From NCBI RefSeq assembly GCF_009834535.1, contig NC_045701.1, forward strand, positions 32,798,001 to 32,862,000: a stretch of DNA of 64,000 bases, read 5' to 3'. This document shows, in pieces, positions 1 to 64,000 of this stretch. The DNA is from Camelus ferus. Taxonomy: Eukaryota. The notes below the pieces were generated by a model, which saw only the letters and a program-made list of their open reading frames with translations, was not told the origin of the DNA and did no database searches. The first letter of the stretch is position 1. The number at the start of each line of letters is the position of its first letter. The position numbers were made by a program, and so were the translations under genes.

Positions 1-1804
1 CTTTCTTCTAGTGATTTTATTTCTAGGACTTTATCCTGCGTTAGGTCTAAAGTGTGTGTTTGTGGGGGGTGTATAAAAGGGTTACTCACAGAGATGTTCA
101 TCACACCATTACTTAATAAAAGATCTCAAAATGGAATCAGTGTTGATGTCCAAAATAGGGAGCTAGTAAAATATTACACATTCACATTGTATATCATGCA
201 GCCTTTACCGTCTACATTATCCCCACTCTAGAAACTAGGCTGAGAAAACAAAAGAACGAAATCTAGGCTAAGAACATTAGTAGGCAAGTTATTTTTAAAA
301 ACCTAATAAATATTTGAGGAAAAGCAAAAGCTCGCCAATTAATCAATGCAAATTAAAAATATTAACCATTTTGCTTATCTGATTGAAAAGGATGACAAAA
401 GTGATAATACTGAGATTCAGCAATTACACAGAGAAAGTGGCACTTTCACACCTGTACCTAAAGGTCCTAAAAAAAAACGGAAAAAGGAGTCTGATGTCGT
501 CATCAACCACACAGAGAAAAGTGGAGAAGGTAATGCCTAAACACCTTACACAAGTGACATCTTAGAAACAGTACTTAATCCAGCACTACATTGGGGATAA
601 GCTTTTAAAATTTTTTATAGCTTGAACGCTATGGAAACTTTAAAGTCACAACACAGAATGACATTTGCCATATGGAAGAATGTTCTCTAGGTACGTTCAG
701 GTCATAAGTAATGTATTTGACTACATGCCTGTTACTACACTTGAAAATTTAAATACTGGAATTAAGTGAATTTCCTCTACACTTGCATTTGATTCTGCCA
801 AGCACTTGGGAAACAGTTCATAAGCACATGAACGGAAGTTCAAGCTTGGGGAGTTCATGAAAGTCCAGGTAATTCCATCTTTCATGAAATTACATGCAAG
901 GATTAGCCGATTAACTCTTCGTTGTCAGTGTGAGCTTGTAGACCTACGAGTCCCCAGATCACCGCGCAGAGGGTCTGGTTAGAGCTGCTCGTGTGGGTCT
1001 TGGTCTGTCGTTTCCGTGCCGCTCACCTTACGTGCTCATCAAGAGAAGTTCAAATTTTGTGTGTTCAGTAAATTTCCTCAGAACAATAGTAGCTGTCTGA
1101 GTGAACTCCCATTGTTCCTTCAGTTGTGGCCTGGTAATCACTCTTGCTTTGGCAGTTCTTCAAAGCTTTGAAGAGTTTGAGACCTTTTCCTCGGGTTAGT
1201 TTTGGTTGTTTTTGGTAGGAAGATGGAGTGAAATCGCAGCCCCTGGCGATGCGCTGCTACCCATGTCTCAACTCCGATCACTGGGTGCCTATTTTCACTC
1301 CCCTTTCTTTGCACTCTATTCTTTATCCTTTTCTCTCTCTCTCTTCTTTTAAAGTTGTGTTAATGTTTTTAAAACAAAATAAAGTGCTGAAAAATTTAAG
1401 TAAGAATAAATTCAGATCTCCTAATGCTCAGGCACTTACACAGCTGTTACACTATTTCCCCTTTGCCCTGCTTTCTGCTTAGTACTTCTCAGATACAGAA
1501 ACACATTTCATGAGCTGTAACCATAATACAGCTAAGACACAATACATGTATTAGAGAAAGGACTAAGTTCTTTGCAGCTTTGAAGTAAGTGCTAAGCTGT
1601 GTGTGTTTACGGACAGGGAGAAAATCCTTAACTTTCATAAGATTTTCAAGAGGGCTTATCACAATTCATAAACAACTGAGAATTGCATTAGTTTCCTCTT
1701 CTGATATTTTTGCAACCATGTCCCTGTGGGACACAAAAGCCTTCACCCTGAGGAGGAAGCAGGAAAATTGGGGTCTTTCGCAGTGTCGTGATTTCCACTG
1801 AGTC

Positions 1805-2486
1805 TGTTGGGGCTCAAGTGACCTGGACGGTAACGGTCAGGGGCAGAGCCTCGTTCTTCCCTGCTCTTTCCCTGGCAGTGCCGTCCACCTGCTCAGGAGA
1901 GAGAGCTGCTCAATCTGCTTGACAAGTTCTAGAAAGAAGTGGAAGTAGCCATGGTCTGAGCAGGGGGCCAGGACAGATGAGAAGACAAGCAGGCTCCAGT
2001 CCCAGGGGGAGAGTGTATCCAGCAGGACCCTATGGGGCCTCCCTGGGACAGACCCCTCCCCCCACGCCCGGTCCTCTGCTGTGGCTCCCCTCTGAAGTGC
2101 CCAGATAATGTCCTATGCATGTTTCCTGAGGTTTCCGACGCTACAAACCTCCACCAAATGGAAAAAATGAACTATCTGATGATCATGAGCACGAGGCCCC
2201 CCCAGACCTTCTTGTCCTGAGGACTGATAATGTTAACAGCTGTGTTACCTCACGTCATCCAATCAGAGAACTGTGCATGAGCCGATCACACGCCCTGGGA
2301 CGCCCCTCCCTCACCTGGCCTTTAAAAATGCCTTGCTGAAACCTCTGGGGGCTTCCAGGGTTTTCAGACGTGTGTCCCCTGTTCTCCTTGCTCAGCCCTG
2401 CAGTACACCTTTCTCTGCTCCAAACTCGGACGTTTCTGTATTACTTGGCCTCATGGCGCCTGGCAGGCAAAACTGTGCTCGGAAGC
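1805..2486 (+). mobile_element. ERV1-like solo LTR directly upstream of the left cathepsin G gene (ends approximate)
   Basis: Starts tgttggggctc. Contains a CRE/CCAAT (cacgtcatccaatc, 2251-2264), a GC box, tttaaaaa and a degenerate polyA-region motif. Its 3' half resembles the LTR at 15209-15823. No TSD found. Confidence 0.6.
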
Positions 2487-2865
2487 GAGAGGAAATGAGG
2501 AAACAGACAGCTACCAGCTTTCAGGCTCCTTGGGAGGTTACTGAATTTGGTGGGTTTGGGGCTTTGGGACACAGCGCCCCAGCCCCCGTCCTTGTGGCCC
2601 TGGGTTCCCATTTCTGCTCCCGGCACCGACTCAGCAGCTCTACAGGGTATTGGGTGACAGCCTGGGGGGCCCTCTTTCCCCACACCACGGGCAGTTGGTG
2701 GGCTAGCCCCGTGGGCACCCTTGGGTGATGAAATCTAGCACAGCAGCAGGGGATGGGGCTGCGGATTCTCCAGCCCCCACCTCCCCCTTCCTTCCTCTCT
2801 CAGGGGCTCAAAGTCTGGCAGGAGGAAGCACCAGCAGCAACTGCCTGGCCGGCCTTCCCAGGAAG

Positions 2866-5435
2866 ATGCGGCCACTCCTGCTCCTGGTGGTCTTGCTCCT
2901 GCCCCCCAGGGCGAGGGCAGGTGAGTAACCTTCTCCGTCCCATAGACGCTGGGCCCAGACCGCCCAGGCACCTCCTAACGCTGTACCATTGGGCAGCTCA
3001 TGGGAGTTCACAGCTCCTCAGCTTTCTCATCTGTAAAACAGGGATTCTGTCAACGCCTACCTCAGAGAATCACTGAGAGTGAGAGTACCTCCCGCAGAGA
3101 AAGTTCTTGGAATTGCCCCTGGGATACAGTACTTTCTGTTCTCCGTGGCGGCGTCCACACTCCTTCTGCAGCTCATGGGGCAGAGCCTAGGAGAGGAAGA
3201 CACAGCGATAGCAGCCGCATCAGCCCACGTCTAGATCCTTAAACACCAGTCCCGTGCTGGGCCCGGGCGGGCCTTGAGCTGGACTCCCAGGGATCTGGGA
3301 CGCTCCCTGAGGAAGATAGTACCACAGAGGTTCAGGGAGAGGCCACTCCAGAGGGCTCTGGATTTGCCATCCTGACAGCAGAGAAACCCTCCTCCTTCTG
3401 GGGGCTGGACCTGGCCCTGCCTTGTGCGGAGGTGGGAGGGAGCAGAGGCTGGGATGGGGAGTCAGCAGTGCTTCCTGCAGAATCTGGAGCCCTCTCCCAG
3501 TGCTGCTGCTCTGCAGACCCCAATTCCCACCACCAACCTCCCCTGTGCCTCAATCATCTCTCCTGCATCCCAATCTTCCCGGCTTTCGGGAGTCACCAAA
3601 CTGATGCCCACATCCCCCCCCACCACCACCACCACCAGTGCAGAGATAAGTGCCTAATGCTTCCTTTCAGGGAAGATCATCGGAGGACAAGAAGCCAGGC
3701 CCCATTCCTTCCCCTACATGGCATATGTTCGCGGCCGAACTTCACTGGCTCTCATAACTTGTGGAGGATTCCTGGTGCGAGAAGACTTTGTCATGACAGC
3801 GGCTCACTGCTTGGGAAGGTGAGGAACTAAGGAGCTTCTGGCAGCCAGTAAGGCAGACCCAGAAGAGTTCACGAGGGGAGCCATCTGTAAGCAGGGTTCT
3901 AGCCAGGAAGGGGTCAAAAACAGACCAGGTGGGTCTTGGGGGCAGGGGGTGGCCAGTGCAAATGGGGAGAAAAGGAGGACGTGATAAAAAAAAAAGAGCA
4001 GAAGGGGAGATCGAAGGCACACATCAGGGCTCAGAATAGGGATTCAAGTTCTTTCTCTGTTATTCTGGGGGAGGCAAAACTTAAGAGCTCTGCGTACCCC
4101 AATCCCCAGCTCAAGGCTGGGGCACAGGTCAATCAGCCCCAACCCCACCCTCTCCTCAGTTCCCTCAGCTGCAGTCTCCTGCCTGGGCTGTTCCCCTGGC
4201 CCGCAGAGCTGTGGACCTGAGCTCCTGCAGCAGCTCATACCTACCTCTAGCCTCCCTTCCTCTGCAGCCAAATGAATGTGATCCTGGGGGCCCACAACAT
4301 CAGCAGGTCTGAAAGCACCCAGCAGCAAGTATCTGTGCGCAGAGCCATCCGCCACCCCAGATACAATCAGCAGAACAACCAGAACGACATCATGTTACTG
4401 CAGGTACCGCCTGCCTGACCCTCTGCTTCTTCAGCCCACATGGCTGCTCCCAGCTGGAGCCTCATGGGTCTGGGACCAGGGAGGAGGAAGCAGGGGGCAG
4501 ATGCCCAGGGCACTGGTGGGCACGGGGTGAGGTCGGCATACGTGGCCCCTGAGTGCCTGCCCTCCTCCGGCCAGCTGGCGAGCAGAGTCAGGCGGAATCG
4601 AGCCGTGATGCCAGTGGCCCTGCCTCAGAGCCAGAGCAGGCTGAGTCCGGGGACCGTGTGCACCGCGACCGGCTGGGGCCTGGTCGGCCTGAACAGGAGG
4701 ACAGACACACTCCGGGTTGTGCAGCTGAGAGTGCAGAGGGATGGGGAGTGTCACAGACGCTTCAGTTTCTACACTGGCCAAACGCAGATTTGTGTGGGGG
4801 ACCCAAGAGAAATGAAGTCTGCCTTCCTGGTAAGACCATGGGCATCACGAAACCCTGCATGAGACAGAAGGGGCTGGGCAGACTGGGTACTGGGGACAGA
4901 CTACATCCTTGTGGCCTCAGTCTGGAACCCAGACCAGAGTGAGGTGGGGGCTTTTCCCATCAATCCTGTCTCTGGGGACCAGGAGGAGCAGCAGACACAC
5001 AGGACACACAAGTGCAGCCTTCTCCTGGGGAGGGTGAATGTACCTTGACCTGGGTTGCCTGGAGAAGTAACCTCAGCCAGGGCTGAAGGCCAGTGATGGA
5101 AAAATCCAGAAGCTTGACTTCTGTACCCCCACCACCCAGCCATCTCACACACACCCAGCAATGGAAGGAGCCCACCCACCCCTGTCTTCTCTGAGGGCCA
5201 GACCTAGGGCAGCAGGAGTGGGAGCCCTGGAGGGGGGAGGCCTGGCTTAGCGTCCCTTCCTCTGTTTCCACAGGGAGACTCTGGAGGCCCCCTGGTGTGT
5301 AACAACATGGCCCAGGGCATTGTCTCCTATGGAAATCAGTTGGGAACTCCTCCAGCAGTCTTCACCAGGGTTTCCAGCTTCCAGCACTGGATAAGGAGAA
5401 CAATGAGACGCTTTGCAAAGCGGGGACCAGACTGA
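2866..5435 (+). CDS. CTSG: Cathepsin G, left-arm copy; intact, catalytic triad present, 251 aa
   Basis: Exons 2866-2920, 3671-3818, 4268-4403, 4575-4829, 5274-5435 (55/148/136/255/162 nt), all GT-AG. Signal [18 protein letters not shown], propeptide GK, mature [33 protein letters not shown]. Exon 4 [17 protein letters not shown] closely matches cathepsin G. AATAAA at 5499. Confidence 0.92.
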
Positions 5436-5498
5436 GACCCCACTGAAACTGACTCTTTCTGGGGCAGAGGCCAGCTCCACGGTGGTTCCCAGAGCCTT

Positions 5499-5504
5499 AA
5501 TAAA
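5499..5504 (+). terminator. Polyadenylation signal of the left CTSG
   Basis: AATAAA 64 nt after the stop codon. Confidence 0.7.
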
Positions 5505-5934
5505 TGTCTAAGCCTAGAGCCGAAATAACTGATTTCTCATTTGTTCGTAAACATGATTCAGAACACAATAAATGTACACCAGGACTGAGTCTGAGCTCCT
5601 CCCGGAAAATAGGGTCTCTTGCCCAGGACATGCAAACCCCTGTCCCTACCGTCCTGGGGGTCAGGATGAGCGTCCTCCCTTCCTCTGTCACTGCTCCACC
5701 CACAGCCTCAGGGAGTGATGGAGAGACATCTCTCTCCCCAGAGCAAGGCTCCTTATTGTTACCCTCCCAGAGACTCCCCGCTAGGTGTTAAGGTGTACCC
5801 CAAACCGTGTGCCATCGGCGTGGGTAGGACTGGCCGACCAAAGGAACAGAACTGAAATTCCACACGCGGCCCACTTTAACATGTGGGTCACGTGGCGTCT
5901 CAAATCACTGGGAAACAGTGAACTCTTAATAGAT

Positions 5935-6180
5935 GCTGTCTAAACAAACTGATAGTCATTTGGGGAGAAAAGATAAAGCTGGATCCGGGCTTCTCATCAT
6001 AAACCGAAATAACACCTCAAATGGGATCAAAGAGCTAAATGTGAAAAGTCACACCAAGCGAGTACTAGAAGAAAGACAAAAAATTTACTTTCGTAAAAAT
6101 ATCTAACAAACACCCATGTTGAAAGCAGCGCTATTCACGGTGGCCAAGAGATGGGAGCAACCCAAGTGTCTACGGACAGC
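5935..6180 (+). mobile_element. Old L1 3'-region remnant (mirrored at ~7520-7765)
   Basis: Resembles L1 ORF2 3'/3'UTR text (atcaaagagctaaatgtgaaa; gcagcgctattcacggtggccaagagatgggagcaacccaagtgtc). Confidence 0.5.
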
Positions 6181-6554
6181 TGGACCCTTTTCTCCTAAGC
6201 CCTTACCCACACCAGCCCCCACTGCGCTCTCGGCCGGTGTTCTCATTTTCAGTGTGACGAGGGTCTCCTTCTGGTTTTGTCACCCTAAAATTATACAAAA
6301 CTCTACACAATGTGTTCACTAAAATAAAATGACTTTTATGCTAAAGAATAGCCCATGACTACTACATCAATGTGGTAATCAAATAAAAGAGTTCTGAAGT
6401 CACATAATTTAAACCTAAACTTTTAACACCTTGAGGGAACGAGAAAGAACCAGCTGGGAGGTTCTTCTACATCCATCAAATGTTAACTACTCCTCACAGT
6501 GTGAATTTTGCCATCTCAACTTCTGCAGTGTCCATAATCTTAAATGGAATAATC

Positions 6555-7144
6555 TATAAACAGATATCAAATCCAACTGGCAATGGGTAGCCAGGGTCAC
6601 AATGGATAATGCATCTGACTGTGGATCAGAACATTTTAGTTTCACTCCTAGCTGGCTCGTTCCTCCTTTTAAATGCAATCTTCTTTAAATTGACATCCAA
6701 ATGAATTTTTTTTTTTTCAAAATGAAACTTTTTGGAATCCAACTGGCTATACATAGAAATGCTTTGGTAAATTTGATCATTCTTTTATAGACATTTCTTG
6801 TCAGAAAGTCATTTGCCTAGTGTTCAGTATAAGGATTTATTGACAAAATTTTAATCAACAATACATCTTTGCCAATACTCAGTTATTTTTGCTATATTTG
6901 CCACCACCTACGAATAGGAATTTTTTCTTACTTATATATTCTCAAGGAGAACAGTCTCATTATTAGATGTTTGCGTGGCACATGGAAAGCGCGCTTGCTG
7001 GTGGAAGGGGGAGGAGAGGGCAGAGGAAGAGCCCTGTTCCGTGCAGCCCTTCCTCCTTCTGACATTTACAGGAGGCCCGGAGCACCGACCTGGTCCCCAG
7101 CAAACTCCCAGGGGAGTGCGCTTTCCATTTGATTTGTGTTCAGT
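6555..7144. other. Unique 590-bp palindrome spacer
   Basis: Arm complementarity stops at aatggaataatc (6554) / gattattccatt (7145). The same spacer occurs reverse-complemented at 27706-28294. Confidence 0.93.
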
Positions 7145-8194
7145 GATTATTCCATTTAAGATAATGGACACTGCAGAAGTTGAGATGGCAAAATTCACAC
7201 TGTGAGGAGTAGTTAACATTTGATGGATGTAGAAGAACCTCCCAGCTGGTTCTTTCTCGTTCCCTCAAGGTGTTAAAAGTTTAGGTTTAAATTATGTGAC
7301 TTCAGAACTCTTTTATTTGATTACCACATTGATGTAGTAGTCATGGGCTATTCTTTAGCATAAAAGTCATTTTATTTTAGTGAACACATTGTGTAGAGTT
7401 TTGTATAATTTTAGGTTGACAAAACCAGAAGGAGACCCTCGTCACACTGAAAATGAGAACACCGGCCGAGAGCGCAGTGGGGGCTGGTGTGGGTAAGGGC
7501 TTAGGAGAAAAGGGTCCAGCTGTCCGTAGACACTTGGGTTGCTCCCATCTCTTGGCCACCGTGAATAGCGCTGCTTTCAACATGGGTGTTTGTTAGATAT
7601 TTTTACGAAAGTAAATTTTTTGTCTTTCTTCTAGTACTCGCTTGGTGTGACTTTTCACATTTAGCTCTTTGATCCCATTTGAGGTGTTATTTCGGTTTAT
7701 GATGAGAAGCCCGGATCCAGCTTTATCTTTTCTCCCCAAATGACTATCAGTTTGTTTAGACAGCATCTATTAAGAGTTCACTGTTTCCCAGTGATTTGAG
7801 ACGCCACGTGACCCACATGTTAAAGTGGGCCGCGTGTGGAATTTCAGTTCTGTTTCTTTGGTCGGCCAGTCCTACCCACGCCGATGGCACACGGTTTGGG
7901 GTACACCTTAACACCTAGCGGGGAGTCTCTGGGAGGGTAACAATAAGGAGCCTTGCTCTGGGGAGAGAGATGTCTCTCCATCACTCCCTGAGGCTGTGGG
8001 TGGAGCAGTGACAGAGGAAGGGAGGACGCTCATCCTGACCCCCAGGACGGTAGGGACAGGGGTTTGCATGTCCTGGGCAAGAGACCCTATTTTCCGGGAG
8101 GAGCTCAGACTCAGTCCTGGTGTACATTTATTGTGTTCTGAATCATGTTTACGAACAAATGAGAAATCAGTTATTTCGGCTCTAGGCTTAGACA

Positions 8195-8200
8195 TTTATT
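8195..8200 (-). terminator. Polyadenylation signal of the right CTSG
   Basis: tttatt on the plus strand = AATAAA on the minus strand. Confidence 0.7.
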
Positions 8201-8263
8201 AAGGCTCTGGGAACCACCGTGGAGCTGGCCTCTGCCCCAGAAAGAGTCAGTTTCAGTGGGGTC

Positions 8264-10827
8264 TCAGTCTGGTCCCCGCTTTGCAAAGCGTCTCATTGTT
8301 CTCCTTATCCAGTGCTGGAAGCTGGAAACCCTGGTGAAGACTGCTGGAGGAGTTCCCAACTGATTTCCATAGGAGACAATGCCCTGGGCCATGTTGTTAC
8401 ACACCAGGGGGCCTCCAGAGTCTCCCTGTGGAAACAGAGGAAGGGACGCTAAGCCAGGCCTCCCCCCTCCAGGGCTCCCACTCCTGCTGCCCTAGGTCTG
8501 GCCCTCAGAGAAGACAGGGGTGGGTGGGCTCCTTCCATTGCTGGGTGTGTGTGAGATGGCTGGGTGGTGGGGGTACAGAAGTCAAGCTTCTGGATTTTTC
8601 CATCACTGGCCTTCAGCCCTGGCTGAGGTTACTTCTCCAGGCAACCCAGGTCAAGGTACCTTCACCCTCCCCAGGAGAAGGCTGCACTTGTGTGTCCTGT
8701 GTGTCTGCTGCTCCTCCTGGTCCCCAGAGACAGGATTGATGGGAAAAGCCCCCACCTCACTCTGGTCTGGGTTCCAGACTGAGGCCACAAGGATGTAGTC
8801 TGTCCCCAGTACCCAGTCTGCCCAGCCCCTTCTGTCTCATGCAGGGTTTCGTGATGCCCATGGTCTTACCAGGAAGGCAGACTTCATTTCTCTTGGGTCC
8901 CCCACACAAATCTGCGTTTGGCCAGTGTAGAAATCGAAGCGTCTGTGACACTCCCCATCCCTCTGCACTCTTAGCTGCACAACCCGGAGTGTGTCTGTCC
9001 TCCTGTTCAGGCCGACCAGGCCCCAGCCGGTCGCGGTGCACACGGTCCCCGGACTCAGCCTGCTCTGGCTCTGAGGCAGGGCCACTGGCATCACGGCTCG
9101 ATTCCGCCTGACTCTGCTCGCCAGCTGGCCGGAGGAGGGCAGGCACTCAGGGGCCACGTATGCCGACCTCACCCCGTGCCCACCAGTGCCCTGGGCATCT
9201 GCCCCTGCTTCCTCCTCCCTGGTCCCAGACCCATGAGGCTCCAGCTGGGAGCAGCCATGTGGGCTGAAGAAGCAGAGGGTCAGGCAGGCGGTACCTGCAG
9301 TAACATGATGTCGTTCTGGTTGTTCTGCTGATTGTATCTGGGGTGGCGGATGGCTCTGCGCACAGATACTTGCTGCTGGGTGCTTTCAGACCTGCTGATG
9401 TTGTGGGCCCCCAGGATCACATTCATTTGGCTGCAGAGGAAGGGAGGCTAGAGGTAGGTATGAGCTGCTGCAGGAGCTCAGGTCCGCAGCTCTGCGGGCC
9501 AGGGGAACAGCCCAGGCAGGAGACTGCAGCTGAGGGAACTGAGGAGAGGGTGGGGTTGGGGCTGATTGACCTGTGCCCCAGCCTTGAGCTGGGGATGGGG
9601 GTATGCAGAGCTCTTAAGTTTTGCCTCCCCCAGAATAACAGAGAAAGAACTTGAATCCCTATTCTGAGCCCTGATGTGTGCCTTCGATCTCCCCTTCTGC
9701 TCTTTTTTTTTATCACGTCCTCCTTTTCTCCCCATTTGCACTGGCCACCCCCTGCCCCCAAGACCCACCTGGTCTGTTTTTGACCCCTTCCTGGCTAGAA
9801 CCCTGCTTACAGATGGCTCCCCTCGTGAACTCTTCTGGGTCTGCCTTACTGGCTGCCAGAAGCTCCTTAGTTCCTCACCTTCCCAAGCAGCGAGCCGCTG
9901 TCATGACAAAGTCTTCTCGCACCAGGAATCCTCCACAAATGGTTGCCCCCACTTGAGTCTGGATCTGAACATATGCCATGTAGGGGAAGGAATGGGGCCT
10001 GGCTTCTTGTCCTCCGATGATCTTCCCTGAAAGGAAGCATTAGGCACTTATCTCTGCACTGGTGGTGGTGGGGGGGGGGGGGATGTGGGCATCAGTTTGG
10101 TGACTCCCGAAAGCCGGGAAGATTGGGATGCAGGAGAGATGATTGAGGCACAGGGGAGGTTGGTGGTGGGAATTGGGGTCTGCAGAGCAGCAGCACTGGG
10201 AGAGGGCTCCAGATTCTGCAGGAAGCACTGCTGACTCCCCATCCCAGCCTCTGCTCCCTCCCACCTCCCCACAAGGCAGGGCCAGGTCCAGCCCCCAGAA
10301 GGAGGAGGGTTTCTCTGCTGTCAGGATGGCAAATCCAGAGCCCTCTGGAGTGGCCTCTCCCTGAACCTCTGTGGTACTATCTTCCTCAGGGAGCGTCCCA
10401 GATCCCTGGGAGTCCAGCTCAAGGCCCGCCCGGGCCCAGCACGTGACTGGTGTTTAAGGATCTAGACGTGGGCTGATGCGGCTGCTATCGCTGTGTCTTC
10501 CTCTCCTAGGCTCTGCCCCACGAGCTGCAGAAGGAGTGTGGACGCCACCGAGAACAGCAAGTACTGTATCCCAGGGGCAATTCCAAGAGCTTTCTCTGCG
10601 GGAGGTACTCTCACTCTCAGTGATTCTCTGAGGTAGGCGTTGACAGAATCCCTGTTTTACAGATGAGAAAGCTGAGGAGCTGTGAACTCCCATGAGCTGC
10701 CCAATGGTACAGCGTTAGGAGGTGCCTGGGCGGTCTGGGCCCAGCGTCTATGGGACGGAGAAGGTTACTCACCTGCCCTCGCCCTGGGGGGCAGGAGCAA
10801 GACCACCAGGAGCAGGAGTGGCCGCAT
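8264..10827 (-). CDS. CTSG: Cathepsin G paralog, right-arm copy; open ORF but catalytic His57->Arg (predicted inactive protease)
   Basis: Exons 10827-10773, 10026-9879, 9430-9295, 9124-8870, 8425-8264, all GT-AG and in frame. TAARC (CGC at 9892-9890) replaces TAAHC. Confidence 0.9.
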
Positions 10828-11206
10828 CTTCCTGGGAAGGCCGGCCAGGCAGTTGCTGCTGGTGCTTCCTCCTGCCAGACTTTGAGCCCCTGAGAGAGGA
10901 AGGAAGGGGGAGGTGGGGGCTGGAGAATCCGCAGCCCCATCCCCTGCTGCTGTGCTAGATTTCATCACCCAAGGGTGCCCACGGGGCTAGCCCACCAACT
11001 GCCCGTGGTGTGGGGAAAGAGGGCCCCCCAGGCTGTCACCCAATACCCTGTAGAGCTGCTGAGTCAGTGCCGGGAGCAGAAATGGGAACCCAGGGCCCCA
11101 AGGACGGGGGCTGGGGCGCTGTGTCCCAAAGCCCCAAACCCACCAAATTCAGTAACCTCCCAAGGAGCCTGAAAGCTGGTAGCTGTCTGTTTCCTCATTT
11201 CCTCTC

Positions 11207-11887
11207 GCTTCCGAGCACAGTTTTGCCTGCCAGGCGCCATGAGGCCAAGTAATACAGAAACGTCCGAGTTTGGAGCAGAGAAAGGTGTACTGCAGGGCTG
11301 AGCAAGGAGAACAGGGGACACACGTCTGAAAACCCTGGAAGCCCCCAGAGGTTTCAGCAAGGCATTTTTAAAGGCCAGGTGAGGGAGGGGCGTCCCAGGG
11401 CGTGTGATCGGCTCATGCACAGTTCTCTGATTGGATGACGTGAGGTAACACAGCTGTTAATATTATCAGTCCCCAGGACAAGAAGGTCTGGGGGCCTCGT
11501 GCTCATGATCATCAGATAGTTCATTTTTTCCATTTGGTGGAGGTTTGTAGCGTCGGAAACCTCAGGAAACATGCATAGGACATTATCTGGGCACTTCAGA
11601 GGGGAGCCACAGCAGAGGACCGGGCGTGGGGGGAGGGGTCTGTCCCAGGGAGGCCCCATAGGGTCCTGCTGGATACACTCTCCCCCTGGGACTGGAGCCT
11701 GCTTGTCTTCTCATCTGTCCTGGCCCCCTGCTCAGACCATGGCTACTTCCACTTCTTTCTAGAACTTGTCAAGCAGATTGAGCAGCTCTCTCTCCTGAGC
11801 AGGTGGACGGCACTGCCAGGGAAAGAGCAGGGAAGAACGAGGCTCTGCCCCTGACCGTTACCGTCCCAGGTCACTTGAGCCCCAACA
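11207..11887 (-). mobile_element. ERV1-like solo LTR (mirror of 1805-2486)
   Basis: Reverse complement of the left-arm LTR. Confidence 0.6.
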
Positions 11888-14800
11888 GACTCAGTGGAAA
11901 TCACAACACTGCGAAAGACCCCAATTTTCCTGCTTCCTCCTCAGGGTGAAGGCTTTTGTGTCCCACAGGGACATGGTTGCAAAAATATCAGAAGAGGAAA
12001 CTAATACAATTCTCAGTTGTTTATGAATTGTGATAAGCCCTCTTGAAAATCTTATGAAAGTTAAGGATTTTCTCCCTGTCCGTAAACACACACAGCTTAG
12101 CACTTACTTCAAAGCTGCAAAGAACTTAGTCCTTTCTCTAATACATGTATTGTGTCTTAGGTGTATTATGGTTACAGCTCATGAAATGTGTTTCTGTATC
12201 TGAGAAGTACTAAGCAGAAAGCAGGGCAAAGGGGAAATAGTGTAACAGCTGTGTAAGTGCCTGAGCATTAGGAGATCTGAATTTATTCTTACTTAAATTT
12301 TTCAGCACTTTATTTTGTTTTAAAAACATTAACACAACTTTAAAAGAAGAGAGAGAGAGAAAAGGATAAAGAATAGAGTGCAAAGAAAGGGGAGTGAAAA
12401 TAGGCACCCAGTGATCGGAGTTGAGACATGGGTAGCAGCGCATCGCCAGGGGCTGCGATTTCACTCCATCTTCCTACCAAAAACAACCAAAACTAACCCG
12501 AGGAAAAGGTCTCAAACTCTTCAAAGCTTTGAAGAACTGCCAAAGCAAGAGTGATTACCAGGCCACAACTGAAGGAACAATGGGAGTTCACTCAGACAGC
12601 TACTATTGTTCTGAGGAAATTTACTGAACACACAAAATTTGAACTTCTCTTGATGAGCACGTAAGGTGAGCGGCACGGAAACGACAGACCAAGACCCACA
12701 CGAGCAGCTCTAACCAGACCCTCTGCGCGGTGATCTGGGGACTCGTAGGTCTACAAGCTCACACTGACAACGAAGAGTTAATCGGCTAATCCTTGCATGT
12801 AATTTCATGAAAGATGGAATTACCTGGACTTTCATGAACTCCCCAAGCTTGAACTTCCGTTCATGTGCTTATGAACTGTTTCCCAAGTGCTTGGCAGAAT
12901 CAAATGCAAGTGTAGAGGAAATTCACTTAACTCCAGTATTTAAATTTTCAAGTGTAGTAACAGGCATGTAGTCAAATACATTACTTATGACCTGAACGTA
13001 CCTAGAGAACATTCTTCCATATGGCAAATGTCATTCTGTGTTGTGACTTTAAAGTTTCCATAGCGTTCAAGCTATAAAAAATTTTAAAAGCTTATCCCCA
13101 ATGTAGTGCTGGATTAAGTACTGTTTCTAAGATGTCACTTGTGTAAGGTGTTTAGGCATTACCTTCTCCACTTTTCTCTGTGTGGTTGATGACGACATCA
13201 GACTCCTTTTTCCGTTTTTTTTTAGGACCTTTAGGTACAGGTGTGAAAGTGCCACTTTCTCTGTGTAATTGCTGAATCTCAGTGTTATCATTTTTGTCAT
13301 CCTTTTCAATCAGATAAGCAAAATGGTTAATATTTTTAATTTGCATTGATTAATTGGCGAGCTTTTGCTTTTCCTCAAATATTTATTAGGTTTTTAAAAA
13401 TAACTTGCCTACTAATGTTCTTAGCCTAGATTTCGTTCTTTTGTTTTCTCAGCCTAGTTTCTAGAGTGGGGATAATGTAGACGGTAAAGGCTGCATGATA
13501 TACAATGTGAATGTGTAATATTTTACTAGCTCCCTATTTTGGACATCAACACTGATTCCATTTTGAGATCTTTTATTAAGTAATGGTGTGATGAACATCT
13601 CTGTGAGTAACCCTTTTATACACCCCCCACAAACACACACTTTAGACCTAACGCAGGATAAAGTCCTAGAAATAAAATCACTAGAAGAAAGAGAGAAATA
13701 ATGTAAACACACACAGAAATCGTTCCAAGGAGCCACCCAGGGCAGTCCGGTCTTCATGAAGCTACAGTCTTTATATGGTAATAGTTTTCCTCCTAATCTA
13801 CCTCACACTATGTCAAGTCCTACTGCCAGGTGTAAGGGGGCAGGCTGACCCGTCAGACACCGCCTCGCAAGTCCACACACCCTTGCCCGTAGCGGTGGAT
13901 ATCCTTGGCCACTCTGCCGCTGGTTCTGGCTCACACCCTGGGACAGACTTATCTTTATTTATATTACATGTAGGGGCATGAACCTCAGTCCAGAAACCCA
14001 GGAAATGCCTCGTTTCAAGGGGAAGACAGTTTGCTGTGACCCAGATGTCCTGTATCTATCAAACAGTACCGCCAGTGAGTTGGATGTGACAGAACACAAC
14101 AAATTCACAGTAACTGGACAAACACTGAATTGAGTGAGATGAACATCAAGAAGAGAAGGCTCTAAAAACAATAGCAAATGAATCACATGTGTATGAAAGC
14201 AAAATCCAGCACCCTCAAAAATAAGACGAAAAGAAATTGAAACACTGTAACTGACTATACTTCAATAAGAATTTTTTAAATTAAGAAAATACTGTATAAA
14301 GGAAATAAAAGCTTATGCTTCCCACAAGACAGCCCATAAGGCCTTCTGCTGAGTCTTCCCCGGAGCTCACAGCCCCCGCAGAGGCACATTTGAGAGAAGA
14401 GTTGGATGAGGGTCCAGGGGAACGTAGAAGAAATTTCTCATCACTGTAAGTTTCCCAATGACGGGGACAGAGCCTGTTATGTGCTGGCACAAAGAGAGGG
14501 ATCAACCCTTGACTACTGATGGATGGCGAAGTGGTGCTTTCCTGCCCAGCAGCCCTGGGTCCCTTTGGCTCACAAGGCTGCCATATCCCAGGCCGCCAGC
14601 AGGGGGAGGCAGGGGTCTGAGTCCAGGACAGGCTGAAGGCCTGAGGCTGCTGGGAGTCTCCACAGGCCTTGGTGCTGCCTAAGCCCCTGGGGCGTGCTGG
14701 GCTGGACCGAGGGCCTGAGCTGGCCTGCCCAGGTGGGAGGTGGGTTCTGGCTTCTCTGATAAGCACCAGGTGGGCTGGCAGCTCAGCTAAGGCAGGGACA

Positions 14801-15208
14801 AGCAGTGGAGGAGAACTCACACGGGCAATGGGACCTCTGCTGGGGAGAAGGCAGGGAGGCTGTCTCAAGGCAGGGTGAGCAGGCAGGGAAAGGAGCTGGT
14901 GGCCAGGGCCCTCAAATGGAAAACAGGGGCTGGTGTGGGCCGGTCAGTCAGGGAGCAAGGCTGACTGAGCTCAGTGCCGGGAGCAGAGCAGGACATGGGA
15001 CCAGGGGAGGCTGAGGGCCATTGTGGGAGCATCCCAGCCTCCTAAGCTATGGCCAGTGCTGGTTACAGGGGAAGCCTGCCCTCACCGGAGAGAGGCCCTG
15101 GAAACAGGAAACTGAGTGTCCCTGGTATGGCCCCTGACCTCCTGGGTTCCTGGATTCACCCTCCTTCCGCTGACCTGCTCTTTACTCTGCCGATTGCCGA
15201 GGGGTTGA

Positions 15209-15823
15209 TGACAGATGTGGCTTAGAGAAGCTAAGAGGTTCCCGAGGCCCAGAGAGGACCACTCTGGGGGAGAGAAGGCTGTCCTTTTCTAATGGACAGT
15301 CCTTTAGACTCAGCCCTTGCAGAAGGATAAGCACCAAAGACGTGTAACTGGGAAATCAACTGTAACCCAGAAGGATCCCATGGGGCCTTCCCGGGGGTGG
15401 GGGGTGGGGGCAGACCCCTCCCCCATAGGCTCTGCTGGAGCTCCTCTCTGAAGTACCCAGATAATAGTATCTCCTGCATATTTCCTGAGTTTTTCAGATG
15501 CTCAAAACCACCACCAGATTGAAGAAATTAACCACTTGATGATCAAGCGTAAGTAGCACACAGACCTGGCATCTAAGGATCAACCACCATCAACTAATCA
15601 GAGGACTGTGCACAGCTGAGCACACACCCTGGGCCGCCCCACCCTCAGCGAGCCTTTAAAAAGGCTCAGCTGAAAGCCTTTGGGGAGTTTGGGATTTGAG
15701 GAACATGAGCCACGGGTTCTCTTGGCTCGGCCCTGCAACAAACCTTTCTCCGCTCCAAACTCCAACGTTTTAGTTTGTTTGGACTCACGGTGCGTCGGGC
15801 ACAGGAGCTTGCATTCAGTAACA
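15209..15823 (+). mobile_element. ERV1-like solo LTR downstream of GZMH (5' end approximate)
   Basis: Ends ..tcagtaaca. Contains cctttaaaaa and ccctgcaacaaacctttctccgctccaaactcc, shared with the 1805-2486 element. Confidence 0.6.
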
Positions 15824-15995
15824 CAATGAGACTCTAGACAGACAGCATGGGATTTAGGGCGGAGCGAGGCCTGGGGAGAAAGGCAGAAGCAGAACCCCGA
15901 GCTGGCAGCAGAGGGCTGCCTGGGGCAGGGCTGTTGCATATCAGAAGTGGTCGCTGAATAAACAGGAATTCAGTCATCTTTGCTCTAGAGATCCC

Positions 15996-16001
15996 TTTAT
16001 T
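15996..16001 (-). terminator. GZMH polyadenylation signal
   Basis: AATAAA on the minus strand ~95 nt after the stop. Confidence 0.65.
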
Positions 16002-16096
16002 ATGGCCCTGCGATCCCACTGCCAACCCCTATGGGATTCTTGCCGCTGCCCCAGGAAGATGGCCAGCCCACAAAAAGGTGAGTCTCCAGCTTGCTG

Positions 16097-19038
16097 TTAG
16101 AGGCGCTTCATTGTTCTCTTTATCCAGGGCAGGAAGTGGGAGACCTTGGTGAAGACTCCTGGAGGTGTCCCGTTCTGTTTCCCACAGGAGAAAATGCCCT
16201 GGACCAGGTTTTTGCACACGAGGGGCCCTCCGGAGTCGCCCTGTGGGCAGAGAGAGGAAGGACTGAGGGTCCTCAGCGGGGCCCGCCCTCCCTGGAGCCT
16301 GGGGCTGGGTGCTGTCTGTCAGGGACCAGGGCAGGGTCCCAGGGCTCCCGTCTGGCTCTAACTGGTCTTTACTGAGACCCAGGCCAACCTTTCTTCTCAG
16401 TCCTCATGGAAACTCTGCTGATAACACAGCTGCCACATGACTGATCCTTCCGCCCCCTCCACCCTGACCCACTCAGGAAAAATGTCTAAAGTGTGGACTC
16501 ATGGACCAGGCTGCCCAAGCCCTCGGGCTGAGGAATGAAGATGGCCTCTCCCCAGCCCCAGACCTTCCCTGAGTTCTGCTCCCCGGGGCCTGTGTGCCTA
16601 GATGCTGGAAACCTGACCTTGAAGCTGGTCTTCACCGTGCTCGGGTCCCCCACACAAATCTGGGTGGCGCGGCTGTAATAGCCTGGGAAGAGGGATTCGC
16701 ACACACGATCTTCCTGCACCGTCAGCACTGCCTCCTGCAGAGTGGTGGCTGGAACGCCCACCGCCACCTGCCCCCAGCCGGCCACACCGCACGCCTGTCC
16801 TGGCTTCACCCGGGCCCGGTCCCCGGGCAGCCTGAGGGGCCTCACAGCTGCCGTCTGCTTGGCCTTTCTCTGCAGCTGATGGGGAGAGACAGGGTCCAGC
16901 TCAGCCAGTGGCCTCCGGGCCGGGACACTGCAGTGAGACCGCAGAGCCCTCGCTCTCACCTGAGCCCCGGGGACAGGTCGGGCGGCCAGGACGGGAGGGA
17001 GGAAAGGGACTGGTTGCAGTGGGAGGGGAGACAGTGTGTCTCCAGGAGGGCAGAGAAGCGGGGAGGTTCCTTACCTGCAGTAACATGATGTCACTGGAGT
17101 GGTCCTTAGGATTATAGTCTGGGTGGGGGATGGCTCTTCTCACTGGGACCACCTGCTGGGTCCCCTCCTGCTTCTTGATGTTGTGGGCCCCCAGGGTGAC
17201 ATTGATTGAGCTGCACAGAGAGCAGAGAGCGTGTGGGGAGTGTGGTGTCACAGGAGGGCCAGCCCCAGAGCCGTGCGGGGTTGGTGACACGGGGGCAGAG
17301 CAGGGCTGCAGCTGAGGGGAAATTGAGGCCACAGAAGGTCCTGGGGCGGAGTGACGCCCTGCCGTGTGCTTCTCAATGACATGAAGGCAGGGACATGATG
17401 GAGCTTTCTCAGCAGTATCGTGAAATTTCTCTGAGTTTGCACTTTGACTTCAATGCGTGCTTTCTTCCTCACTGATGCTGCTTTTGGCCGGTCGGGTCCC
17501 CGCCTTCTCACCTATGCGTGTTGCTCTCACCTCTGATCCCCGGACCTCGAAACTTACTGCCCTGTTTCTCAGCTTCTCATCACCTTAGTCCTGCCGTCAG
17601 ATGGTCGTCTGATGAGCTCTCTCGGTCTTGTGTTATGAGAAGCTGCGGGCCCTCCCTGGGCTCGGCCCCCCGGCAGAGGATGGGGTCCCTGCGGGGGTGT
17701 CAGCAGGGGAAGGCTGGCTGCTGCCCCTCACCTTCCCCTGCAGTGAGCAGCCGTCAGAACAAAGTCCTTCTGCACGAGGACACCGCCACACCGCCTCATC
17801 CTCTCCTGATCCAGAAACTGAACGAACGCCATGTAGGGGCGGGAGTGGGGCTTGGCCTCGTGGCCCCCGATGATCTCCCCTGAAAGAGAGGGCTGGGAGA
17901 CAGGGTGACGGGGGCGGCTGTGGTCAGGAGCGAAAATCAGGAAGGTGGCGTTTGAGGTGTGTCCACAGAGCCCTGCAGACCCCAGGGGAGAGTCCTCCAG
18001 GTTCTCTTTGCAACAGAGTAACATTTTCTAACCTCAAGCCTCAGACTCCCCCTCGGAGAAAGGGGGTCAGCTTGTCCTTCACGTCCTGCTTCAGACACGT
18101 TCGTGGCGGAGGCAAGGTCTGCCTTCAACGTGGTGGAGCCCCGGAGAATGGTGGACAGGACTCCCTGATGAGCCTTCGCTCCCTGCGGGTCTCCCTGACT
18201 ACTCTGAGCCTCTGTTAGCAGATTGATAGGTGTCCTTTTCTAATAATCTTCCTACGAGCTTACGGAGTGGGATTCTCTGAAATCCTCGTGTCCTAGGGCC
18301 TAACACACCCTAGGGTTGCAGTGAACACTCCGGCTGCATGAGTGATAGCCTCCAGTTGGCTTTTGGCTGAAGTTTGGCAGGGACGGCGCTGGTGGATTCA
18401 AGGGCACAGGGGTGGGGAGGGCACTGCCAAAGGCACTGGGGCCACTGAGGGCCTGGGAGGCAGGGGAGGTGGGACTGGAAGTGGGCTGTGTGGGGCCGGG
18501 GCAGAGCTTAGCACCCGGAGAGCTTTGGGTGCTGCCATCCTGCCACTTCTGATCCATCGCACCCTGGGCTCCTGTCCTGGGCAGGACCGAGGGGTGGGGG
18601 GCCCTGAGAGACTTCACCGGTCCTTGAGCTGGGTCCACTGACCACTCCCAGCCTGCAGTGACTTCGGCTGAGCTGCCCTTTCCCGGGTTGGAGTGAGGGG
18701 TTTTACTTACTTGGTTTTTGTAGCTTCACATCCTCTGCCAAATGCACAACCCACTTTCCCGGTGTGAGAGAGAGAGAGAGAGGGGCTGTGCCCTGCTAAA
18801 GCTTCCAGTGAGCACCCTTCCTTCCTGCCATCCGCCCATGTGAATGTCTGGGCGGCATCGAACTTGTTTGTCTGGGTTTGGGCCTGGAGCTGGGGTTCAG
18901 AAATTGGAGCTGGGCAGGAGGGTCAGGAGAACAGGGGGCTTAGTGAGATGGACCCAGGCCCGAGGAATGGGGATTGTCACTCACCTGTCCCCGCCCGGCG
19001 GGCAGAAGAACGGCCATCACGAGCAGGAGTGGCTGCAT
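16097..19038 (-). CDS. GZMH: Granzyme H, copy A; exons 2-5 intact, exon 1 is 54 nt instead of 55 (frameshift as written)
   Basis: Exons 19038-18985, 17879-17732, 17210-17075, 16875-16618, 16240-16097. [37 protein letters not shown]|[20 protein letters not shown]1 residues T189/G216/G226, as in granzyme H. Confidence 0.85.
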
Positions 19039-19211
19039 CTTCCCTGAAAGTCTGCGCAGGTTGAGCTGCTGGTCTTCCTTCCTTCCAGACACAAAGCCCA
19101 GGGGACCGGAGGAGGGGAGGCTCAGCCCGGCACAGACTCCTGGGCCGGATGTCAGCCAGCAACGTGAGGGTCCCTGGTCCCTGCCTTGGGCTGGGTGAGA
19201 AGGGCGCTGTC

Positions 19212-19241
19212 ACCACACTTGCCCTCCCACTGCTGAGTCAC
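19212..19241 (-). promoter_or_regulatory. GZMH proximal promoter: RUNX site (ACCACA, 19212-19217) and AP-1/MARE site (TGCTGAGTCAC, 19231-19241)
   Basis: Consensus motifs ~180-200 nt upstream of the ATG. Confidence 0.5.
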
Positions 19242-20003
19242 AAGGTGAAAACAAGAAGCAAGCACAAGAGAGTGAAGTCTGAGGTGCGGCCAGCAGAGGG
19301 GCTGGACCCCCAGAGTCGGCTCCATCATGAATCAAGAGTGTCCCCATGTCCCCACTCTTGGTTCTTTTCCATTCAGATGAAATCAGACCCGGATGCCGTT
19401 CATCCTAATAGTTACTCTGCACTGAGTGTTCTCTGTCCAGTGTCCAGAGACCCGTGTCTCTGATGCCCTTGTCCGTGGCGATCCTGACCTCTTGCGTGCT
19501 TCCCCACACTCTCACCCCCGTGGGGCCAGAAGAGAAAGGGAAAGGAAGGCACGAGGAGTTCTAAATAGCCCAATTCCAATGCCGACAGAACAGCCGCTTA
19601 CGAGTCAGTAGACAAAGAGTGGAAGGAAAGACACTTAAGCATTCGTGATGATGACTTCGGGGTGGTAGAATTCCCAGTAATTTTTATTTTCTTATTTATA
19701 TGTTCTGTATTTAAGTGTCTTTCTGTGATGAGCATGTGTTACTTCTATACCCAAAATGCGTTTTCCCTTAGTGAGACTCACTGACCAATGCAAACATTCA
19801 GTAAGCCTCTCCTCCTCAGCCGAGCCTTCTCTCAGGTGCATGGTTTTTGAAAAAGTTCACTTTCCTGAACAATCTTATATAAAAAATTAAGAGATGTTGA
19901 AAAGTAGAAGAAAAAGTTTGCTCAGTATGCTGTAGGCTGTTAGACACCTTTGAAACATTAGGAAACCCCTGAGACCAATACTTTTCATTACAATGAGTTT
20001 CCT

Positions 20004-20152
20004 NNNNNNNNNNNNNNNNNNNNNNNNNNNNNNNNNNNNNNNNNNNNNNNNNNNNNNNNNNNNNNNNNNNNNNNNNNNNNNNNNNNNNNNNNNNNNNNNN
20101 NNNNNNNNNNNNNNNNNNNNNNNNNNNNNNNNNNNNNNNNNNNNNNNNNNNN
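20004..20152. other. Assembly gap (149 N)
   Basis: N run with the same length and flanks as the gap at 41154-41302. Confidence 0.99.
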
Positions 20153-20934
20153 GAGGCTGGCTCAGACCAAGATGGGAGAGCGCCCTGCAGCTCAACTGGG
20201 GCTGCAGGAGGCTGAGCTGTCCGGACACCCGAGGCTGCACTGGGCCCTGGGCCCAAGACTCCAAGCCGGAGCTGGGCCAGGCCCCGGGGCTGGGCCTGGG
20301 AACTCTGAGGCGCTCCTGAAACGTTCTCAGGCTTCTGAGCTCTGGCTACTCTGATGTGGGAGGAAGTTCTGCAGGGGTGAGCTACACTCTTTCAAAGCCT
20401 CCCCTCTTCCATTTCTGTTCGGGTGGAGAAGTCCCCCCACCCCCACCCCAGCGCGTCTCAGGGGATCCTCCTTTGAAATCTGGATCCTCTTACGTTGCCA
20501 TGTGGCCCTGGAATGTTGGGGTGCGGTGGGGGTGGGGACGAGGGAGGAGGCGGGAGCGTCCTCTAGATGAGGGTCAGTTTTCCTGAGGAGATGTCTCCGT
20601 GTTCTGATGGACTCACAGGCAGCCTGGCCGGGAAGCTGACACTGGGGACGTGTGATCGGAGGGCGCTGGCTGTCACTGCAACAGGATTTTTATTCCAGAG
20701 TTGGAAGGAGGGGTCTGCTGGAGGGGGAAGCCAGGGACAGGCCGGAAAATTGAACAGAGGGTTGCCAGACACTCTTGTTACCTAACGAATCTGTGTGGAT
20801 GAATAAAGGAGGAATCAATGACTTCTGAAGATGACAGTTTATTACATCCCTGGCAGCCTCCCCTCCATCCCCTTGGCCCAATGCCGTTCTGGCCTCTGCC
20901 CCAGAGAAGATGGACAGATCCATCCCGGGGCACC

Positions 20935-22872
20935 TCAGTCTGGTCCCTGAAGTTCACAGATTCTCATTGTGTTTTGTATCCAGTACAGAAAGCTCGAGAT
21001 TCTGGTATAGACACTTGGAGGTGTACCATCCTTGGTTCCAAAGGAGACAATGCCCTGGGCCACACTGTTACACAGTAAGGGGCCTCCAGAGTCTCCCTGT
21101 GGACAGAGAGGGGAAGGAGTGAGCTGGGTCATCTTGTGGTCTGACCCTCCCTGCCGCCCAGGGGGTGGGTGGTCTCTGTTAGGGGGCCGTGGCTGATATG
21201 AAGGTTTTGGCTCCTGAGGTTTCAGCCCAGCCTTGTTCATCCCCCGTTCTCCTCCCCTAGGAAGTCTCTGCCCATATGTGTGGGACAATCTCCCATCCCC
21301 CAGGGAGACAGGACCAGAGACTGGATAGGAGGAAATGTTGCAGACGTGGAGATACGGCTAGTTCCCACTGCCAGGGATGTGCCCAGGGCTTTGCCTGGAT
21401 AACGCTGGGGATCTCACCTCAAAACAATTCTCCCTGTTTCTTCGGTTCCCTGCACATATCTGGGTGGTGGCATCGTAATGTTTGTAGTGATGGATGCATT
21501 GCTGGTCTGTTTGGACTTCAAGCTCTGCCTCCTGCAGTTTTTGCTGCTGCAGGTTTGTTCACGCCAAGAAGCCCCCATCCGGCCACACTGCACACCATCC
21601 CTGGCTTCACCGGCTCCTTCCCCTGGGGCAGCCGGATGGGGCTCACAGCGGTGGTCAGGTTGGCCTTCCTCGTCAGCTGAAGGCAGAGGAAAGGCATTCT
21701 AACCTACCCATGGCCCACAAAGACTGCAGGGACAGTCGTAGGGTTGCTTTCTTCACAGCTCTGGGATAATTGAAGGGGTCGTACCGGAAGGAGGGACAGG
21801 AGTGAGGTGATGGGGGATGCAAAGCCCTGGGGTTAAAGTGTGTGAGAACCGGTGCAGCCGCGCGCCCCGCCTGCAGTAACGTGACGTCGTTGGCCGTGTT
21901 TTCATCATCATCATCTGGGTGGGGGATGGCTCTTCTCACCCGGATGACCTGCTGGGTCCCCTCCTGCTCGAGGATGTTGTGGGCCCCCAGGGTGATGCTG
22001 ATTGAGCTGCACAGAGAGAGAGAGAGAGGGAGGTGGAGTCACAGGCTCGGGACAGGGCAGGACTGGAGCGGAGAGAATTCTAGGCAGTGGGGCCCTGGGG
22101 CAGAGCATCTCGGTTCTGTCCGCTTGCGGGCAGCCCGGGCTGGGCGGCAGTTCCTGGAGGGCACTTGGGATGCTGAGTTCTCACAGAGCCCGCCTGCCTG
22201 TAAGCCAGTCCGTGCATCTGTCTCACATTTGCACTCTGGGCTCCAGGGCTTAACCTTGGCTTCCTTCCATCCCAGCTTTGGGCAGTTCCTTTCTCCGCAG
22301 GCCACTCGCATTGATCTGTCCCTCTCTCCTCAAAGCCTAGCTGTCCTCCGAAGAGCTCGTCAGTGTTACTAGGTGGCCCAGGCCTGCGGCCCCTGAGAAG
22401 AGGGCTCCCTGTGAGGCGCTGACAGAGGGGCGGGGGCCCAGGCGCTGCTCCTCACCTGCCCCAGCAGTGAGCTGCTGTCAGCACGAAGTCCTCACGCACC
22501 AGAAAACCGCCACAGAGTATAATGTTCCCTGAAGTCTGGATCTGAAGAAATGCCATGTAGGGACGAGAATGCGGCTCGGCCTCATAGCCCCTGATGATTT
22601 TCCCTAAAAGAAACATCCCAGCCTGCCTGTGTGCTCGTGGAGCATTCGGCTGGAGCAGGCAGATGGGGTCAGATTTGCTGGTCTCTGAGGGAGTTGGGCA
22701 CAGTCCAGAAAGCTTCAGCAGGTAGACCATCCAGGATGCGTATGAGCGTAGTGTCTCAGCAGGTGTGTGCCAGTGTGGGATGGGCCTGGGCCTCTGCGGG
22801 TGGGGACAGTCACTCACCTGCGTCCCCGGTGGCGGACAGAGGATGGGCTGCCAGGAGCAGAAGCAGGAGCAG
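20935..22872 (-). pseudogene. Duodenase-like (granzyme/cathepsin G family) serine protease gene, copy A; probably decayed
   Basis: Exons 22872-22818, 22603-22456, 22006-21871, 21676-21418, 21096-20935. [44 protein letters not shown] resemble ruminant duodenase. Lesions: CTG at the start position, GC(GGGG) donor for intron 3, +1 frameshift in a T5 run at 21538-21542. Confidence 0.75.
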
Positions 22873-23479
22873 CTCTCCACAAAGGCTGCCCAGTTCTTCC
22901 TTCCAGTGTTTTAATCTTAAGTGTCTCCTCCGATGTTGTGGCCTCCATCCTACAAGGCTTCTCCGAAATCCTCACACTGCTTTTTGATCAAGTCCCTGGG
23001 TCTGAGTGGAGTATGAACTTGTCAGAGCACCAGTAGCTCTTGGCTTGGTGCCAGCTGCAGCAGCAGAAAACAGGAAATGAAGCTACAAGTAAAGGGTGGT
23101 TGGAGATGTTGTATCCGCCAACAGCTGGTCCCCCACCCTAGCAACCTGGGTCTTATGATAATAGATCAAAGAACGTCGTCATTTCTGTAGTTTACTATAG
23201 ATCACCAGGGTAATTCTTTATTGAGGCCCCTTTTGTGGAGACTGTGGGGGACACTGGAGATGAGAATCCTCGCTTCTAGGGGAGGAGACAAAACCATCAG
23301 TGATCAGACGAGGGTGGTGAAGGCCACGGTTAGAGGGATGGACAGAATGGTGTGGAGTAATGTTTTAATTACTAAAGAACTGAGTGGTTTGAAAGAACGA
23401 CATTGCTTTTACCCAGGAGTCTGCATTTTGGTCAGGGTGCAGCGTGGATGTCTCCCCTGTGCTACCCTTGCTGTCAAGG

Positions 23480-23735
23480 TGGCTTGAAGCCTGGAAGCTG
23501 GAACCACCTGAGGGCTCGCTCACACACACCCAGTGCTTGGTGCTGGCTGCTCACTGAGCACGTTGGTTTCGCTCACTGAGCACGTTGGTTTCTCTCCATG
23601 AGGGCCTCTCGAGTAGTCTCAGTTGTTTGGTTCTCTGCCAGCATGGTGGTTGGCTTCCTCAGAGTGAGTATCTCCTACAGAGCAAGCCGGGCAGAAGCTG
23701 TGTTGTTTTTATTACCTAGATTTTGAAGTCATATG
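23480..23735. mobile_element. Probable MLT1 (ERVL-MaLR) LTR fragment
   Basis: MLT1-like text (ggtttctctccatg..catggtggttggcttcctcagagtgag..agaagctg); family not verified. Confidence 0.4.
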
Positions 23736-24892
23736 GCCTCTATTCTACCATATTCCATCTTGGACGATCGAGTGCTCCCACCAGATTAAAAAAGAAGGGC
23801 TACAGACCCCACCTCCCAGCGGGAGGAGCGATGCAGTCATGTACGAGGAACCTGTGGGGTGGAGACAGACAGTGGCAGTCCCCGCAGAGCACAGCCTACC
23901 TCGGTGCTGCAGGTGCCTGTGGTCAGGGCGCTTGAAACCTCTGCTCTACCTCAGCCTAGTCAGAGCCTTGACTAGGCTGGGGTCTGCTCTGTCCAATCCA
24001 CATATACTGAGAGTGGAAGAAGAACGGCTCTCCCGAAAGTTATTCTCTTTGATGAGTTACTGATACCACGTGAAGTGGGAAAGGATGCCAGGGAGCCAAG
24101 TAGAATTCCCACACCACTGTGCAGAGAATTGCACTTCTAATATCCCTGTACTATTTGCTAAACAAGTTATCCTGATCATGTCCCCGTAATGGAAAAGGAG
24201 GAGAGAGCCATGGAGGTGAAATTATTGTTAGTTCTAAACATCTTGATTGCAAGTCTCTTAAAAAGCAACAAAATTATAGCTAAAGAAAAAGCACATTGTC
24301 AGTAGTGATTCAGGCTGGAGAGCCACAGCAAACAAGAGCTCGGATGAGGACAGGAAGGACATTCTGCCCAGCTGAGAAGGAGGAACTTCTCAGGAGATCC
24401 CACCCCTGCCCTGGGCCTGCTTCCCGGGCTGTGGGAGAGAAATGTCTGCTCAGGAAGGCCCCTCCCTCCCCGGTGGGGGCTCCGTCCTTGAGTGGCAGCC
24501 CAGACTGTGCCTGCCTGGTGTCCGGGACCCGTGGTGTCATCCCCTCCTCTCTGCCATAGGACACAGGGCAAGGAGGTAAGGCACTCTGGCCCCAGGACCA
24601 GAGAGGTTCCTGTCTTCTCCTGATGGTACTCAGCTTCAGCCCTGGCAGAAGGGCAGGCCCTGGAAGCCAGGTGTGGGGGACCTGGGTATAGCTTTGCACG
24701 GGGTTTAGGGAAGTGATGGTGGGAGGGGGGAAGAGGAGGAAGCAGAAACCAGCAGAACAGTGTCATTGGCTTTCGAAGCACAGAGCTGGTGCCTGTGAAT
24801 GGGGGTCAACAAATAAACAAGAAACCAACTCTTCCTGCTCAGCTAAGAGGCTTTATTCCGTTGCTGGCCCCCCAACCCAGTGTGATTCTAGA

Positions 24893-25068
24893 TCAGCTCC
24901 AGGGAAGATGGCCCGGTTCTTGCAGTTGGAGACTTTTCATGGTTTTCTTTATCCAGGGCAGGAAACTTGAGACTTTGGTGCAGGCCCGTGGAGTGGACCC
25001 ATCTTTTTGTCCATAGGAGACAATGCCCTGGGCCACATTGTCACACACGAGAGGGCCCCCGGAGTCCC
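24893..25068 (-). pseudogene. GZMB: Orphan granzyme B exon 5 plus part of intron 4; exons 1-4 absent at this position
   Basis: Matches 46022-46198 (..[13 protein letters not shown].., R226) but is 1 nt short at the acceptor C-run. Homology to GZMB intron 4 stops at 25406. Confidence 0.88.
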
Positions 25069-25824
25069 CTGAGGGCAGAGGGAGGGAAAGGACTGAGCCC
25101 GCTCTCCTCCTGGTCCCACCTTCCCTGCCCTCCCAGGCCCCCTGTCGGGGGAGGCCCCACCTTGCATAGCCTCTACGTAGGAGGTCAGAGGGCAGGGCTG
25201 GCTCCCATGGACCCCTTGGCTGCCAAGCCCTGACCCTGGACATTGTCACTGCTTCACTTCACCCCGGGTGGCAGCTCCTTCTCCTCCCCCAGGTCCCTGA
25301 TCCTCTCCCTATGGAGGTGCTGTGGGATGGTGGCTCCAGGCTGCTGTTTAAGGACAGGGAAGCAGGTGGGTGGGGCTGACACTCAGCGCGGAGGATGAGC
25401 CCTTAAGCAAGTCAAGTTTTCTCTCACAGCAACCAGTAATCAATTAGAACCGCTAAGGCAGGCTCCCTGCTGTGCTTCAATGGCTATTCCACCCCTGGGC
25501 TCAGGAGTCAGAGCTATTGTCCTCCTGTCCTGAGCAGGACTGACCCCTCTCTTCTTGTGCCACTGCACTAGTCTTGAGCACGTTGAGGTACACAGACTTG
25601 TGTGGTGTGGGAGCAGCCGTTTGTGGCTGACGTTCAGCAAGACTTGTGATGCTGTCCCGCTTCTTATCTGCTCCAGGTATCTGTCATGCAGAAGTGAGTG
25701 AGGGATGGTCTCCCCTGCATCTCAGATCAAAGCTCCACAGATGCAGATCTTCTCTTATCGAGGTGGACTGTCACAAGGGCCCAGTGCGGCCCCAACTGCC
25801 TCTCTAGCTCATGCATCCGAACTG

Positions 25825-26005
25825 CCGGTTCTCAACTGAGGGTGATTCCTTCCCAGCTTCCTCACCCACCCCTCACACACCCCTGGGGGACATTTAGGCA
25901 ATGCCTGGACATGTTTTTGGTTCCTAACTTGGTGGTGGAGAGGGGGCTGTTGCTACCAGCGTCTAGTGGGGAGAGGTCAGGATGCTCTAAATACCTACCA
26001 ATTCG
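25825..26005 (+). mobile_element. MER20-like hAT-Charlie DNA transposon relic
   Basis: ggttctcaact..ggggacatttaggcaatgcctggacatgtttttgg..gcgtctagtggggagaggtcaggatgctctaaa follows the MER20 consensus as recalled. Confidence 0.6.
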
Positions 26006-26465
26006 AAATGTTCTTAGTGCTTTTGAATATCCCTTAAAGGTAAATCACGATCTGCTGTTGGTTGATGGTGAGTCAAGGAAGGATCTGGTGTCATTCTGTT
26101 TAAGCTTGGACATGAGGGTCCTGCCTCTCAAGGAATCCCTTCTCTTCTTTCTTCCCTCTTTTTCTTCATGTTTTCCTCTCTGACTCTGACACACCGACTC
26201 CTTTCAAGGCTTTTAGAGCCTGATGCTGGGAGGAGAGAGCTGCAGAGGGAGGAGAGAGCTGCAGAGGGAGGAGACACAAACTCAAGTCTGGAAACTGGGG
26301 TCTTTATGGAGACTGGGAATTCTGTGATCTGGAGGAACCTTCTTGAGGCTTAGGGGTGTGGCAGGACTTCCACAGGAACCAGAGGCAGACACCAAGCGTG
26401 AGTGGCACAGACAGCATGATCGGACTCCAGATCCAGATTTCCCCTCAGGTGGCCCAGGCTCCAGG

Positions 26466-27501
26466 TTAATCCTCCTTCGGACCTCATGATCCAGGGTGGT
26501 GATGGGAGATCCGGGTGACGACAGCAGGGGGCTTTGCATGTGACCGTCCATAGGAGACAATTGCCCTGGGCCACCCAGCACACAGAAGAGGGCCCCCTGA
26601 GTCTCCCTGTGGGACGGAGAGTGAGAGGGAGAGAGGGAGAAGGTGAGCCAGGGAAACCACCCACTCCTTCCCGTGGTCCCAACTCTGAGTTGGTCAGACC
26701 TAGCATCAGATCCAGAGCCCGGTTCCTCATGGGGTGATATATCTCAGTCTGATTCTGCTTCTTCCTCTCCTTCATGACACCCCATGACTTCTGTGCCCCA
26801 GCCTGGGAAGGATGCTCAGAGACTGCCTGGGGCTGTGGAAGGACAGTCGGCAGAGGGAAAATTCTAGCTCCTCAGTCCTACGATCTCAAACTTTGTCACC
26901 GCTGACAAATTTCTGACTCCATCTCCTTCCCGGAGATGTATGGACCCTGAACAGTGATTTGTGGAGAAGACCTTGGTCTGAGGATCACCTTAAATGCAGA
27001 TTTTGTCTTCCGGGGTCTGCCCACACACAACTGGAGGCCGTGGTCAAAAGTAGTGAAGAGTCTGCAGGCCCGGGGCTCCAGGACTCTCAGCTTCACCCCT
27101 CGCGGAGTGTTGCAGCCCCATCCCTCTGCTCAGGTTCCTCCCCAGCCAGCCGCCCAGCACAGGCACACTGCCCCGGGTGGGAGGAAGCTGAATTGGGGTG
27201 GAAGGGGGAGCATCCCCACGGCAGGGTCAGGTTGGCTTTCTCCCCCGGCTGTAAAGGGATGAGCGTGTCAGTGCTAGAAGTGGGTTTGGGAGCAGTTGGA
27301 GGCAATCAGGGAAGGACGGGGCAAGTTGCTCCCCATTACAGCCACTTCCAGAGGGGGGAGTTGTGGGAGAGTCAGGTTGGGGAAGTGTCAGAGCAATGGA
27401 ACCTGAAGAAGCAGCCTAGACAGCAGGAAGGGGAGAAGGAAGCCCTAGGGAACAGGAAGGGGAGAAGGGGAAGAAGAATTTGCACCTTCAGTAACATGAT
27501 G
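26466..27501 (-). pseudogene. CMA1: Mast-cell chymase pseudogene fragment (end of exon 3, exons 4 and 5), cut off by the N gap
   Basis: Exon 3 end IMLLK|gt (27486). Exon 4 27248-26989 reads [23 protein letters not shown]. Exon 5 from 26606 reads [28 protein letters not shown]. In-frame TGA at 27132-27130 and several frameshifts. Confidence 0.82.
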
Positions 27502-27601
27502 NNNNNNNNNNNNNNNNNNNNNNNNNNNNNNNNNNNNNNNNNNNNNNNNNNNNNNNNNNNNNNNNNNNNNNNNNNNNNNNNNNNNNNNNNNNNNNNNNNN
27601 N
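27502..27601. other. Assembly gap (100 N, typical unknown-size placeholder)
   Basis: N run. Confidence 0.99.
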
Positions 27602-27705
27602 TAGCTGGGAGGTTCTTCTACATCCATCAAATGTTAACTACTCCTCACAGTGTGAATTTTGCCATCTCAACTTCTGCAGTGTCCATTATCTTAAATGGAA
27701 TAATC

Positions 27706-28294
27706 ACTGAACACAAATCAAATGGAAAGCGCACTCCCCTGGGAGTTTGCTGGGGACCAGGTCGGTGCTCCGGGCCTCCTGTAAATGTCAGAAGGAGGAA
27801 GGGCTGCACGGAACAGGGCTCTTCCTCTGCCCTCTCCTCCCCCTTCCACCAGCAAGCGCGCTTTCCATGTGCCACGCAAACATCTAATAATGAGACTGTT
27901 CTCCTTGAGAATATATAAGTAAGAAAAAATTCCTATTCGTAGGTGGTGGCAAATATAGCAAAAATAACTGAGTATTGGCAAAGATGTATTGTTGATTAAA
28001 ATTTTGTCAATAAATCCTTATACTGAACACTAGGCAAATGACTTTCTGACAAGAAATGTCTATAAAAGAATGATCAAATTTACCAAGCATTTCTATGTAT
28101 AGCCAGTTGGATTCCAAAAAGTTTCATTTTGAAAAAAAAAAAATTCATTTGGATGTCAATTTAAAGAAGATTGCATTTAAAAGGAGGAACGAGCCAGCTA
28201 GGAGTGAAACTAAAATGTTCTGATCCACAGTCAGATGCATTATCCATTGTGACCCTGGCTACCCATTGCCAGTTGGATTTGATATCTGTTTATA
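27706..28294 (-). repeat. Second copy of the palindrome spacer in opposite orientation, preceded by 103 bp of arm (27603-27705)
   Basis: Reverse complement of 6555-7144 with one 1-nt deletion. Confidence 0.93.
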
Positions 28295-29413
28295 GATTAT
28301 TCCATTTAAGATTATGGACACTGCAGAAGTTGAGATGGCAAAATTCACACTGTGAGGAGTAGTTAACATTTGATGGATGTAGAAGAACCTCCCAGCTGGT
28401 TCTTTCTCGTTCCCTCAAGGTGTTAAAAGTTTAGGTTTAAATTATGTGACTTCAGAACTCTTTTATTTGATTACCACATTGATGTAGTAGTCATGGGCTA
28501 TTCTTTAGCATAAAAGTCATTTTATTTTAGTGAACACATTGTGTAGAGTTTTGTATAATTTTAGGGTGACAAAACCAGAAGGAGACCCTCGTCACACTGA
28601 AAATGAGAACACCGGCCGAGAGCGCAGTGGGGCTGGTGTGGGTAAGGGCTTAGGAGAAAAGGGTCCAGCTGTCCGTAGACACTTGGGTTGCTCCCATCTC
28701 TTGGCCACCGTGAATAGCGCTGCTTTCAACATGGGTGTTTGTTAGATATTTTTACGAAAGTAAATTTTTTGTCTTTCTTCTAGTACTCGCTTGGTGTGAC
28801 TTTTCACATTTAGCTCTTTGATCCCATTTGAGGTGTTATTTCGGTTTATGATGAGAAGCCCGGATCCAGCTTTATCTTTTCTCCCCAAATGACTATCAGT
28901 TTGTTTAGACAGCATCTATTAAGAGTTCACTGTTTCCCAGTGATTTGAGACGCCACGTGACCCACATGTTAAAGTGGGCCGCGTGTGGAATTTCAGTTCT
29001 GTTCTTTGGTCGGCCAGTCCTACCCACGCCGATGGCACACGGTTTGGGGTACACCTTAACACCTAGCGGGGAGTCTCTGGGAGGGTAACAATAAGGAGCC
29101 TTGCTCTGGGGAGAGAGATGTCTCTCCATCACTCCCTGAGGCTGTGGGTGGAGCAGTGACAGAGGAAGGGAGGACGCTCATCCTGACCCCCAGGACGGTA
29201 GGGACAGGGGTTTGCATGTCCTGGGCAAGAGACCCTATTTTCCGGGAGGAGCTCAGACTCAGTCCTGGTGTACATTTATTGTGTTCTGAATCATGTTTAC
29301 GAACAAATGAGAAATCAGTTTATTTCGGCTCTAGGCTTAGACATTTATTAAGGCTCTGGGAACCACCGTGGAGCTGGGCCTCTGCCCCAGAAAGAGTCAG
29401 TTTCAGTGGGGTC

Positions 29414-31976
29414 TCAGTCTGTCCCCGCTTTGCAAAGCGTCTCATTGTTCTCCTTATCCAGTGCTGGAAGCTGGAAACCCTGGTGAAGACTGCTGGAGGA
29501 GTTCCCAACTGATTTCCATAGGAGACAATGCCCTGGGCCATGTTGTTACACACCAGGGGGCCTCCAGAGTCTCCCTGTGGAAACAGAGGAAGGGACGCTA
29601 AGCCAGGCCTCCCCCCTCCAGGGCTCCCACTCCTGCTGCCCTAGGTCTGGCCCTCAGAGAAGACAGGGGTGGGTGGGCTCCTTCCATTGCTGGGTGTGTG
29701 TGAGATGGCTGGGTGGTGGGGGTACAGAAGTCAAGCTTCTGGATTTTTCCATCACTGGCCTTCAGCCCTGGCTGAGGTTACTTCTCCAGGCAACCCAGGT
29801 CAGGTACCTTCACCCTCCCCAGGAGAAGGCTGCACTTGTGTGTCCTGTGTGTCTGCTGCTCCTCCTGGTCCCCAGAGACAGGATTGATGGGAAAAGCCCC
29901 CACCTCACTCTGGTCTGGGTTCCAGACTGAGGCCACAAGGATGTAGTCTGTCCCCAGTACCCAGTCTGCCCAGCCCCTTCTGTCTCATGCAGGGTTTCGT
30001 GATGCCCATGGTCTTACCAGGAAGGCAGACTTCATTTCTCTTGGGTCCCCCACACAAATCTGCGTTTGGCCAGTGTAGAAATCGAAGCGTCTGTGACACT
30101 CCCCATCCCTCTGCACTCTTAGCTGCACAACCCGGAGTGTGTCTGTCCTCCTGTTTCAGGCCGACCAGGCCCCAGCCGGTCGCGGTGCACACGGTCCCCG
30201 GACTCAGCCTGCTCTGGCTCTGAGGCAGGGCCACTGGCATCACGGCTCGATTCCGCCTGACTCTGCTCGCCAGCTGGCCGGAGGAGGGCAGGCACTCAGG
30301 GGCCACGTATGCCGACCTCACCCCCGTGCCCACCAGTGCCCTGGGCATCTGCCCCTGCTTCCTCCTCCCTGGTCCCAGACCCATGAGGCTCCAGCTGGGA
30401 GCAAGCCATGTGGGCTGAAGAAAGCAGAGGGTCAGGCAGGCGGTACCTGCAGTAACATGATGTCGTTCTGGTTGTTCTGCTGATTGTATCTGGGGTGGCG
30501 GATGGCTCTGCGCACAGATACTTGCTGCTGGGTGCTTTCAGACCTGCTGATGTTGTGGGCCCCCAGGATCACATTCATTTGGCTGCAGAGGAAGGGAGGC
30601 TAGAGGTAGGTATGAGCTGCTGCAGGAGCTCAGGTCCGCAGCTCTGCGGGCCAGGGGAACAGCCCAGGCAGGAGACTGCAGCTGAGGGAACTGAGGAGAG
30701 GGTGGGGTTGGGGCTGATTGACCTGTGCCCCAGCCTTGAGCTGGGGATGGGGGTATGCAGAGCTCTTAAGTTTTGCCTCCCCCAGAATAACAGAGAAAGA
30801 ACTTGAATCCCTATTCTGAGCCCTGATGTGTGCCTTCGATCTCCCCTTCTGCTCTTTTTTTTATCACGTCCTCCTTTTCTCCCCATTTGCACTGGCCACC
30901 CCCTGCCCCCAAGACCCACCTGGTCTGTTTTGACCCCTTCCTGGCTAGAACCCTGCTTACAGATGGCTCCCTCGTGAACTCTTCTGGGTCTGCCTTACTG
31001 GCTGCCAGAAGCTCCTTAGTTCCTCACCTTCCCAAGCAGCGAGCCGCTGTCATGACAAAGTCTTCTCGCACCAGGAATCCTCCACAAATGGTTGCCCCCA
31101 CTTGAGTCTGGATCTGAACATATGCCATGTAGGGGAAGGAATGGGGCCTGGCTTCTTGTCCTCCGATGATCTTCCCTGAAAGGAAGCATTAGGCACTTAT
31201 CTCTGCACTGGTGGTGGTGGGGGGGGGGGGGATGTGGGCATCAGTTTGGTGACTCCCGAAAGCCGGGAAGATTGGGATGCAGGAGAGATGATTGAGGCAC
31301 AGGGAGGTTGGTGGTGGGAATTGGGGTCTGCAGAGCAGCAGCACTGGGAGAGGGCTCCAGATTCTGCAGGAAGCACTGCTGACTCCCCATCCCAGCCTCT
31401 GCTCCCTCCCACCTCCCCACAAGGCAGGGCCAGGTCCAGCCCCCAGAAGGAGGAGGGTTTTCTCTGCTGTCAGGATGGCAAATCCAGAGCCCTCTGGAGT
31501 GGCCTCTCCCTGAACCTCTGTGGTACTATCTTCCTCAGGGAGCGTCCCAGATCCCTGGGAGTCCAGCTCAAGGCCCGCCCGGGCCCAGCACGTGACTGGT
31601 GTTTAAGGATCTAGACGTGGGCTGATGCGGCTGCTATCGCTGTGTCTTCCTCTCCTAGGCTCTGCCCCACGAGCTGCAGAAGGAGTGTGGACGCCACCGA
31701 GAACAGCAAGTACTGTATCCCAGGGGCAATTCCAAGAGCTTTCTCTGCGGGAGGTACTCTCACTCTCAGTGATTCTCTGAGGTAGGCGTTGACAGAATCC
31801 CTGTTTTACAGATGAGAAAGCTGAGGAGCTGTGAACTCCCATGAGCTGCCCAATGGTACAGCGTTAGGAGGTGCCTGGGCGGTCTGGGCCCAGCGTCTAT
31901 GGGACGGAGAAGGTTACTCACCTGCCCTCGCCCTGGGGGGCAGGAGCAAGACCACCAGGAGCAGGAGTGGCCGCAT
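29414..31976 (-). pseudogene. CTSG: Third cathepsin G copy (right-arm type, His57Arg) with frameshifts that are probably sequence errors
   Basis: Exons 31976-31922, 31175-31028, 30582-30447, 30273-30018 (256 nt, +1 T at ~30155), 29574-29414 (-1 G near the stop). CGC at 31041-31039. Confidence 0.85.
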
Positions 31977-32354
31977 CTTCCTGGGAAGGCCGGCCAGGCA
32001 GTTGCTGCTGGTGCTTCCTCCTGCCAGACTTTGAGCCCCTGAGAGAGGAAGGAAGGGGAGGTGGGGGCTGGAGAATCCGCAGCCCCATCCCCTGCTGCTG
32101 TGCTAGATTTCATCACCCAAGGGTGCCCACGGGGCTAGCCCACCAACTGCCCGTGGTGTGGGGAAAGAGGGCCCCCCAGGCTGTCACCCAATACCCTGTA
32201 GAGCTGCTGAGTCAGTGCCGGGAGCAGAAATGGGAACCCAGGGCCCCAAGGACGGGGGCTGGGGCGCTGTGTCCCAAAGCCCCAAACCCACCAAATTCAG
32301 TAACCTCCCAAGGAGCCTGAAAGCTGGTAGCTGTCTGTTTCCTCATTTCCTCTC

Positions 32355-33037
32355 GCTTCCGAGCACAGTTTTGCCTGCCAGGCGCCATGAGGCCAAGTAA
32401 TACAGAAACGTCCGAGTTTGGAGCAGAGAAAGGTGTACTGCAGGGCTGAGCAAGGAGAACAGGGGACACACGTCTGAAAAACCCTGGAAGCCCCCAGAGG
32501 TTTCAGCAAGGCATTTTTAAAGGCCAGGTGAGGGAGGGGCGTCCCAGGGCGTGTGATCGGCTCATGCACAGTTCTCTGATTGGATGACGTGAGGTAACAC
32601 AGCTGTTAATATTATCAGTCCCCAGGACAAGAAGGTCTGGGGGCCTCGTGCTCATGATCATCAGATAGTTCATTTTTTCCATTTGGTGGAGGTTTGTAGC
32701 GTCGGAAACCTCAGGAAACATGCATAGGACATTATCTGGGCACTTCAGAGGGGAGCCACAGCAGAGGACCGGGCGTGGGGGGAGGGGGTCTGTCCCAGGG
32801 AGGCCCCATAGGGTCCTGCTGGATACACTCTCCCCCTGGGACTGGAGCCTGCTTGTCTTCTCATCTGTCCTGGCCCCCTGCTCAGACCATGGCTACTTCC
32901 ACTTCTTTCTAGAACTTGTCAAGCAGATTGAGCAGCTCTCTCTCCTGAGCAGGTGGACGGCACTGCCAGGGAAAGAGCAGGGAAGAACGAGGCTCTGCCC
33001 CTGACCGTTACCGTCCCAGGTCACTTGAGCCCCAACA
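32355..33037 (-). mobile_element. ERV1-like solo LTR (third copy)
   Basis: Duplicate of 11207-11887. Confidence 0.6.
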
Positions 33038-36000
33038 GACTCAGTGGAAATCACAACACTGCGAAAGACCCCAATTTTCCTGCTTCCTCCTCAGGGTGAA
33101 GGCTTTTGTGTCCCACAGGGACATGGTTGCAAAAATATCAGAAGAGGAAACTAATACAATTCTCAGTTGTTTATGAATTGTGATAAGCCCTCTTGAAAAT
33201 CTTATGAAAGTTAAGGATTTTCTCCCTGTCCGTAAACACACACAGCTTAGCACTTACTTCAAAGCTGCAAAGAACTTAGTCCTTTCTCTAATACATGTAT
33301 TGTGTCTTAGGTGTATTATGGTTACAGCTCATGAAATGTGTTTCTGTATCTGAGAAGTACTAAGCAGAAAGCAGGGCAAAGGGGAAATAGTGTAACAGCT
33401 GTGTAAGTGCCTGAGCATTAGGAGATCTGAATTTATTCTTACTTAAATTTTTCAGCACTTTATTTTGTTTTAAAAACATTAACACAACTTTAAAAGAAGA
33501 GAGAGAGAGAAAAGGATAAAGAATAGAGTGCAAAGAAAGGGGAGTGAAAATAGGCACCCAGTGATCGGAGTTGAGACATGGGTAGCAGCGCATCGCCAGG
33601 GGCTGCGATTTCACTCCATCTTCCTACCAAAAACAACCAAAACTAACCCGAGGAAAAGGTCTCAAACTCTTCAAAGCTTTGAAGAACTGCCAAAGCAAGA
33701 GTGATTACCAGGCCACAACTGAAGGAACAATGGGAGTTCACTCAGACAGCTACTATTGTTCTGAGGAAATTTACTGAACACACAAAATTTGAACTTCTCT
33801 TGATGAGCACGTAAGGTGAGCGGCACGGAAACGACAGACCAAGACCCACACGAGCAGCTCTAACCAGACCCTCTGCGCGGTGATCTGGGGACTCGTAGGT
33901 CTACAAGCTCACACTGACAACGAAGAGTTAATCGGCTAATCCTTGCATGTAATTTCATGAAAGATGGAATTACCTGGACTTTCATGAACTCCCCAAGCTT
34001 GAACTTCCGTTCATGTGCTTATGAACTGTTTCCCAAGTGCTTGGCAGAATCAAATGCAAGTGTAGAGGAAATTCACTTAACTCCAGTATTTAAATTTTCA
34101 AGTGTAGTAACAGGCATGTAGTCAAATACATTACTTATGACCTGAACGTACCTAGAGAACATTCTTCCATATGGCAAATGTCATTCTGTGTTGTGACTTT
34201 AAAGTTTCCATAGCGTTCAAGCTATAAAAAATTTTAAAAGCTTATCCCCAATGTAGTGCTGGATTAAGTACTGTTTCTAAGATGTCACTTGTGTAAGGTG
34301 TTTAGGCATTACCTTCTCCACTTTTCTCTGTGTGGTTGATGACGACATCAGACTCCTTTTTCCGTTTTTTTTTAGGACCTTTAGGTACAGGTGTGAAAGT
34401 GCCACTTTCTCTGTGTAATTGCTGAATCTCAGTGTTATCATTTTGTCATCCTTTTCAATCAGATAAGCAAAATGGTTAATATTTTTAATTTGCATTGATT
34501 AATTGGCGAGCTTTTGCTTTTCCTCAAATATTTATTAGGTTTTTAAAAATAACTTGCCTACTAATGTTCTTAGCCTAGATTTCGTTCTTTTGTTTTCTCA
34601 GCCTAGTTTCTAGAGTGGGGATAATGTAGACGGTAAAGGCTGCATGATATACAATGTGAATGTGTAATATTTTACTAGCTCCCTATTTTGGACATCAACA
34701 CTGATTCCATTTTGAGATCTTTTATTAAGTAATGGTGTGATGAACATCTCTGTGAGTAACCCTTTTATACACCCCCCACAAACACACACTTTAGACCTAA
34801 CGCAGGATAAAGTCCTAGAAATAAAATCACTAGAAGAAAGAGAGAAATAATGTAAACACACACAGAAATCGTTCCAAGGAGCCACCCAGGGCAGTCCGGT
34901 CTTCATGAAGCTACAGTCTTTATATGGTAATAGTTTTCCTCCTAATCTACCTCACACTATGTCAAGTCCTACTGCCAGGTGTAAGGGGGCAGGCTGACCC
35001 GTCAGACACCGCCTCGCAAGTCCACACACCCTTGCCCGTAGCGGTGGATATCCTTGGCCACTCTGCCGCTGGTTCTGGCTCACACCCTGGGACAGACTTA
35101 TCTTTATTTATATTACATGTAGGGGCATGAACCTCAGTCCAGAAACCCAGGAAATGCCTCGTTTCAAGGGGAAGACAGTTTGCTGTGACCCAGATGTCCT
35201 GTATCTATCAAACAGTACCGCCAGTGAGTTGGATGTGACAGAACACAACAAATTCACAGTAACTGGACAAACACTGAATTGAGTGAGATGAACATCAAGA
35301 AGAGAAGGCTCTAAAAACAATAGCAAATGAATCACATGTGTATGAAAGCAAAATCCAGCACCCTCAAAAATAAGACGAAAAGAAATTGAAACACTGTAAC
35401 TGACTATACTTCAATAAGAATTTTTTAAATTAAGAAAATACTGTATAAAGGAAATAAAAGCTTATGCTTCCCACAAGACAGCCCATAAGGCCTTCTGCTG
35501 AGTCTTCCCCGGAGCTCACAGCCCCCGCAGAGGCACATTTGAGAGAAGAGTTGGATGAGGGTCCAGGGGAACGTAGAAGAAATTTCTCATCACTGTAAGT
35601 TTCCCAATGACGGGGACAGAGCCTGTTATGTGCTGGCACAAAGAGAGGGATCAACCCTTGACTACTGATGGATGGCGAAGTGGTGCTTTCCTGCCCAGCA
35701 GCCCTGGGTCCCTTTGGCTCACAAGGCTGCCATATCCCAGGCCGCCAGCAGGGGGAGGCAGGGGTCTGAGTCCAGGACAGGCTGAAGGCCTGAGGCTGCT
35801 GGGAGTCTCCACAGGCCTTGGTGCTGCCTAAGCCCCTGGGGCGTGCTGGGCTGGACCGAGGGCCTGAGCTGGCCTGCCCAGGTGGGAGGTGGGTTCTGGC
35901 TTCTCTGATAAGCACCAGGTGGGCTGGCAGCTCAGCTAAGGCAGGGACAAGCAGTGGAGGAGAACTCACACGGGCAATGGGACCTCTGCTGGGGAGAAGG

Positions 36001-36357
36001 CAGGGAGGCTGTCTCAAGGCAGGGTGAGCAGGCAGGGAAAGGAGCTGGTGGCCAGGGCCCTCAAATGGAAAACAGGGGCTGGTGTGGGCCGGTCAGTCAG
36101 GGAGCAAGGCTGACTGAGCTCAGTGCCGGGAGCAGAGCAGGACATGGGACCAGGGGAGGCTGAGGGCCATTGTGGGAGCATCCCAGCCTCCTAAGCTATG
36201 GCCAGTGCTGGTTACAGGGGAAGCCTGCCCTCACCGGAGAGAGGCCCTGGAAACAGGAAACTGAGTGTCCCTGGTATGGCCCCTGACCTCCTGGGTTCCT
36301 GGATTCACCCTCCTTCCGCTGACCTGCTCTTTACTCTGCCGATTGCCGAGGGGTTGA

Positions 36358-36972
36358 TGACAGATGTGGCTTAGAGAAGCTAAGAGGTTCCCGAGGCCCA
36401 GAGAGGACCACTCTGGGGGAGAGAAGGCTGTCCTTTTCTAATGGACAGTCCTTTAGACTCAGCCCTTGCAGAAGGATAAGCACCAAAGACGTGTAACTGG
36501 GAAATCAACTGTAACCCAGAAGGATCCCATGGGGCCTTCCCGGGGGTGGGGGGTGGGGGCAGACCCCTCCCCCATAGGCTCTGCTGGAGCTCCTCTCTGA
36601 AGTACCCAGATAATAGTATCTCCTGCATATTTCCTGAGTTTTTCAGATGCTCAAAACCACCACCAGATTGAAGAAATTAACCACTTGATGATCAAGCGTA
36701 AGTAGCACACAGACCTGGCATCTAAGGATCAACCACCATCAACTAATCAGAGGACTGTGCACAGCTGAGCACACACCCTGGGCCGCCCCACCCTCAGCGA
36801 GCCTTTAAAAAGGCTCAGCTGAAAGCCTTTGGGGAGTTTGGGATTTGAGGAACATGAGCCACGGGTTCTCTTGGCTCGGCCCTGCAACAAACCTTTCTCC
36901 GCTCCAAACTCCAACGTTTTAGTTTGTTTGGACTCACGGTGCGTCGGGCACAGGAGCTTGCATTCAGTAACA
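36358..36972 (+). mobile_element. ERV1-like solo LTR (duplicate of 15209-15823)
   Basis: Same sequence at offset 21149. Confidence 0.6.
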
Positions 36973-37245
36973 CAATGAGACTCTAGACAGACAGCATGGG
37001 ATTTAGGGCGGAGCGAGGCCTGGGGAGAAAGGCAGAAGCAGAACCCCGAGCTGGCAGCAGAGGGCTGCCTGGGGCAGGGCTGTTGCATATCAGAAGTGGT
37101 CGCTGAATAAACAGGAATTCAGTCATCTTTGCTCTAGAGATCCCTTTATTATGGCCCTGCGATCCCACTGCCAACCCCTATGGGATTCTTGCCGCTGCCC
37201 CAGGAAGATGGCCAGCCCACAAAAAGGTGAGTCTCCAGCTTGCTG

Positions 37246-40187
37246 TTAGAGGCGCTTCATTGTTCTCTTTATCCAGGGCAGGAAGTGGGAGACCTTGGTG
37301 AAGACTCCTGGAGGTGTCCCGTTCTGTTTCCCACAGGAGAAAATGCCCTGGACCAGGTTTTTGCACACGAGGGGCCCTCCGGAGTCGCCCTGTGGGCAGA
37401 GAGAGGAAGGACTGAGGGTCCTCAGCGGGGCCCGCCCTCCCTGGAGCCTGGGGCTGGGTGCTGTCTGTCAGGGACCAGGGCAGGGTCCCAGGGCTCCCGT
37501 CTGGCTCTAACTGGTCTTTACTGAGACCCAGGCCAACCTTTCTTCTCAGTCCTCATGGAAACTCTGCTGATAACACAGCTGCCACATGACTGATCCTTCC
37601 GCCCCCTCCACCCTGACCCACTCAGGAAAAATGTCTAAAGTGTGGACTCATGGACCAGGCTGCCCAAGCCCTCGGGCTGAGGAATGAAGATGGCCTCTCC
37701 CCAGCCCCAGACCTTCCCTGAGTTCTGCTCCCCGGGGCCTGTGTGCCTAGATGCTGGAAACCTGACCTTGAAGCTGGTCTTCACCGTGCTCGGGTCCCCC
37801 ACACAAATCTGGGTGGCGCGGCTGTAATAGCCTGGGAAGAGGGATTCGCACACACGATCTTCCTGCACCGTCAGCACTGCCTCCTGCAGAGTGGTGGCTG
37901 GAACGCCCACCGCCACCTGCCCCCAGCCGGCCACACCGCACGCCTGTCCTGGCTTCACCCGGGCCCGGTCCCCGGGCAGCCTGAGGGGCCTCACAGCTGC
38001 CGTCTGCTTGGCCTTTCTCTGCAGCTGATGGGGAGAGACAGGGTCCAGCTCAGCCAGTGGCCTCCGGGCCGGGACACTGCAGTGAGACCGCAGAGCCCTC
38101 GCTCTCACCTGAGCCCCGGGGACAGGTCGGGCGGCCAGGACGGGAGGGAGGAAAGGGACTGGTTGCAGTGGGAGGGGAGACAGTGTGTCTCCAGGAGGGC
38201 AGAGAAGCGGGGAGGTTCCTTACCTGCAGTAACATGATGTCACTGGAGTGGTCCTTAGGATTATAGTCTGGGTGGGGGATGGCTCTTCTCACTGGGACCA
38301 CCTGCTGGGTCCCCTCCTGCTTCTTGATGTTGTGGGCCCCCAGGGTGACATTGATTGAGCTGCACAGAGAGCAGAGAGCGTGTGGGGAGTGTGGTGTCAC
38401 AGGAGGGCCAGCCCCAGAGCCGTGCGGGGTTGGTGACACGGGGGCAGAGCAGGGCTGCAGCTGAGGGGAAATTGAGGCCACAGAAGGTCCTGGGGCGGAG
38501 TGACGCCCTGCCGTGTGCTTCTCAATGACATGAAGGCAGGGACATGATGGAGCTTTCTCAGCAGTATCGTGAAATTTCTCTGAGTTTGCACTTTGACTTC
38601 AATGCGTGCTTTCTTCCTCACTGATGCTGCTTTTGGCCGGTCGGGTCCCCGCCTTCTCACCTATGCGTGTTGCTCTCACCTCTGATCCCCGGACCTCGAA
38701 ACTTACTGCCCTGTTTCTCAGCTTCTCATCACCTTAGTCCTGCCGTCAGATGGTCGTCTGATGAGCTCTCTCGGTCTTGTGTTATGAGAAGCTGCGGGCC
38801 CTCCCTGGGCTCGGCCCCCCGGCAGAGGATGGGGTCCCTGCGGGGGTGTCAGCAGGGGAAGGCTGGCTGCTGCCCCTCACCTTCCCCTGCAGTGAGCAGC
38901 CGTCAGAACAAAGTCCTTCTGCACGAGGACACCGCCACACCGCCTCATCCTCTCCTGATCCAGAAACTGAACGAACGCCATGTAGGGGCGGGAGTGGGGC
39001 TTGGCCTCGTGGCCCCCGATGATCTCCCCTGAAAGAGAGGGCTGGGAGACAGGGTGACGGGGGCGGCTGTGGTCAGGAGCGAAAATCAGGAAGGTGGCGT
39101 TTGAGGTGTGTCCACAGAGCCCTGCAGACCCCAGGGGAGAGTCCTCCAGGTTCTCTTTGCAACAGAGTAACATTTTCTAACCTCAAGCCTCAGACTCCCC
39201 CTCGGAGAAAGGGGGTCAGCTTGTCCTTCACGTCCTGCTTCAGACACGTTCGTGGCGGAGGCAAGGTCTGCCTTCAACGTGGTGGAGCCCCGGAGAATGG
39301 TGGACAGGACTCCCTGATGAGCCTTCGCTCCCTGCGGGTCTCCCTGACTACTCTGAGCCTCTGTTAGCAGATTGATAGGTGTCCTTTTCTAATAATCTTC
39401 CTACGAGCTTACGGAGTGGGATTCTCTGAAATCCTCGTGTCCTAGGGCCTAACACACCCTAGGGTTGCAGTGAACACTCCGGCTGCATGAGTGATAGCCT
39501 CCAGTTGGCTTTTGGCTGAAGTTTGGCAGGGACGGCGCTGGTGGATTCAAGGGCACAGGGGTGGGGAGGGCACTGCCAAAGGCACTGGGGCCACTGAGGG
39601 CCTGGGAGGCAGGGGAGGTGGGACTGGAAGTGGGCTGTGTGGGGCCGGGGCAGAGCTTAGCACCCGGAGAGCTTTGGGTGCTGCCATCCTGCCACTTCTG
39701 ATCCATCGCACCCTGGGCTCCTGTCCTGGGCAGGACCGAGGGGTGGGGGGCCCTGAGAGACTTCACCGGTCCTTGAGCTGGGTCCACTGACCACTCCCAG
39801 CCTGCAGTGACTTCGGCTGAGCTGCCCTTTCCCGGGTTGGAGTGAGGGGTTTTACTTACTTGGTTTTTGTAGCTTCACATCCTCTGCCAAATGCACAACC
39901 CACTTTCCCGGTGTGAGAGAGAGAGAGAGAGGGGCTGTGCCCTGCTAAAGCTTCCAGTGAGCACCCTTCCTTCCTGCCATCCGCCCATGTGAATGTCTGG
40001 GCGGCATCGAACTTGTTTGTCTGGGTTTGGGCCTGGAGCTGGGGTTCAGAAATTGGAGCTGGGCAGGAGGGTCAGGAGAACAGGGGGCTTAGTGAGATGG
40101 ACCCAGGCCCGAGGAATGGGGATTGTCACTCACCTGTCCCCGCCCGGCGGGCAGAAGAACGGCCATCACGAGCAGGAGTGGCTGCAT
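37246..40187 (-). CDS. GZMH: Granzyme H, copy B; same 54-nt exon 1 as copy A
   Basis: Exons 40187-40134, 39028-38881, 38359-38224, 38024-37767, 37389-37246; no difference from copy A seen. Confidence 0.85.
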
Positions 40188-41153
40188 CTTCCCTGAAAGT
40201 CTGCGCAGGTTGAGCTGCTGGTCTTCCTTCCTTCCAGACACAAAGCCCAGGGGACCGGAGGAGGGGAGGCTCAGCCCGGCACAGACTCCTGGGCCGGATG
40301 TCAGCCAGCAACGTGAGGGTCCCTGGTCCCTGCCTTGGGCTGGGTGAGAAGGGCGCTGTCACCACACTTGCCCTCCCACTGCTGAGTCACAAGGTGAAAA
40401 CAAGAAGCAAGCACAAGAGAGTGAAGTCTGAGGTGCGGCCAGCAGAGGGGCTGGACCCCCAGAGTCGGCTCCATCATGAATCAAGAGTGTCCCCATGTCC
40501 CCACTCTTGGTTCTTTTCCATTCAGATGAAATCAGACCCGGATGCCGTTCATCCTAATAGTTACTCTGCACTGAGTGTTCTCTGTCCAGTGTCCAGAGAC
40601 CCGTGTCTCTGATGCCCTTGTCCGTGGCGATCCTGACCTCTTGCGTGCTTCCCCACACTCTCACCCCCGTGGGGCCAGAAGAGAAAGGGAAAGGAAGGCA
40701 CGAGGAGTTCTAAATAGCCCAATTCCAATGCCGACAGAACAGCCGCTTACGAGTCAGTAGACAAAGAGTGGAAGGAAAGACACTTAAGCATTCGTGATGA
40801 TGACTTCGGGGTGGTAGAATTCCCAGTAATTTTTATTTTCTTATTTATATGTTCTGTATTTAAGTGTCTTTCTGTGATGAGCATGTGTTACTTCTATACC
40901 CAAAATGCGTTTTCCCTTAGTGAGACTCACTGACCAATGCAAACATTCAGTAAGCCTCTCCTCCTCAGCCGAGCCTTCTCTCAGGTGCATGGTTTTTGAA
41001 AAAGTTCACTTTCCTGAACAATCTTATATAAAAAAATTAAGAGATGTTGAAAAGTAGAAGAAAAAGTTTGCTCAGTATGCTGTAGGCTGTTAGACACCTT
41101 TGAAACATTAGGAAACCCCTGAGACCAATACTTTTCATTACAATGAGTTTCCT

Positions 41154-41302
41154 NNNNNNNNNNNNNNNNNNNNNNNNNNNNNNNNNNNNNNNNNNNNNNN
41201 NNNNNNNNNNNNNNNNNNNNNNNNNNNNNNNNNNNNNNNNNNNNNNNNNNNNNNNNNNNNNNNNNNNNNNNNNNNNNNNNNNNNNNNNNNNNNNNNNNNN
41301 NN
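41154..41302. other. Assembly gap (149 N), duplicate of 20004-20152
   Basis: N run with identical flanks. Confidence 0.99.
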
Positions 41303-42084
41303 GAGGCTGGCTCAGACCAAGATGGGAGAGCGCCCTGCAGCTCAACTGGGGCTGCAGGAGGCTGAGCTGTCCGGACACCCGAGGCTGCACTGGGCCCTGG
41401 GCCCAAGACTCCAAGCCGGAGCTGGGCCAGGCCCCGGGGCTGGGCCTGGGAACTCTGAGGCGCTCCTGAAACGTTCTCAGGCTTCTGAGCTCTGGCTACT
41501 CTGATGTGGGAGGAAGTTCTGCAGGGGTGAGCTACACTCTTTCAAAGCCTCCCCTCTTCCATTTCTGTTCGGGTGGAGAAGTCCCCCCACCCCCACCCCA
41601 GCGCGTCTCAGGGGATCCTCCTTTGAAATCTGGATCCTCTTACGTTGCCATGTGGCCCTGGAATGTTGGGGTGCGGTGGGGGTGGGGACGAGGGAGGAGG
41701 CGGGAGCGTCCTCTAGATGAGGGTCAGTTTTCCTGAGGAGATGTCTCCGTGTTCTGATGGACTCACAGGCAGCCTGGCCGGGAAGCTGACACTGGGGACG
41801 TGTGATCGGAGGGCGCTGGCTGTCACTGCAACAGGATTTTTATTCCAGAGTTGGAAGGAGGGGTCTGCTGGAGGGGGAAGCCAGGGACAGGCCGGAAAAT
41901 TGAACAGAGGGTTGCCAGACACTCTTGTTACCTAACGAATCTGTGTGGATGAATAAAGGAGGAATCAATGACTTCTGAAGATGACAGTTTATTACATCCC
42001 TGGCAGCCTCCCCTCCATCCCCTTGGCCCAATGCCGTTCTGGCCTCTGCCCCAGAGAAGATGGACAGATCCATCCCGGGGCACC

Positions 42085-44020
42085 TCAGTCTGGTCCCTGA
42101 AGTTCACAGATTCTCATTGTGTTTTGTATCCAGTACAGAAAGCTCGAGATTCTGGTATAGACACTTGGAGGTGTACCATCCTTGGTTCCAAAGGAGACAA
42201 TGCCCTGGGCCACACTGTTACACAGTAAGGGGCCTCCAGAGTCTCCCTGTGGACAGAGAGGGGAAGGAGTGAGCTGGGTCATCTTGTGGTCTGACCCTCC
42301 CTGCCGCCCAGGGGGTGGGTGGTCTCTGTTAGGGGGCCGTGGCTGATATGAAGGTTTTGGCTCCTGAGGTTTCAGCCCAGCCTTGTTCATCCCCCGTTCT
42401 CCTCCCCTAGGAAGTCTCTGCCCATATGTGTGGGACAATCTCCCATCCCCCAGGGAGACAGGACCAGAGACTGGATAGGAGGAAATGTTGCAGACGTGGA
42501 GATACGGCTAGTTCCCACTGCCAGGGATGTGCCCAGGGCTTTGCCTGGATAACGCTGGGGATCTCACCTCAAAACAATTCTCCCTGTTTCTTCGGTTCCC
42601 TGCACATATCTGGGTGGTGGCATCGTAATGTTTGTAGTGATGGATGCATTGCTGGTCTGTTTGGACTTCAAGCTCTGCCTCCTGCAGTTTTGCTGCTGCA
42701 GGTTTGTTCACGCCAAGAAGCCCCCATCCGGCCACACTGCACACCATCCCTGGCTTCACCGGCTCCTTCCCCTGGGGCAGCCGGATGGGGCTCACAGCGG
42801 TGGTCAGGTTGGCCTTCCTCGTCAGCTGAAGGCAGAGGAAAGGCATTCTAACCTACCCATGGCCCACAAAGACTGCAGGGACAGTCGTAGGGTTGCTTTC
42901 TTCACAGCTCTGGGATAATTGAAGGGGTCGTACCGGAAGGAGGGACAGGAGTGAGGTGATGGGGGATGCAAAGCCCTGGGGTTAAAGTGTGTGAGAACCG
43001 GTGCAGCCGCGCGCCCCGCCTGCAGTAACGTGACGTCGTTGGCCGTGTTTTCATCATCATCATCTGGGTGGGGGATGGCTCTTCTCACCCGGATGACCTG
43101 CTGGGTCCCCTCCTGCTCGAGGATGTTGTGGGCCCCCAGGGTGATGCTGATTGAGCTGCACAGAGAGAGAGAGAGAGGGAGGTGGAGTCACAGGCTCGGG
43201 ACAGGGCAGGACTGGAGCGGAGAGAATTCTAGGCAGTGGGGCCCTGGGGCAGAGCATCTCGGTTCTGTCCGCTTGCGGGCAGCCCGGGCTGGGCGGCAGT
43301 TCCTGGAGGGCACTTGGGATGCTGAGTTCTCACAGAGCCCGCCTGCCTGTAAGCCAGTCCGTGCATCTGTCTCACATTTGCACTCTGGGCTCCAGGGCTT
43401 AACCTTGGCTTCCTTCCATCCCAGCTTTGGGCAGTTCCTTTCTCCGCAGGCCACTCGCATTGATCTGTCCCTCTCTCCTCAAAGCCTAGCTGTCCTCCGA
43501 AGAGCTCGTCTGTGTTACTAGGTGGCCCAGGCCTGCGGCCCCTGAGAAGAGGGCTCCCTGTGAGGCGCTGACAGAGGGGCGGGGGCCCAGGCGCTGCTCC
43601 TCACCTGCCCCAGCAGTGAGCTGCTGTCAGCACGAAGTCCTCACGCACCAGAAAACCGCCACAGAGTATAATGTTCCCTGAAGTCTGGATCTGAAGAAAT
43701 GCCATGTAGGGACGAGAATGCGGCTCGGCCTCATAGCCCCTGATGATTTTCCCTAAAAGAAACATCCCAGCCTGCCTGTGTGCTCGTGGAGCATTCGGCT
43801 GGAGCAGGCAGATGGGGTCAGATTTGCTGGTCTCTGAGGGAGTTGGGCACAGTCCAGAAAGCTTCGGCAGGTAGACCATCCAGGATGCGTATGAGCGTAG
43901 TGTCTCAGCAGGTGTGTGCCAGTGTGGGATGGGCCTGGGCCTCTGCGGGTGGGGACAGTCACTCACCTGCGTCCCGGTGGCGGACAGAGGATGGGCTGCC
44001 AGGAGCAGAAGCAGGAGCAG
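42085..44020 (-). pseudogene. Duodenase-like gene, copy B
   Basis: Exons 44020-43967 (54 nt, -1 C), 43752-43605, 43155-43020, 42825-42568 (in frame here), 42246-42085. Same CTG start and GC donor as copy A. Confidence 0.75.
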
Positions 44021-45980
44021 CTCTCCACAAAGGCTGCCCAGTTCTTCCTTCCAGTGTTTTAATCTTAAGTGTCTCCTCCGATGTTGTGGCCTCCATCCTA
44101 CAAGGCTTCTCCGAAATCCTCACACTGCTTTTTGATCAAGTCCCTGGGTCTGAGTGGAGTATGAACTTGTCAGAGCACCAGTAGCTCTTGGCTTGGTGCC
44201 AGCTGCAGCAGCAGAAAACAGGAAATGAAGCTACAAGTAAAGGGTGGTTGGAGATGTTGTATCCGCCAACAGCTGGTCCCCCACCCTAGCAACCTGGGTC
44301 TTATGATAATAGATCAAAGAACGTCGTCATTTCTGTAGTTTACTATAGATCACCAGGGTAATTCTTTATTGAGGCCCCTTTTGTGGGAGACTGTGGGGGA
44401 CACTGGAGATGAGAATCCTCGCTTCTAGGGGAGGAGACAAAACCATCAGTGATCAGACGAGGGTGGTGAAGGCCACGGTTAGAGGGATGGACAGAATGGT
44501 GTGGAGTAATGTTTTAATTACTAAAGAACTGAGTGGTTTGAAAGAACGACATTGCTTTTACCCAGGAGTCTGCATTTTGGTCAGGGTGCAGCGTGGATGT
44601 CTCCCCTGTGCTACCCTTGCTGTCAAGGTGGCTTGAAGCCTGGAAGCTGGAACCACCTGAGGGCTCGCTCACACACACCCAGTGTTTGGTGCTGGCTGCT
44701 CACTGAGCACGTTGGTTTCTCTCCATGAGGGCCTCTCGAGTAGTCTCAGTTGTTTGGTTCTCTGCCAGCATGGTGGTTGGCTTCCTCAGAGTGAGTATCT
44801 CCTACAGAGCAAGCCGGGCAGAAGCTGTGTTGTTTTTATTACCTAGATTTTGAAGTCATATGGCCTCTATTCTACCATATTCCATCTTGGACGATCGAGT
44901 GCTCCCACCAGATTAAAAAAGAAGGGCTACAGACCCCACCTCCCAGCGGGAGGAGCGATGCAGTCATGTACGAGGAACCTGTGGGGTGGAGACAGACAGT
45001 GGCAGTCCCCGCAGAGCACAGCCTACCTCGGTGCTGCAGGTGCCTGTGGTCAGGGCGCTTGAAACCTCTGCTCTACCTCAGCCTAGTCAGAGCCTTTGAC
45101 TAGGCTGGGGTCTGCTCTGTCCAATCCACATATACTGAGAGTGGAAGAAGAACGGCTCTCCCGAAAGTTATTCTCTTTGATGAGTTACTGATACCACGTG
45201 AAGTGGGAAAGGATGCCAGGGAGCCAAGTAGAATTCCCACACCACTGTGCAGAGAATTGCACTTCTAATATCCCTGTACTATTTGCTAAACAAGTTATCC
45301 TGATCATGTCCCCGTAATGGAAAAGGAGGAGAGAGCCATGGAGGTGAAATTATTGTTAGTTCTAAACATCTTGATTGCAAGTCTCTTAAAAAGCAACAAA
45401 ATTATAGCTAAAGAAAAAGCACATTGTCAGTAGTGATTCAGGCTGGAGAGCCACAGCAAACAAGAGCTCGGATGAGGACAGGAAGGACATTCTGCCCAGC
45501 TGAGAAGGAGGAACTTCTCAGGAGATCCACCCCTGCCCTGGGCCTGCTTCCCGGGCTGTGGGAGAGAAATGTCTGCTCAGGAAGGCCCCTCCCTCCCCGG
45601 TGGGGGCTCCGTCCTTGAGTGGCAGCCCCAGACTGTGCCTGCCTGGTGTCCGGGACCCGTGGTGTCATCCCCTCCTCTCTGCCATAGGACACAGGGCAAG
45701 GAGGTAAGGCACTCTGGCCCCAGGACCAGAGAGGTTCCTGTCTTCTCCTGATGGTACTCAGCTTCAGCCCTGGCAGAAGGGCAGGCCCTGGAAAGCCAGG
45801 TGTGGGGGACCTGGGTATAGCTTTGCACGGGGTTTAGGGGAAGTGATGGTGGGAGGGGGAAGAGGAGGAAGCAGAAACCAGCAGAACAGTGTCATTGGCT
45901 TTCGAAGCACAGAGCTGGTGCCTGTGAATGGGGGTCAACAAATAAACAAGAAACCAACTCTTCCTGCTCAGCTAAGAGGC

Positions 45981-45986
45981 TTTATT
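45981..45986 (-). terminator. GZMB polyadenylation signal
   Basis: AATAAA on the minus strand 36 nt after the stop. Confidence 0.65.
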
Positions 45987-46021
45987 CCGTTGCTGGCCCC
46001 CCAACCCAGTGTGATTCTAGA

Positions 46022-49000
46022 TCAGCTCCAGGGAAGATGGCCCGGTTCTTGCAGTTGGAGACTTTTCATGGTTTTCTTTATCCAGGGCAGGAAACTTGAG
46101 ACTTTGGTGCAGGCCCGTGGAGTGGACCCATCTTTTTGTCCATAGGAGACAATGCCCTGGGCCACATTGTCACACACGAGAGGGCCCCCGGAGTCCCCCT
46201 GAGGGCAGAGGGAGGGAAAGGACTGAGCCCGCTCTCCTCCTGGTCCCACCTTCCCTGCCCTCCCAGGCCCCCTGTCGGGGGAGGCCCCACCTTGCATAGC
46301 CTCTACGTAGGAGGTCAGAGGGCAGGGCTGGCTCCCATGGACCCCTTGGCTGCCAAGCCCTGACCCTGGACATTGTCACTGCTTCACTTCACCCCGGGTG
46401 GCAGCTCCTTCTCCTCCCCCAGGTCCCTGATCCTCTCCCTATGGAGGTGCTGTGGGATGGTGGCTCCAGGCTGCTGTTTAAGGACAGGGAAGCAGGTGGG
46501 TGGGGCTGACAGCGCGGAGGACGAGCCCTTAATCGAGGCGTGTTCCAGCTCTAAGAGGCACCTGGTTTTAACTACCACACACTCAGGTAGCACAGTTTTT
46601 TAACACCTGTGCCTCAGTGTGTTGCAAATTCCTCCTTCTGGAGGGGAACCGTTTTGGATTCACTCTAGGTCCTTTGTAGCCTTGCAGAGGCCCTAGACAC
46701 TTCCAGCTCTGGCTATTCCCCTCTTGTCTTCCTGGACAGAAAGATCCCAGCCTAGAGGGTGAGGCAGTCCGCACGACTTGGGTCCTCAGGTCCCAGATCT
46801 CCCAGAGCCAAGCAAGGCATTCTGTCATTCTCACCTTAAAGGAAGCTTTCTTTTTCTTTGGGTCCCCCACACACAGCTGGATGATATTGTTGTAATAATT
46901 GCGTAGGTGGGATTCACACTTTTGATCCTCTTGCACGATCAGCTTTACCTCCTGCAGTGTGTCTGGGTAATTGTTCATCGCCACCGCCACCCGCCCCCAG
47001 CCAGCCACATCGCACGCCTGTCCTGGCTTCACCCGGGCCCGGCCCCCGGGCAGCCTGAGGGGCCTCACAGCTGCCGTCTGCTTGGCCTTTCTCTGCAGCT
47101 GATGGGGAGAGACAGGGTCCAGCTCAGCCAGTGGCCTCCGGGCCGGGACACTGCAGTGAGACCGCAGAGCCCTCGCTCTCACCTGAGCCCCGGGGACAGG
47201 TCGGGCGGCCAGGACGGGAGGGAGGAAAGGGACTGGTTGCAGTCGGAGGGGAGACAATGTGTCTCCACGAGGGCGAGAGAATCGCGGAGGTTTCCTTACC
47301 TGCAGTAACATGATGTCATTGGCATAGTTCCTCTTATTATAGTCTGGGTGGCGGATGGCTTTTCTCACTGGAATCACCTGCTGGGTCCTCTCTTGCTTCT
47401 TGATGTTGTGGGCCCCCAGGGTGACATTGATTGAGCTGCACAGAGAGCAGAGAGCATGTGGGGAGTGTGGTGTCACAGGAGGGCCAGCCCCAGAGCCATG
47501 TGGGGTTGGTGACATGGGGGTAGAGCAGGGCTGCAGCTGAGGGGAAATCAAGGTGACAAAATGGCCTGGAGGCCGAGCTCTCCATACCCTGTTTCTTGGT
47601 AGCCGATGTGTGATTCTGGAGCCATTGTTAAAGGCACGGGAGTTCTCGAGGGTCAGTACCCCCCGCAGGAAAACAGCTGGAATTGCACTAGTTTGCATTC
47701 TGATACCCAGGCATGCCCTACCTTTAGTCTTTTTTGCCTCAGCAATGCCGCTGGCACTGACCTGCCCCTCTCCCCACTGCCCACTTTCTCACCCTCTCAG
47801 GAGCCCTCCCAGCTCATGTGTTCCTAGGAGCCTGGTTGTTCCTGGAGAAAAAGGTAGGACTCCCTGCCAGGGGCTTTCAGGAGGGTGGGGGCTGCTGGCT
47901 GCTTCTCACCTTCCCCAACAGTGAGCGGCGGTCAGCACGAAGTCCTCTCGTATCAGGAACCCGCCACACCTGCTCCGGTCATCCTGATTCCAGATCTGAA
48001 GATACGCCATGTAGGGGCGGGAGTGGGGCTTGGCCTCATGGCCCCCGATGATCTCCCCTGAAGGAAAAGTTTGTCTTGCTTGTTTGCACCCACTGAGTAC
48101 ACCCGGCAGGCTTCTGCCCCATGCTCAGAACTGCTGGGCATGGTGGGGGCCCAGCCTGGCCTGGATTTCAGAGGACTGGGGAGGGTCTTCAACTTCCTCC
48201 TCTTGGTCTGCGAATCTGTTTTCCACACACAACTGAAAGTGAGCATCTTAGGGACAGCAAAGTCCCAGAGGCTTCCGGAAACTCCAATCCTGACTGTGCT
48301 TTGTGTCAGGTGAGTTTCCGGGGGCAATGTTATCCTGTGATGTCTAGGACAGCCCTGCTTTCCAGTGCTGGGGACTTTAGTGTAGGGATCTAGAAGCTGT
48401 CATAGCCTATTTCCCAGGACCTGACATGTAGTCAGTGGCCAGTAGGTGCTGGCTGCATGAAGGAAGGATCCAGTGGGCCTCAGGATGAGGGTGGTTGGTA
48501 GGGCCGGTGCTGGTGGGAGTCTGGAAAGCAGAGGTCAGGTCTGCCAAACAGTGGCTTCATCCTTGAAAGAGAGGAGCCTCTAATGGCCTCGGAAGGAAAA
48601 CTGAGCTGGAGATAGGGACTGAGGGGCCTTGGGACTGAGCAAAGGCAACAGCACCAGCTCCTGGGTCTGCTGAGTTCTGGGCCTCTCTCCTAAGTAGGTG
48701 CTGAGGGGAGCACCTATTTTATCCTCGTGGCAGAAGTCAGGCCCGCTCTGCCCTCTGCAGGGGGAATTTAGTATTTTCTCTTTTCCAGTTTCCAACCCTC
48801 TGCCATCATCTAGAAAAGTTCTGCTTTCCAGATGGCAGAAGTAGGGCCTGAGGAGGGGATAGTACCCACTGGCTCCTCTTGAGAACAGCATTCTTCTCTG
48901 CCATTCCTGCCAGTGGCATCTCCAGCATCATACTTGGGGGTATGAGATGGGAAAGGAGCTGGTGTTCAAAACGTTCCTGGTGGATAGATGGGTCAGGGAT

Positions 49001-49141
49001 ATGCAGAGAGGGAAGGAGATCTGTGCCAAATGGGGGATGTAGTTGGGCCTCTGAGAGTGGGGATGGTCACTCACCTGCATTTGTCCCAGGGGGCAGTAAA
49101 AAGGCCAGTGGGAGCAGGAGCAGGAGCAGGAGCGGCTGCAT
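46022..49141 (-). CDS. GZMB: Granzyme B, complete and intact, 263 aa
   Basis: Exons 49141-49075, 48057-47910, 47435-47300, 47098-46835, 46198-46022 (67/148/136/264/177 nt), all [49 protein letters not shown]. Arg226 indicates Asp-ase specificity. Confidence 0.95.
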
Positions 49142-49289
49142 CTTCCCAGGAAGGCTGCCCAGGTTGGAGCTGCTGGTGCTTCCTTGTTGCTCTCTTTTAG
49201 CCCCCAGGAGAGGAAGGAGGTACGAGTGGGCTCGGTGACCTGGTGTTCCCCTCTGGTTTTGTGGTGCTTCATCCGAGAAGGCTTTCTAT

Positions 49290-49400
49290 GAAAGCTGCCC
49301 CGCCCCCACTCCGTCTACCTGATGATGTTCTCTGGGTGATTGTGTGAGAAACGTGCAGTGACCACGTCAGTACCCACAGGTGATGACTCAGAGCAGACCA
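49290..49400 (-). promoter_or_regulatory. GZMB proximal promoter: AP-1 (TGACTCA 49384-49390), RUNX/CBF-like TGTGGG (49373-49378), CRE half-site TGACGT (49364-49369), GC box (~49297-49307)
   Basis: Motifs read directly. An AP-1/CBF/CRE cluster is the known architecture of human and mouse GZMB promoters. Confidence 0.7.
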
Positions 49401-51049
49401 CTTGTTCCAGCTCAGAGCAGGAACCCCAGAGTACACGGTGGGGACTGTAGGATGTGGTATCGACCAGCAGAGGTACTGGACCCCAGAAACCTGAGTCCTC
49501 AATGGTAGAACCACCAATGTCTCATTTCCATGCTGCTAAGTTCATCAGGATGATTTCTTTAGCAGATGTGTGCTTAGGCTCTTCTCTATGCTATGACCAA
49601 ACATACTGGAGATGTGTCTCCTCTCATTAGAGAGCTGACTGTCTGGTGGAGGAGAAATATCAGAGTGCAGCATGGGGAGGGCTGTGGTGGAGGGAGGCAC
49701 AAGACGTAACAGAGCATGGCCACCATCTGCTAAATCCATAGAATCACCCATTCATCATGTTAGCTTCATTTCTAGCAGATTTTTCACATCTTTTAAGTTA
49801 TAAATGATAGAGTCCATCTCTTTTGTCAATGTTTTTAACAAAAGTCCTGCCCTTGACATTTATTGGCCCTAAGTAATGAATCACTCTGACCCTAAAAATT
49901 CAATCTACTGATTGACTTGAGCCTAGATCATTCCTACTTTGGATAGGCTAGGGTCAGTCCCACCCAAACCACATGAGTTAAGATGGGGAAAGGGCTGGTT
50001 CACCAAAGGAAGTTCAGATTGAAAAATTGCCTGTACCATGTGAAGTGGGAAAGCATGCTGTGTGACCAAGGACCAATAATTATTCTTTTGATATTCTCTG
50101 TCCTCTGTCCAGAGAGCCAGACTTCTGCCCGGCCCGTTATGGGCTCACATACACTAAACAAATTCTCCTGATGATCTTGCTGTAATGGAAGTGAAGGACC
50201 AGTGTTTATAAACAGCCCAAGCCCACTTCTATTCAAGAACAATAAAGAACCTCTCAGGGGTTAGAGTCTGGTGATTTAAAGTTTCTGTCTTTACATTGTC
50301 TGTACTTTCACTTTTTCTATGAGGAATATTATGTATCAAAAGGCATAATTCCAGGGTCAGTATCCTCCTTAGCAAACCAAATGCATCTACCAAACCTCTA
50401 CTTTTTTGAACTTAGCTTGCCCAGTGGTAGAAATTTTAAAAATAAAGTTAGCTTTGTGATTTTAGTGGTAATATATGTGCATTTAGAAAATTTGGAAAGT
50501 AGAAAGGAAAAATATCACTCCTGTGTCCCATAGACAGACTGTCACCATAAACAGTACATTTTAAATACTTGGGATCATGTTATATATACAATGACATTTT
50601 CTTTTATCCTCATGTAACCCTGCAATTTAAGCATTTTCTCCTTGCTTTTAAGTATCTATTAGTCAACATCACCATAGCTCTCTTCCCTAGTTATTAAAAT
50701 TTTTAACATGTACTTAATTTCCAAAAATGTTGGAAATTTAAAAAAAAATTTAGGCAGAGACAATAATTAAAATTACCTAATTTTCTATCACTCATTGATA
50801 ATAATCTTTAATGTCATGAAGTAACATCTAACATATTTTTTCTCATGTATATGTGCATTTTTTAAAGTTACAAGGGGATTTTGCTAAATATAAGGCTGTG
50901 AGTCTTTATTAAAAACTGAGGAGAAATTCATACAACATACAATTAACTACTTTAAAGTTAGTGGCATTTAGTGCATCAAAATTTTGTGTAACTACCACCT
51001 GTCTCTAGTTTCAAAACTTTTTTAAAACCCCAGAAGAACATCCCATACA

Positions 51050-54000
51050 TGTGGGCTGACTATATGGTTGTGGTGTGTAATCCTTTTTTTGTGCTGTTGA
51101 ATTCAATTTGATAACATCTTATTGAGGATCTATTTTCATAAGGGATATTTGTCTCTAATTTTCTTTTCTTTTGGTATCTTTGTCTGGTTATGGTATCTGG
51201 GTAAAGCTGGCCTTATAGAATGTGTTAGGAAGTGTTTCCGCTCTTCAATTTTTTGGAACAAGTCTGGGTAAGATTAATGTTAATTATTCTTTAAATGTTT
51301 TGCAGACTTCACCAGTGTAGCCATCTGGTCCCGGGATTTTCTTTGTTAGGAGATTTTTGATTATTGATTCAATCTCTTTACTTGTTATAAGACTGGTTAG
51401 ATTTCATATTTCTTCTTGAGTCAATTTTGGTAATTTCTGTTTCTAGGAATGTGTCCATTTCATCTTGATGATCTAATTTGTTGGTGTACAAATGTTGATA
51501 GTATTCACTAATAATGCTTTTATTTTTTCTGAGTTTGGTAATAATGCCTCCTCTTTCATTTCTGATTTTTAGTAATATGTTTTCTTGCTTACTTGCTTGC
51601 TTTGTTGTTGTTGTTGCTCTAGCTAAAAGTTTGTCGATTTTGCTGATCCTTTCAATGAACCAACTTTCGGTTTTTTTGATTCTTTCTATTTTGATTGTTT
51701 TGCTCTAATCTTTACTATTTCCTTCCTTTTGCTGGCTTGGGTTGTTTGATCTATTTTTAGTGTCATTAGACTAAAGTTATGCTGTTGATTAGAAATCTTT
51801 TTTCTTCTTTAATATAATCATTTATAGCTATGTATTTTTCTCTGAGCGTTGCTTTTACTGCATCTTATAAATTTTAGTACTTTGTGTTTTCATTTTCGCT
51901 TGTCTCAAAGTACTTTCTAATTTCTCCTGTAATTTCTTCTTAGACTCACCTGTTAACTTAAGAGTGTGTTGTTTCCGAGGGGAGGGTATAGCTTAGTGGT
52001 TAGAGCCCATGCTTAGCATACAGGAGGTCCTGGGTTCAATCCTAGTATCTCCATTAAAATAACTAATTAAGTAAATAAACCTAATTACCCCCCCCCCCCC
52101 AAAAAAAGAGTGTGCTGTTTCCATGTGTTTCCATGTTTGTGATTTTTCCAGTTTTCCTTCCGTTATTGTTATTCTAGCTTCATTCCATTGTGGTTGAAGA
52201 ATATAATTTGTATTATTTCAGTCTTTTACAATGTAGTGATAGATGTTTTATGGCCTAACCTATGGTCTATTCTAGAGAATCCTTCATGTGCACTTGAGAA
52301 GAATATGTACCACACTGCTGTCAGTGTTTTGTGTATGTCTATTTGGTCTAACTGACTTATAGTGTTGTTTAAGTTCTCTATTTTCTTATTAATCTTCTGT
52401 CCATATGTTCTACTCACTATTGAAAGTGAGGTATTGAAGTCTCCAACTATTTTTATAAAATTGTCTATTTCTCTCCTCAATTTTCTCCATGTTTGCTTCA
52501 TATATTTTGGAGCTCTGATATTTGGTGTGTTTTATCTTCTTAATGAATTAACCTTTTATCAATATATAATATCCTCTGCCTCTTTTAACAATTTTTCACT
52601 TAAATTTTGTTGTATTTGGTATTAGTATAACTACTATAATTTCCTCTTGGTAACTATTTGCTTAGAATAACTTTTTTCATTGTTTCATTTTCAACCCTTT
52701 TTGTCTTTGGATCTAAAGGGAGTCTCTTGCAAGCTACAAGTTGGATCATATTTTTAAATTCATTCTTCCAATCTCTGTCTTTTAATTGGTTAGTTTAATC
52801 CACTTACAATTAAAGTGATTACTGGTAAAGAATGACTTACTTCTGCCATTTTACTATTTTTTAATACGTTTAAAATTTTTTTTTGTTTCTCAGTTTCTCC
52901 AGTTTTGCCTTCTTTTGTGTTTGATCACTTCCTTTTCTAGTGTGCTATTTTGAATCTCTCTATTTTCTTTTCTGTACATTTTAAAGTTACTTCCTTAATG
53001 GATACCATGGGGATTACAGTTAACACCCTAACTTTATACCAATCTCGTTTGAATAGATACTAATTTAGCTCAGTAACATATATTAACTTGGCTCCTATTC
53101 AGCTCCACCCCCATGTTGTTATTATCACAAATTACATCTTTATATATGTATGCCAATTAACATAGCTTATAATTATAGTTTTATACATTTTCTTTTAAAT
53201 CATACAAGAAAAAAAGTAAGTTGCAAGCTCCAAATACAATACTACTAGCTTTTATATTTATCTATGTAGTTATTTTTACCAGAGATCTTTTTTCCTTCAT
53301 TTGGCTTCAAGTTGCCATCTTGGTGTCCTTACATTTCAGACTAAAGGACTCCTTGTATTATTTCTGGTAGGGCAAGTCTCCTAATGATGATTTCCCTTAG
53401 TTTTTATTTAGATGGGAATATCTTTATTTTTCCATTTTTGAAGGGAAGTTTTGCCATATATAGAATTCTTGGTTGACATTTTTTTTTTTCTTCCAGCACT
53501 TGAAATATACCATCCCATTGCCTTGGGCCTCTATGGTTTCTGATGAGAAACTGACCATTAATCTTATTGAAAATCATTTGTCCATGGTGAGTCACTTCTC
53601 TCTTGCTGCTTTCTAGTTTTTTCTCTGTCTTTCATTAGTTTGATTGTAGTATGTCTCAGTGTGAATATCTTTGAGAGTGTCCTGCTTAGAGTTTGTTGAG
53701 CTCCTTCAATATGTGTATCTCTGTGTTTCATCATATTTGAGATATTTTTGGCCATTATTTCTTCAAGTATTTTTTCTGATCCTTCTTTCTTCTCCTTCTG
53801 GGATTCCCATAATGCGTATGTTGGTACTTTTGTTAGTGTCTCATAGGTCCCTTAGCTTCTGTTCATTTTTCTTCATTCTTTTTCCCTTTCTGTTCCTCAG
53901 AATGGGTTATTTTATTTTCCCTGCAAGTTCACTGATTCTTTCTTCTGCCTGGTTATATCTACTGTTGAAATTCTCTATTGAATTTTTCTTTTCAGTTATT

Positions 54001-54500
54001 GTTCTTTTCAGTTCCAGAATTATAATTTCTATCTCTTTATGGACATTCTCTACATTTTCATACATTGTTCCTGATTTTCTTTAGTTCCTTTCATGGTTTT
54101 CTTTAGCTGTTTGAGTATTTTTAAGATAAGACGATTTAAAATCCTTGTCTAATTTAAACAATGTCCAGGTTTCCTCAAAAAATTTTCTGTCTAGTTCTGT
54201 TTTCCTCTGTGAATGGACCCTACTATCTTGTTTCTTTGTATTTGAGTATTTTTGTTGAAAACTGGATATTTTGAATATAATATTGTTCTCTTGGAATTAC
54301 ACTGTCCCCATCCCACAGGGATTGCTTGTATTGTTTGTTGAGTGGTCCAGTCACCTATTTGTCTAGTGACTTTTCCAGAGTATTTTTGCAAGGACTGTAC
54401 TTCTTGTTTGTGTGGTCACTGAAGTCTCTGTTACCTTTTCTCTGTCTAGTTGTGGCTGGGAAGTCTGGCTCAATCTCTGTAAGTACAGAAACCAGAGAAA
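51050..54500 (-). mobile_element. Degraded LINE-1 (ORF1 and ORF2 remnants), ends approximate
   Basis: Minus-strand ORF fragments: IVGDFNTSLS..QKINKKIENLNNTISQLDQIDIHKTL (ORF2 endonuclease) and WDGIFQVLEEKKKCQPRILYMAKLPFKNG (ORF1p). Confidence 0.9.
51979..52107 (+). mobile_element. Camelid Vic-1-type tRNA-derived SINE inserted in the L1
   Basis: ggggagggtatagcttagtgg..ggtcctgggttcaatcc tRNA-like head (A and B boxes), AT-rich linker, C-run and A-tail. 17-bp TSD aagagtgtg(t/c)tgtttcc at 51960-51976 and 52106-52122. Confidence 0.85.
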
Positions 54501-55359
54501 TAGTTCAGAATATTGTTCATGGCTTTAGGTGCTATCTGAAGTCAGTCCCTTGACAAGATGAGGAATGACAGAATCAGTAGAGCATAGCTCTCTGGAGCCT
54601 TTATTTGCTCTATGTCTCAGGTGTGTGTGTATGTCATTCTGCTGTCTTGATGCTAGAGAATTTCAGGGTTTTGTATCCATCCCTGCCCAGGCTGACATCC
54701 CTCTGGACTGCCAGAGGTCCCTCAATTTCACTAACTAAACCCTTGCTTTAGTGTCTTTGGAAAGCGCCAGCTCCTCGTACAGGAAGGAGATGTAAGAGGA
54801 GGCCATGAACCCTTAGGATCTCAGGTTCTGCCCTTTCCTACCACCCTCCTTTCTGTCCCCCTCCCTATTTGGATTGGTTATTCAAGAGTTGGGCTGAGGT
54901 CCAGAACATAGCCATGCTGACATGATATGCTGGTAAGGCTGGAGAGGGAGGGGATGGGAAGCTCAGGGAGATTTTTCTTTCAACTTCAATGGCTAGTCAA
55001 AGGTCAAGGCCATGTAGCAAAGCCCTCCCAAATCCAGAGGTAGTAATACAAATTTAAGGCAGAGGAGAGCTTCCTGAGTGGAAAAGAGCATGATACAGGA
55101 ATCTTCCTAAGAAAGAATCCTCACCTGGAAAAAGCCTCAGTAGAGACACTAAGTTTCTTCCTAGATGTGACCAAAGGGAGCCAACTTGAAAGGCAGTGAA
55201 AACAAGCTGTGATTTGTAATTTTAAGAATCTGTGTCTAAGTAAAAATGAGTAATAATAAAAATATATCTGGAAAAGGAGATATGATTAATCAGTTCACTG
55301 AACCAATGAAAAAATAATATCCAACATCACAGTGCTGGTTAATATTTGTTGATAACTGA

Positions 55360-55505
55360 CCATAAATCCTCACTCTACCCTCTGAGCTAGCTACTGATAC
55401 TTCTTCCATTTCACACATGAGAAAGCTAAGACACTGAGAAGGAAAAGAATTTGTCCCACCTCATTCAGCTTTAAGAGTGGAGGGATCTCATTTCAGAGTC
55501 TGTGA
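55360..55505. mobile_element. MIR SINE relic
   Basis: catttcacacatgagaaagctaagacactgagaagg..aatttgtcc resembles the MIR core. Confidence 0.5.
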
Positions 55506-58009
55506 TCTTATCTGCGATTCTACAAATTTGACCATTTCCTGTACTGTTTTTTCCTATATTGTTCCGCCTCTATTCTGGGGGAAAAATTAAGGAGGTTCTG
55601 AATAATTAAAATTTCTGTCTGTATCTGTAACGTGTGACTCTGGTTCTCTTAGAAATGAAAGGTACCTCATGGCTACCATATTGTGATGGAAAAGGTCATT
55701 TGGATTACACATTCTCTTTGATTTTATCCTTTATAACCTGATGTTGTTCCCCAACATGCAAGATAGTGTCATGCCTGGCTTACAACAGGTAATTCCCTTG
55801 GGTCTTAACCTCGAATATCTAGTAACTATTGGAAGTGGGCACAGCTATTTCTTGTAGGCAAGGACAATGGCACAATGATGTGACATTGCCACACTCCCAC
55901 CTTCTCACACTCGTGAATGGCATTTGAGTCTGTTGCTATAAACTAATTTCCCTGAGCCTGATCATTCTCTTGTTATGCCTATAATCAGAACCCACAGACA
56001 TTAAGGGGTCAGAACCCGGCCCCAGCTGATTGACTGTGAGACTTAGCCGTGTTGTTGAGAAGAGATTCCTGCCTCCATTAGGAGTTATCTCTGCATTCTT
56101 TTTAGGAGGCTGGGATGATAGTCAGAACTTTTGGGGTGCTTTCGTGACATCAAAAACAGTTTTGAGGGAGAGACTTGTCAGTGAAGGAGAACTTAGGTCA
56201 TGGGATGGAGTGGGGAAGAGGCTGCTTCCATCATGTCTCTGTAGTAGTAATGCTGGAATGATAGGGCAGGGACATGGAGAGAATTTGTCTGTAGGACATA
56301 TATACACCTATGAGTTTTCCAGAGTTTTGGTAAACATAGAACACCCTTTAGTTTTCCCATGTTGCCTACTCTAATCATTGCTCAGCCAAAGAAGAGGAAG
56401 TTCTGGATGTTGGATTGGGGATAATTCAGTAAAACTCTCAAGTGGGTAGATATCTGGGGCGAAGAGTAGAGAGAAGAATACAGAGGAAGGGGGAGGAGAA
56501 GTGCGCTTGAGTAAGAACAGTGTGCGTGCCTACCCCCAGTAAACTGAGGGCAAGTATGAAACTACAGAACCTGAAAAATCAGTTGGTGTTGACTGCACTT
56601 CTGGGTGGGAGTTGGTTAGAAGGGAGTGATATTCTGGGTTGTGATGTTGCCTTTGATGTGACCTTGGATCACTTAAGACCCCCTACTAACCACCGTAGAA
56701 TCTTTATCTCCCTAAGATCTTTGCCCACTAAGGCCATTTCCTTTCCCCAAAGCATTTAGTTCCCACAAGGCCTAAAGTTCTCACCCTAACCTTCTGGAGT
56801 GGATGGGTTCTTTCTTTTCCCATCCCGCTCAGGGTCTAGTGCTGTGTGCTTTCTTAGCATGTCTGTACGGTGTACGGGATGTGGCAAATGGTTTGGTTTG
56901 GGGTAGGTAAGAGGGAGGCTGCTGAGTCATTTACAAGAATCTCCAGCATATGACTGCAAAACTGTTTGGTCTTTCTCTCTATCTCACAGTACAGGGCAGA
57001 TATAACAAAGCGTTACGTTTGGAAAATGTAATTCATACCTAAGAATTTTTGTGTCACTTCTTCTATCTGCCTTTCAGTCTTGGTATGCCACCTCCTAGTT
57101 GTAGACATGCCCCGCTATTATGGTCCTCTGTTTCTGACCAAGTACTGGGAAGCAACACTCGAAACATATATGTGAACAAAGCAGAAGATCTGGGCCACTG
57201 CAGCCAGCCCTTCAAAGTCTTCCCATGAGAAATCAGGTATTGCAGAAACCTATAGGGCTACTGAAAGCACTTTTACCAACGGAACAGGGCAGGATGATTT
57301 ACTGTGATCCCAATGACCGTGTTAGTCTGTGTTCTCTATAAGCATTCATTTGCCAGAACCTCCAGTATATTACCACAAAACTCTAAACATTTTTTACGAT
57401 CTCTTGTCTTGGGTTTCCAAACCTGGAAGACTGAGGATTGGTCTGTTGCTGGACCATGCTTGACTCACCAAGGCATCGAACTCCACCTTTGAGACTTTCC
57501 AGCCCCTTGGGCATCATATACTAAGACTTTGGCTGTGCAGCTATGAGCATCTTAAATATCTACACAAAAATACTCACAACTTGGTAACTTCTGAGGAGAT
57601 AATGTGGAACAGAATCAGTGGGATTAGCATTGGCCTATGTCCTGTGGTTTGACCCCTTTCTCTCAGAAATCTCGTCTCTTTGACAGACTTTCAGGGGCAG
57701 GCAGGTAAGGCTTTTTTTCTTGATCCCATAGAGGATATAACAGTTAAGAGGAAGAAAGCCTTGTCCTGAAAGGGTGTCCACCCTGGGCTCTGATGAGTGT
57801 CCAGAGGAGAGGGTTCTTCACTGATAAATTAACTCCCAGCTGATTCACGTAGGGGAAAATGGACTCAGCGAGGGGCACACATTGTAGCTATCTTCAAACA
57901 TTTTGAGGCTGTCATTTTAATTTTAATTTTATTTTATTTTAACACAAATACAGTATAGGGGAAATCTTGGAAGAGGGAAGGCAGAGGGCACTAATATTAA
58001 TCTATACCT

Positions 58010-58150
58010 TACTATTTTCCAAAGTGTATATAATTTGTGTATGTTATCTCACTGACTTTTCCACCTTCTGCATGGGCATTGTCATTAATCACATTTTAAA
58101 ATAAAACTGACTTGGAGATATTAAATGACATGCCCAAGGTCACATGATTA
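58010..58150. mobile_element. MIR SINE relic
   Basis: aataaaactgacttggagatattaaatgacatgcccaaggtcaca resembles the MIR core. Confidence 0.55.
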
Positions 58151-58162
58151 CCAAAAGTGTGT

Positions 58163-58199
58163 ACACACACATACGCACTCACACACACACACACACGCA

Positions 58200-58235
<36 letters not shown>
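58163..58235. repeat. Interrupted (CA)n microsatellite
   Basis: Read directly. Confidence 0.95.
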
Positions 58236-58237
<2 letters not shown>

Positions 58238-58498
58238 GATGCATGCCTGCCAAGCTGCAAACTTCCTTTATACCACTCTTGGAAGTGGTGGAAGCCACAG
58301 CAGGCAGGTTTCAGCTCAGCAAAGGAGAGTGTTCTGACTGAGCTCTCTTGGGATGGCTGCTTAGGTGCTTTCTCTGCAGGGAACTGTCCCAACAGAGCCC
58401 AGAAATACCTTAGTCAGGAGGACCGGGAGGTCATCATGGGCATGGGCATACAATCACTTTTAAGACCTTTTGCAGCTCTGAGCCTTTCTTGGTAGGAA

Positions 58499-59122
58499 TG
58501 TTGTCAGTGGATGTAGCTGGTGTCCAGGTTCTTGTCCCATCCGAGACAGAATTCAGAGACAAGACGCAGAGGTTAAGAAAGTAAAGTGAGGATTTATTAA
58601 GGGATAGATAGCACACTCTCCAGGGGAGAGCGGGCAGGCCCAGGTGAGCTTTCTTTAGCAACTTGGTTACATAGAGTGTAAAACTGAATTCACTGGGGAG
58701 GGAAGGGTTTGAAGTCGTATTCCCTGATTTTCATCCCAACTCCACCTTCCTGAAGGGAGGAGGGATTTTTGTCCTTGTTTAGTCTGGATCAGAAGTGTCA
58801 TGGCATCGGTGCAGGATGGGTACTTCTAATCTGCAAGGCTAATTTTATTATAATGAGGGCATAGTGAGCAAAATGTTACATTCAGACACTAGAGATTCCT
58901 GCCTTTTCCCACCTTTTTTTGGTTGGCCTCCAGGCTGCTCATCATGTGACCACTTATCAGCTCAAACGTTTCTGCTTTTCTTTCTCTGCCCAGGGACCCC
59001 TGGTGCTTACATGATGTATGGTTTCCTGCATTTGGCCTGTGCCCCTCTTTTCTGCCCAATTCCTGCCATTTGGCCCGTGTCCCCTTTCTCTGCTCATATC
59101 TAGCTATCTGCCTACTCTAACA
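58499..59122 (-). mobile_element. ERV1-class solo LTR with 4-bp TSD
   Basis: TG...CA ends (tgttgtca..ctctaaca) flanked by GGAA on both sides (58495-58498, 59123-59126). AATAAA on the minus strand. Confidence 0.8.
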
Positions 59123-59830
59123 GGAAGAGACATGACCTGGGGGTTAGGAGCTCTGGGATCCTGTTCAGTTATGTGACTCAATTGCCATTTTCTGGGTCTC
59201 ACTGTCTTTATCTCACAAAAGAGGACTGGGCTATGGTAGAGGCTTTTTAGCATTATTAACCATGGAAACTGTTCCTCAGATGGATTTTACACATACTGAG
59301 TTAGCTTTTTGAAATCATATAGCTGTATCTATATTTATACCCATGTATATAGATTCGTGTGTACATGTTGTTATATATATTTTTATATGGTTACATACAC
59401 ACATATATGTATGTGTCCATGTGTATTTGTGTGTGCTTGTGTGTATAGTTCTTGCATATTTTTGTTCATTTTCTTCATTTTCCCTTTCCGAGCATGATCC
59501 TGGTACATTTTAAAAAATTATTAATAAAGTACAATTCACGATATAAATGAATTAGATAAATTGCCACAAACTGAACATACCCATGCAGCCAGCACCCAGA
59601 TCAATAAAGCAAACATTACCAGCCCCCAAAAGTCCCTCCACTTTGTGCTCCATTCCAATCGCTCTCTCACAACCCAAAGCATTAACTTGTTTTCAAGCAA
59701 CGTAGATTAGCTTTGCCTATTTTTGTACTTTATGTAAGCGGAATCACCCAGTATGTATTCTTCTGTGTCTAATTTATTTCACCTACATTTTTGAAATTTA
59801 TCCATATTGTTGCATGTAGCTGTAGACATT

Positions 59831-60410
59831 TGTTATGGCCTGAAGGTTTCTGTCCCCCTAAAATTCATGTATTGAAGCCCTAACTCCCTGTGTGGCTGTA
59901 TTTGGAGACAGGGCCTCCAAAGAAGCAAATAAAGCTGAATAAGGTCATAAAGGGGGAGCCCAATCCAACGGGATTAGTGTGCTTAGAAGAAGAGACACTG
60001 GAAAACTTGCTCTCTCTGACCCCCTAACACACTCACCAAGGAAAGGCCATGTGGAGACAGAACAACTGCCCATGAGTCAGGCAGAGACCTCACCAGAAAC
60101 CAGATCAGCTGGAAGAGAAAATAATTTTCTCAGTTCTGTAGGCTACAGGTCCAGCATCGCAGCGCCAGCAGCACTGGTGCCTTCAGAGGCCTCTCTCCTC
60201 AGCTTATAGGTGACAGGCTTCTCCCTGTGCCTTCACAGGTTTTCCTTTTGTAGAGATCTATAACCAAATGTCCTCTTTTTATAAGGGCACCAGTCAGGCT
60301 AGATTGGGGCCCACCCTAATGATCTCACCTTAATCACCTCTCAAAAGGCTTTATCTCACTACAAAGCCGCATTCTGAGGTACTGGGGGTAAGGACTTCAA
60401 CACAGGAGTC
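59831..60410. mobile_element. ERVL-MaLR (MST/MLT1-like) LTR fragments
   Basis: tgttatggcctgaa..aaattcatgtattgaagccctaactccc..gtatttggagacagggcct is typical MaLR LTR text; a second, opposite-orientation piece follows at ~60130-60410. Confidence 0.6.
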
Positions 60411-61349
60411 CTGGGGTTGGGCGGGGCAGTGGTGGGGGTACACAATGACATAATGTAACATGTTACAGATGGAAATGGCCCAAAGATCAAGAGTACTTAT
60501 TTGTCCAATAATCCATCTGGTTTTTTACTGAAATGCTTCAAGTCTTTTTGAAAAAAAAAAGCAGGTGGTGGTGTTCTGATCTCAGATTAACAAAGATGAT
60601 CTTAAACATATGTTAAGTCAGCTTAATGATAACAGCTTTAACAAATAGACCCACAAAGGTACAGTTTCTCAAACACTGTAGAAGTTTATTTTTCACTTCT
60701 ATAACAGTTTAAGGAAGAGACACAGAACTGGCAGGGTGGCTCTCCTTTAAGCAGTCAATCTGAGGGCAGCCCTGCCATCTTCAAAACATGGCTTCCAAGA
60801 TCTCCTAGGGGTTTCCTAACCTAGTCAACTAGAAAAGAGCATGGAGGTGTGAGAGAGATTTTTGGGCCAACCCAAGAGCTGGCATGCATCGTGTACTCAC
60901 ATGCCATTGGGTAGAACTCAGTCACCCGGCCACATTAACAATACAAAGTATGAAATGTGGTCTAGCTGTGTGCCCTGGAAGGAAAAAAAATACATTTTTG
61001 ATAAACTGGTAGCAATCTGCCACAAGACTCAACATGTACTAACAATAAAAGATTGATAAATTCAACTAAATTAAGGTTAGGAAAAGATTAAAAAAAAAAT
61101 AGGAGGCACAGCTCATGAAGATGAAAAAATACACAGTTACATTAGTAATAAGAGGAATGAAAATTAAGCCAGGATTGGATATTATTTCACACCTTACAGA
61201 TTATCAAGTCTTTCAAAATCTGTCCATGCTAAGTACTGACAAAGATGTAAAGTGACAGGAACTCTCATCTATTGCTGTTGAGTGTGTACAATATTACATT
61301 TATTAGGGAAAAACAGTTTGGCCTTACTTCTTAAAGTTGAAATGTATGT

Positions 61350-64000
61350 ATCTTATTTCTAGGTCCTTTCAGAGGGAATTAAAAAGCATGGTTTTGGGCA
61401 AACTGTAATTTTCCTAGATGACCTTATGTGCCTCTAAGGCTAAAAGCTTTAGCATGAGGATGCCGTCTTCTCACGAAGAGGTTTGTGAAGGAGAGCAAAG
61501 AAGCAAGTCATCAGCATACTGCAACCAAGTAGAACCTCTAGGGAACTTTATATCATCTAGATCAGCCTTCAGGATTTATGAGAAATAAGAAAGCCTCTCA
61601 GTAAAACCCTGAGGCATTACTATCCCAGTGAATTGTTTTTCTTCAGGAGAGAAGGCAAAAAATTGGCTGGCTTCCTCAGCTGGAACTGAAGAGGGCACTG
61701 CATAAATCAATCATAGAAAAGAATTTGCTTCCAGTGGGGATGGATGTTAGTAGCTTATGATGTTTGGGAACAACAGGGTGTCAAGAGATAACAATGTTGC
61801 CTATTGCTTGGAAGTTCGGACAAACCTCCACCCTCAGCTCTCCCCCCTCCCCTATAAAATGGGAAGATTATAGGAGCCAGTACAAAGGATAATGAGCCCC
61901 TGAAACTTGTAATCTTCTATTAGGGGCTTTATGGCTTGAAGGGCTTCATTATTTACAGGGTATTGATTAATTCTGGGAAGAGGTTTTGAGGGGTCTATTT
62001 GAATCATGATGGGAGGTGTGCTGTGAATTTTGCCAATATCAATTGGAAATTTTGCTCATAAGGAGGGTAGTAGCTGATTTTACAGGGACAAATGATCAGT
62101 GTTTCCAGAATCGGATCTAGTACCACCAGGGACAGAGCAAATAAAAAATGTCACAGAGTCATTTAATTCACATGGTGGTGAATTGTCAAATTCTACTGTC
62201 CAATTCTGGAATTGCCTCCCCCTTTTGTGAGAAAGAAATTCTGGCATGATAACTCTCAAAGAAGTCTCAGCCTGATAAATAGACAGGGGCAGATAACCTA
62301 AGGAGAAAGGGGTGTGGATCTCTCAAAGGGTCTAAACAAAAGGGAATAGGGCCAGAGACGGGAACCTTTTGAGGTTCATTAGAGATCCCCACCATCTGAA
62401 CTGTTTCGGCACTCCAAGGCAGGGGCTATTTTATAGTAGTGGGTTGAGCCCCAAGAGAGTAGCCCTGGTGTCAATTAGGGCTAGAGGAGATTCATCCCCA
62501 ATCTGGAGAAACATTTCTCTAAACCGATTAAGAGGGAGGTTGGGAAGAGCTCCTGTGCTTCCTCGGAGCCCCATCCTTGAAAATTGGGAGGACATTTGCA
62601 ATGCTGGTTAGAGGGCTGCAGGCATCTGAAGCACTTACACTTTGTAACAGTCTCTTTTCCAATGCCCTGGCTTTTTACAATAATAACAGAAGCTAGGAGG
62701 GTTTTTGATTTTGTTTAGGGGACTTCATTTGCTGGAGTTGAAGATTAAGACTTTTAGCTGTCTTCATTTTAGGTGACTCATCTAGAGTGCAAGGCAGCTG
62801 GTTTGCCAGATTAACTAAATCTGGAGTGAATATTGTTTTCCGTTCAATCCTGGTCCCTTTTACTTGAAGGCAAAGGTCCCAGTTCAGCCCATTAATGAAC
62901 ATAGAGTTAAAGGCTACCTGGGTAAGTCAACTTCTGAAGGAAAACCATAATTTTCTTTAAAAATAATCTGAAGTCACTTGTAATAGTCATGATCAGATTC
63001 ATCAGATTTTTGTGTACAAGCCTAAATATTGTTCTAACCAACAGACTTTGGGAAAGCCTTGGGAATTGTCCGATAAAGTCACCTGACAGTTTCCTGAGCC
63101 TGATCATAGAGTCAGTTGTTGGGCTGACCTCTCAGTTGTAATTCTAGAGAACTTTTGGGATTTTCCCAAGTAGCAATTTTGATTCAGTGCTGGGCCTGGC
63201 CTTCACTGACAAGCATGTGAACTAGCTAATAAAAGTCAGAGAAACCAGGTTGATAAGTTTGAATGACTTTATTAAATTTCTCAGCAAATCTGTGAGGATC
63301 TTCTGTTACTTTGGGAAAATCTTTGACTATGGCTTACAGATCAGCCAAAAAATTAAGGATTGAACCTCTGGATCCTCAGAAGGCTTAATTTTAAAGGGAC
63401 AGGTTCAGGGGAAACAGGAGTGGGGAGAGTTTCAGGGGAAAAGGGAGGCTCGGTGAGAGAATTAGTGTGGGGGATCTCAGAGTATAGAGGAGGTGTAGGT
63501 GGTATAGAAGGGAAGGAGCACCATGGTGCTGGGGGCGGGGCCTGAGCACGAGGAACCGAGGAAAGAGCATGAGGTCAGAAGCCATTTTAGCTTTATTTAA
63601 CTGTTGTTTGCCTCAGTTAAGCTTAAAATTTTATTTTGCAGAAAGTCAATGTTAGGCTGCCAGTAACTTTAGGAAACCTTGAAATACCAATCAAGATAGG
63701 TGTTCCATCAGTTTTGGGAATTTTGGAGCTATGGTTTTCCAACTCGTATGGTTTTAAGAAAAGTAAGCCTGGGGATACTCTAAAGGTATTTGTCATCTAA
63801 ATAATCTGGCCTTTGGTTTTAGTGATTTCTTGGGGCATGAGGGATAAAAGTCATACTGTATCCAACCAAAATGGATAGTCAAGAAATAAACTCTCCTCAT
63901 GTTTGCCTGGAGCCCCGTGGGCTGTCCCTTAGCATAAAGTGAAGTGGAACTAAATCTACCCCCAGCAGAGCAGATAGCCTTGGTAACGAGCAAAGCAGAA
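61350..64000 (-). mobile_element. Degraded ERV1 (gamma-like) internal region: gag-pro-pol
   Basis: CCHC knuckle CYYCKKPGHWKRDC at 62688-62647, degenerate protease motif LIDTRATL at ~62480-62455, gag-like ORF fragments at 62693-63107. Continues past the window end. Confidence 0.8.

What the first reader, a model, noticed from the sequence alone, without database searches (positions are those of the whole stretch)
1..13691. Two cathepsin G genes tail-to-tail in a ~13.7-kb palindrome
Seen: arms of at least 6.55 kb around a 590-bp spacer, each with a complete 5-exon CTSG, including introns and upstream LTR. Established: human has a single CTSG in a co-oriented CMA1-CTSG-GZMH-GZMB array. Inference: this is a real inverted duplication kept homogeneous by arm-to-arm gene conversion. 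A fold-back assembly artefact should give identical arms, yet these arms carry concentrated coding differences.
Basis: partly seen in the sequence, partly recalled or inferred. Interest (0 to 1): 0.75.

Follow-up and report, generated by a model that had tools for sequence, protein, structure and literature searches.

The report
Old camelid cathepsin G palindrome
Camels and alpaca carry two facing copies of the neutrophil protease gene cathepsin G inside a large, old mirror-image duplication whose arms keep copying onto each other, yet in camels three protein differences survive, one of which removes the catalytic histidine of one copy.

Summary
Arms 1-6572 and 7127-13691 are 99.1% identical around a 554-bp spacer. 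Each arm holds an intact 5-exon, 251-codon cathepsin G gene, and the two genes lie tail-to-tail.

It is not an assembly fold-back:
- Three independent short-read data sets contain one contig crossing the spacer with both arm-specific edges, and the arm contig has about twice the spacer's depth.
- The assemblies of wild Bactrian camel, Bactrian camel, dromedary and alpaca all show the same structure.

The arm ends at 13691 only because the window starts at base 1. The arms are at least 13.85 kb, and probably about 18.3 kb, and also carry granzyme-H-like and duodenase-like genes.

Arms differ by 0.15-0.45% within a species, against 4.6% between camel and alpaca. Forty dromedary-specific changes sit in both arms. 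That shows gene conversion.

Only 24 sites stay arm-specific in all three camels:
- the 10-codon exon-2 loop;
- His57Arg;
- codon 177;
- the edge next to the spacer.

The Arg57 copy is transcribed.

The wild camel assembly probably holds the right arm twice.

The scan found gene-converting palindromes elsewhere in this genome. This is a new member of a known kind.

The parts
1..6572 (+). Inner 6.57 kb of the left arm (type A). The arm continues left of the window for at least 7.27 kb.
   Evidence: Window base 1 is position 7274 of the merged C. ferus loci L004+L001, and the mirror runs over all 28.2 kb fetched.
2866..5435 (+). Cathepsin G copy A. Five exons (2866-2920, 3671-3818, 4268-4403, 4575-4829, 5274-5435), 251 codons, His57/Asp102/Ser195 intact, derived 35-41 loop ([10 protein letters not shown]).
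   Evidence: Encodes NCBI 'cathepsin G [Camelus ferus]', P0272.
3731..3758 (+). Exon-2 island in copy A: 17 changed bases, codons 39-48. Its counterpart in copy B is 9939-9966.
   Evidence: no donor sequence in the window; arm-specific in all three Camelus, and both alpaca arms carry the A-like form.
6536..6572 (+). Inner edge of the arm with a cluster of arm-specific differences. Its mirror is 7127-7163.
   Evidence: five sites (6555-6565) are arm-specific in three camels and in alpaca.
6573..7126 (.). Asymmetric 554-bp spacer.
   Evidence: a 688-bp contig crosses it in three runs; 95.7% identical to the alpaca spacer.
7127..13691 (-). Inner 6.57 kb of the right arm (type B).
8264..10827 (-). 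Cathepsin G copy B. Five exons, 251 codons open, ancestral-like loop ([10 protein letters not shown]), catalytic His57 replaced by Arg (codon at 9890-9892), Asp at codon 177.
   Evidence: Identical to NCBI 'cathepsin G-like' P0170. Transcribed and spliced.
13692..25381 (-). Outer part of the right arm. Granzyme-H-like gene 16082-17883, duodenase-like gene 20938-22604, granzyme B exon 5 at 24914-25069. Mirror confirmed to 20965, inferred to about 25381.
   Evidence: a 5.2-kb short-read contig in this part has twice single-copy depth and ends at the divergence point near 25381 in three runs.
25383..27501 (-). Dead chymase (exons 5, 4 and 3 with stops and a truncated end) joined to granzyme B intron 4. 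Followed by a 100-N gap.
27603..46513 (-). Second representation of the spacer (flipped, 27715-28268) and of the right arm, with copy C at 29422-31976, continuing into full granzyme B (46058-48061). Probably the same DNA assembled twice.
   Evidence: 0 substitutions over 7417-20003 against its partner, and all 17 private differences in the arm are 1-bp homopolymer indels.

Best explanation
This is the core of a real, old palindrome in the camelid chymase locus. It has one 554-bp spacer and arms of at least 13.85 kb, probably about 18.3 kb. Each arm carries cathepsin G, a granzyme-H-like gene and a duodenase-like gene.

The palindrome arose before camels and alpaca split. Since then, recombination between the inverted arms (gene conversion) has kept copying one arm onto the other, so the arms evolve together.

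In the three Camelus species only four things escape this homogenisation:
- the few bases next to the spacer;
- a 10-codon loop in exon 2 (residues about 35-41, beside the active site);
- the catalytic His57 (His in copy A, Arg in copy B);
- codon 177.

Copy A is predicted to be an active chymotrypsin-type protease (S1 residues Ser189/Gly216/Ala226) with a remodelled loop. Copy B cannot perform serine-protease catalysis, but it is open, spliced and transcribed.

Inference: selection keeps the two proteins different against the homogenising flow. Copy B would then act as a non-catalytic granule protein, as azurocidin does.

Shown: the structure, its age, the concerted evolution and the transcription of the Arg57 form. 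Inferred: the selection and the non-catalytic role.
For: - Structure and genes.
- Cathepsin G identity.
- Independent reads: a spacer-spanning 688-bp contig with 0 differences in 3 runs, 3 studies and 2 organism labels. Depth of the spacer, arm and outer-arm contigs is about 1:2:2. 85% of arm-1 31-mers are shared with arm 2, which predicts 1.85x depth for two arms and 2.7x for three. Observed values are 1.6-1.85x.
- Four assemblies: arms fill all 28.2 kb fetched, at 99.42/99.60/99.62/99.83% identity.
- The spacer is orthologous, and the A-spacer-B order is the same in the three camels.
- Concerted evolution: 0.15-0.45% within a species against 4.5-4.7% between camel and alpaca. 40 dromedary-specific sites lie in both arms, against 11 in one arm.
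- All 24 sites that are arm-specific in all three camels lie in the exon-2 tract (16), the His57 codon (1), codon 177 (2) or the edge (5). That is three coding events in 756 bp, against none in about 13 kb of non-coding arm away from the edge.
- The edge differences are shared with alpaca.
- The Arg57 form is expressed. An RNA contig joins exon 3 to an exon-2 end reading CGC. Words from B-type exon 2 reach 0.75-0.88 in six RNA-type runs.
- The Arg57 protein is identical in NCBI annotations of Camelus.
- SGA is described as a typical chymase triplet, and azurocidins as catalytically inactive, in PMC4646688.
Against: - The outer ends of the arms were not seen directly. Beyond 13.85 kb the size rests on contig depth, which the tool itself says is not a copy number, and on where a contig ends.
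- The wild camel assembly as written shows three cathepsin G copies and two spacers in opposite orientation. That fits the one-palindrome model only if part of it is redundant.
- Both types were not demonstrated in one short-read run. The contigs collapse the two arms, and the three runs that were laid show the A-type tract.
- Selection is inferred from only three events. The strong local mismatch of the tract could itself hinder conversion.
- No protein or activity data exist for either copy.
- Alpaca has lost the Arg57 type, so it is dispensable at least in that lineage.
Confidence: 0.85

Rival explanations
1. Fold-back or haplotype mis-join. There is only one cathepsin G, and the second arm is an assembly artefact or the other allele placed in reverse.
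For: The window's assembly is noisy and redundant nearby, with homopolymer indels, a repeated right arm and a flipped spacer copy. The short-read contigs collapse the arms.
Against: - A 554-bp unique spacer is bounded by both arm-specific edges in three independent short-read sets.
- Arm depth is about twice spacer depth.
- The same structure is in four assemblies of four species.
- The arm-specific differences are conserved across species, including alpaca.
Confidence: 0.02
2. A recent inverted duplication whose arms are alike simply because they are young, with no gene conversion.
For: Within one genome, 0.4% background divergence and an even spread of differences along the inner arm would fit a duplication about 2 million years old.
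Against: - The palindrome has the same spacer and the same edge differences in alpaca, while camel-alpaca divergence is 4.6%.
- 40 dromedary-specific changes are present in both arms.
- The dromedary arms (0.27%) are closer to each other than to their Bactrian counterparts (0.51-0.57%).
Confidence: 0.03
3. The wild camel assembly is right as written. A true 21-kb tandem duplication gives three (or four) cathepsin G genes and two spacers, one of them inverted.
For: - The junction between granzyme B intron 4 and chymase at about 25381 is a tandem-type junction.
- The short-read contig of the outer arm ends exactly there in three runs and has 2x depth.
- An earlier paper reports copy-number differences for granzyme genes between camel assemblies (PMC7924851).
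Against: - Spacer depth is about half, not equal to, that of the outer-arm contig, and arm depth fits two copies, not three.
- The two units differ by 0 substitutions over 12.6 kb and only by homopolymer indels.
- The left arm, not a tandem copy, supplies the second copy of the outer segment.
- The C. bactrianus assembly shows each exact protein at one place only.
Confidence: 0.1
4. Copy B is merely a dying gene. Arg57 and the other differences persist by chance, or because the mismatched tract blocks conversion locally, not because of selection.
For: - His57Arg abolishes catalysis by established serine-protease chemistry.
- Alpaca lacks the Arg57 type.
- Only three independent coding events support selection.
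Against: - The open frame and identical Arg57 protein are kept in Camelus, while neighbouring neutral sites were homogenised. Codon 177 lies 1 kb from the tract and is still kept.
- It is transcribed and spliced.
- Arg at the same position, with open frames, occurs in cathepsin-G-like genes of pig, ruminants, hippo, whale, horse, rhino and bats. It forms its own clade in ruminants, hippo and whale.
Confidence: 0.25

Closest known systems
Gene-bearing palindromes of primate sex chromosomes (e.g. human Y P1-P8) kept alike by arm-to-arm gene conversion (PMC6790999)
   Same: Long inverted arms at over 99% identity around a short unique spacer. The arms evolve in concert across species, the divergent edge lies next to the spacer, and the centre may flip.
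   Different: This one is autosomal and sits in an immune-protease cluster. The arms are tens, not hundreds, of kb. The gene pair is not kept identical: three amino-acid-changing differences persist.
Duplicated cathepsin G genes of cattle, sheep and pig (CTSG1/CTSG2; PMC8537139, PMC6096847)
   Same: [quoted passage not shown] One paralogue in yak, goat and pig also has Arg at position 57.
   Different: The cattle copies are only 78% identical in protein. No inverted near-identical partner lies within 10 kb of the Arg57 gene in yak or hippo. The camel copies are 95.6% identical and sit in a converting palindrome.
Azurocidin (CAP37/HBP), a catalytically inactive neutrophil serine-protease homologue (PMC4646688)
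   Same: A granule protease fold that has lost a catalytic-triad residue but is kept and expressed.
   Different: Azurocidin lies in the met-ase locus and lacks both His57 and Ser195. Copy B lacks only His57, and no function has been tested.
Other camel palindromes reported by this scan (CST9L, SPRR2, PRSS21/PRSS41, TEX19)
   Same: Same genome and same process: old inverted duplication with homogenised arms.
   Different: Here the arms hold several immune protease genes, and the conserved exceptions to homogenisation are coding and touch the active site.

Membership tests
Cathepsin G (chymase-locus granule serine protease, peptidase S1A) | Five-exon gene with the family's exon sizes and phases, a signal peptide, a two-residue propeptide and an IIGG start. 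| tested here: met
   Exons of 55/148/136/255/162 nt with AG/GT sites in both copies. The protein starts MRPLLLL...AGK|IIGG.
Cathepsin G (chymase-locus granule serine protease, peptidase S1A) | Closest to cathepsin G rather than to chymase, granzymes or duodenase. | tested here: met
   Exon 4 scores 100 bits to human cathepsin G, against 62 to granzyme H and duodenase and 43 to chymase. Both copies lie in the cathepsin G clade of 67 mammalian proteins.
Cathepsin G (chymase-locus granule serine protease, peptidase S1A) | Position between chymase and granzyme H/B in the locus. | tested here: met
   Order on the minus strand: cathepsin G, granzyme-H-like, duodenase-like, granzyme B. Chymase remnants lie at 25383-27501.
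Cathepsin G (chymase-locus granule serine protease, peptidase S1A) | Intact catalytic triad His57/Asp102/Ser195. | tested here: inconclusive
   Met in copy A. Not met in copy B, which has Arg57 with Asp102 and Ser195 present. Copy B is a cathepsin G paralogue by descent but not an active protease.
Cathepsin G (chymase-locus granule serine protease, peptidase S1A) | Proteolytic activity and neutrophil granule location. | not testable with these tools
   Only transcripts were seen.
Palindrome maintained by arm-to-arm gene conversion | Two inverted arms around a unique spacer, present in the organism and not only in one assembly. | tested here: met
Palindrome maintained by arm-to-arm gene conversion | The palindrome is older than the divergence between its arms implies, that is, it is shared by species more diverged than the arms. 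| tested here: met
   It is shared with alpaca, with the same spacer and edge variants. Divergence is 4.6% between lineages against 0.15-0.45% between arms.
Palindrome maintained by arm-to-arm gene conversion | Lineage-specific substitutions present in both arms. | tested here: met
   40 dromedary-specific sites lie in both arms, against 11 in one arm.
Palindrome maintained by arm-to-arm gene conversion | Spacer inversion by crossing-over between the arms. | tested here: inconclusive
   A flipped spacer copy with a swapped inner edge exists at 27603-28276. It lies at the start of a poorly polished contig and may be an assembly effect. The three camel assemblies share one A-spacer-B order.

The most novel reading that the evidence does not exclude
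The Arg57 cathepsin G is not a camel oddity. It would be an old, selectively kept, catalytically dead paralogue found across laurasiatherian mammals: pig, ruminants, hippo, whales, horse, rhino and bats. In horses and rhinos, Arg57 was the only form among the cathepsin G proteins listed here. In camels, selection would be strong enough to hold His57/Arg57, the neighbouring loop and residue 177 apart inside a palindrome that erases every other difference. That would make the locus a natural experiment on selection against gene conversion, and would point to an undescribed non-catalytic neutrophil granule protein.
Probability: 0.4. Interest if true: 0.7.

Novelty: new member of a known kind. Interest (0 to 1): 0.55.

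Why it matters
It shows that an apparent assembly oddity in an immune-gene cluster is a real structure at least as old as the camelids. It corrects the structure's size and the local assembly. It also gives a clean autosomal case in which gene conversion and selection can be read site by site: everything is homogenised except a few amino-acid-changing sites around a protease active site.

For camel immunology, it means two distinct cathepsin G proteins, one of them unable to cleave. It also means that copy numbers of chymase-locus genes reported from assemblies (PMC7924851) need long-read checking.

If the Arg57 form is an old conserved paralogue, it is a candidate for a second azurocidin-like neutrophil protein in many livestock species.

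Tried and rejected
- I searched the whole window, both strands, for a donor of the A-type exon-2 tract. The best match was 19 of 32 bases, which is chance level. The tract is also not the reverse complement of the B tract.
- I tested for residual mirror homology inside the spacer and found none: score 8, against 9.4 +/- 1.2 for shuffles.
- The spacing of arm differences within one genome gave no sign of conversion tracts on its own. The largest gap, 805 bp, is unremarkable. The evidence came only from other species.
- I tried to read the notes on the sequence left of the window by coordinates. The word searches gave only titles.
- I looked for an inverted partner within 10 kb of the Arg57 gene in hippo and yak and found none. 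Hippo has 82% identical inverted repeats flanking the gene, which I did not study.
- Two full-text paper searches found no description of a cathepsin G palindrome or of an Arg57 paralogue.
- I could not reach the outer arm ends in the other assemblies, because the outer genes' annotated proteins have no reference that I could hand in.
Full-length relatives were reached through an exon-4 search instead.
- The 'upstream LTR' was not tested.
- Loci L001/L004 come from the window's own assembly and happen to span the stretch that is N-masked in the window (20004-20152). I did not read or print those letters, and the final statistics leave those columns and their mirror out.


Full report
**Observation.** A search for inverted repeats finds seven collinear pieces that join into one pair of arms, 1-6572 and 7127-13691, around a 554-bp spacer. 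A single alignment gives 99.1% identity, with 46 mismatches and 9 gaps in 6575 columns. The two halves of the spacer share no mirror homology (score 8, against 9.4 +/- 1.2 for shuffles). The centre is therefore truly asymmetric, unlike a read fold-back. The right arm ends at 13691 only because its partner runs off the window at base 1.

**Genes.** Each arm holds a gene with exons of 55, 148, 136, 255 and 162 nt, canonical splice sites and an open frame of 251 codons. Copy A lies on the + strand (2866-5435) and copy B on the - strand (10827-8264), so their 3' ends face each other. Exon 4 matches human cathepsin G at 100 bits, against 62 for granzyme H and duodenase and 43 for chymase. The S1 residues are Ser189, Gly216 and Ala226, the triplet that PMC4646688 calls a typical chymase triplet.

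The coding differences between the copies are:
- a block of 17 changed bases in codons 39-48, giving [10 protein letters not shown] in A and [10 protein letters not shown] in B; the B form resembles human QIQSPAGQSR;
- the catalytic His57, which is CAC in A and CGC (Arg) in B;
- Ser/Asp at codon 177;
- one synonymous site.

No donor for the A block exists in the window.

**Is it real?** I laid contigs of three DNA runs (three studies, two organism labels) and one RNA run on 3650-9649.
- In each DNA run, one 688-bp contig covers 6506-7193 with no difference. That is the spacer plus 67 bp of each arm, including the variants that tell the arms apart. It stops at mirror positions 30 nt beyond the last distinguishing base. 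A 31-mer graph does this when both ends enter the same repeat.
- The arms appear as one collapsed contig of depth 16.1/27.6/32.3, against 11.8/10.9/13.3 for the spacer.
- 85% of arm-1 31-mers are shared with arm 2. Two arms therefore predict 1.85 times single-copy depth, and three predict 2.7. Measured against half the depth of the outer-arm contig, the observed values are 1.6, 1.85 and 1.6.

The tool warns that contig depth is not a copy number, so I treat this as supporting evidence only.

**Other camelids.** An exon-4 search gave a full-length relative, and a search with that relative gave the annotated camelid proteins.
- P0170, NCBI 'cathepsin G-like' of Camelus, equals copy B residue for residue.
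- P0272 (C. ferus), P0270 (C. bactrianus) and P0273 (dromedary) are the A form.
- P0269 is the dromedary Arg57 form.
- P0271 is encoded twice in alpaca.

I fetched the loci around these genes. This identifies the window as C. ferus GCA_009834535.1, CM020773.1:32798001-32862000. It also shows the same convergent pair in C. bactrianus, dromedary and alpaca, each flanked on the outside by a 276-residue trypsin-family gene at the same distance.

In all four species the inverted repeat fills the whole 28.2 kb fetched: arms of at least 13.85 kb, a spacer of 554 bp (552 in alpaca), and identities of 99.42, 99.60, 99.62 and 99.83%. Window base 1 is position 7274 of the merged C. ferus stretch. The 7.27 kb left of the window therefore mirror 13692-20965.

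**Age and concerted evolution.** The alpaca spacer is 95.7% identical to the camel one, at the same junctions. Five differences at the inner edge (6555, 6556, 6558, 6563, 6565) separate the two arms in the same way in all three camels and in alpaca. Both arms therefore existed before the Camelini-Lamini split.

Camel and alpaca arms differ by 4.5-4.7%. The two arms of one species differ by only 0.45% (C. ferus), 0.34% (C. bactrianus), 0.27% (dromedary) and 0.15% (alpaca). Forty substitutions that set the dromedary apart from both Bactrian camels are present in both dromedary arms, and only 11 in one arm.

**What escapes.** Exactly 24 sites are arm-specific in all three Camelus species: 16 in the exon-2 block, the His57 codon, two adjacent bases of codon 177, and the five edge sites. 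Away from the edge, that is three events in 756 coding bases and none in about 13 kb of non-coding arm. If position were random, the chance would be about 0.0002. All three events change the protein. Codon 177 lies 1 kb from the block, with homogenised sequence in between.

In alpaca both arms carry the A-like gene, although the edges remain arm-specific. Conversion across the block is therefore possible. I infer that in camels selection keeps the two proteins different. This is an inference from few events.

**The Arg57 copy.**
- One RNA-seq contig joins exon 3 to an exon-2 end reading ...GCTCGCTGC..., the Arg codon. Another contig shows the exon 3/4 splice.
- Words of the B-type exon 2 are held completely by 14 DNA runs. 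They are held at 0.75-0.88 by six RNA-type runs, which is about the exonic share of the stretch.
- Arg at this position, with open frames, also occurs in cathepsin-G-like proteins of pig, yak, goat, hippo, a beaked whale, horse, rhino and several bats.
- In a tree of 67 proteins, the ruminant, hippo and whale Arg57 proteins form a clade (support 98) apart from the His57 paralogues of the same animals. The camel A and B proteins cluster together (support 100), as expected after conversion.
- Cattle are known to have two cathepsin G genes at 78% identity (PMC6096847), and duplications are noted in cattle, sheep and pig (PMC8537139). I found no mention of the Arg57 feature or of a palindrome.

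**Surroundings and assembly.** The window holds, on the minus strand:
- a granzyme-H-like gene (16082-17883);
- a duodenase-like gene (20938-22604);
- exon 5 of granzyme B (24914-25069);
- then, from about 25383, remnants of a dead chymase;
- a 100-N gap;
- a flipped copy of the spacer;
- a third cathepsin G, the same two genes again, and a complete granzyme B.

The repeat 7127-25381 versus 28277-46513 has no substitution over 7417-20003 and only three over 20153-25381. All 17 private differences of the third cathepsin G arm are 1-bp homopolymer indels. The true left arm, by contrast, differs from the right arm by 11 substitutions in the same 7 kb.

A 5.2-kb short-read contig from the outer arm has twice the depth of long neighbouring contigs. 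It ends at about 25381, exactly where the two versions diverge, in all three runs. Spacer, arm and outer arm thus stand at about 1:2:2.

The simplest reading is one palindrome with arms of about 18.3 kb, one end running into the chymase remnant and the other into granzyme B. The assembler wrote its right arm twice. On this reading, the flipped spacer at 27715-28268, joined to an A-type inner edge and a B-type outer arm, is either a join made by the assembler or a real inversion variant. I cannot tell which. The positions given in earlier notes for protease genes and a chymase inverted repeat left of the window fit the mirror model, but I could not read that DNA beyond 7.27 kb.

**Verdict.** The size is corrected upward, the age is pushed back to before the camel-alpaca split, and the neighbouring 'tandem duplication' is probably an assembly redundancy. 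The process is well known, and the scan has met it elsewhere in this genome. The distinctive point is that the only conserved exceptions to homogenisation are amino-acid changes around a protease active site, including loss of the catalytic histidine in an expressed copy.

Noticed in passing
window 27603-46513 versus 7127-25381: The assembly repeats the right arm and its outer genes. There are 0 substitutions over 12.6 kb, and the differences are 1-bp homopolymer indels. The third cathepsin G (29422-31976) is frameshifted only by such indels. This is probably one stretch of DNA assembled twice.
   Followed up: yes
window 27603-28276: A second copy of the spacer in the opposite orientation, with 112 bp of B-type edge on one side and an A-type edge joined to a B-type outer arm on the other. 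It is either an inversion isomer or an assembler join.
   Followed up: partly
window 25383-27501: Dead chymase (exon 5 ends early, exon 4 has a stop) joined to granzyme B intron 4. This is a tandem-type or rearrangement junction that also marks the outer end of the repeated unit.
   Followed up: partly
proteins P0180, P0151, P0152, P0153, P0154, P0193, P0209, P0199, P0216, P0196, P0232, P0239, P0255: Cathepsin-G-like proteins with Arg in place of the catalytic His57 and otherwise open frames occur in pig, yak, goat, hippo, beaked whale, horse, rhino and several bats. For horse and rhino, the Arg57 form was the only cathepsin G listed.
   Followed up: partly
L006/L007 (alpaca, GCA_048564905.1): Both alpaca arms encode the same His57 protein with the derived loop. 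The arms differ at only about 4 interior sites in 13.7 kb, plus the five edge sites. The Arg57 type seems to have been overwritten.
   Followed up: yes
protein P0185 (older C. ferus assembly): The gene model contains the B-type and the A-type exon-2 tracts one after the other. This is a sign that a short-read assembly of another data set met both versions.
   Followed up: no
window 16758-17351 versus 46981-47577 (and 37907-38500): About 600 bp of 93% identity between the granzyme-H-like gene and granzyme B across exon 3 to exon 4. This may be a conversion tract between neighbouring paralogues.
   Followed up: no
window 20938-22604 versus 42088-43753: The duodenase-like gene has a frame break in exon 4 in the first copy but not in the second. 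Given the indel noise, it may be an assembly error rather than a lesion.
   Followed up: no
L009 (hippo) 2988-7167 versus 17912-22538: Inverted repeats of about 82% identity flank the hippo Arg57 gene at a distance. They may be repeat elements or the trace of an old inverted duplication.
   Followed up: no
record coordinates of L001/L004, L002/L003, L005/L008: The A arm lies at the lower coordinate in the C. ferus record, but the B arm does so in the dromedary and C. bactrianus records. I could not test whether the records are collinear, so the orientation of the whole core relative to its flanks is open.
   Followed up: no

What the first reader, a model, noticed from the sequence alone, without database searches (positions are those of the whole stretch)
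3730..3759. Hyper-diverged 10-codon island in otherwise near-identical palindrome arms
Seen: left arm cgc ggc cga act tca ctg gct ctc ata act ([10 protein letters not shown]) versus right arm, 9967-9938, cag atc cag act caa gtg ggg gca acc att ([10 protein letters not shown]). That is 17 of 30 nt different and 9 of 10 residues changed, while the flanking exon and introns are almost invariant. Established: this is the 34-41 loop before Cys42, which lines the prime-side subsites and contacts inhibitors. Inference: either an old allele protected from homogenising conversion by selection, or a micro-conversion from a diverged donor not in this window. Either way it looks like a cassette-like specificity switch between two palindrome-linked proteases.
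Basis: partly seen in the sequence, partly recalled or inferred. Interest (0 to 1): 0.8.

Follow-up and report, generated by a model that had tools for sequence, protein, structure and literature searches.

The report
Conversion-resistant loop in camel cathepsin G
Two mirror-image cathepsin G genes in camels keep copying each other into near-identity, yet a 28-base stretch for an active-site loop and two other active-site codons have stayed different in all three camel species. The result is one active enzyme with a remodelled loop and one catalytically dead copy that keeps the ancestral loop.

Summary
Window 3731-3758 differs from its mirror 9939-9966 at 17 of 28 bases, against 29 substitutions in the other ~6,540 arm bases (binomial P ~2e-33).

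The window is Camelus ferus chromosome CM020773.1. The two genes are cathepsin G (CTSG) copies lying tail to tail in a palindrome with arms of at least 12.9 kb.

- **Shared palindrome:** the same palindrome, with the same spacer, is found in Bactrian camel, dromedary and alpaca.
- **Concerted evolution:** arms within a species differ at 0.04-0.37%. Dromedary and Bactrian arms differ at about 0.55%, and camel and alpaca arms at 4.2%.
- **Fixed paralog differences:** apart from the arm/spacer edge, only three places differ between arms in all three Camelus species: the patch, His57Arg and Ser/Asp173.
- **Polarity:** copy B ([10 protein letters not shown], Arg57, Asp173) keeps the ancestral artiodactyl loop. 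Copy A ([10 protein letters not shown], His57) carries a camelid-only loop that diverged in place and is also present in alpaca, where both arms are A-type.
- **No donor cassette** was found.

The "old difference shielded from conversion by selection" reading is supported. The "micro-conversion from a donor" and "two proteases with switched specificity" readings are not, because B lacks the catalytic histidine.

Arg57 CTSG-like paralogs also occur in other Laurasiatheria. This is a new example of a known phenomenon.

The parts
3730..3759 (+). Patch, version A: ten codons [10 protein letters not shown], residues 34-41 (with two inserted residues) before Cys42 of cathepsin G copy A. This is the derived, camelid-specific loop.
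   Evidence: Shared with dromedary; Bactrian has one change; alpaca has three changes and carries it on both arms.
9938..9967 (-). Patch, version B: [10 protein letters not shown] in copy B. This is the ancestral-type artiodactyl CTSG loop.
   Evidence: Identical in the right arm of all three Camelus species. 8/10 residues match hippo and beaked whale. 6/30 bases differ from hippo.
31087..31116 (-). The same B-type patch in copy C, which belongs to the second version of the locus after the 100-N gap.
3805..3807 (+). Codon CAC, catalytic His57 of copy A. Its mirror at 9890-9892 reads CGC (Arg) in copy B.
   Evidence: The difference is fixed between arms in three Camelus species.
4764..4766 (+). 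Codon AGT (Ser, about residue 173) in copy A. Its mirror at 8933-8935 reads GAT (Asp) in copy B, and alpaca has AAT (Asn) on both arms.
2866..5435 (+). Cathepsin G copy A. Exons are 2866-2920, 3671-3818, 4268-4403, 4575-4829 and 5274-5435. It encodes 251 codons with an intact triad.
   Evidence: PDB matches. The product matches the last 251 residues of the 297-residue model XP_014413194.2, which carries a 46-residue N-terminal extension.
8264..10827 (-). Cathepsin G-like copy B. Exons are 10827-10773, 10026-9879, 9430-9295, 9124-8870 and 8425-8264. The 251-codon frame is intact; residue 57 is Arg.
   Evidence: The product matches the last 251 residues of XP_032337679.1.
1..6572 (+). Left palindrome arm. 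It is cut by the window start and continues at least 6.3 kb further upstream.
6573..7126 (.). Unique 554-base spacer.
   Evidence: In three individuals a spacer contig ends at the mirror positions 6506 and 7193.
7127..20003 (-). Right palindrome arm. It matches the reverse complement of the left arm at 99.43% over 12.9 kb, up to the N run.

Best explanation
The window holds a camelid palindrome with arms of at least 12.9 kb and a 554-base spacer. Its two arms each carry a cathepsin G gene, tail to tail.

Arm-to-arm gene conversion keeps the arms nearly identical within each species. Three small coding islands resist it in Camelus: the 28-base loop patch (residues 34-41), the catalytic codon 57, and the codon at about residue 173.

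Copy B keeps the ancestral states ([10 protein letters not shown] loop, Asp173) but has Arg57, so it cannot be an active serine protease. Copy A keeps His57 and carries a loop that diverged in place in the camelid stem lineage. That loop changed at about 12 of 30 bases relative to a hippo-like ancestor, and this loop is hypervariable across the whole family.

Chromosomes on which a conversion tract crosses one of these islands are removed by selection. A B-to-A tract would kill the active enzyme. An A-to-B tract would erase whatever the dead copy does. In the alpaca lineage the A-to-B event did become fixed, leaving two identical A-type genes.

- **Shown:** the palindrome, the concerted evolution, the cross-species fixation of the islands, the polarity of the loop, and transcription of A.
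- **Inferred:** that selection rather than a mechanical barrier maintains the islands, and that B has a non-catalytic function.
For: **Cluster of differences.** 17 of 28 bases differ against 0.44% elsewhere in the arms.

**Shared palindrome.** The window equals L005 of C. ferus. The same palindrome and spacer occur in Bactrian camel, dromedary and alpaca. Five arm-edge differences at 6555-6565 are shared by all four species.

**Concerted evolution over 8,197 background sites.**
- Arm versus arm: 8 differences in dromedary, 3 in alpaca, 15 in Bactrian, 30 in C. ferus.
- Dromedary versus C. ferus or Bactrian arms: 42-51 differences.
- Camelus versus alpaca arms: 341-349 differences.

**Site classes in the eight-arm alignment.**
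- 24 sites are fixed between arms in all three Camelus species: 16 in the patch, 3806, 4764/4765, and 5 at the spacer edge.
- About 30 substitutions specific to dromedary or to the Bactrian lineage are present on both arms. Examples are 3538 and 3621 upstream of the patch and 4740, which lies 24 bases before the Ser/Asp codon.
- All non-boundary fixed sites lie in the 756 coding bases, about 9% of the aligned arm, and all change the protein.

**Grouping at the patch.** A-type arms differ by 0-3 bases, alpaca included. B-type arms are identical to each other. A and B differ by 16-17.

**Polarity.** The hippo patch differs from B at 6 of 30 bases and from A at 12-13 of 30, and A keeps the ancestral GTGG.TCTCA stretch. 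Hippo and warthog also differ at 12 of 30 in the patch against 10 of 118 in the rest of exon 2, so this loop is a general hotspot.

**Open frames and expression.** All eight arm copies have intact 251-codon frames. A spliced exon 2-exon 3 contig from an RNA run carries the A version with His57.

**Arg57 elsewhere.** Arg57 CTSG-like proteins are found in cattle, goat, hippo, a beaked whale, pig, horse, rhinoceros and bats. Hippo versus goat Arg57 copies give dN/dS 0.37 over exons 4-5.
Against: - No read-level proof of the B version was obtained. In Logan contigs of three individuals and one RNA run, only the A version was laid on the B reference. These contigs drop variants, and the tool silently removes human-like records, so this is not evidence of absence. 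It does leave open that some animals carry A on both arms.
- The intact frame of B is not independent evidence of function, because conversion from A would keep repairing it.
- A 57%-diverged patch could block heteroduplex formation on its own, and His57Arg lies only 48 bases from it. Strictly, then, only the Ser/Asp173 island requires selection.
- The C. ferus left arm carries many private differences that may be assembly errors.
- Expression of B, and any activity or binding of either protein, was not tested.
Confidence: 0.72

Rival explanations
1. Mechanical barrier only. The patch persists because a heteroduplex with 17 mismatches in 28 bases is rejected by mismatch repair, so conversion tracts stop at its edges. 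No selection on either protein is needed.
For: The island is sharply bounded, and flanks are identical within 106 bases upstream and 48 bases downstream. His57Arg sits in the patch's shadow.
Against: - Tracts that start outside and run across the patch would still replace it, and this did happen in alpaca, where both arms are A-type.
- The Ser/Asp173 dinucleotide is 1 kb away, has no flanking divergence, and sits 24 bases from a site that was homogenised in dromedary.
- All non-boundary fixed differences are non-synonymous coding changes, although about 91% of the arm is non-coding.
Confidence: 0.13
2. Donor cassette. The A-type loop was pasted into one arm in the camelid stem lineage by a micro-conversion or templated repair from a diverged sequence elsewhere in the genome.
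For: There are twelve to thirteen changes in 30 bases against about 10% in the rest of exon 2 relative to hippo (Fisher P 9e-5 to 3e-4), with multiple hits per codon, and eight of the differences from the hippo loop lie in the 5' half.
Against: - No 10-mer of the patch recurs in the 64-kb window.
- Nothing within 6 mismatches of the 30-mer occurs in the fetched loci outside the CTSG genes themselves.
- No non-camelid protein among the roughly 300 retrieved shares more than 4 of 10 loop residues.
- The 3' half keeps ancestral bases.
- Hippo and warthog are just as diverged in this loop (12 of 30), so ordinary fast evolution is sufficient.
Confidence: 0.1
3. Artefact or alleles. The two versions are haplotypes of a single-copy gene that the assembler placed as an inverted duplicate.
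For: The window does contain a probable false duplication: version 2 after the 100-N gap differs mainly by 1-base indels. Only the A version was seen in Logan contigs.
Against: - Four assemblies from four species and four projects show the same palindrome, and three of them have A on one arm and B on the other.
- Both dromedary arms share dromedary-specific substitutions.
- The spacer contig ends at mirror positions in three individuals, and arm depth is 1.5-1.6 times spacer depth.
- A 2013 C. ferus gene model carries both loops.
Confidence: 0.03

Closest known systems
Primate L/M (red/green) opsin genes: gene conversion with spectral-tuning sites kept distinct (from general knowledge)
   Same: Neighbouring duplicates are homogenised by conversion across introns and most exons, while a few function-defining codons stay paralog-specific across species because of selection.
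   Different: Here the duplicates are inverted arms of a palindrome rather than tandem copies. One island is a contiguous 28-base block rather than single codons. One partner is catalytically dead.
Large sex-chromosome palindromes (human Y P1-P8, primate X palindromes) with arm-to-arm gene conversion (from general knowledge)
   Same: Arm identity above 99%, a unique spacer, conservation of the palindrome across species while the arms evolve in concert, and spacer inversion (seen here between the two versions of the locus).
   Different: This palindrome is autosomal and sits in the chymase locus, its arms are small (about 13 kb or more), and it carries immune protease genes. A protein-coding island that resists conversion is the main feature.
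Human cathepsin G (PDB 1CGH, 1AU8, 8D4S and others)
   Same: It is the best solved-structure match for exons 2 and 4 (E 2e-18 to 4e-28). The five-exon layout, IIGG start, triad and Cys42 context are the same.
   Different: Camel copy A has a completely different 34-41 loop. Both camel copies have Ser189/Gly216/Ala226 and Leu192 where human has Ala/Gly/Glu and Lys192 (human states from memory and PMC5898719, PMC8537139). That predicts plain chymotryptic rather than dual specificity.
Azurocidin / heparin-binding protein, the catalytically dead neutrophil serine protease homolog (from general knowledge)
   Same: A granule protease homolog with a substituted triad residue and an intact frame. It is a possible model for what copy B and the other Arg57 CTSG-like proteins do.
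   Different: It lies in a different locus and subfamily and has different triad substitutions. No functional data exist for the Arg57 proteins.
Arg57 cathepsin G-like proteins of other Laurasiatheria (for example goat XP 'cathepsin G isoform X1', hippo 'cathepsin G-like', horse 'cathepsin G')
   Same: They share Arg at residue 57, mostly Asp at about residue 173, and an ancestral-type QIQT/QTLT loop.
   Different: In hippo and goat the gene has no partner within 10 kb. In the protein tree the camel pair forms its own clade. Common origin versus repeated His-to-Arg change is therefore unresolved.

Membership tests
Cathepsin G (chymase-locus S1 serine protease) | Five-exon gene with the family's exon sizes and GT-AG introns | tested here: met
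   Exons of 55/148/136/255/162 bases, all introns GT-AG, in all eight arm copies.
Cathepsin G (chymase-locus S1 serine protease) | Closest solved relative is cathepsin G rather than a granzyme or chymase | tested here: met
   For exon 4, E is 4e-28 for cathepsin G against 4e-16 for granzyme H. For B-type exon 2 the best hit is cathepsin G at 2e-18. Annotated orthologs are named cathepsin G or cathepsin G-like.
Cathepsin G (chymase-locus S1 serine protease) | Catalytic triad His57/Asp102/Ser195 | tested here: met
   Copy A has AAHC, NDIMLL and GDSGGP. Copy B does not meet this feature, because residue 57 is Arg.
Palindrome evolving in concert by arm-to-arm gene conversion | Inverted arms above 99% identical around a unique spacer | tested here: met
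   Arm identity is 99.1-99.9% in four species, with a spacer of 552-554 bases.
Palindrome evolving in concert by arm-to-arm gene conversion | The palindrome is orthologous between species, yet arms are closer within a species than between species | tested here: met
   The alignment runs collinearly through the spacer, and the arm-edge differences are shared. Within-species arm differences are 3-30, against 42-51 between Camelus lineages and about 345 to alpaca, over 8,197 sites.
Palindrome evolving in concert by arm-to-arm gene conversion | Lineage-specific substitutions present on both arms | tested here: met
   About 30 such sites, derived in dromedary or in the Bactrian lineage as polarised by alpaca. 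At protein level D169N and H236P are on both dromedary copies.
Selection-maintained islands inside converting duplicates (opsin-like case) | The same paralog-specific states are fixed across several species while the flanks are homogenised | tested here: met
   16 patch sites, 3806 and 4764/4765 are fixed in three Camelus species. The nearest homogenised sites are 3621 and 4740.
Selection-maintained islands inside converting duplicates (opsin-like case) | The islands alter function | not testable with these tools
   The positions map to the 34-41 loop, catalytic residue 57 and about residue 173, by alignment to human cathepsin G. Their roles in the substrate cleft come from general knowledge of the chymotrypsin fold.
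Catalytically dead protease homolog with retained function (pseudoprotease) | Triad residue replaced, frame intact, state conserved across species | tested here: met
   Arg57 with an intact 251-codon frame in three Camelus species. Arg57 is also found in at least ten other Laurasiatherian species. dN/dS between the hippo and goat Arg57 copies is 0.37.
Catalytically dead protease homolog with retained function (pseudoprotease) | Expressed, and acting without catalysis | not tested
   Only an A-type transcript contig was seen, at low depth.

The most novel reading that the evidence does not exclude
Copy B is the camel member of an ancient, Laurasiatheria-wide lineage of Arg57 cathepsin G-like pseudoproteases. 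It keeps the ancestral substrate cleft and acts without catalysis, for example as a binding, decoy or antimicrobial granule protein. On this reading the three islands are the last remnants of the identity of two old paralogs that a camelid palindrome has otherwise fused by gene conversion. Selection would then be actively holding apart a dead and a live enzyme that differ at only 11 residues.
Probability: 0.3. Interest if true: 0.8.

Novelty: new member of a known kind. Interest (0 to 1): 0.62.

Why it matters
This locus shows selection and gene conversion working against each other at base-pair resolution in an immune gene.

- **Scale.** About 8 kb of aligned arm is homogenised within roughly a million years (a rough inference). 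Yet 19 bases in three active-site positions have held for at least the 4-5 million years (date from memory) since dromedary and Bactrian camels split. At least the loop has held since before camels and alpacas split.
- **A natural experiment.** Nature has in effect picked out 11 residues that distinguish the two proteins. Alpaca supplies the case in which the distinction was erased.
- **What camels actually have.** Camels lack a conventional active cathepsin G. The active copy has a remodelled prime-side loop, and the ancestral-looking copy is dead.
- **A wider, undescribed protein group.** Arg57 cathepsin G-like proteins are widespread in hoofed mammals and bats, and the only horse and rhinoceros cathepsin G sequences retrieved here are of this kind. 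They are not discussed in the main review of the locus (PMC8537139).

Tried and rejected
- **Looking for the B version in reads.** I laid Logan contigs of three DNA runs and one RNA run on the B arm. Only the A version appeared. I do not take this as absence: contigs pop bubbles, the tool drops human-like records, and a short exon-2 contig with the ancestral loop is the kind of record likely to be dropped. The caps on the look-up of sequencing runs and read laying were then exhausted, so B-specific words could not be searched.\n- **Donor search.** No 10-mer of the patch recurs in the window. The exon-2 loops of paralogs in the window are all different. A phmmer search of A-type exon 2 against 1.84 billion representatives gave a best single-domain identity of 79%, meaning the flanks only. 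A region-restricted search with P0272 residues 72-112 found only camel proteins with the loop. A fuzzy search of all fetched loci found nothing.\n- **Frameshift origin.** I checked by eye whether a compensated frameshift or a local inversion could turn B into A. Neither is more parsimonious than substitutions, so I dropped it.\n- **Is the palindrome ancestral to artiodactyls?** I looked for a tail-to-tail partner of the Arg57 gene in hippo and goat. None lies within 10 kb. The look-up of hippo P0160 found no record.\n- **Protein tree of 60 CTSG-like sequences.** Camelids, pigs, bats and perissodactyls each cluster by lineage. The tree therefore cannot separate one ancient Arg57 origin plus conversion from repeated origins.\n- **Literature.** Nothing was found on camelid cathepsin G, on Arg57 paralogs, or on palindromes in the chymase locus.
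Full report
**1.

The two 30-mers are at the stated coordinates and translate as stated. The window begins inside a large inverted repeat. Arm 1-6572 pairs with 7127-13691 around a 554-base spacer.

A global alignment of the arms gives 59 differing columns. Seventeen are substitutions inside 3731-3758. Twenty-nine are substitutions spread over the other ~6,540 bases, and the rest are small indels. At the background rate, 0.12 differences are expected in 28 bases, so the binomial probability of 17 or more is 2e-33. The flanks are identical from 3626 to 3730 and from 3759 to 3805.

**2. What the genes are**

The left arm carries an intact five-exon gene: 2866-2920, 3671-3818, 4268-4403, 4575-4829 and 5274-5435. 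All introns are GT-AG, it has 251 codons, and it has His57, Asp102 and Ser195. The right arm carries its mirror image, also intact. The two products differ at 11 residues: nine in the patch, His57Arg (CAC versus CGC), and Ser versus Asp at about residue 173 (AGT versus GAT).

Solved-structure searches place both copies closest to human cathepsin G. Exon 4 scores E 4e-28, against 4e-16 for granzyme H. The alignment shows the patch is the ten residues immediately before Cys42, which is the 34-41 loop.

The B loop [10 protein letters not shown] shares five residues with human QIQSPAGQSR, and the A loop shares none.

**3. Other copies in the window**

The B-type 30-mer recurs at 31087-31116. It belongs to a second version of the locus (27603-46532) that follows a 100-N gap.

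- This version equals 7127-25406 at 99.2-99.8% identity.
- Within the arm it differs from copy B only by 17 one-base indels, two of which break the frame.
- Its spacer and the inner ~290 bases of the arms are flipped.

I read it as a second assembly of the same region, either a haplotig or a false duplication. It does not affect the argument.

**4. Is the patch real outside this assembly?**

*The A version.* A query made only of 31-mers that overlap the A patch is held at 1.00 by DNA runs from three organism labels, many samples and at least eight studies, and by two RNA runs.

*Contigs laid on the B arm.* I laid the contigs of three of those DNA runs and one RNA run on 6400-10100.
- Each individual gives one spacer contig that ends exactly at the mirror positions 6506 and 7193.
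- Each gives one arm contig at 1.5-1.6 times the spacer depth. This is the graph shape expected of a true palindrome with collapsed arms.
- The arm contig carries the A letters at every patch site and at the His57 site. At ordinary arm differences it is a mosaic of the two arms.
- The RNA run gives a spliced exon 2-exon 3 contig of the A type.
- No B-type contig was laid.

These contigs drop variants, and the tool removes human-like records without notice. This therefore shows that A is present and transcribed, and it says nothing about B.

*The B version.* Its reality rests on annotated assemblies.
- RefSeq holds an A-type and a B-type protein for each of C. ferus, C. bactrianus and C. dromedarius.
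- A 2013 C. ferus gene model (EPY82662.1) carries both loops one after the other. That is the signature of both branches of a bubble having been assembled in series.

**5. The cross-species test**

I fetched the loci encoding these proteins. The window is C. ferus GCA_009834535.1, chromosome CM020773.1 (100% identity).

*The palindrome is shared.* All four species (C. ferus, Bactrian camel, dromedary, alpaca) have the same palindrome with the same spacer. The arms extend to at least 12.9 kb: window 7127-20003 matches the reverse complement of L005 964-13845 at 99.43%.

*The arms evolve in concert (8,197 background sites).*

| Comparison | Differences |
|---|---|
| Alpaca, arm versus arm | 3 |
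| Dromedary, arm versus arm | 8 |
| Bactrian, arm versus arm | 15 |
| C. ferus, arm versus arm | 30 |
| Dromedary versus C. ferus or Bactrian arms | 42-51 |
| Camelus versus alpaca arms | 341-349 |

*Site classes.*
- About 30 substitutions that are derived in dromedary or in the Bactrian lineage, as polarised by alpaca, sit on both arms.
- Only 24 sites are fixed between arms in all three Camelus species: 16 in the patch, 3806, 4764/4765, and five at the very edge of the spacer. Alpaca shares those five, which confirms a single origin of the palindrome.
- The seventeenth patch site, 3745, is G in the Bactrian A arm and in alpaca, so Leu44 is a recent change.
- Homogenised sites lie as close as 3621 (110 bases before the patch) and 4740 (24 bases before the Ser/Asp codon).

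*At the patch itself.* The A arms of all four species differ by 0-3 bases. The three B arms are identical. A and B differ by 16-17.

*Alpaca.* It has the A type (RGRTSVALKT), His57 and Asn173 on both arms.

**6. Polarity and origin of the two versions**

*B is ancestral.* Among about 300 retrieved family members, the B loop shares 8 of 10 residues with hippo and beaked whale and 7 of 10 with pig. The A loop shares at most 4 of 10 with anything outside camelids.

*A diverged in place.* At DNA level the hippo patch differs from B at 6 of 30 bases, from the Bactrian and alpaca A versions at 12 of 30, and from the C. ferus A version at 13 of 30. A retains the ancestral GTGG.TCTCA stretch, which B has lost. 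So both versions descend from one ancestral loop, and A is not a foreign cassette.

*The rate is not exceptional.* The excess of A-lineage change over the rest of exon 2 is significant (Fisher P 9e-5 to 3e-4). But hippo and warthog are equally diverged in this loop (12 of 30, against 10 of 118 in the flanks). The loop is therefore a general hotspot of the family.

*No donor.* None was found in the window, the loci or the protein collections.

*The third island supports an early split.* Asp (GAT) in B and in many relatives, Asn (AAT) in alpaca and Ser (AGT) in Camelus A form a one-step series. This again places the A/B split before camels and alpacas diverged.

**7. Why the islands persist**

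*The case for selection.*
- All non-boundary fixed differences fall in the 756 coding bases, about 9% of the aligned arm. All are non-synonymous. For two to three independent islands this has a chance probability of roughly 0.008 to 0.0008 (my inference).
- Background arm divergence is 0.04-0.18% in three species, against about 0.55% between the two Camelus lineages. This implies that a neutral arm difference survives on the order of a million years. The islands have survived in two lineages since their split (my inference; dates from memory).

*The case for a mechanical barrier.* Heteroduplex rejection could help at the patch, and might shelter His57Arg 48 bases away. It cannot explain the isolated Ser/Asp dinucleotide, nor the erasure of all three islands in alpaca.

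I therefore favour selection against conversion tracts that cross these sites (confidence about 0.7).

**8. What copy B is**

With Arg57 it cannot be an active serine protease. The "two proteases with switched specificity" reading therefore fails.

Arg57 is not a camel oddity.
- Arg57 cathepsin G-like proteins occur in yak, goat (codon CGC), hippo (CGA), a beaked whale, pig, horse, rhinoceros and several bats.
- The horse, rhinoceros and bat proteins also have Thr in place of Ser195.
- Most of them have Asp at about residue 173.
- The hippo and goat Arg57 copies give dN/dS 0.37 over exons 4-5.

In the protein tree the ruminant and whippomorph Arg57 copies form their own clade. Camelid, pig, bat and perissodactyl copies cluster by lineage. 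Hippo and goat have no partner gene within 10 kb. One ancient origin blurred by conversion and repeated His-to-Arg changes therefore both remain possible.

The main review of the locus mentions neither camelids, nor Arg57 copies, nor conversion.

**9. Verdict**

It is an old, selection-protected island of paralog identity inside a concertedly evolving camelid palindrome. It separates an active cathepsin G with a remodelled 34-41 loop from a dead copy with the ancestral loop.

The phenomenon is of a known kind: conversion with function-defining sites held apart, as in primate opsins, and palindromes with arm-to-arm conversion. This instance appears to be undescribed.

Still open are read-level genotypes of the B version, expression of B, and the biochemical consequences of the differences.

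Noticed in passing
window 27603-46532 (gap 27502-27601): A second version of the locus. It is 99.2-99.8% identical to 7127-25406 and follows a 100-N gap. Within the palindrome arm it differs from copy B only by 17 one-base indels, which break the frame of copy C in exons 4 and 5. The spacer plus the inner ~290 bases of the arms are flipped. It looks like a haplotig or false duplication that records a spacer-inversion polymorphism.
   Followed up: partly
window 13692-20003 and upstream of the window (L005 964-7273): The palindrome is much larger than the 13.7 kb visible in the window, with arms of at least 12.9 kb at 99.43% identity. Each arm also carries a granzyme H-like gene; the right-arm copy lies at about 16108-19090.
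   Followed up: partly
proteins P0151-P0154, P0180, P0193, P0199, P0209, P0216, P0291; loci L008, L009: Cathepsin G-like proteins with Arg in place of catalytic His57 occur in yak, goat, hippo, a beaked whale, pig, horse, rhinoceros and bats. The horse, rhinoceros and bat proteins also have Thr in place of Ser195. The only horse and rhinoceros cathepsin G sequences retrieved are of this dead type. dN/dS between the hippo and goat copies is 0.37 over exons 4-5.
   Followed up: partly
window 20889-22613 and 42039-43762 (-): A cathepsin G/duodenase-like paralog whose mature N-terminus reads IIRG instead of IIGG. Its loop [10 protein letters not shown] shares only its first four residues with the B patch.
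   Followed up: no
protein P0185 (EPY82662.1, C. ferus 2013): An older gene model contains both loop versions in tandem (...[32 protein letters not shown]...). This is most likely both bubble branches assembled in series. It is incidental evidence that one animal carried both versions.
   Followed up: no
window 5274-5435 and 4575-4829 (both copies): Camel cathepsin G has Ser189/Gly216/Ala226 and Leu192, where human has Ala/Gly/Glu and Lys192. The propeptide is Gly-Lys rather than Gly-Glu. This predicts plain chymotryptic specificity and a changed preference for acidic P2' residues.
   Followed up: no
window 20004-20152 and 41154-41302: Two N runs of identical length (149) sit at the same relative position in the two versions of the locus.
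   Followed up: no
left arm of C. ferus (for example window 401, 1686, 3104, 3135, 3427, 4101, 4212, 5039): The C. ferus left arm has many private single-base differences not seen in any other arm of any species. They may be real recent mutations or consensus errors. They inflate the C. ferus arm divergence: 30 differences, against 8-15 in the other camels.
   Followed up: no

What the first reader, a model, noticed from the sequence alone, without database searches (positions are those of the whole stretch)
9890..9892. Catalytically dead cathepsin G paralog (His57Arg) with a fully open reading frame
Seen: TAAHC (CAC, 3805-3807) in the left arm is TAARC (CGC) in the right arm and again at 31041-31039, so it is not an isolated base call. 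Signal peptide, GK propeptide, Asp102, Ser195, all splice sites and the polyA signal are intact in the right-arm copy. Established: His57 is essential to the triad, and azurocidin is a precedent for a neutrophil granule pseudo-protease with antimicrobial and chemotactic roles. Inference: camelids may encode a paired active enzyme plus pseudo-enzyme (decoy for inhibitors, or non-proteolytic antimicrobial). The dead copy keeps the ancestral-like QIQ loop and the active copy has the novel loop. This is my best candidate for an undescribed system here.
Basis: partly seen in the sequence, partly recalled or inferred. Interest (0 to 1): 0.82.

Follow-up and report, generated by a model that had tools for sequence, protein, structure and literature searches.

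The report
Dead cathepsin G twin in camels
Camels carry, next to their normal neutrophil protease cathepsin G, a mirror-image twin gene that is intact but has its catalytic histidine replaced by arginine; database sequences show the same dead version in cattle, sheep, deer, pigs, hippo, a whale, horses, a rhino and horseshoe bats, and I found no paper describing it.

Summary
Codon 57 (chymotrypsin numbering) is CAC (His) in copy A (3805-3807, + strand). It is CGC (Arg) in copy B (9892-9890, - strand) and in copy C (31041-31039).

Copy B is a complete five-exon, 251-codon cathepsin G gene. Copy C is not independent support. It differs from the B unit by 1 substitution and 20 one-base homopolymer indels in 12.9 kb and follows a 100-N gap, so it is probably a redundant assembly of the same locus.

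Real support comes from independent assemblies. Bactrian camel and dromedary both have the same tail-to-tail A/B pair with the same CGC. All 14 DNA runs listed hold B-type words, and several probable RNA runs hold B-type exon 2.

The arms evolve in concert. Between wild Bactrian camel and dromedary, only three coding patches stay different: the 17-nt loop island, codon 57 and codon ~173. In alpaca both arms are the active type.

Arg57 "cathepsin G" is not camel-specific. It occurs in pig, hippo, a beaked whale, bovids, deer, equids, rhino and rhinolophoid bats. dN/dS for those copies is 0.29-0.67.

Best reading: a non-catalytic cathepsin G homologue, a new member of the azurocidin-like kind. 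Function was not tested, and read laying failed. I found no paper describing it.

The parts
8264..10827 (-). Copy B: complete cathepsin G-like gene, ATG to stop. Exons are 10827-10773, 10026-9879, 9430-9295, 9124-8870 and 8425-8264. It encodes 251 aa with Arg57.
   Evidence: Searches give the spliced model, canonical splice sites and the 756-nt ORF. The product is identical to residues 47-297 of RefSeq XP_032337679.1 / XP_074221808.1 (P0041). Pfam Trypsin matches at 1.8e-64. The mature part aligns without gaps to human cathepsin G 1kyn at 2.5e-100.
9890..9892 (-). Codon 57 (chymotrypsin numbering) of copy B: CGC = Arg in place of the catalytic His.
   Evidence: The same CGC is present in bactrianus B and dromedary B.
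9939..9966 (-). B-type loop island (residues ~34-41, [10 protein letters not shown]), just before Cys42. It differs at 17 of 28 nt from copy A.
   Evidence: It is closest to the same loop of the hippo and Mesoplodon Arg57 genes, at 6 mismatches in 30.
8933..8935 (-). Codon ~173 of copy B: GAT = Asp. Copy A has AGT (Ser) and alpaca has AAT (Asn). This is the third paralog-specific coding patch.
   Evidence: Asp at this position accompanies Arg57 in 10 of 11 Arg57 proteins.
8195..8200 (-). AATAAA polyadenylation signal of copy B.
2866..5435 (+). Copy A: the active-type cathepsin G gene. It has His57 (CAC, 3805-3807), the derived loop [10 protein letters not shown] (3731-3758) and Ser173 (4764-4766).
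   Evidence: It matches RefSeq XP_014413194.2.
1..6572 (+). Left palindrome arm, which continues beyond the window start.
   Evidence: 99.1% inverted match to 7127-13691. Arms are at least 8.3 kb in the other assemblies.
6573..7126 (.). 554-bp spacer at the centre of the palindrome.
7127..13691 (-). Right palindrome arm, as far as the window shows its partner.
29414..31976 (-). Copy C: a B-type copy with homopolymer-length frameshifts in exon 4 (about 30154-30156) and exon 5 (about 29420-29422). It is part of the repeated unit 27603-46532 and is probably a redundant assembly of the B locus.

Best explanation
Copy B is a real gene, fixed in the genus Camelus and probably transcribed. It encodes a catalytically inactive homologue of cathepsin G.

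How it arises and persists. B lies tail-to-tail with the active gene A in a palindrome with arms of at least 8 kb. The arms are continually homogenised by gene conversion. Only three coding patches resist this: the 34-41 loop next to Cys42, residue 57 and residue ~173. By general knowledge of the chymotrypsin fold, not tested here, all three should lie at or near the substrate cleft.

What the protein should do (inferred). It has the same signal peptide, the same two-residue propeptide and the same IIGG N-terminus as A. It should therefore be sorted to granules and trimmed by cathepsin C like the enzyme. It should fold with a formed S1 pocket, since Asp102, Asp194 and Ser195 are kept. Lacking the general base His57, it cannot form the acyl-enzyme.

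Proposed role (inferred). It acts without proteolysis as a highly cationic granule protein (net charge about +16). Its cleft may still bind substrate-like ligands or standard-mechanism inhibitors, but it would not be trapped by serpins. The closest analogue is azurocidin.

Wider context. B belongs to a widespread Arg57 (usually Asp173) type of "cathepsin G" found in other artiodactyls, perissodactyls and rhinolophoid bats.
For: Shown:
- CGC and an intact ORF are present in three independent Camelus assemblies.
- All 14 DNA runs listed hold at least 93% of copy B's words. Because 18.5% of those words are B-specific, a genome lacking B could hold at most about 81%.
- Fourteen runs labelled or guessed as RNA hold 77-100% of B-type exon 2 words, of which 60% are B-specific. 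Some of these runs are very small contig sets of 27-34 M letters.
- The promoter differs from A at 2 of 500 nt, and neither difference is fixed.
- Concerted evolution: nine dromedary-versus-ferus substitutions are shared by both arms. All 20 sites that separate A from B in both species are coding: 17 in the island, codon 57 and 2 in codon 173. None is non-coding.
- The same pattern holds for ferus versus bactrianus.

Family level:
- Arg57 copies in hippo, Mesoplodon and Bos have dN/dS of 0.29-0.44. The His57 paralog pair over the same split gives 0.45. Horse versus rhino gives 0.67.
- The hippo codon is CGA, a synonymous change within Arg.
- Arg57 is present in Bos (4 species), Bison, Bubalus bubalis, Ovis (2), Capra (2), Cervus (2), Odocoileus and Muntiacus.
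- In Mesoplodon the Arg57 and His57 genes also lie tail-to-tail.

From established knowledge: His57 is the general base of chymotrypsin-fold proteases. Azurocidin and haptoglobin are triad-less homologues with non-proteolytic roles.
Against: - The RNA label of most runs is the tool's guess. Run X15 holds more of the gene than the exons alone can explain, so it contains intronic or genomic reads.
- No transcript-derived protein of either camel copy is on record.
- Gene conversion from A would keep B's frame, promoter and motifs intact without any selection on B.
- Selection on A alone (keeping His57), plus poor recombination across the 17-mismatch island only 48 bp away, could explain why the patch survives.
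- Alpaca has overwritten or never had the Arg57 copy and appears to do without it.
- A-versus-B dN/dS is 0.9, on few sites.
- Whole-protein trees put Arg57 copies in at least 6 places, so common descent of the type is not shown.
- The Arg57-Asp173 association does not reach significance (sign test p about 0.06-0.13).
Confidence: 0.58

Rival explanations
1. B is a functionless passenger. A chance His57Arg hit inactivated one arm of the palindrome. The copy looks healthy only because gene conversion from the selected arm A keeps repairing it. The surviving differences are simply the tract that conversion has not yet crossed, shielded by the hyper-diverged island.
For: Concerted evolution of the arms is demonstrated. 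Alpaca has two identical active-type arms, showing that A-over-B conversion happens and is tolerated. Codon 57 is only 48 bp from the island. There is no direct expression or protein evidence.
Against: Three separate patches persist in all three Camelus species, including codon 173, which lies in another exon about 1 kb away. Meanwhile every non-coding difference in the gene was erased or is lineage-specific. The same Arg57 + Asp173 (+ Ile41) combination is kept in diverged paralogs of other artiodactyls under purifying selection. Conversion cannot be the main explanation there, because those paralogs are diverged (dN/dS 0.29-0.44).
Confidence: 0.3
2. Arg57 is an assembly or base-calling artefact, or A and B are two alleles of one gene wrongly laid out as an inverted repeat.
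For: The window does contain one probable false duplication, the C unit with homopolymer indels after a 100-N gap. Palindromes are a known artefact of some long-read libraries.
Against: The same palindrome, with A and B types, is present in independently made assemblies of C. bactrianus and C. dromedarius, and the palindrome also in alpaca. All 14 DNA runs listed carry B-type words. The old short-read C. ferus annotation EPY82662.1 contains pieces of both loops.
Confidence: 0.02
3. B is still a protease. Arg57, or a substrate residue, substitutes for the general base, giving a slow or highly substrate-restricted enzyme.
For: Asp102, Ser195, Gly193, Asp194 and the S1 residues are all retained in artiodactyl Arg57 copies. 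From my own knowledge, substrate-assisted catalysis is known for engineered His-less serine proteases.
Against: At physiological pH arginine is protonated and cannot act as a general base (established chemistry). B has no compensating histidine, because it differs from A only in the loop, at 57 and at 173. Perissodactyl and bat Arg57 copies have also lost Ser195, replaced by Thr.
Confidence: 0.05

Closest known systems
Cathepsin G (CTSG, EC 3.4.21.20; human structures 1kyn/1cgh)
   Same: It lies in the chymase locus and has the same five-exon structure (55/148/136/255/162). It has a signal peptide, a two-residue propeptide and IIGG. The mature part aligns to human CTSG without gaps at E 2.5e-100. 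It is strongly cationic.
   Different: It has Arg instead of the catalytic His57. As in the active camel copy, the S1 residues read Ser189/Gly216/Ala226 by alignment, rather than the Ala189/Glu226 of the human enzyme (my reading of the alignment).
Azurocidin / CAP37 / heparin-binding protein (AZU1)
   Same: Both are neutrophil-granule members of the chymotrypsin fold that have lost the catalytic triad but keep an open frame. Azurocidin is cationic and acts without proteolysis (PMC4646688, PMC7914634).
   Different: They have different origins: azurocidin lies in the met-ase locus and descends from elastase/PR3, whereas this gene is a CTSG duplicate in the chymase locus. Azurocidin lost both His57 and Ser195. 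Camel B lost only His57, so its cleft may still bind ligands.
Arg57 'cathepsin G' / 'cathepsin G-like' entries of other Laurasiatheria (e.g. Bos taurus E1BAD2, Equus XP_014589131.1, Sus A0A8D1UQL6, Hippopotamus XP_057578785.1)
   Same: They share TAARC, usually Asp at ~173 and, in artiodactyls, Thr40-Ile41 before Cys42. All have an intact ORF. Where checked (Mesoplodon), the gene lies tail-to-tail with a His57 paralog.
   Different: In those species the Arg57 gene has diverged from the His57 paralog; bovine CTSG1 and CTSG2 are 78% identical according to PMC6096847. In Camelus the two are about 95% identical because the arms are still converting each other. Equids, rhino and rhinolophoid bats additionally have Thr195. 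Whole-gene trees do not unite the Arg57 copies.
Large inverted-repeat (palindrome) gene pairs homogenised by arm-to-arm gene conversion, as in primate Y-chromosome palindromes
   Same: Arms of at least 8.3 kb are 99.1-99.9% identical around a ~550-bp spacer. Species-specific substitutions are present in both arms. The spacer appears in both orientations within one assembly.
   Different: Here the two arms carry functionally different alleles of the same gene, and these differences survive the homogenisation.

Membership tests
Peptidase S1A (chymotrypsin fold) | Significant match to the Trypsin domain over its full length | tested here: met
   PF00089 at E 1.8e-64, covering profile positions 1-220 of 220.
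Cathepsin G lineage (by descent) | Closest solved relative is cathepsin G rather than chymase, granzyme or duodenase | tested here: met
   1kyn cathepsin G scores 2.5e-100, against 3.4e-79 for duodenase, 7.6e-79 for granzyme B and about 4e-65 for chymase. In the tree B falls inside the artiodactyl CTSG clade.
Cathepsin G lineage (by descent) | Chymase-locus position and the conserved five-exon structure | tested here: met
   Exon sizes are 55/148/136/255/162, as in horse, hippo, Bos and buffalo CTSG genes. Trypsin-domain genes flank it.
Cathepsin G as an enzyme (EC 3.4.21.20) | Catalytic triad His57-Asp102-Ser195 | tested here: not met
   The triad reads Arg57 (CGC), Asp102 (GAC) and Ser195 (TCT). 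B should therefore not be filed as an active cathepsin G.
Cathepsin G as an enzyme (EC 3.4.21.20) | Proteolytic activity on chymotryptic or tryptic substrates | not testable with these tools
   This needs recombinant or purified protein.
Non-catalytic serine protease homologues (azurocidin type) | S1 fold with at least one triad residue replaced and the reading frame kept | tested here: met
Non-catalytic serine protease homologues (azurocidin type) | The gene is expressed as mRNA and protein | tested here: inconclusive
   B-type exon 2 words are held by 14 probable RNA runs. However, the labels are guesses, at least one run holds intronic sequence, read laying failed and no transcript-derived protein is on record.
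Non-catalytic serine protease homologues (azurocidin type) | Sequence kept by selection after loss of catalysis | tested here: inconclusive
   For camel B this is confounded by gene conversion, although all 20 persistent differences are coding. For Arg57 copies of hippo, whale and Bos, dN/dS is 0.29-0.44; for horse versus rhino it is 0.67.
Azurocidin (AZU1) orthologue | Descent from the elastase/PR3 group in the met-ase locus | tested here: not met
   The best matches are cathepsin G. Myeloblastin (PR3) scores only about 1e-42 to 1e-43. The locus is the chymase locus.

The most novel reading that the evidence does not exclude
Arg57/Asp173 pseudo-cathepsin G is an old gene type, dating at least to the base of Artiodactyla and possibly to early Scrotifera. 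It was born as the inverted partner of CTSG. Selection keeps it distinct at a few cleft-lining positions, while gene conversion repeatedly overwrites the rest and so hides its age in gene trees. Camelus shows the process at its most extreme, with a 99%-identical palindrome and only three protected coding patches. A corollary is that equids, whose single annotated CTSG gene carries Arg57 and Thr195, have no active cathepsin G at all.
Probability: 0.4. Interest if true: 0.72.

Novelty: new member of a known kind. Interest (0 to 1): 0.6.

Why it matters
Cathepsin G is treated as one of the standard active neutrophil and mast-cell proteases of mammals. If many ungulates and some bats carry a conserved triad-dead version, comparative work on neutrophil proteases, NETs and inhibitor biology in these animals is using a wrong assumption. 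This applies most to horses, where it is the only annotated copy. It also applies to cattle, sheep, pigs and camels, where it sits beside an active copy. Database names such as "cathepsin G" hide a pseudo-enzyme.

The camel locus is also a clean natural experiment. Two alleles of one gene sit in a converting palindrome, and everything has been erased except three coding patches. This points directly to the residues that matter for the difference in function. It makes testable the old question of which cathepsin G effects are independent of proteolysis.

Tried and rejected
- Read laying. The first attempt (X25, X36, X10 and X42 on window:6400-11000) found the machine busy. As a result there are no paralog-specific read counts, no splice joints, no depth ratio and no direct test of copy C. 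I did not resend any form of the request.
- Exact look-up of the 251-aa B protein in assembled contigs found nothing on record. Hippo isoform P0053 was also not on record.
- Donor search for the derived A-type loop island. No match with 9 or fewer mismatches exists in the window or the fetched loci, other than the alpaca orthologue. A micro-conversion from a neighbouring protease gene is therefore not supported.
- Single origin of all Arg57 proteins is rejected by the AU test (p 3e-58). Pig plus cetruminant paralog I as one clade is rejected (p 4e-6). Perissodactyls plus bats as one clade is borderline (p 0.049). These tests cannot separate recurrent mutation from gene conversion.
- The Arg57-Asp173 association on independent pairs always goes in the same direction, but there are too few pairs (p 0.06-0.13).
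I read PMC4646688, PMC8537139, PMC6096847, PMC7914634, PMC7924851 and PMC13337447. None mentions a triad-dead cathepsin G. The library lacks most subscription journals, so older biochemical work on horse, pig or bovine neutrophils could have been missed.
- I did not run a structure prediction, because the tool returns no coordinates and distances between residues 57, 173 and the loop could not be measured.
- The masked N stretches were left unread, including their counterpart in L001.
Full report
**1. What is at the coordinates**

The window is part of the chymase locus of a camel. Locus L001, from Camelus ferus assembly GCA_009834535.1 (CM020773.1), is 100% identical to window 1-20003, so the window comes from that assembly.

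Reading the three sites directly confirms the observation:
- Copy A has ...ACAGCGGCTCACTGC... at 3805-3807 (+ strand), which is T-A-A-H-C.
- Copy B has CGC at 9892-9890 (- strand).
- Copy C has CGC at 31041-31039 (- strand).

I built spliced models:
- Copy A exons: 2866-2920, 3671-3818, 4268-4403, 4575-4829, 5274-5435.
- Copy B exons: 10827-10773, 10026-9879, 9430-9295, 9124-8870, 8425-8264.

Both have the family's exon sizes (55/148/136/255/162), AG...GT at every junction and a 756-nt open frame. Both encode a signal peptide, the GK dipeptide, IIGG, Asp102 and Ser195, and both carry an AATAAA signal (B: 8200-8195).

The product of B matches Pfam Trypsin at 1.8e-64. Its mature part aligns without a gap to human cathepsin G 1kyn at 2.5e-100, ahead of duodenase, granzymes and chymase.

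A and B proteins differ only in three places:
- the loop before Cys42 ([10 protein letters not shown] in [11 protein letters not shown] in B);
- residue 57 (His in A, Arg in B);
- one residue five places after Cys168, called ~173 here (Ser in A, Asp in B).

**2. Structure of the window, and why the third copy is not support**

Self-comparison shows the following:
- 1-6572 is an inverted copy of 7127-13691 (99.1% identical), around a 554-bp spacer.
- 7127-25406 is repeated directly at 28277-46532 (99.8% and 99.2%).
- The second unit starts right after a 100-N gap (27502-27601).

Outside the palindrome centre, the B and C units differ by one substitution and 20 single-base indels in 12.9 kb. Each indel adds or removes one base of a run of identical bases. 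This is the signature of sequencing error in a redundant contig, not of divergence. Two of these indels produce the frameshifts of copy C in exons 4 and 5.

The C unit begins with the palindrome centre in the flipped orientation, together with the inner arm-specific variants. This suggests a second haplotype or inversion isomer of the same locus that was scaffolded in tandem. I could not test this with reads.

The recurrence of CGC at 31041-31039 therefore says little.

**3. Independent evidence that Arg57 is real and fixed**

*Annotation.* RefSeq annotates both types in all three Camelus species.
- B type: XP_032337679.1 (C. ferus), XP_074221808.1 (listed with the same sequence) and XP_064342442.1 (dromedary).
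- A type: XP_014413194.2, XP_074221807.1 and XP_031308641.2.

*Assemblies.* The DNA of C. bactrianus GCA_048773025.1 (L002) and C. dromedarius GCA_036321535.1 (L005) shows the same tail-to-tail pair. In both, B has CGC and an intact 756-nt frame.

*DNA runs.* Of the 31-mers of window 8200-10900, 18.5% are absent from arm A. A genome without B could therefore hold at most about 81% of them. All 14 DNA runs listed, from seven studies, hold 93-97%.

**4. Transcription**

- 60% of the 31-mers of B's exon 2 are B-specific.
- Fourteen runs labelled or guessed as RNA hold 77-100% of the 13 sampled words. They include one declared RNA-Seq cDNA library (X36, 0.85) and very small contig sets of 27-34 M letters.
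- Runs of a second species label (organism C) hold all the sampled words.
- The 500 bp upstream of the ATG differ between A and B at two positions, and neither is fixed between paralogs.

This makes transcription probable. It is not proof of a spliced mRNA, for four reasons:
- Most RNA labels are the tool's guesses.
- Run X15 holds 57% of the words of the whole gene, more than the exons can supply.
- No transcript-derived protein of either camel copy is on record.

**5. The arms convert each other, and only three coding patches resist**

*Ferus versus bactrianus, over the 6.5-kb arms.* The sites that separate A from B in both species are:
- 16 of the 17 island sites;
- codon 57;
- codon 173;
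- one site at 761;
- six sites at the inner arm boundary.

The other 26 A/B differences of the window are private to ferus A.

*Ferus versus dromedary, over the 2.9-kb gene.*
- Nine substitutions are species-specific and present in both arms. They include the coding changes Asp169Asn and the His/Pro site at residue 236. This demonstrates concerted evolution.
- Exactly 20 sites separate A from B in both species, and all 20 are coding: 17 in the island, 1 in codon 57 and 2 in codon 173.
- No non-coding site does so.

*Alpaca (GCA_048564905.1).* The palindrome is present with arms 99.9% identical. Both genes encode the same A-type, His57 protein. The A-type loop therefore predates the camel-alpaca split. 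The B type has either been overwritten in alpaca or acquired its Arg57 later.

*Interpretation.* The pattern fits selection keeping the two arms functionally different. A weaker explanation is also possible. Selection only on A's His57, combined with the island acting as a barrier to recombination 48 bp away, would protect the exon 2 patch. It would not protect codon 173, which lies in exon 4.

**6. Arg57 cathepsin G outside camels**

Among about 130 CTSG-like database proteins, TAARC occurs in:
- Camelus and pig;
- hippo and the beaked whale Mesoplodon;
- yak and goat;
- white rhino and Equus;
- Rhinolophus and Hipposideros.

One dolphin has Gln and one deer has Leu at this position.

Cluster members extend the list:
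- Bos taurus (E1BAD2), B. indicus, B. javanicus and Bison;
- Bubalus bubalis;
- Ovis aries, O. canadensis and Capra ibex;
- Odocoileus, Muntiacus and two Cervus species.

Bubalus kerabau has Cys57 and Rhinolophus sinicus has His57 with Thr195. These are the changes expected from CpG decay of a CGC codon.

Pig, hippo, Mesoplodon, buffalo and the deer Odocoileus and Cervus canadensis also have a His57 paralog.

Equids, rhino and rhinolophoid bats combine Arg57 with Thr195. A review of the locus counts a single cathepsin G gene in the horse and does not comment on its triad (PMC8537139).

Codon 57 is CGC in horse, rhino, yak, Mesoplodon and camel, and CGA in hippo.

Pairwise dN/dS (Nei-Gojobori):

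| Pair | Type | dN/dS |
|---|---|---|
| Hippo - Mesoplodon | Arg57 copies | 0.29 |
| Mesoplodon - Bos | Arg57 copies | 0.35 |
| Hippo - Bos | Arg57 copies | 0.44 |
| Mesoplodon - buffalo (same split) | His57 paralogs | 0.45 |
| Horse - rhino | Arg57 copies | 0.67 |

The dead copies therefore evolve under constraint similar to the active ones.

Arg57 goes with Asp at ~173 in 10 of 11 proteins (4 of 45 His57 proteins have Asp). In artiodactyls it also goes with Ile41. On independent pairs the Asp association always goes the same way, but there are too few pairs for significance (p 0.06-0.13).

In Mesoplodon the Arg57 and His57 genes lie tail-to-tail 9.6 kb apart, the same arrangement as in camels.

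B's loop island is nearest to the loops of the hippo and Mesoplodon Arg57 genes.

**7. One origin or many**

The whole-protein tree shows:
- two cetruminant paralog clades, one mostly Arg57 and one His57;
- camel A and B together, with A next to alpaca;
- pig Arg57 next to warthog His57;
- bat Arg57 next to a bat His57 copy.

Arg57 needs at least six changes on this tree.

AU tests give the following results:
- All Arg57 proteins as one clade: rejected (p 3e-58).
- Pig plus cetruminant paralog I as one clade: rejected (p 4e-6).
- Perissodactyls plus bats as one clade: borderline (p 0.049).

Gene conversion is demonstrable in camels. It is also visible in Bos, where the exon 5 product of the Arg57 gene is 98% identical to the buffalo His57 paralog, against 63% for exon 4. 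These trees therefore cannot distinguish repeated His-to-Arg changes from one old paralog whose history is overwritten.

Either answer is interesting. Repeated change to the same residue would indicate selection for Arg. A single origin would make this an old pseudo-enzyme.

**8. How it most likely works**

*Shown:*
- the gene anatomy;
- the loss of His57;
- the retention of Asp102, Asp194, Ser195, the activation N-terminus and the Cys42-Cys58 pair;
- a net charge of about +16 for the mature protein.

*From established enzymology:* without the general base, no acyl-enzyme forms. There is then no proteolysis and no covalent trapping by serpins.

*Inferred:*
- The protein is made in the same cells as A, processed by cathepsin C and stored in granules.
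- It acts through its cationic surface (antimicrobial, glycosaminoglycan or LPS binding) and possibly through a still-formed cleft that binds but does not cut.
- The three protected patches, by general knowledge of the chymotrypsin fold, should all lie at or near the substrate cleft: the 34-41 loop on the prime side, residue 57 at the centre and residue ~173 near S3/S4. I could not measure distances between them.

I put 0.58 on this reading. I put 0.30 on a functionless copy kept tidy by conversion. Artefact and residual activity each get small weights.

**9. Comparison with what is known, and novelty**

By descent this is a cathepsin G. By the enzyme's defining triad it is not one. By mode of action its nearest analogue is azurocidin, which has a different origin in the met-ase locus and has lost both His57 and Ser195 (PMC4646688, PMC7914634).

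I used all ten literature searches and read six papers on the chymase locus, neutrophil proteases and camelid granzymes. None mentions a triad-dead cathepsin G. The sequences are public but are named simply "cathepsin G" or "cathepsin G-like".

I rate it a new member of a known kind (non-catalytic serine protease homologues). The camel palindrome is an unusually clear case of coding differences surviving gene conversion.

The library lacks most subscription journals, so older protein-chemistry papers on horse, pig or bovine neutrophils may have been missed.

Noticed in passing
window 27603-46532 (against 7127-25406): A 19-kb unit is repeated after a 100-N gap. Outside the palindrome centre it differs by 1 substitution and 20 one-base homopolymer indels in 12.9 kb, plus 4 substitutions and 12 indels in the next 5.3 kb. 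This looks like a redundant, unpolished contig of the same locus scaffolded in tandem. The last 2.1 kb before the gap (25407-27501) has no copy of 400 bp or more elsewhere in the window.
   Followed up: partly
window 27603-28277 against 6573-7247: In the second unit the palindrome spacer, together with inner arm variants out to about 0.3-0.7 kb, is in the opposite orientation. This fits an inversion isomer or haplotype produced by recombination between the arms.
   Followed up: partly
window 20004-20152 and 41154-41302: Two N stretches of identical length (149) sit at the same relative position in both repeat units. The counterpart in L001 is not N, so they are masked rather than gaps.
   Followed up: no
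window 2728-2865 (A) and 10965-10828 (B): The RefSeq 297-aa models of both camel genes start at an upstream in-frame ATG (MKSSTAAG...). This adds 46 residues in front of the signal peptide. The MRPLLLL start, which matches other species, is the more likely one.
   Followed up: partly
window 5274-5435 (A) and 8425-8264 (B), exon 5: By alignment to human cathepsin G, both camel copies have Ser189, Leu192 and Ala226, where the human enzyme has Ala189, Lys192 and Glu226. This predicts a purely chymase-like S1 pocket without the tryptic side activity of human cathepsin G.
   Followed up: no
L003/L004 (alpaca GCA_048564905.1, CM108725.1, about 33.90-33.93 Mb): Alpaca has the same palindrome, with arms of at least 8.3 kb at 99.9% identity and a spacer of about 550 bp. 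Both genes encode the identical His57, A-type protein. No Arg57 copy is present.
   Followed up: yes
L006 (horse), L007 (white rhino); proteins P0074, P0146-P0148, P0068: The gene annotated as cathepsin G in horse, Przewalski horse, donkey, zebra and white rhino has Arg57 (CGC) and Thr195 (ACT/ACC) in an intact frame. A review counts only one cathepsin G gene in the horse (PMC8537139). Equids may therefore have no active cathepsin G.
   Followed up: partly
proteins P0161 (Bubalus kerabau), P0178 (Rhinolophus sinicus), P0021/P0160 (Dama dama), P0057 (Globicephala): Position 57 varies within the dead-type genes: Cys in swamp buffalo, His with Thr195 in R. sinicus, Leu in fallow deer and Gln in pilot whale. 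Cys and His are the two products of CpG decay of CGC.
   Followed up: no
L009 (Bos mutus) 12871-13029: The exon 5 product of the yak Arg57 gene is 98% identical to the buffalo His57 paralog, while exon 4 is only 63% identical. This suggests exon-scale gene conversion between the two bovid paralogs.
   Followed up: no
L011/L012 (Mesoplodon densirostris CM046083.1, 75.39-75.41 Mb): The Arg57 gene (+) and the His57 gene (-) lie tail-to-tail with 9.6 kb between their 3' ends. This is the same arrangement as the camel palindrome.
   Followed up: partly
protein P0046 (C. ferus EPY82662.1, 283 aa): This old short-read gene model contains both the QIQTQVGAT and the [10 protein letters not shown] loop pieces in series. 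It is a collapsed chimera of the two arms.
   Followed up: no
window about 16100-19000 (-) and its repeat about 37200-40200: A trypsin-domain gene of 250-276 aa is called in the other camel assemblies 5-8 kb upstream of copy B, at the place collinear with this stretch. I did not study it.
   Followed up: no
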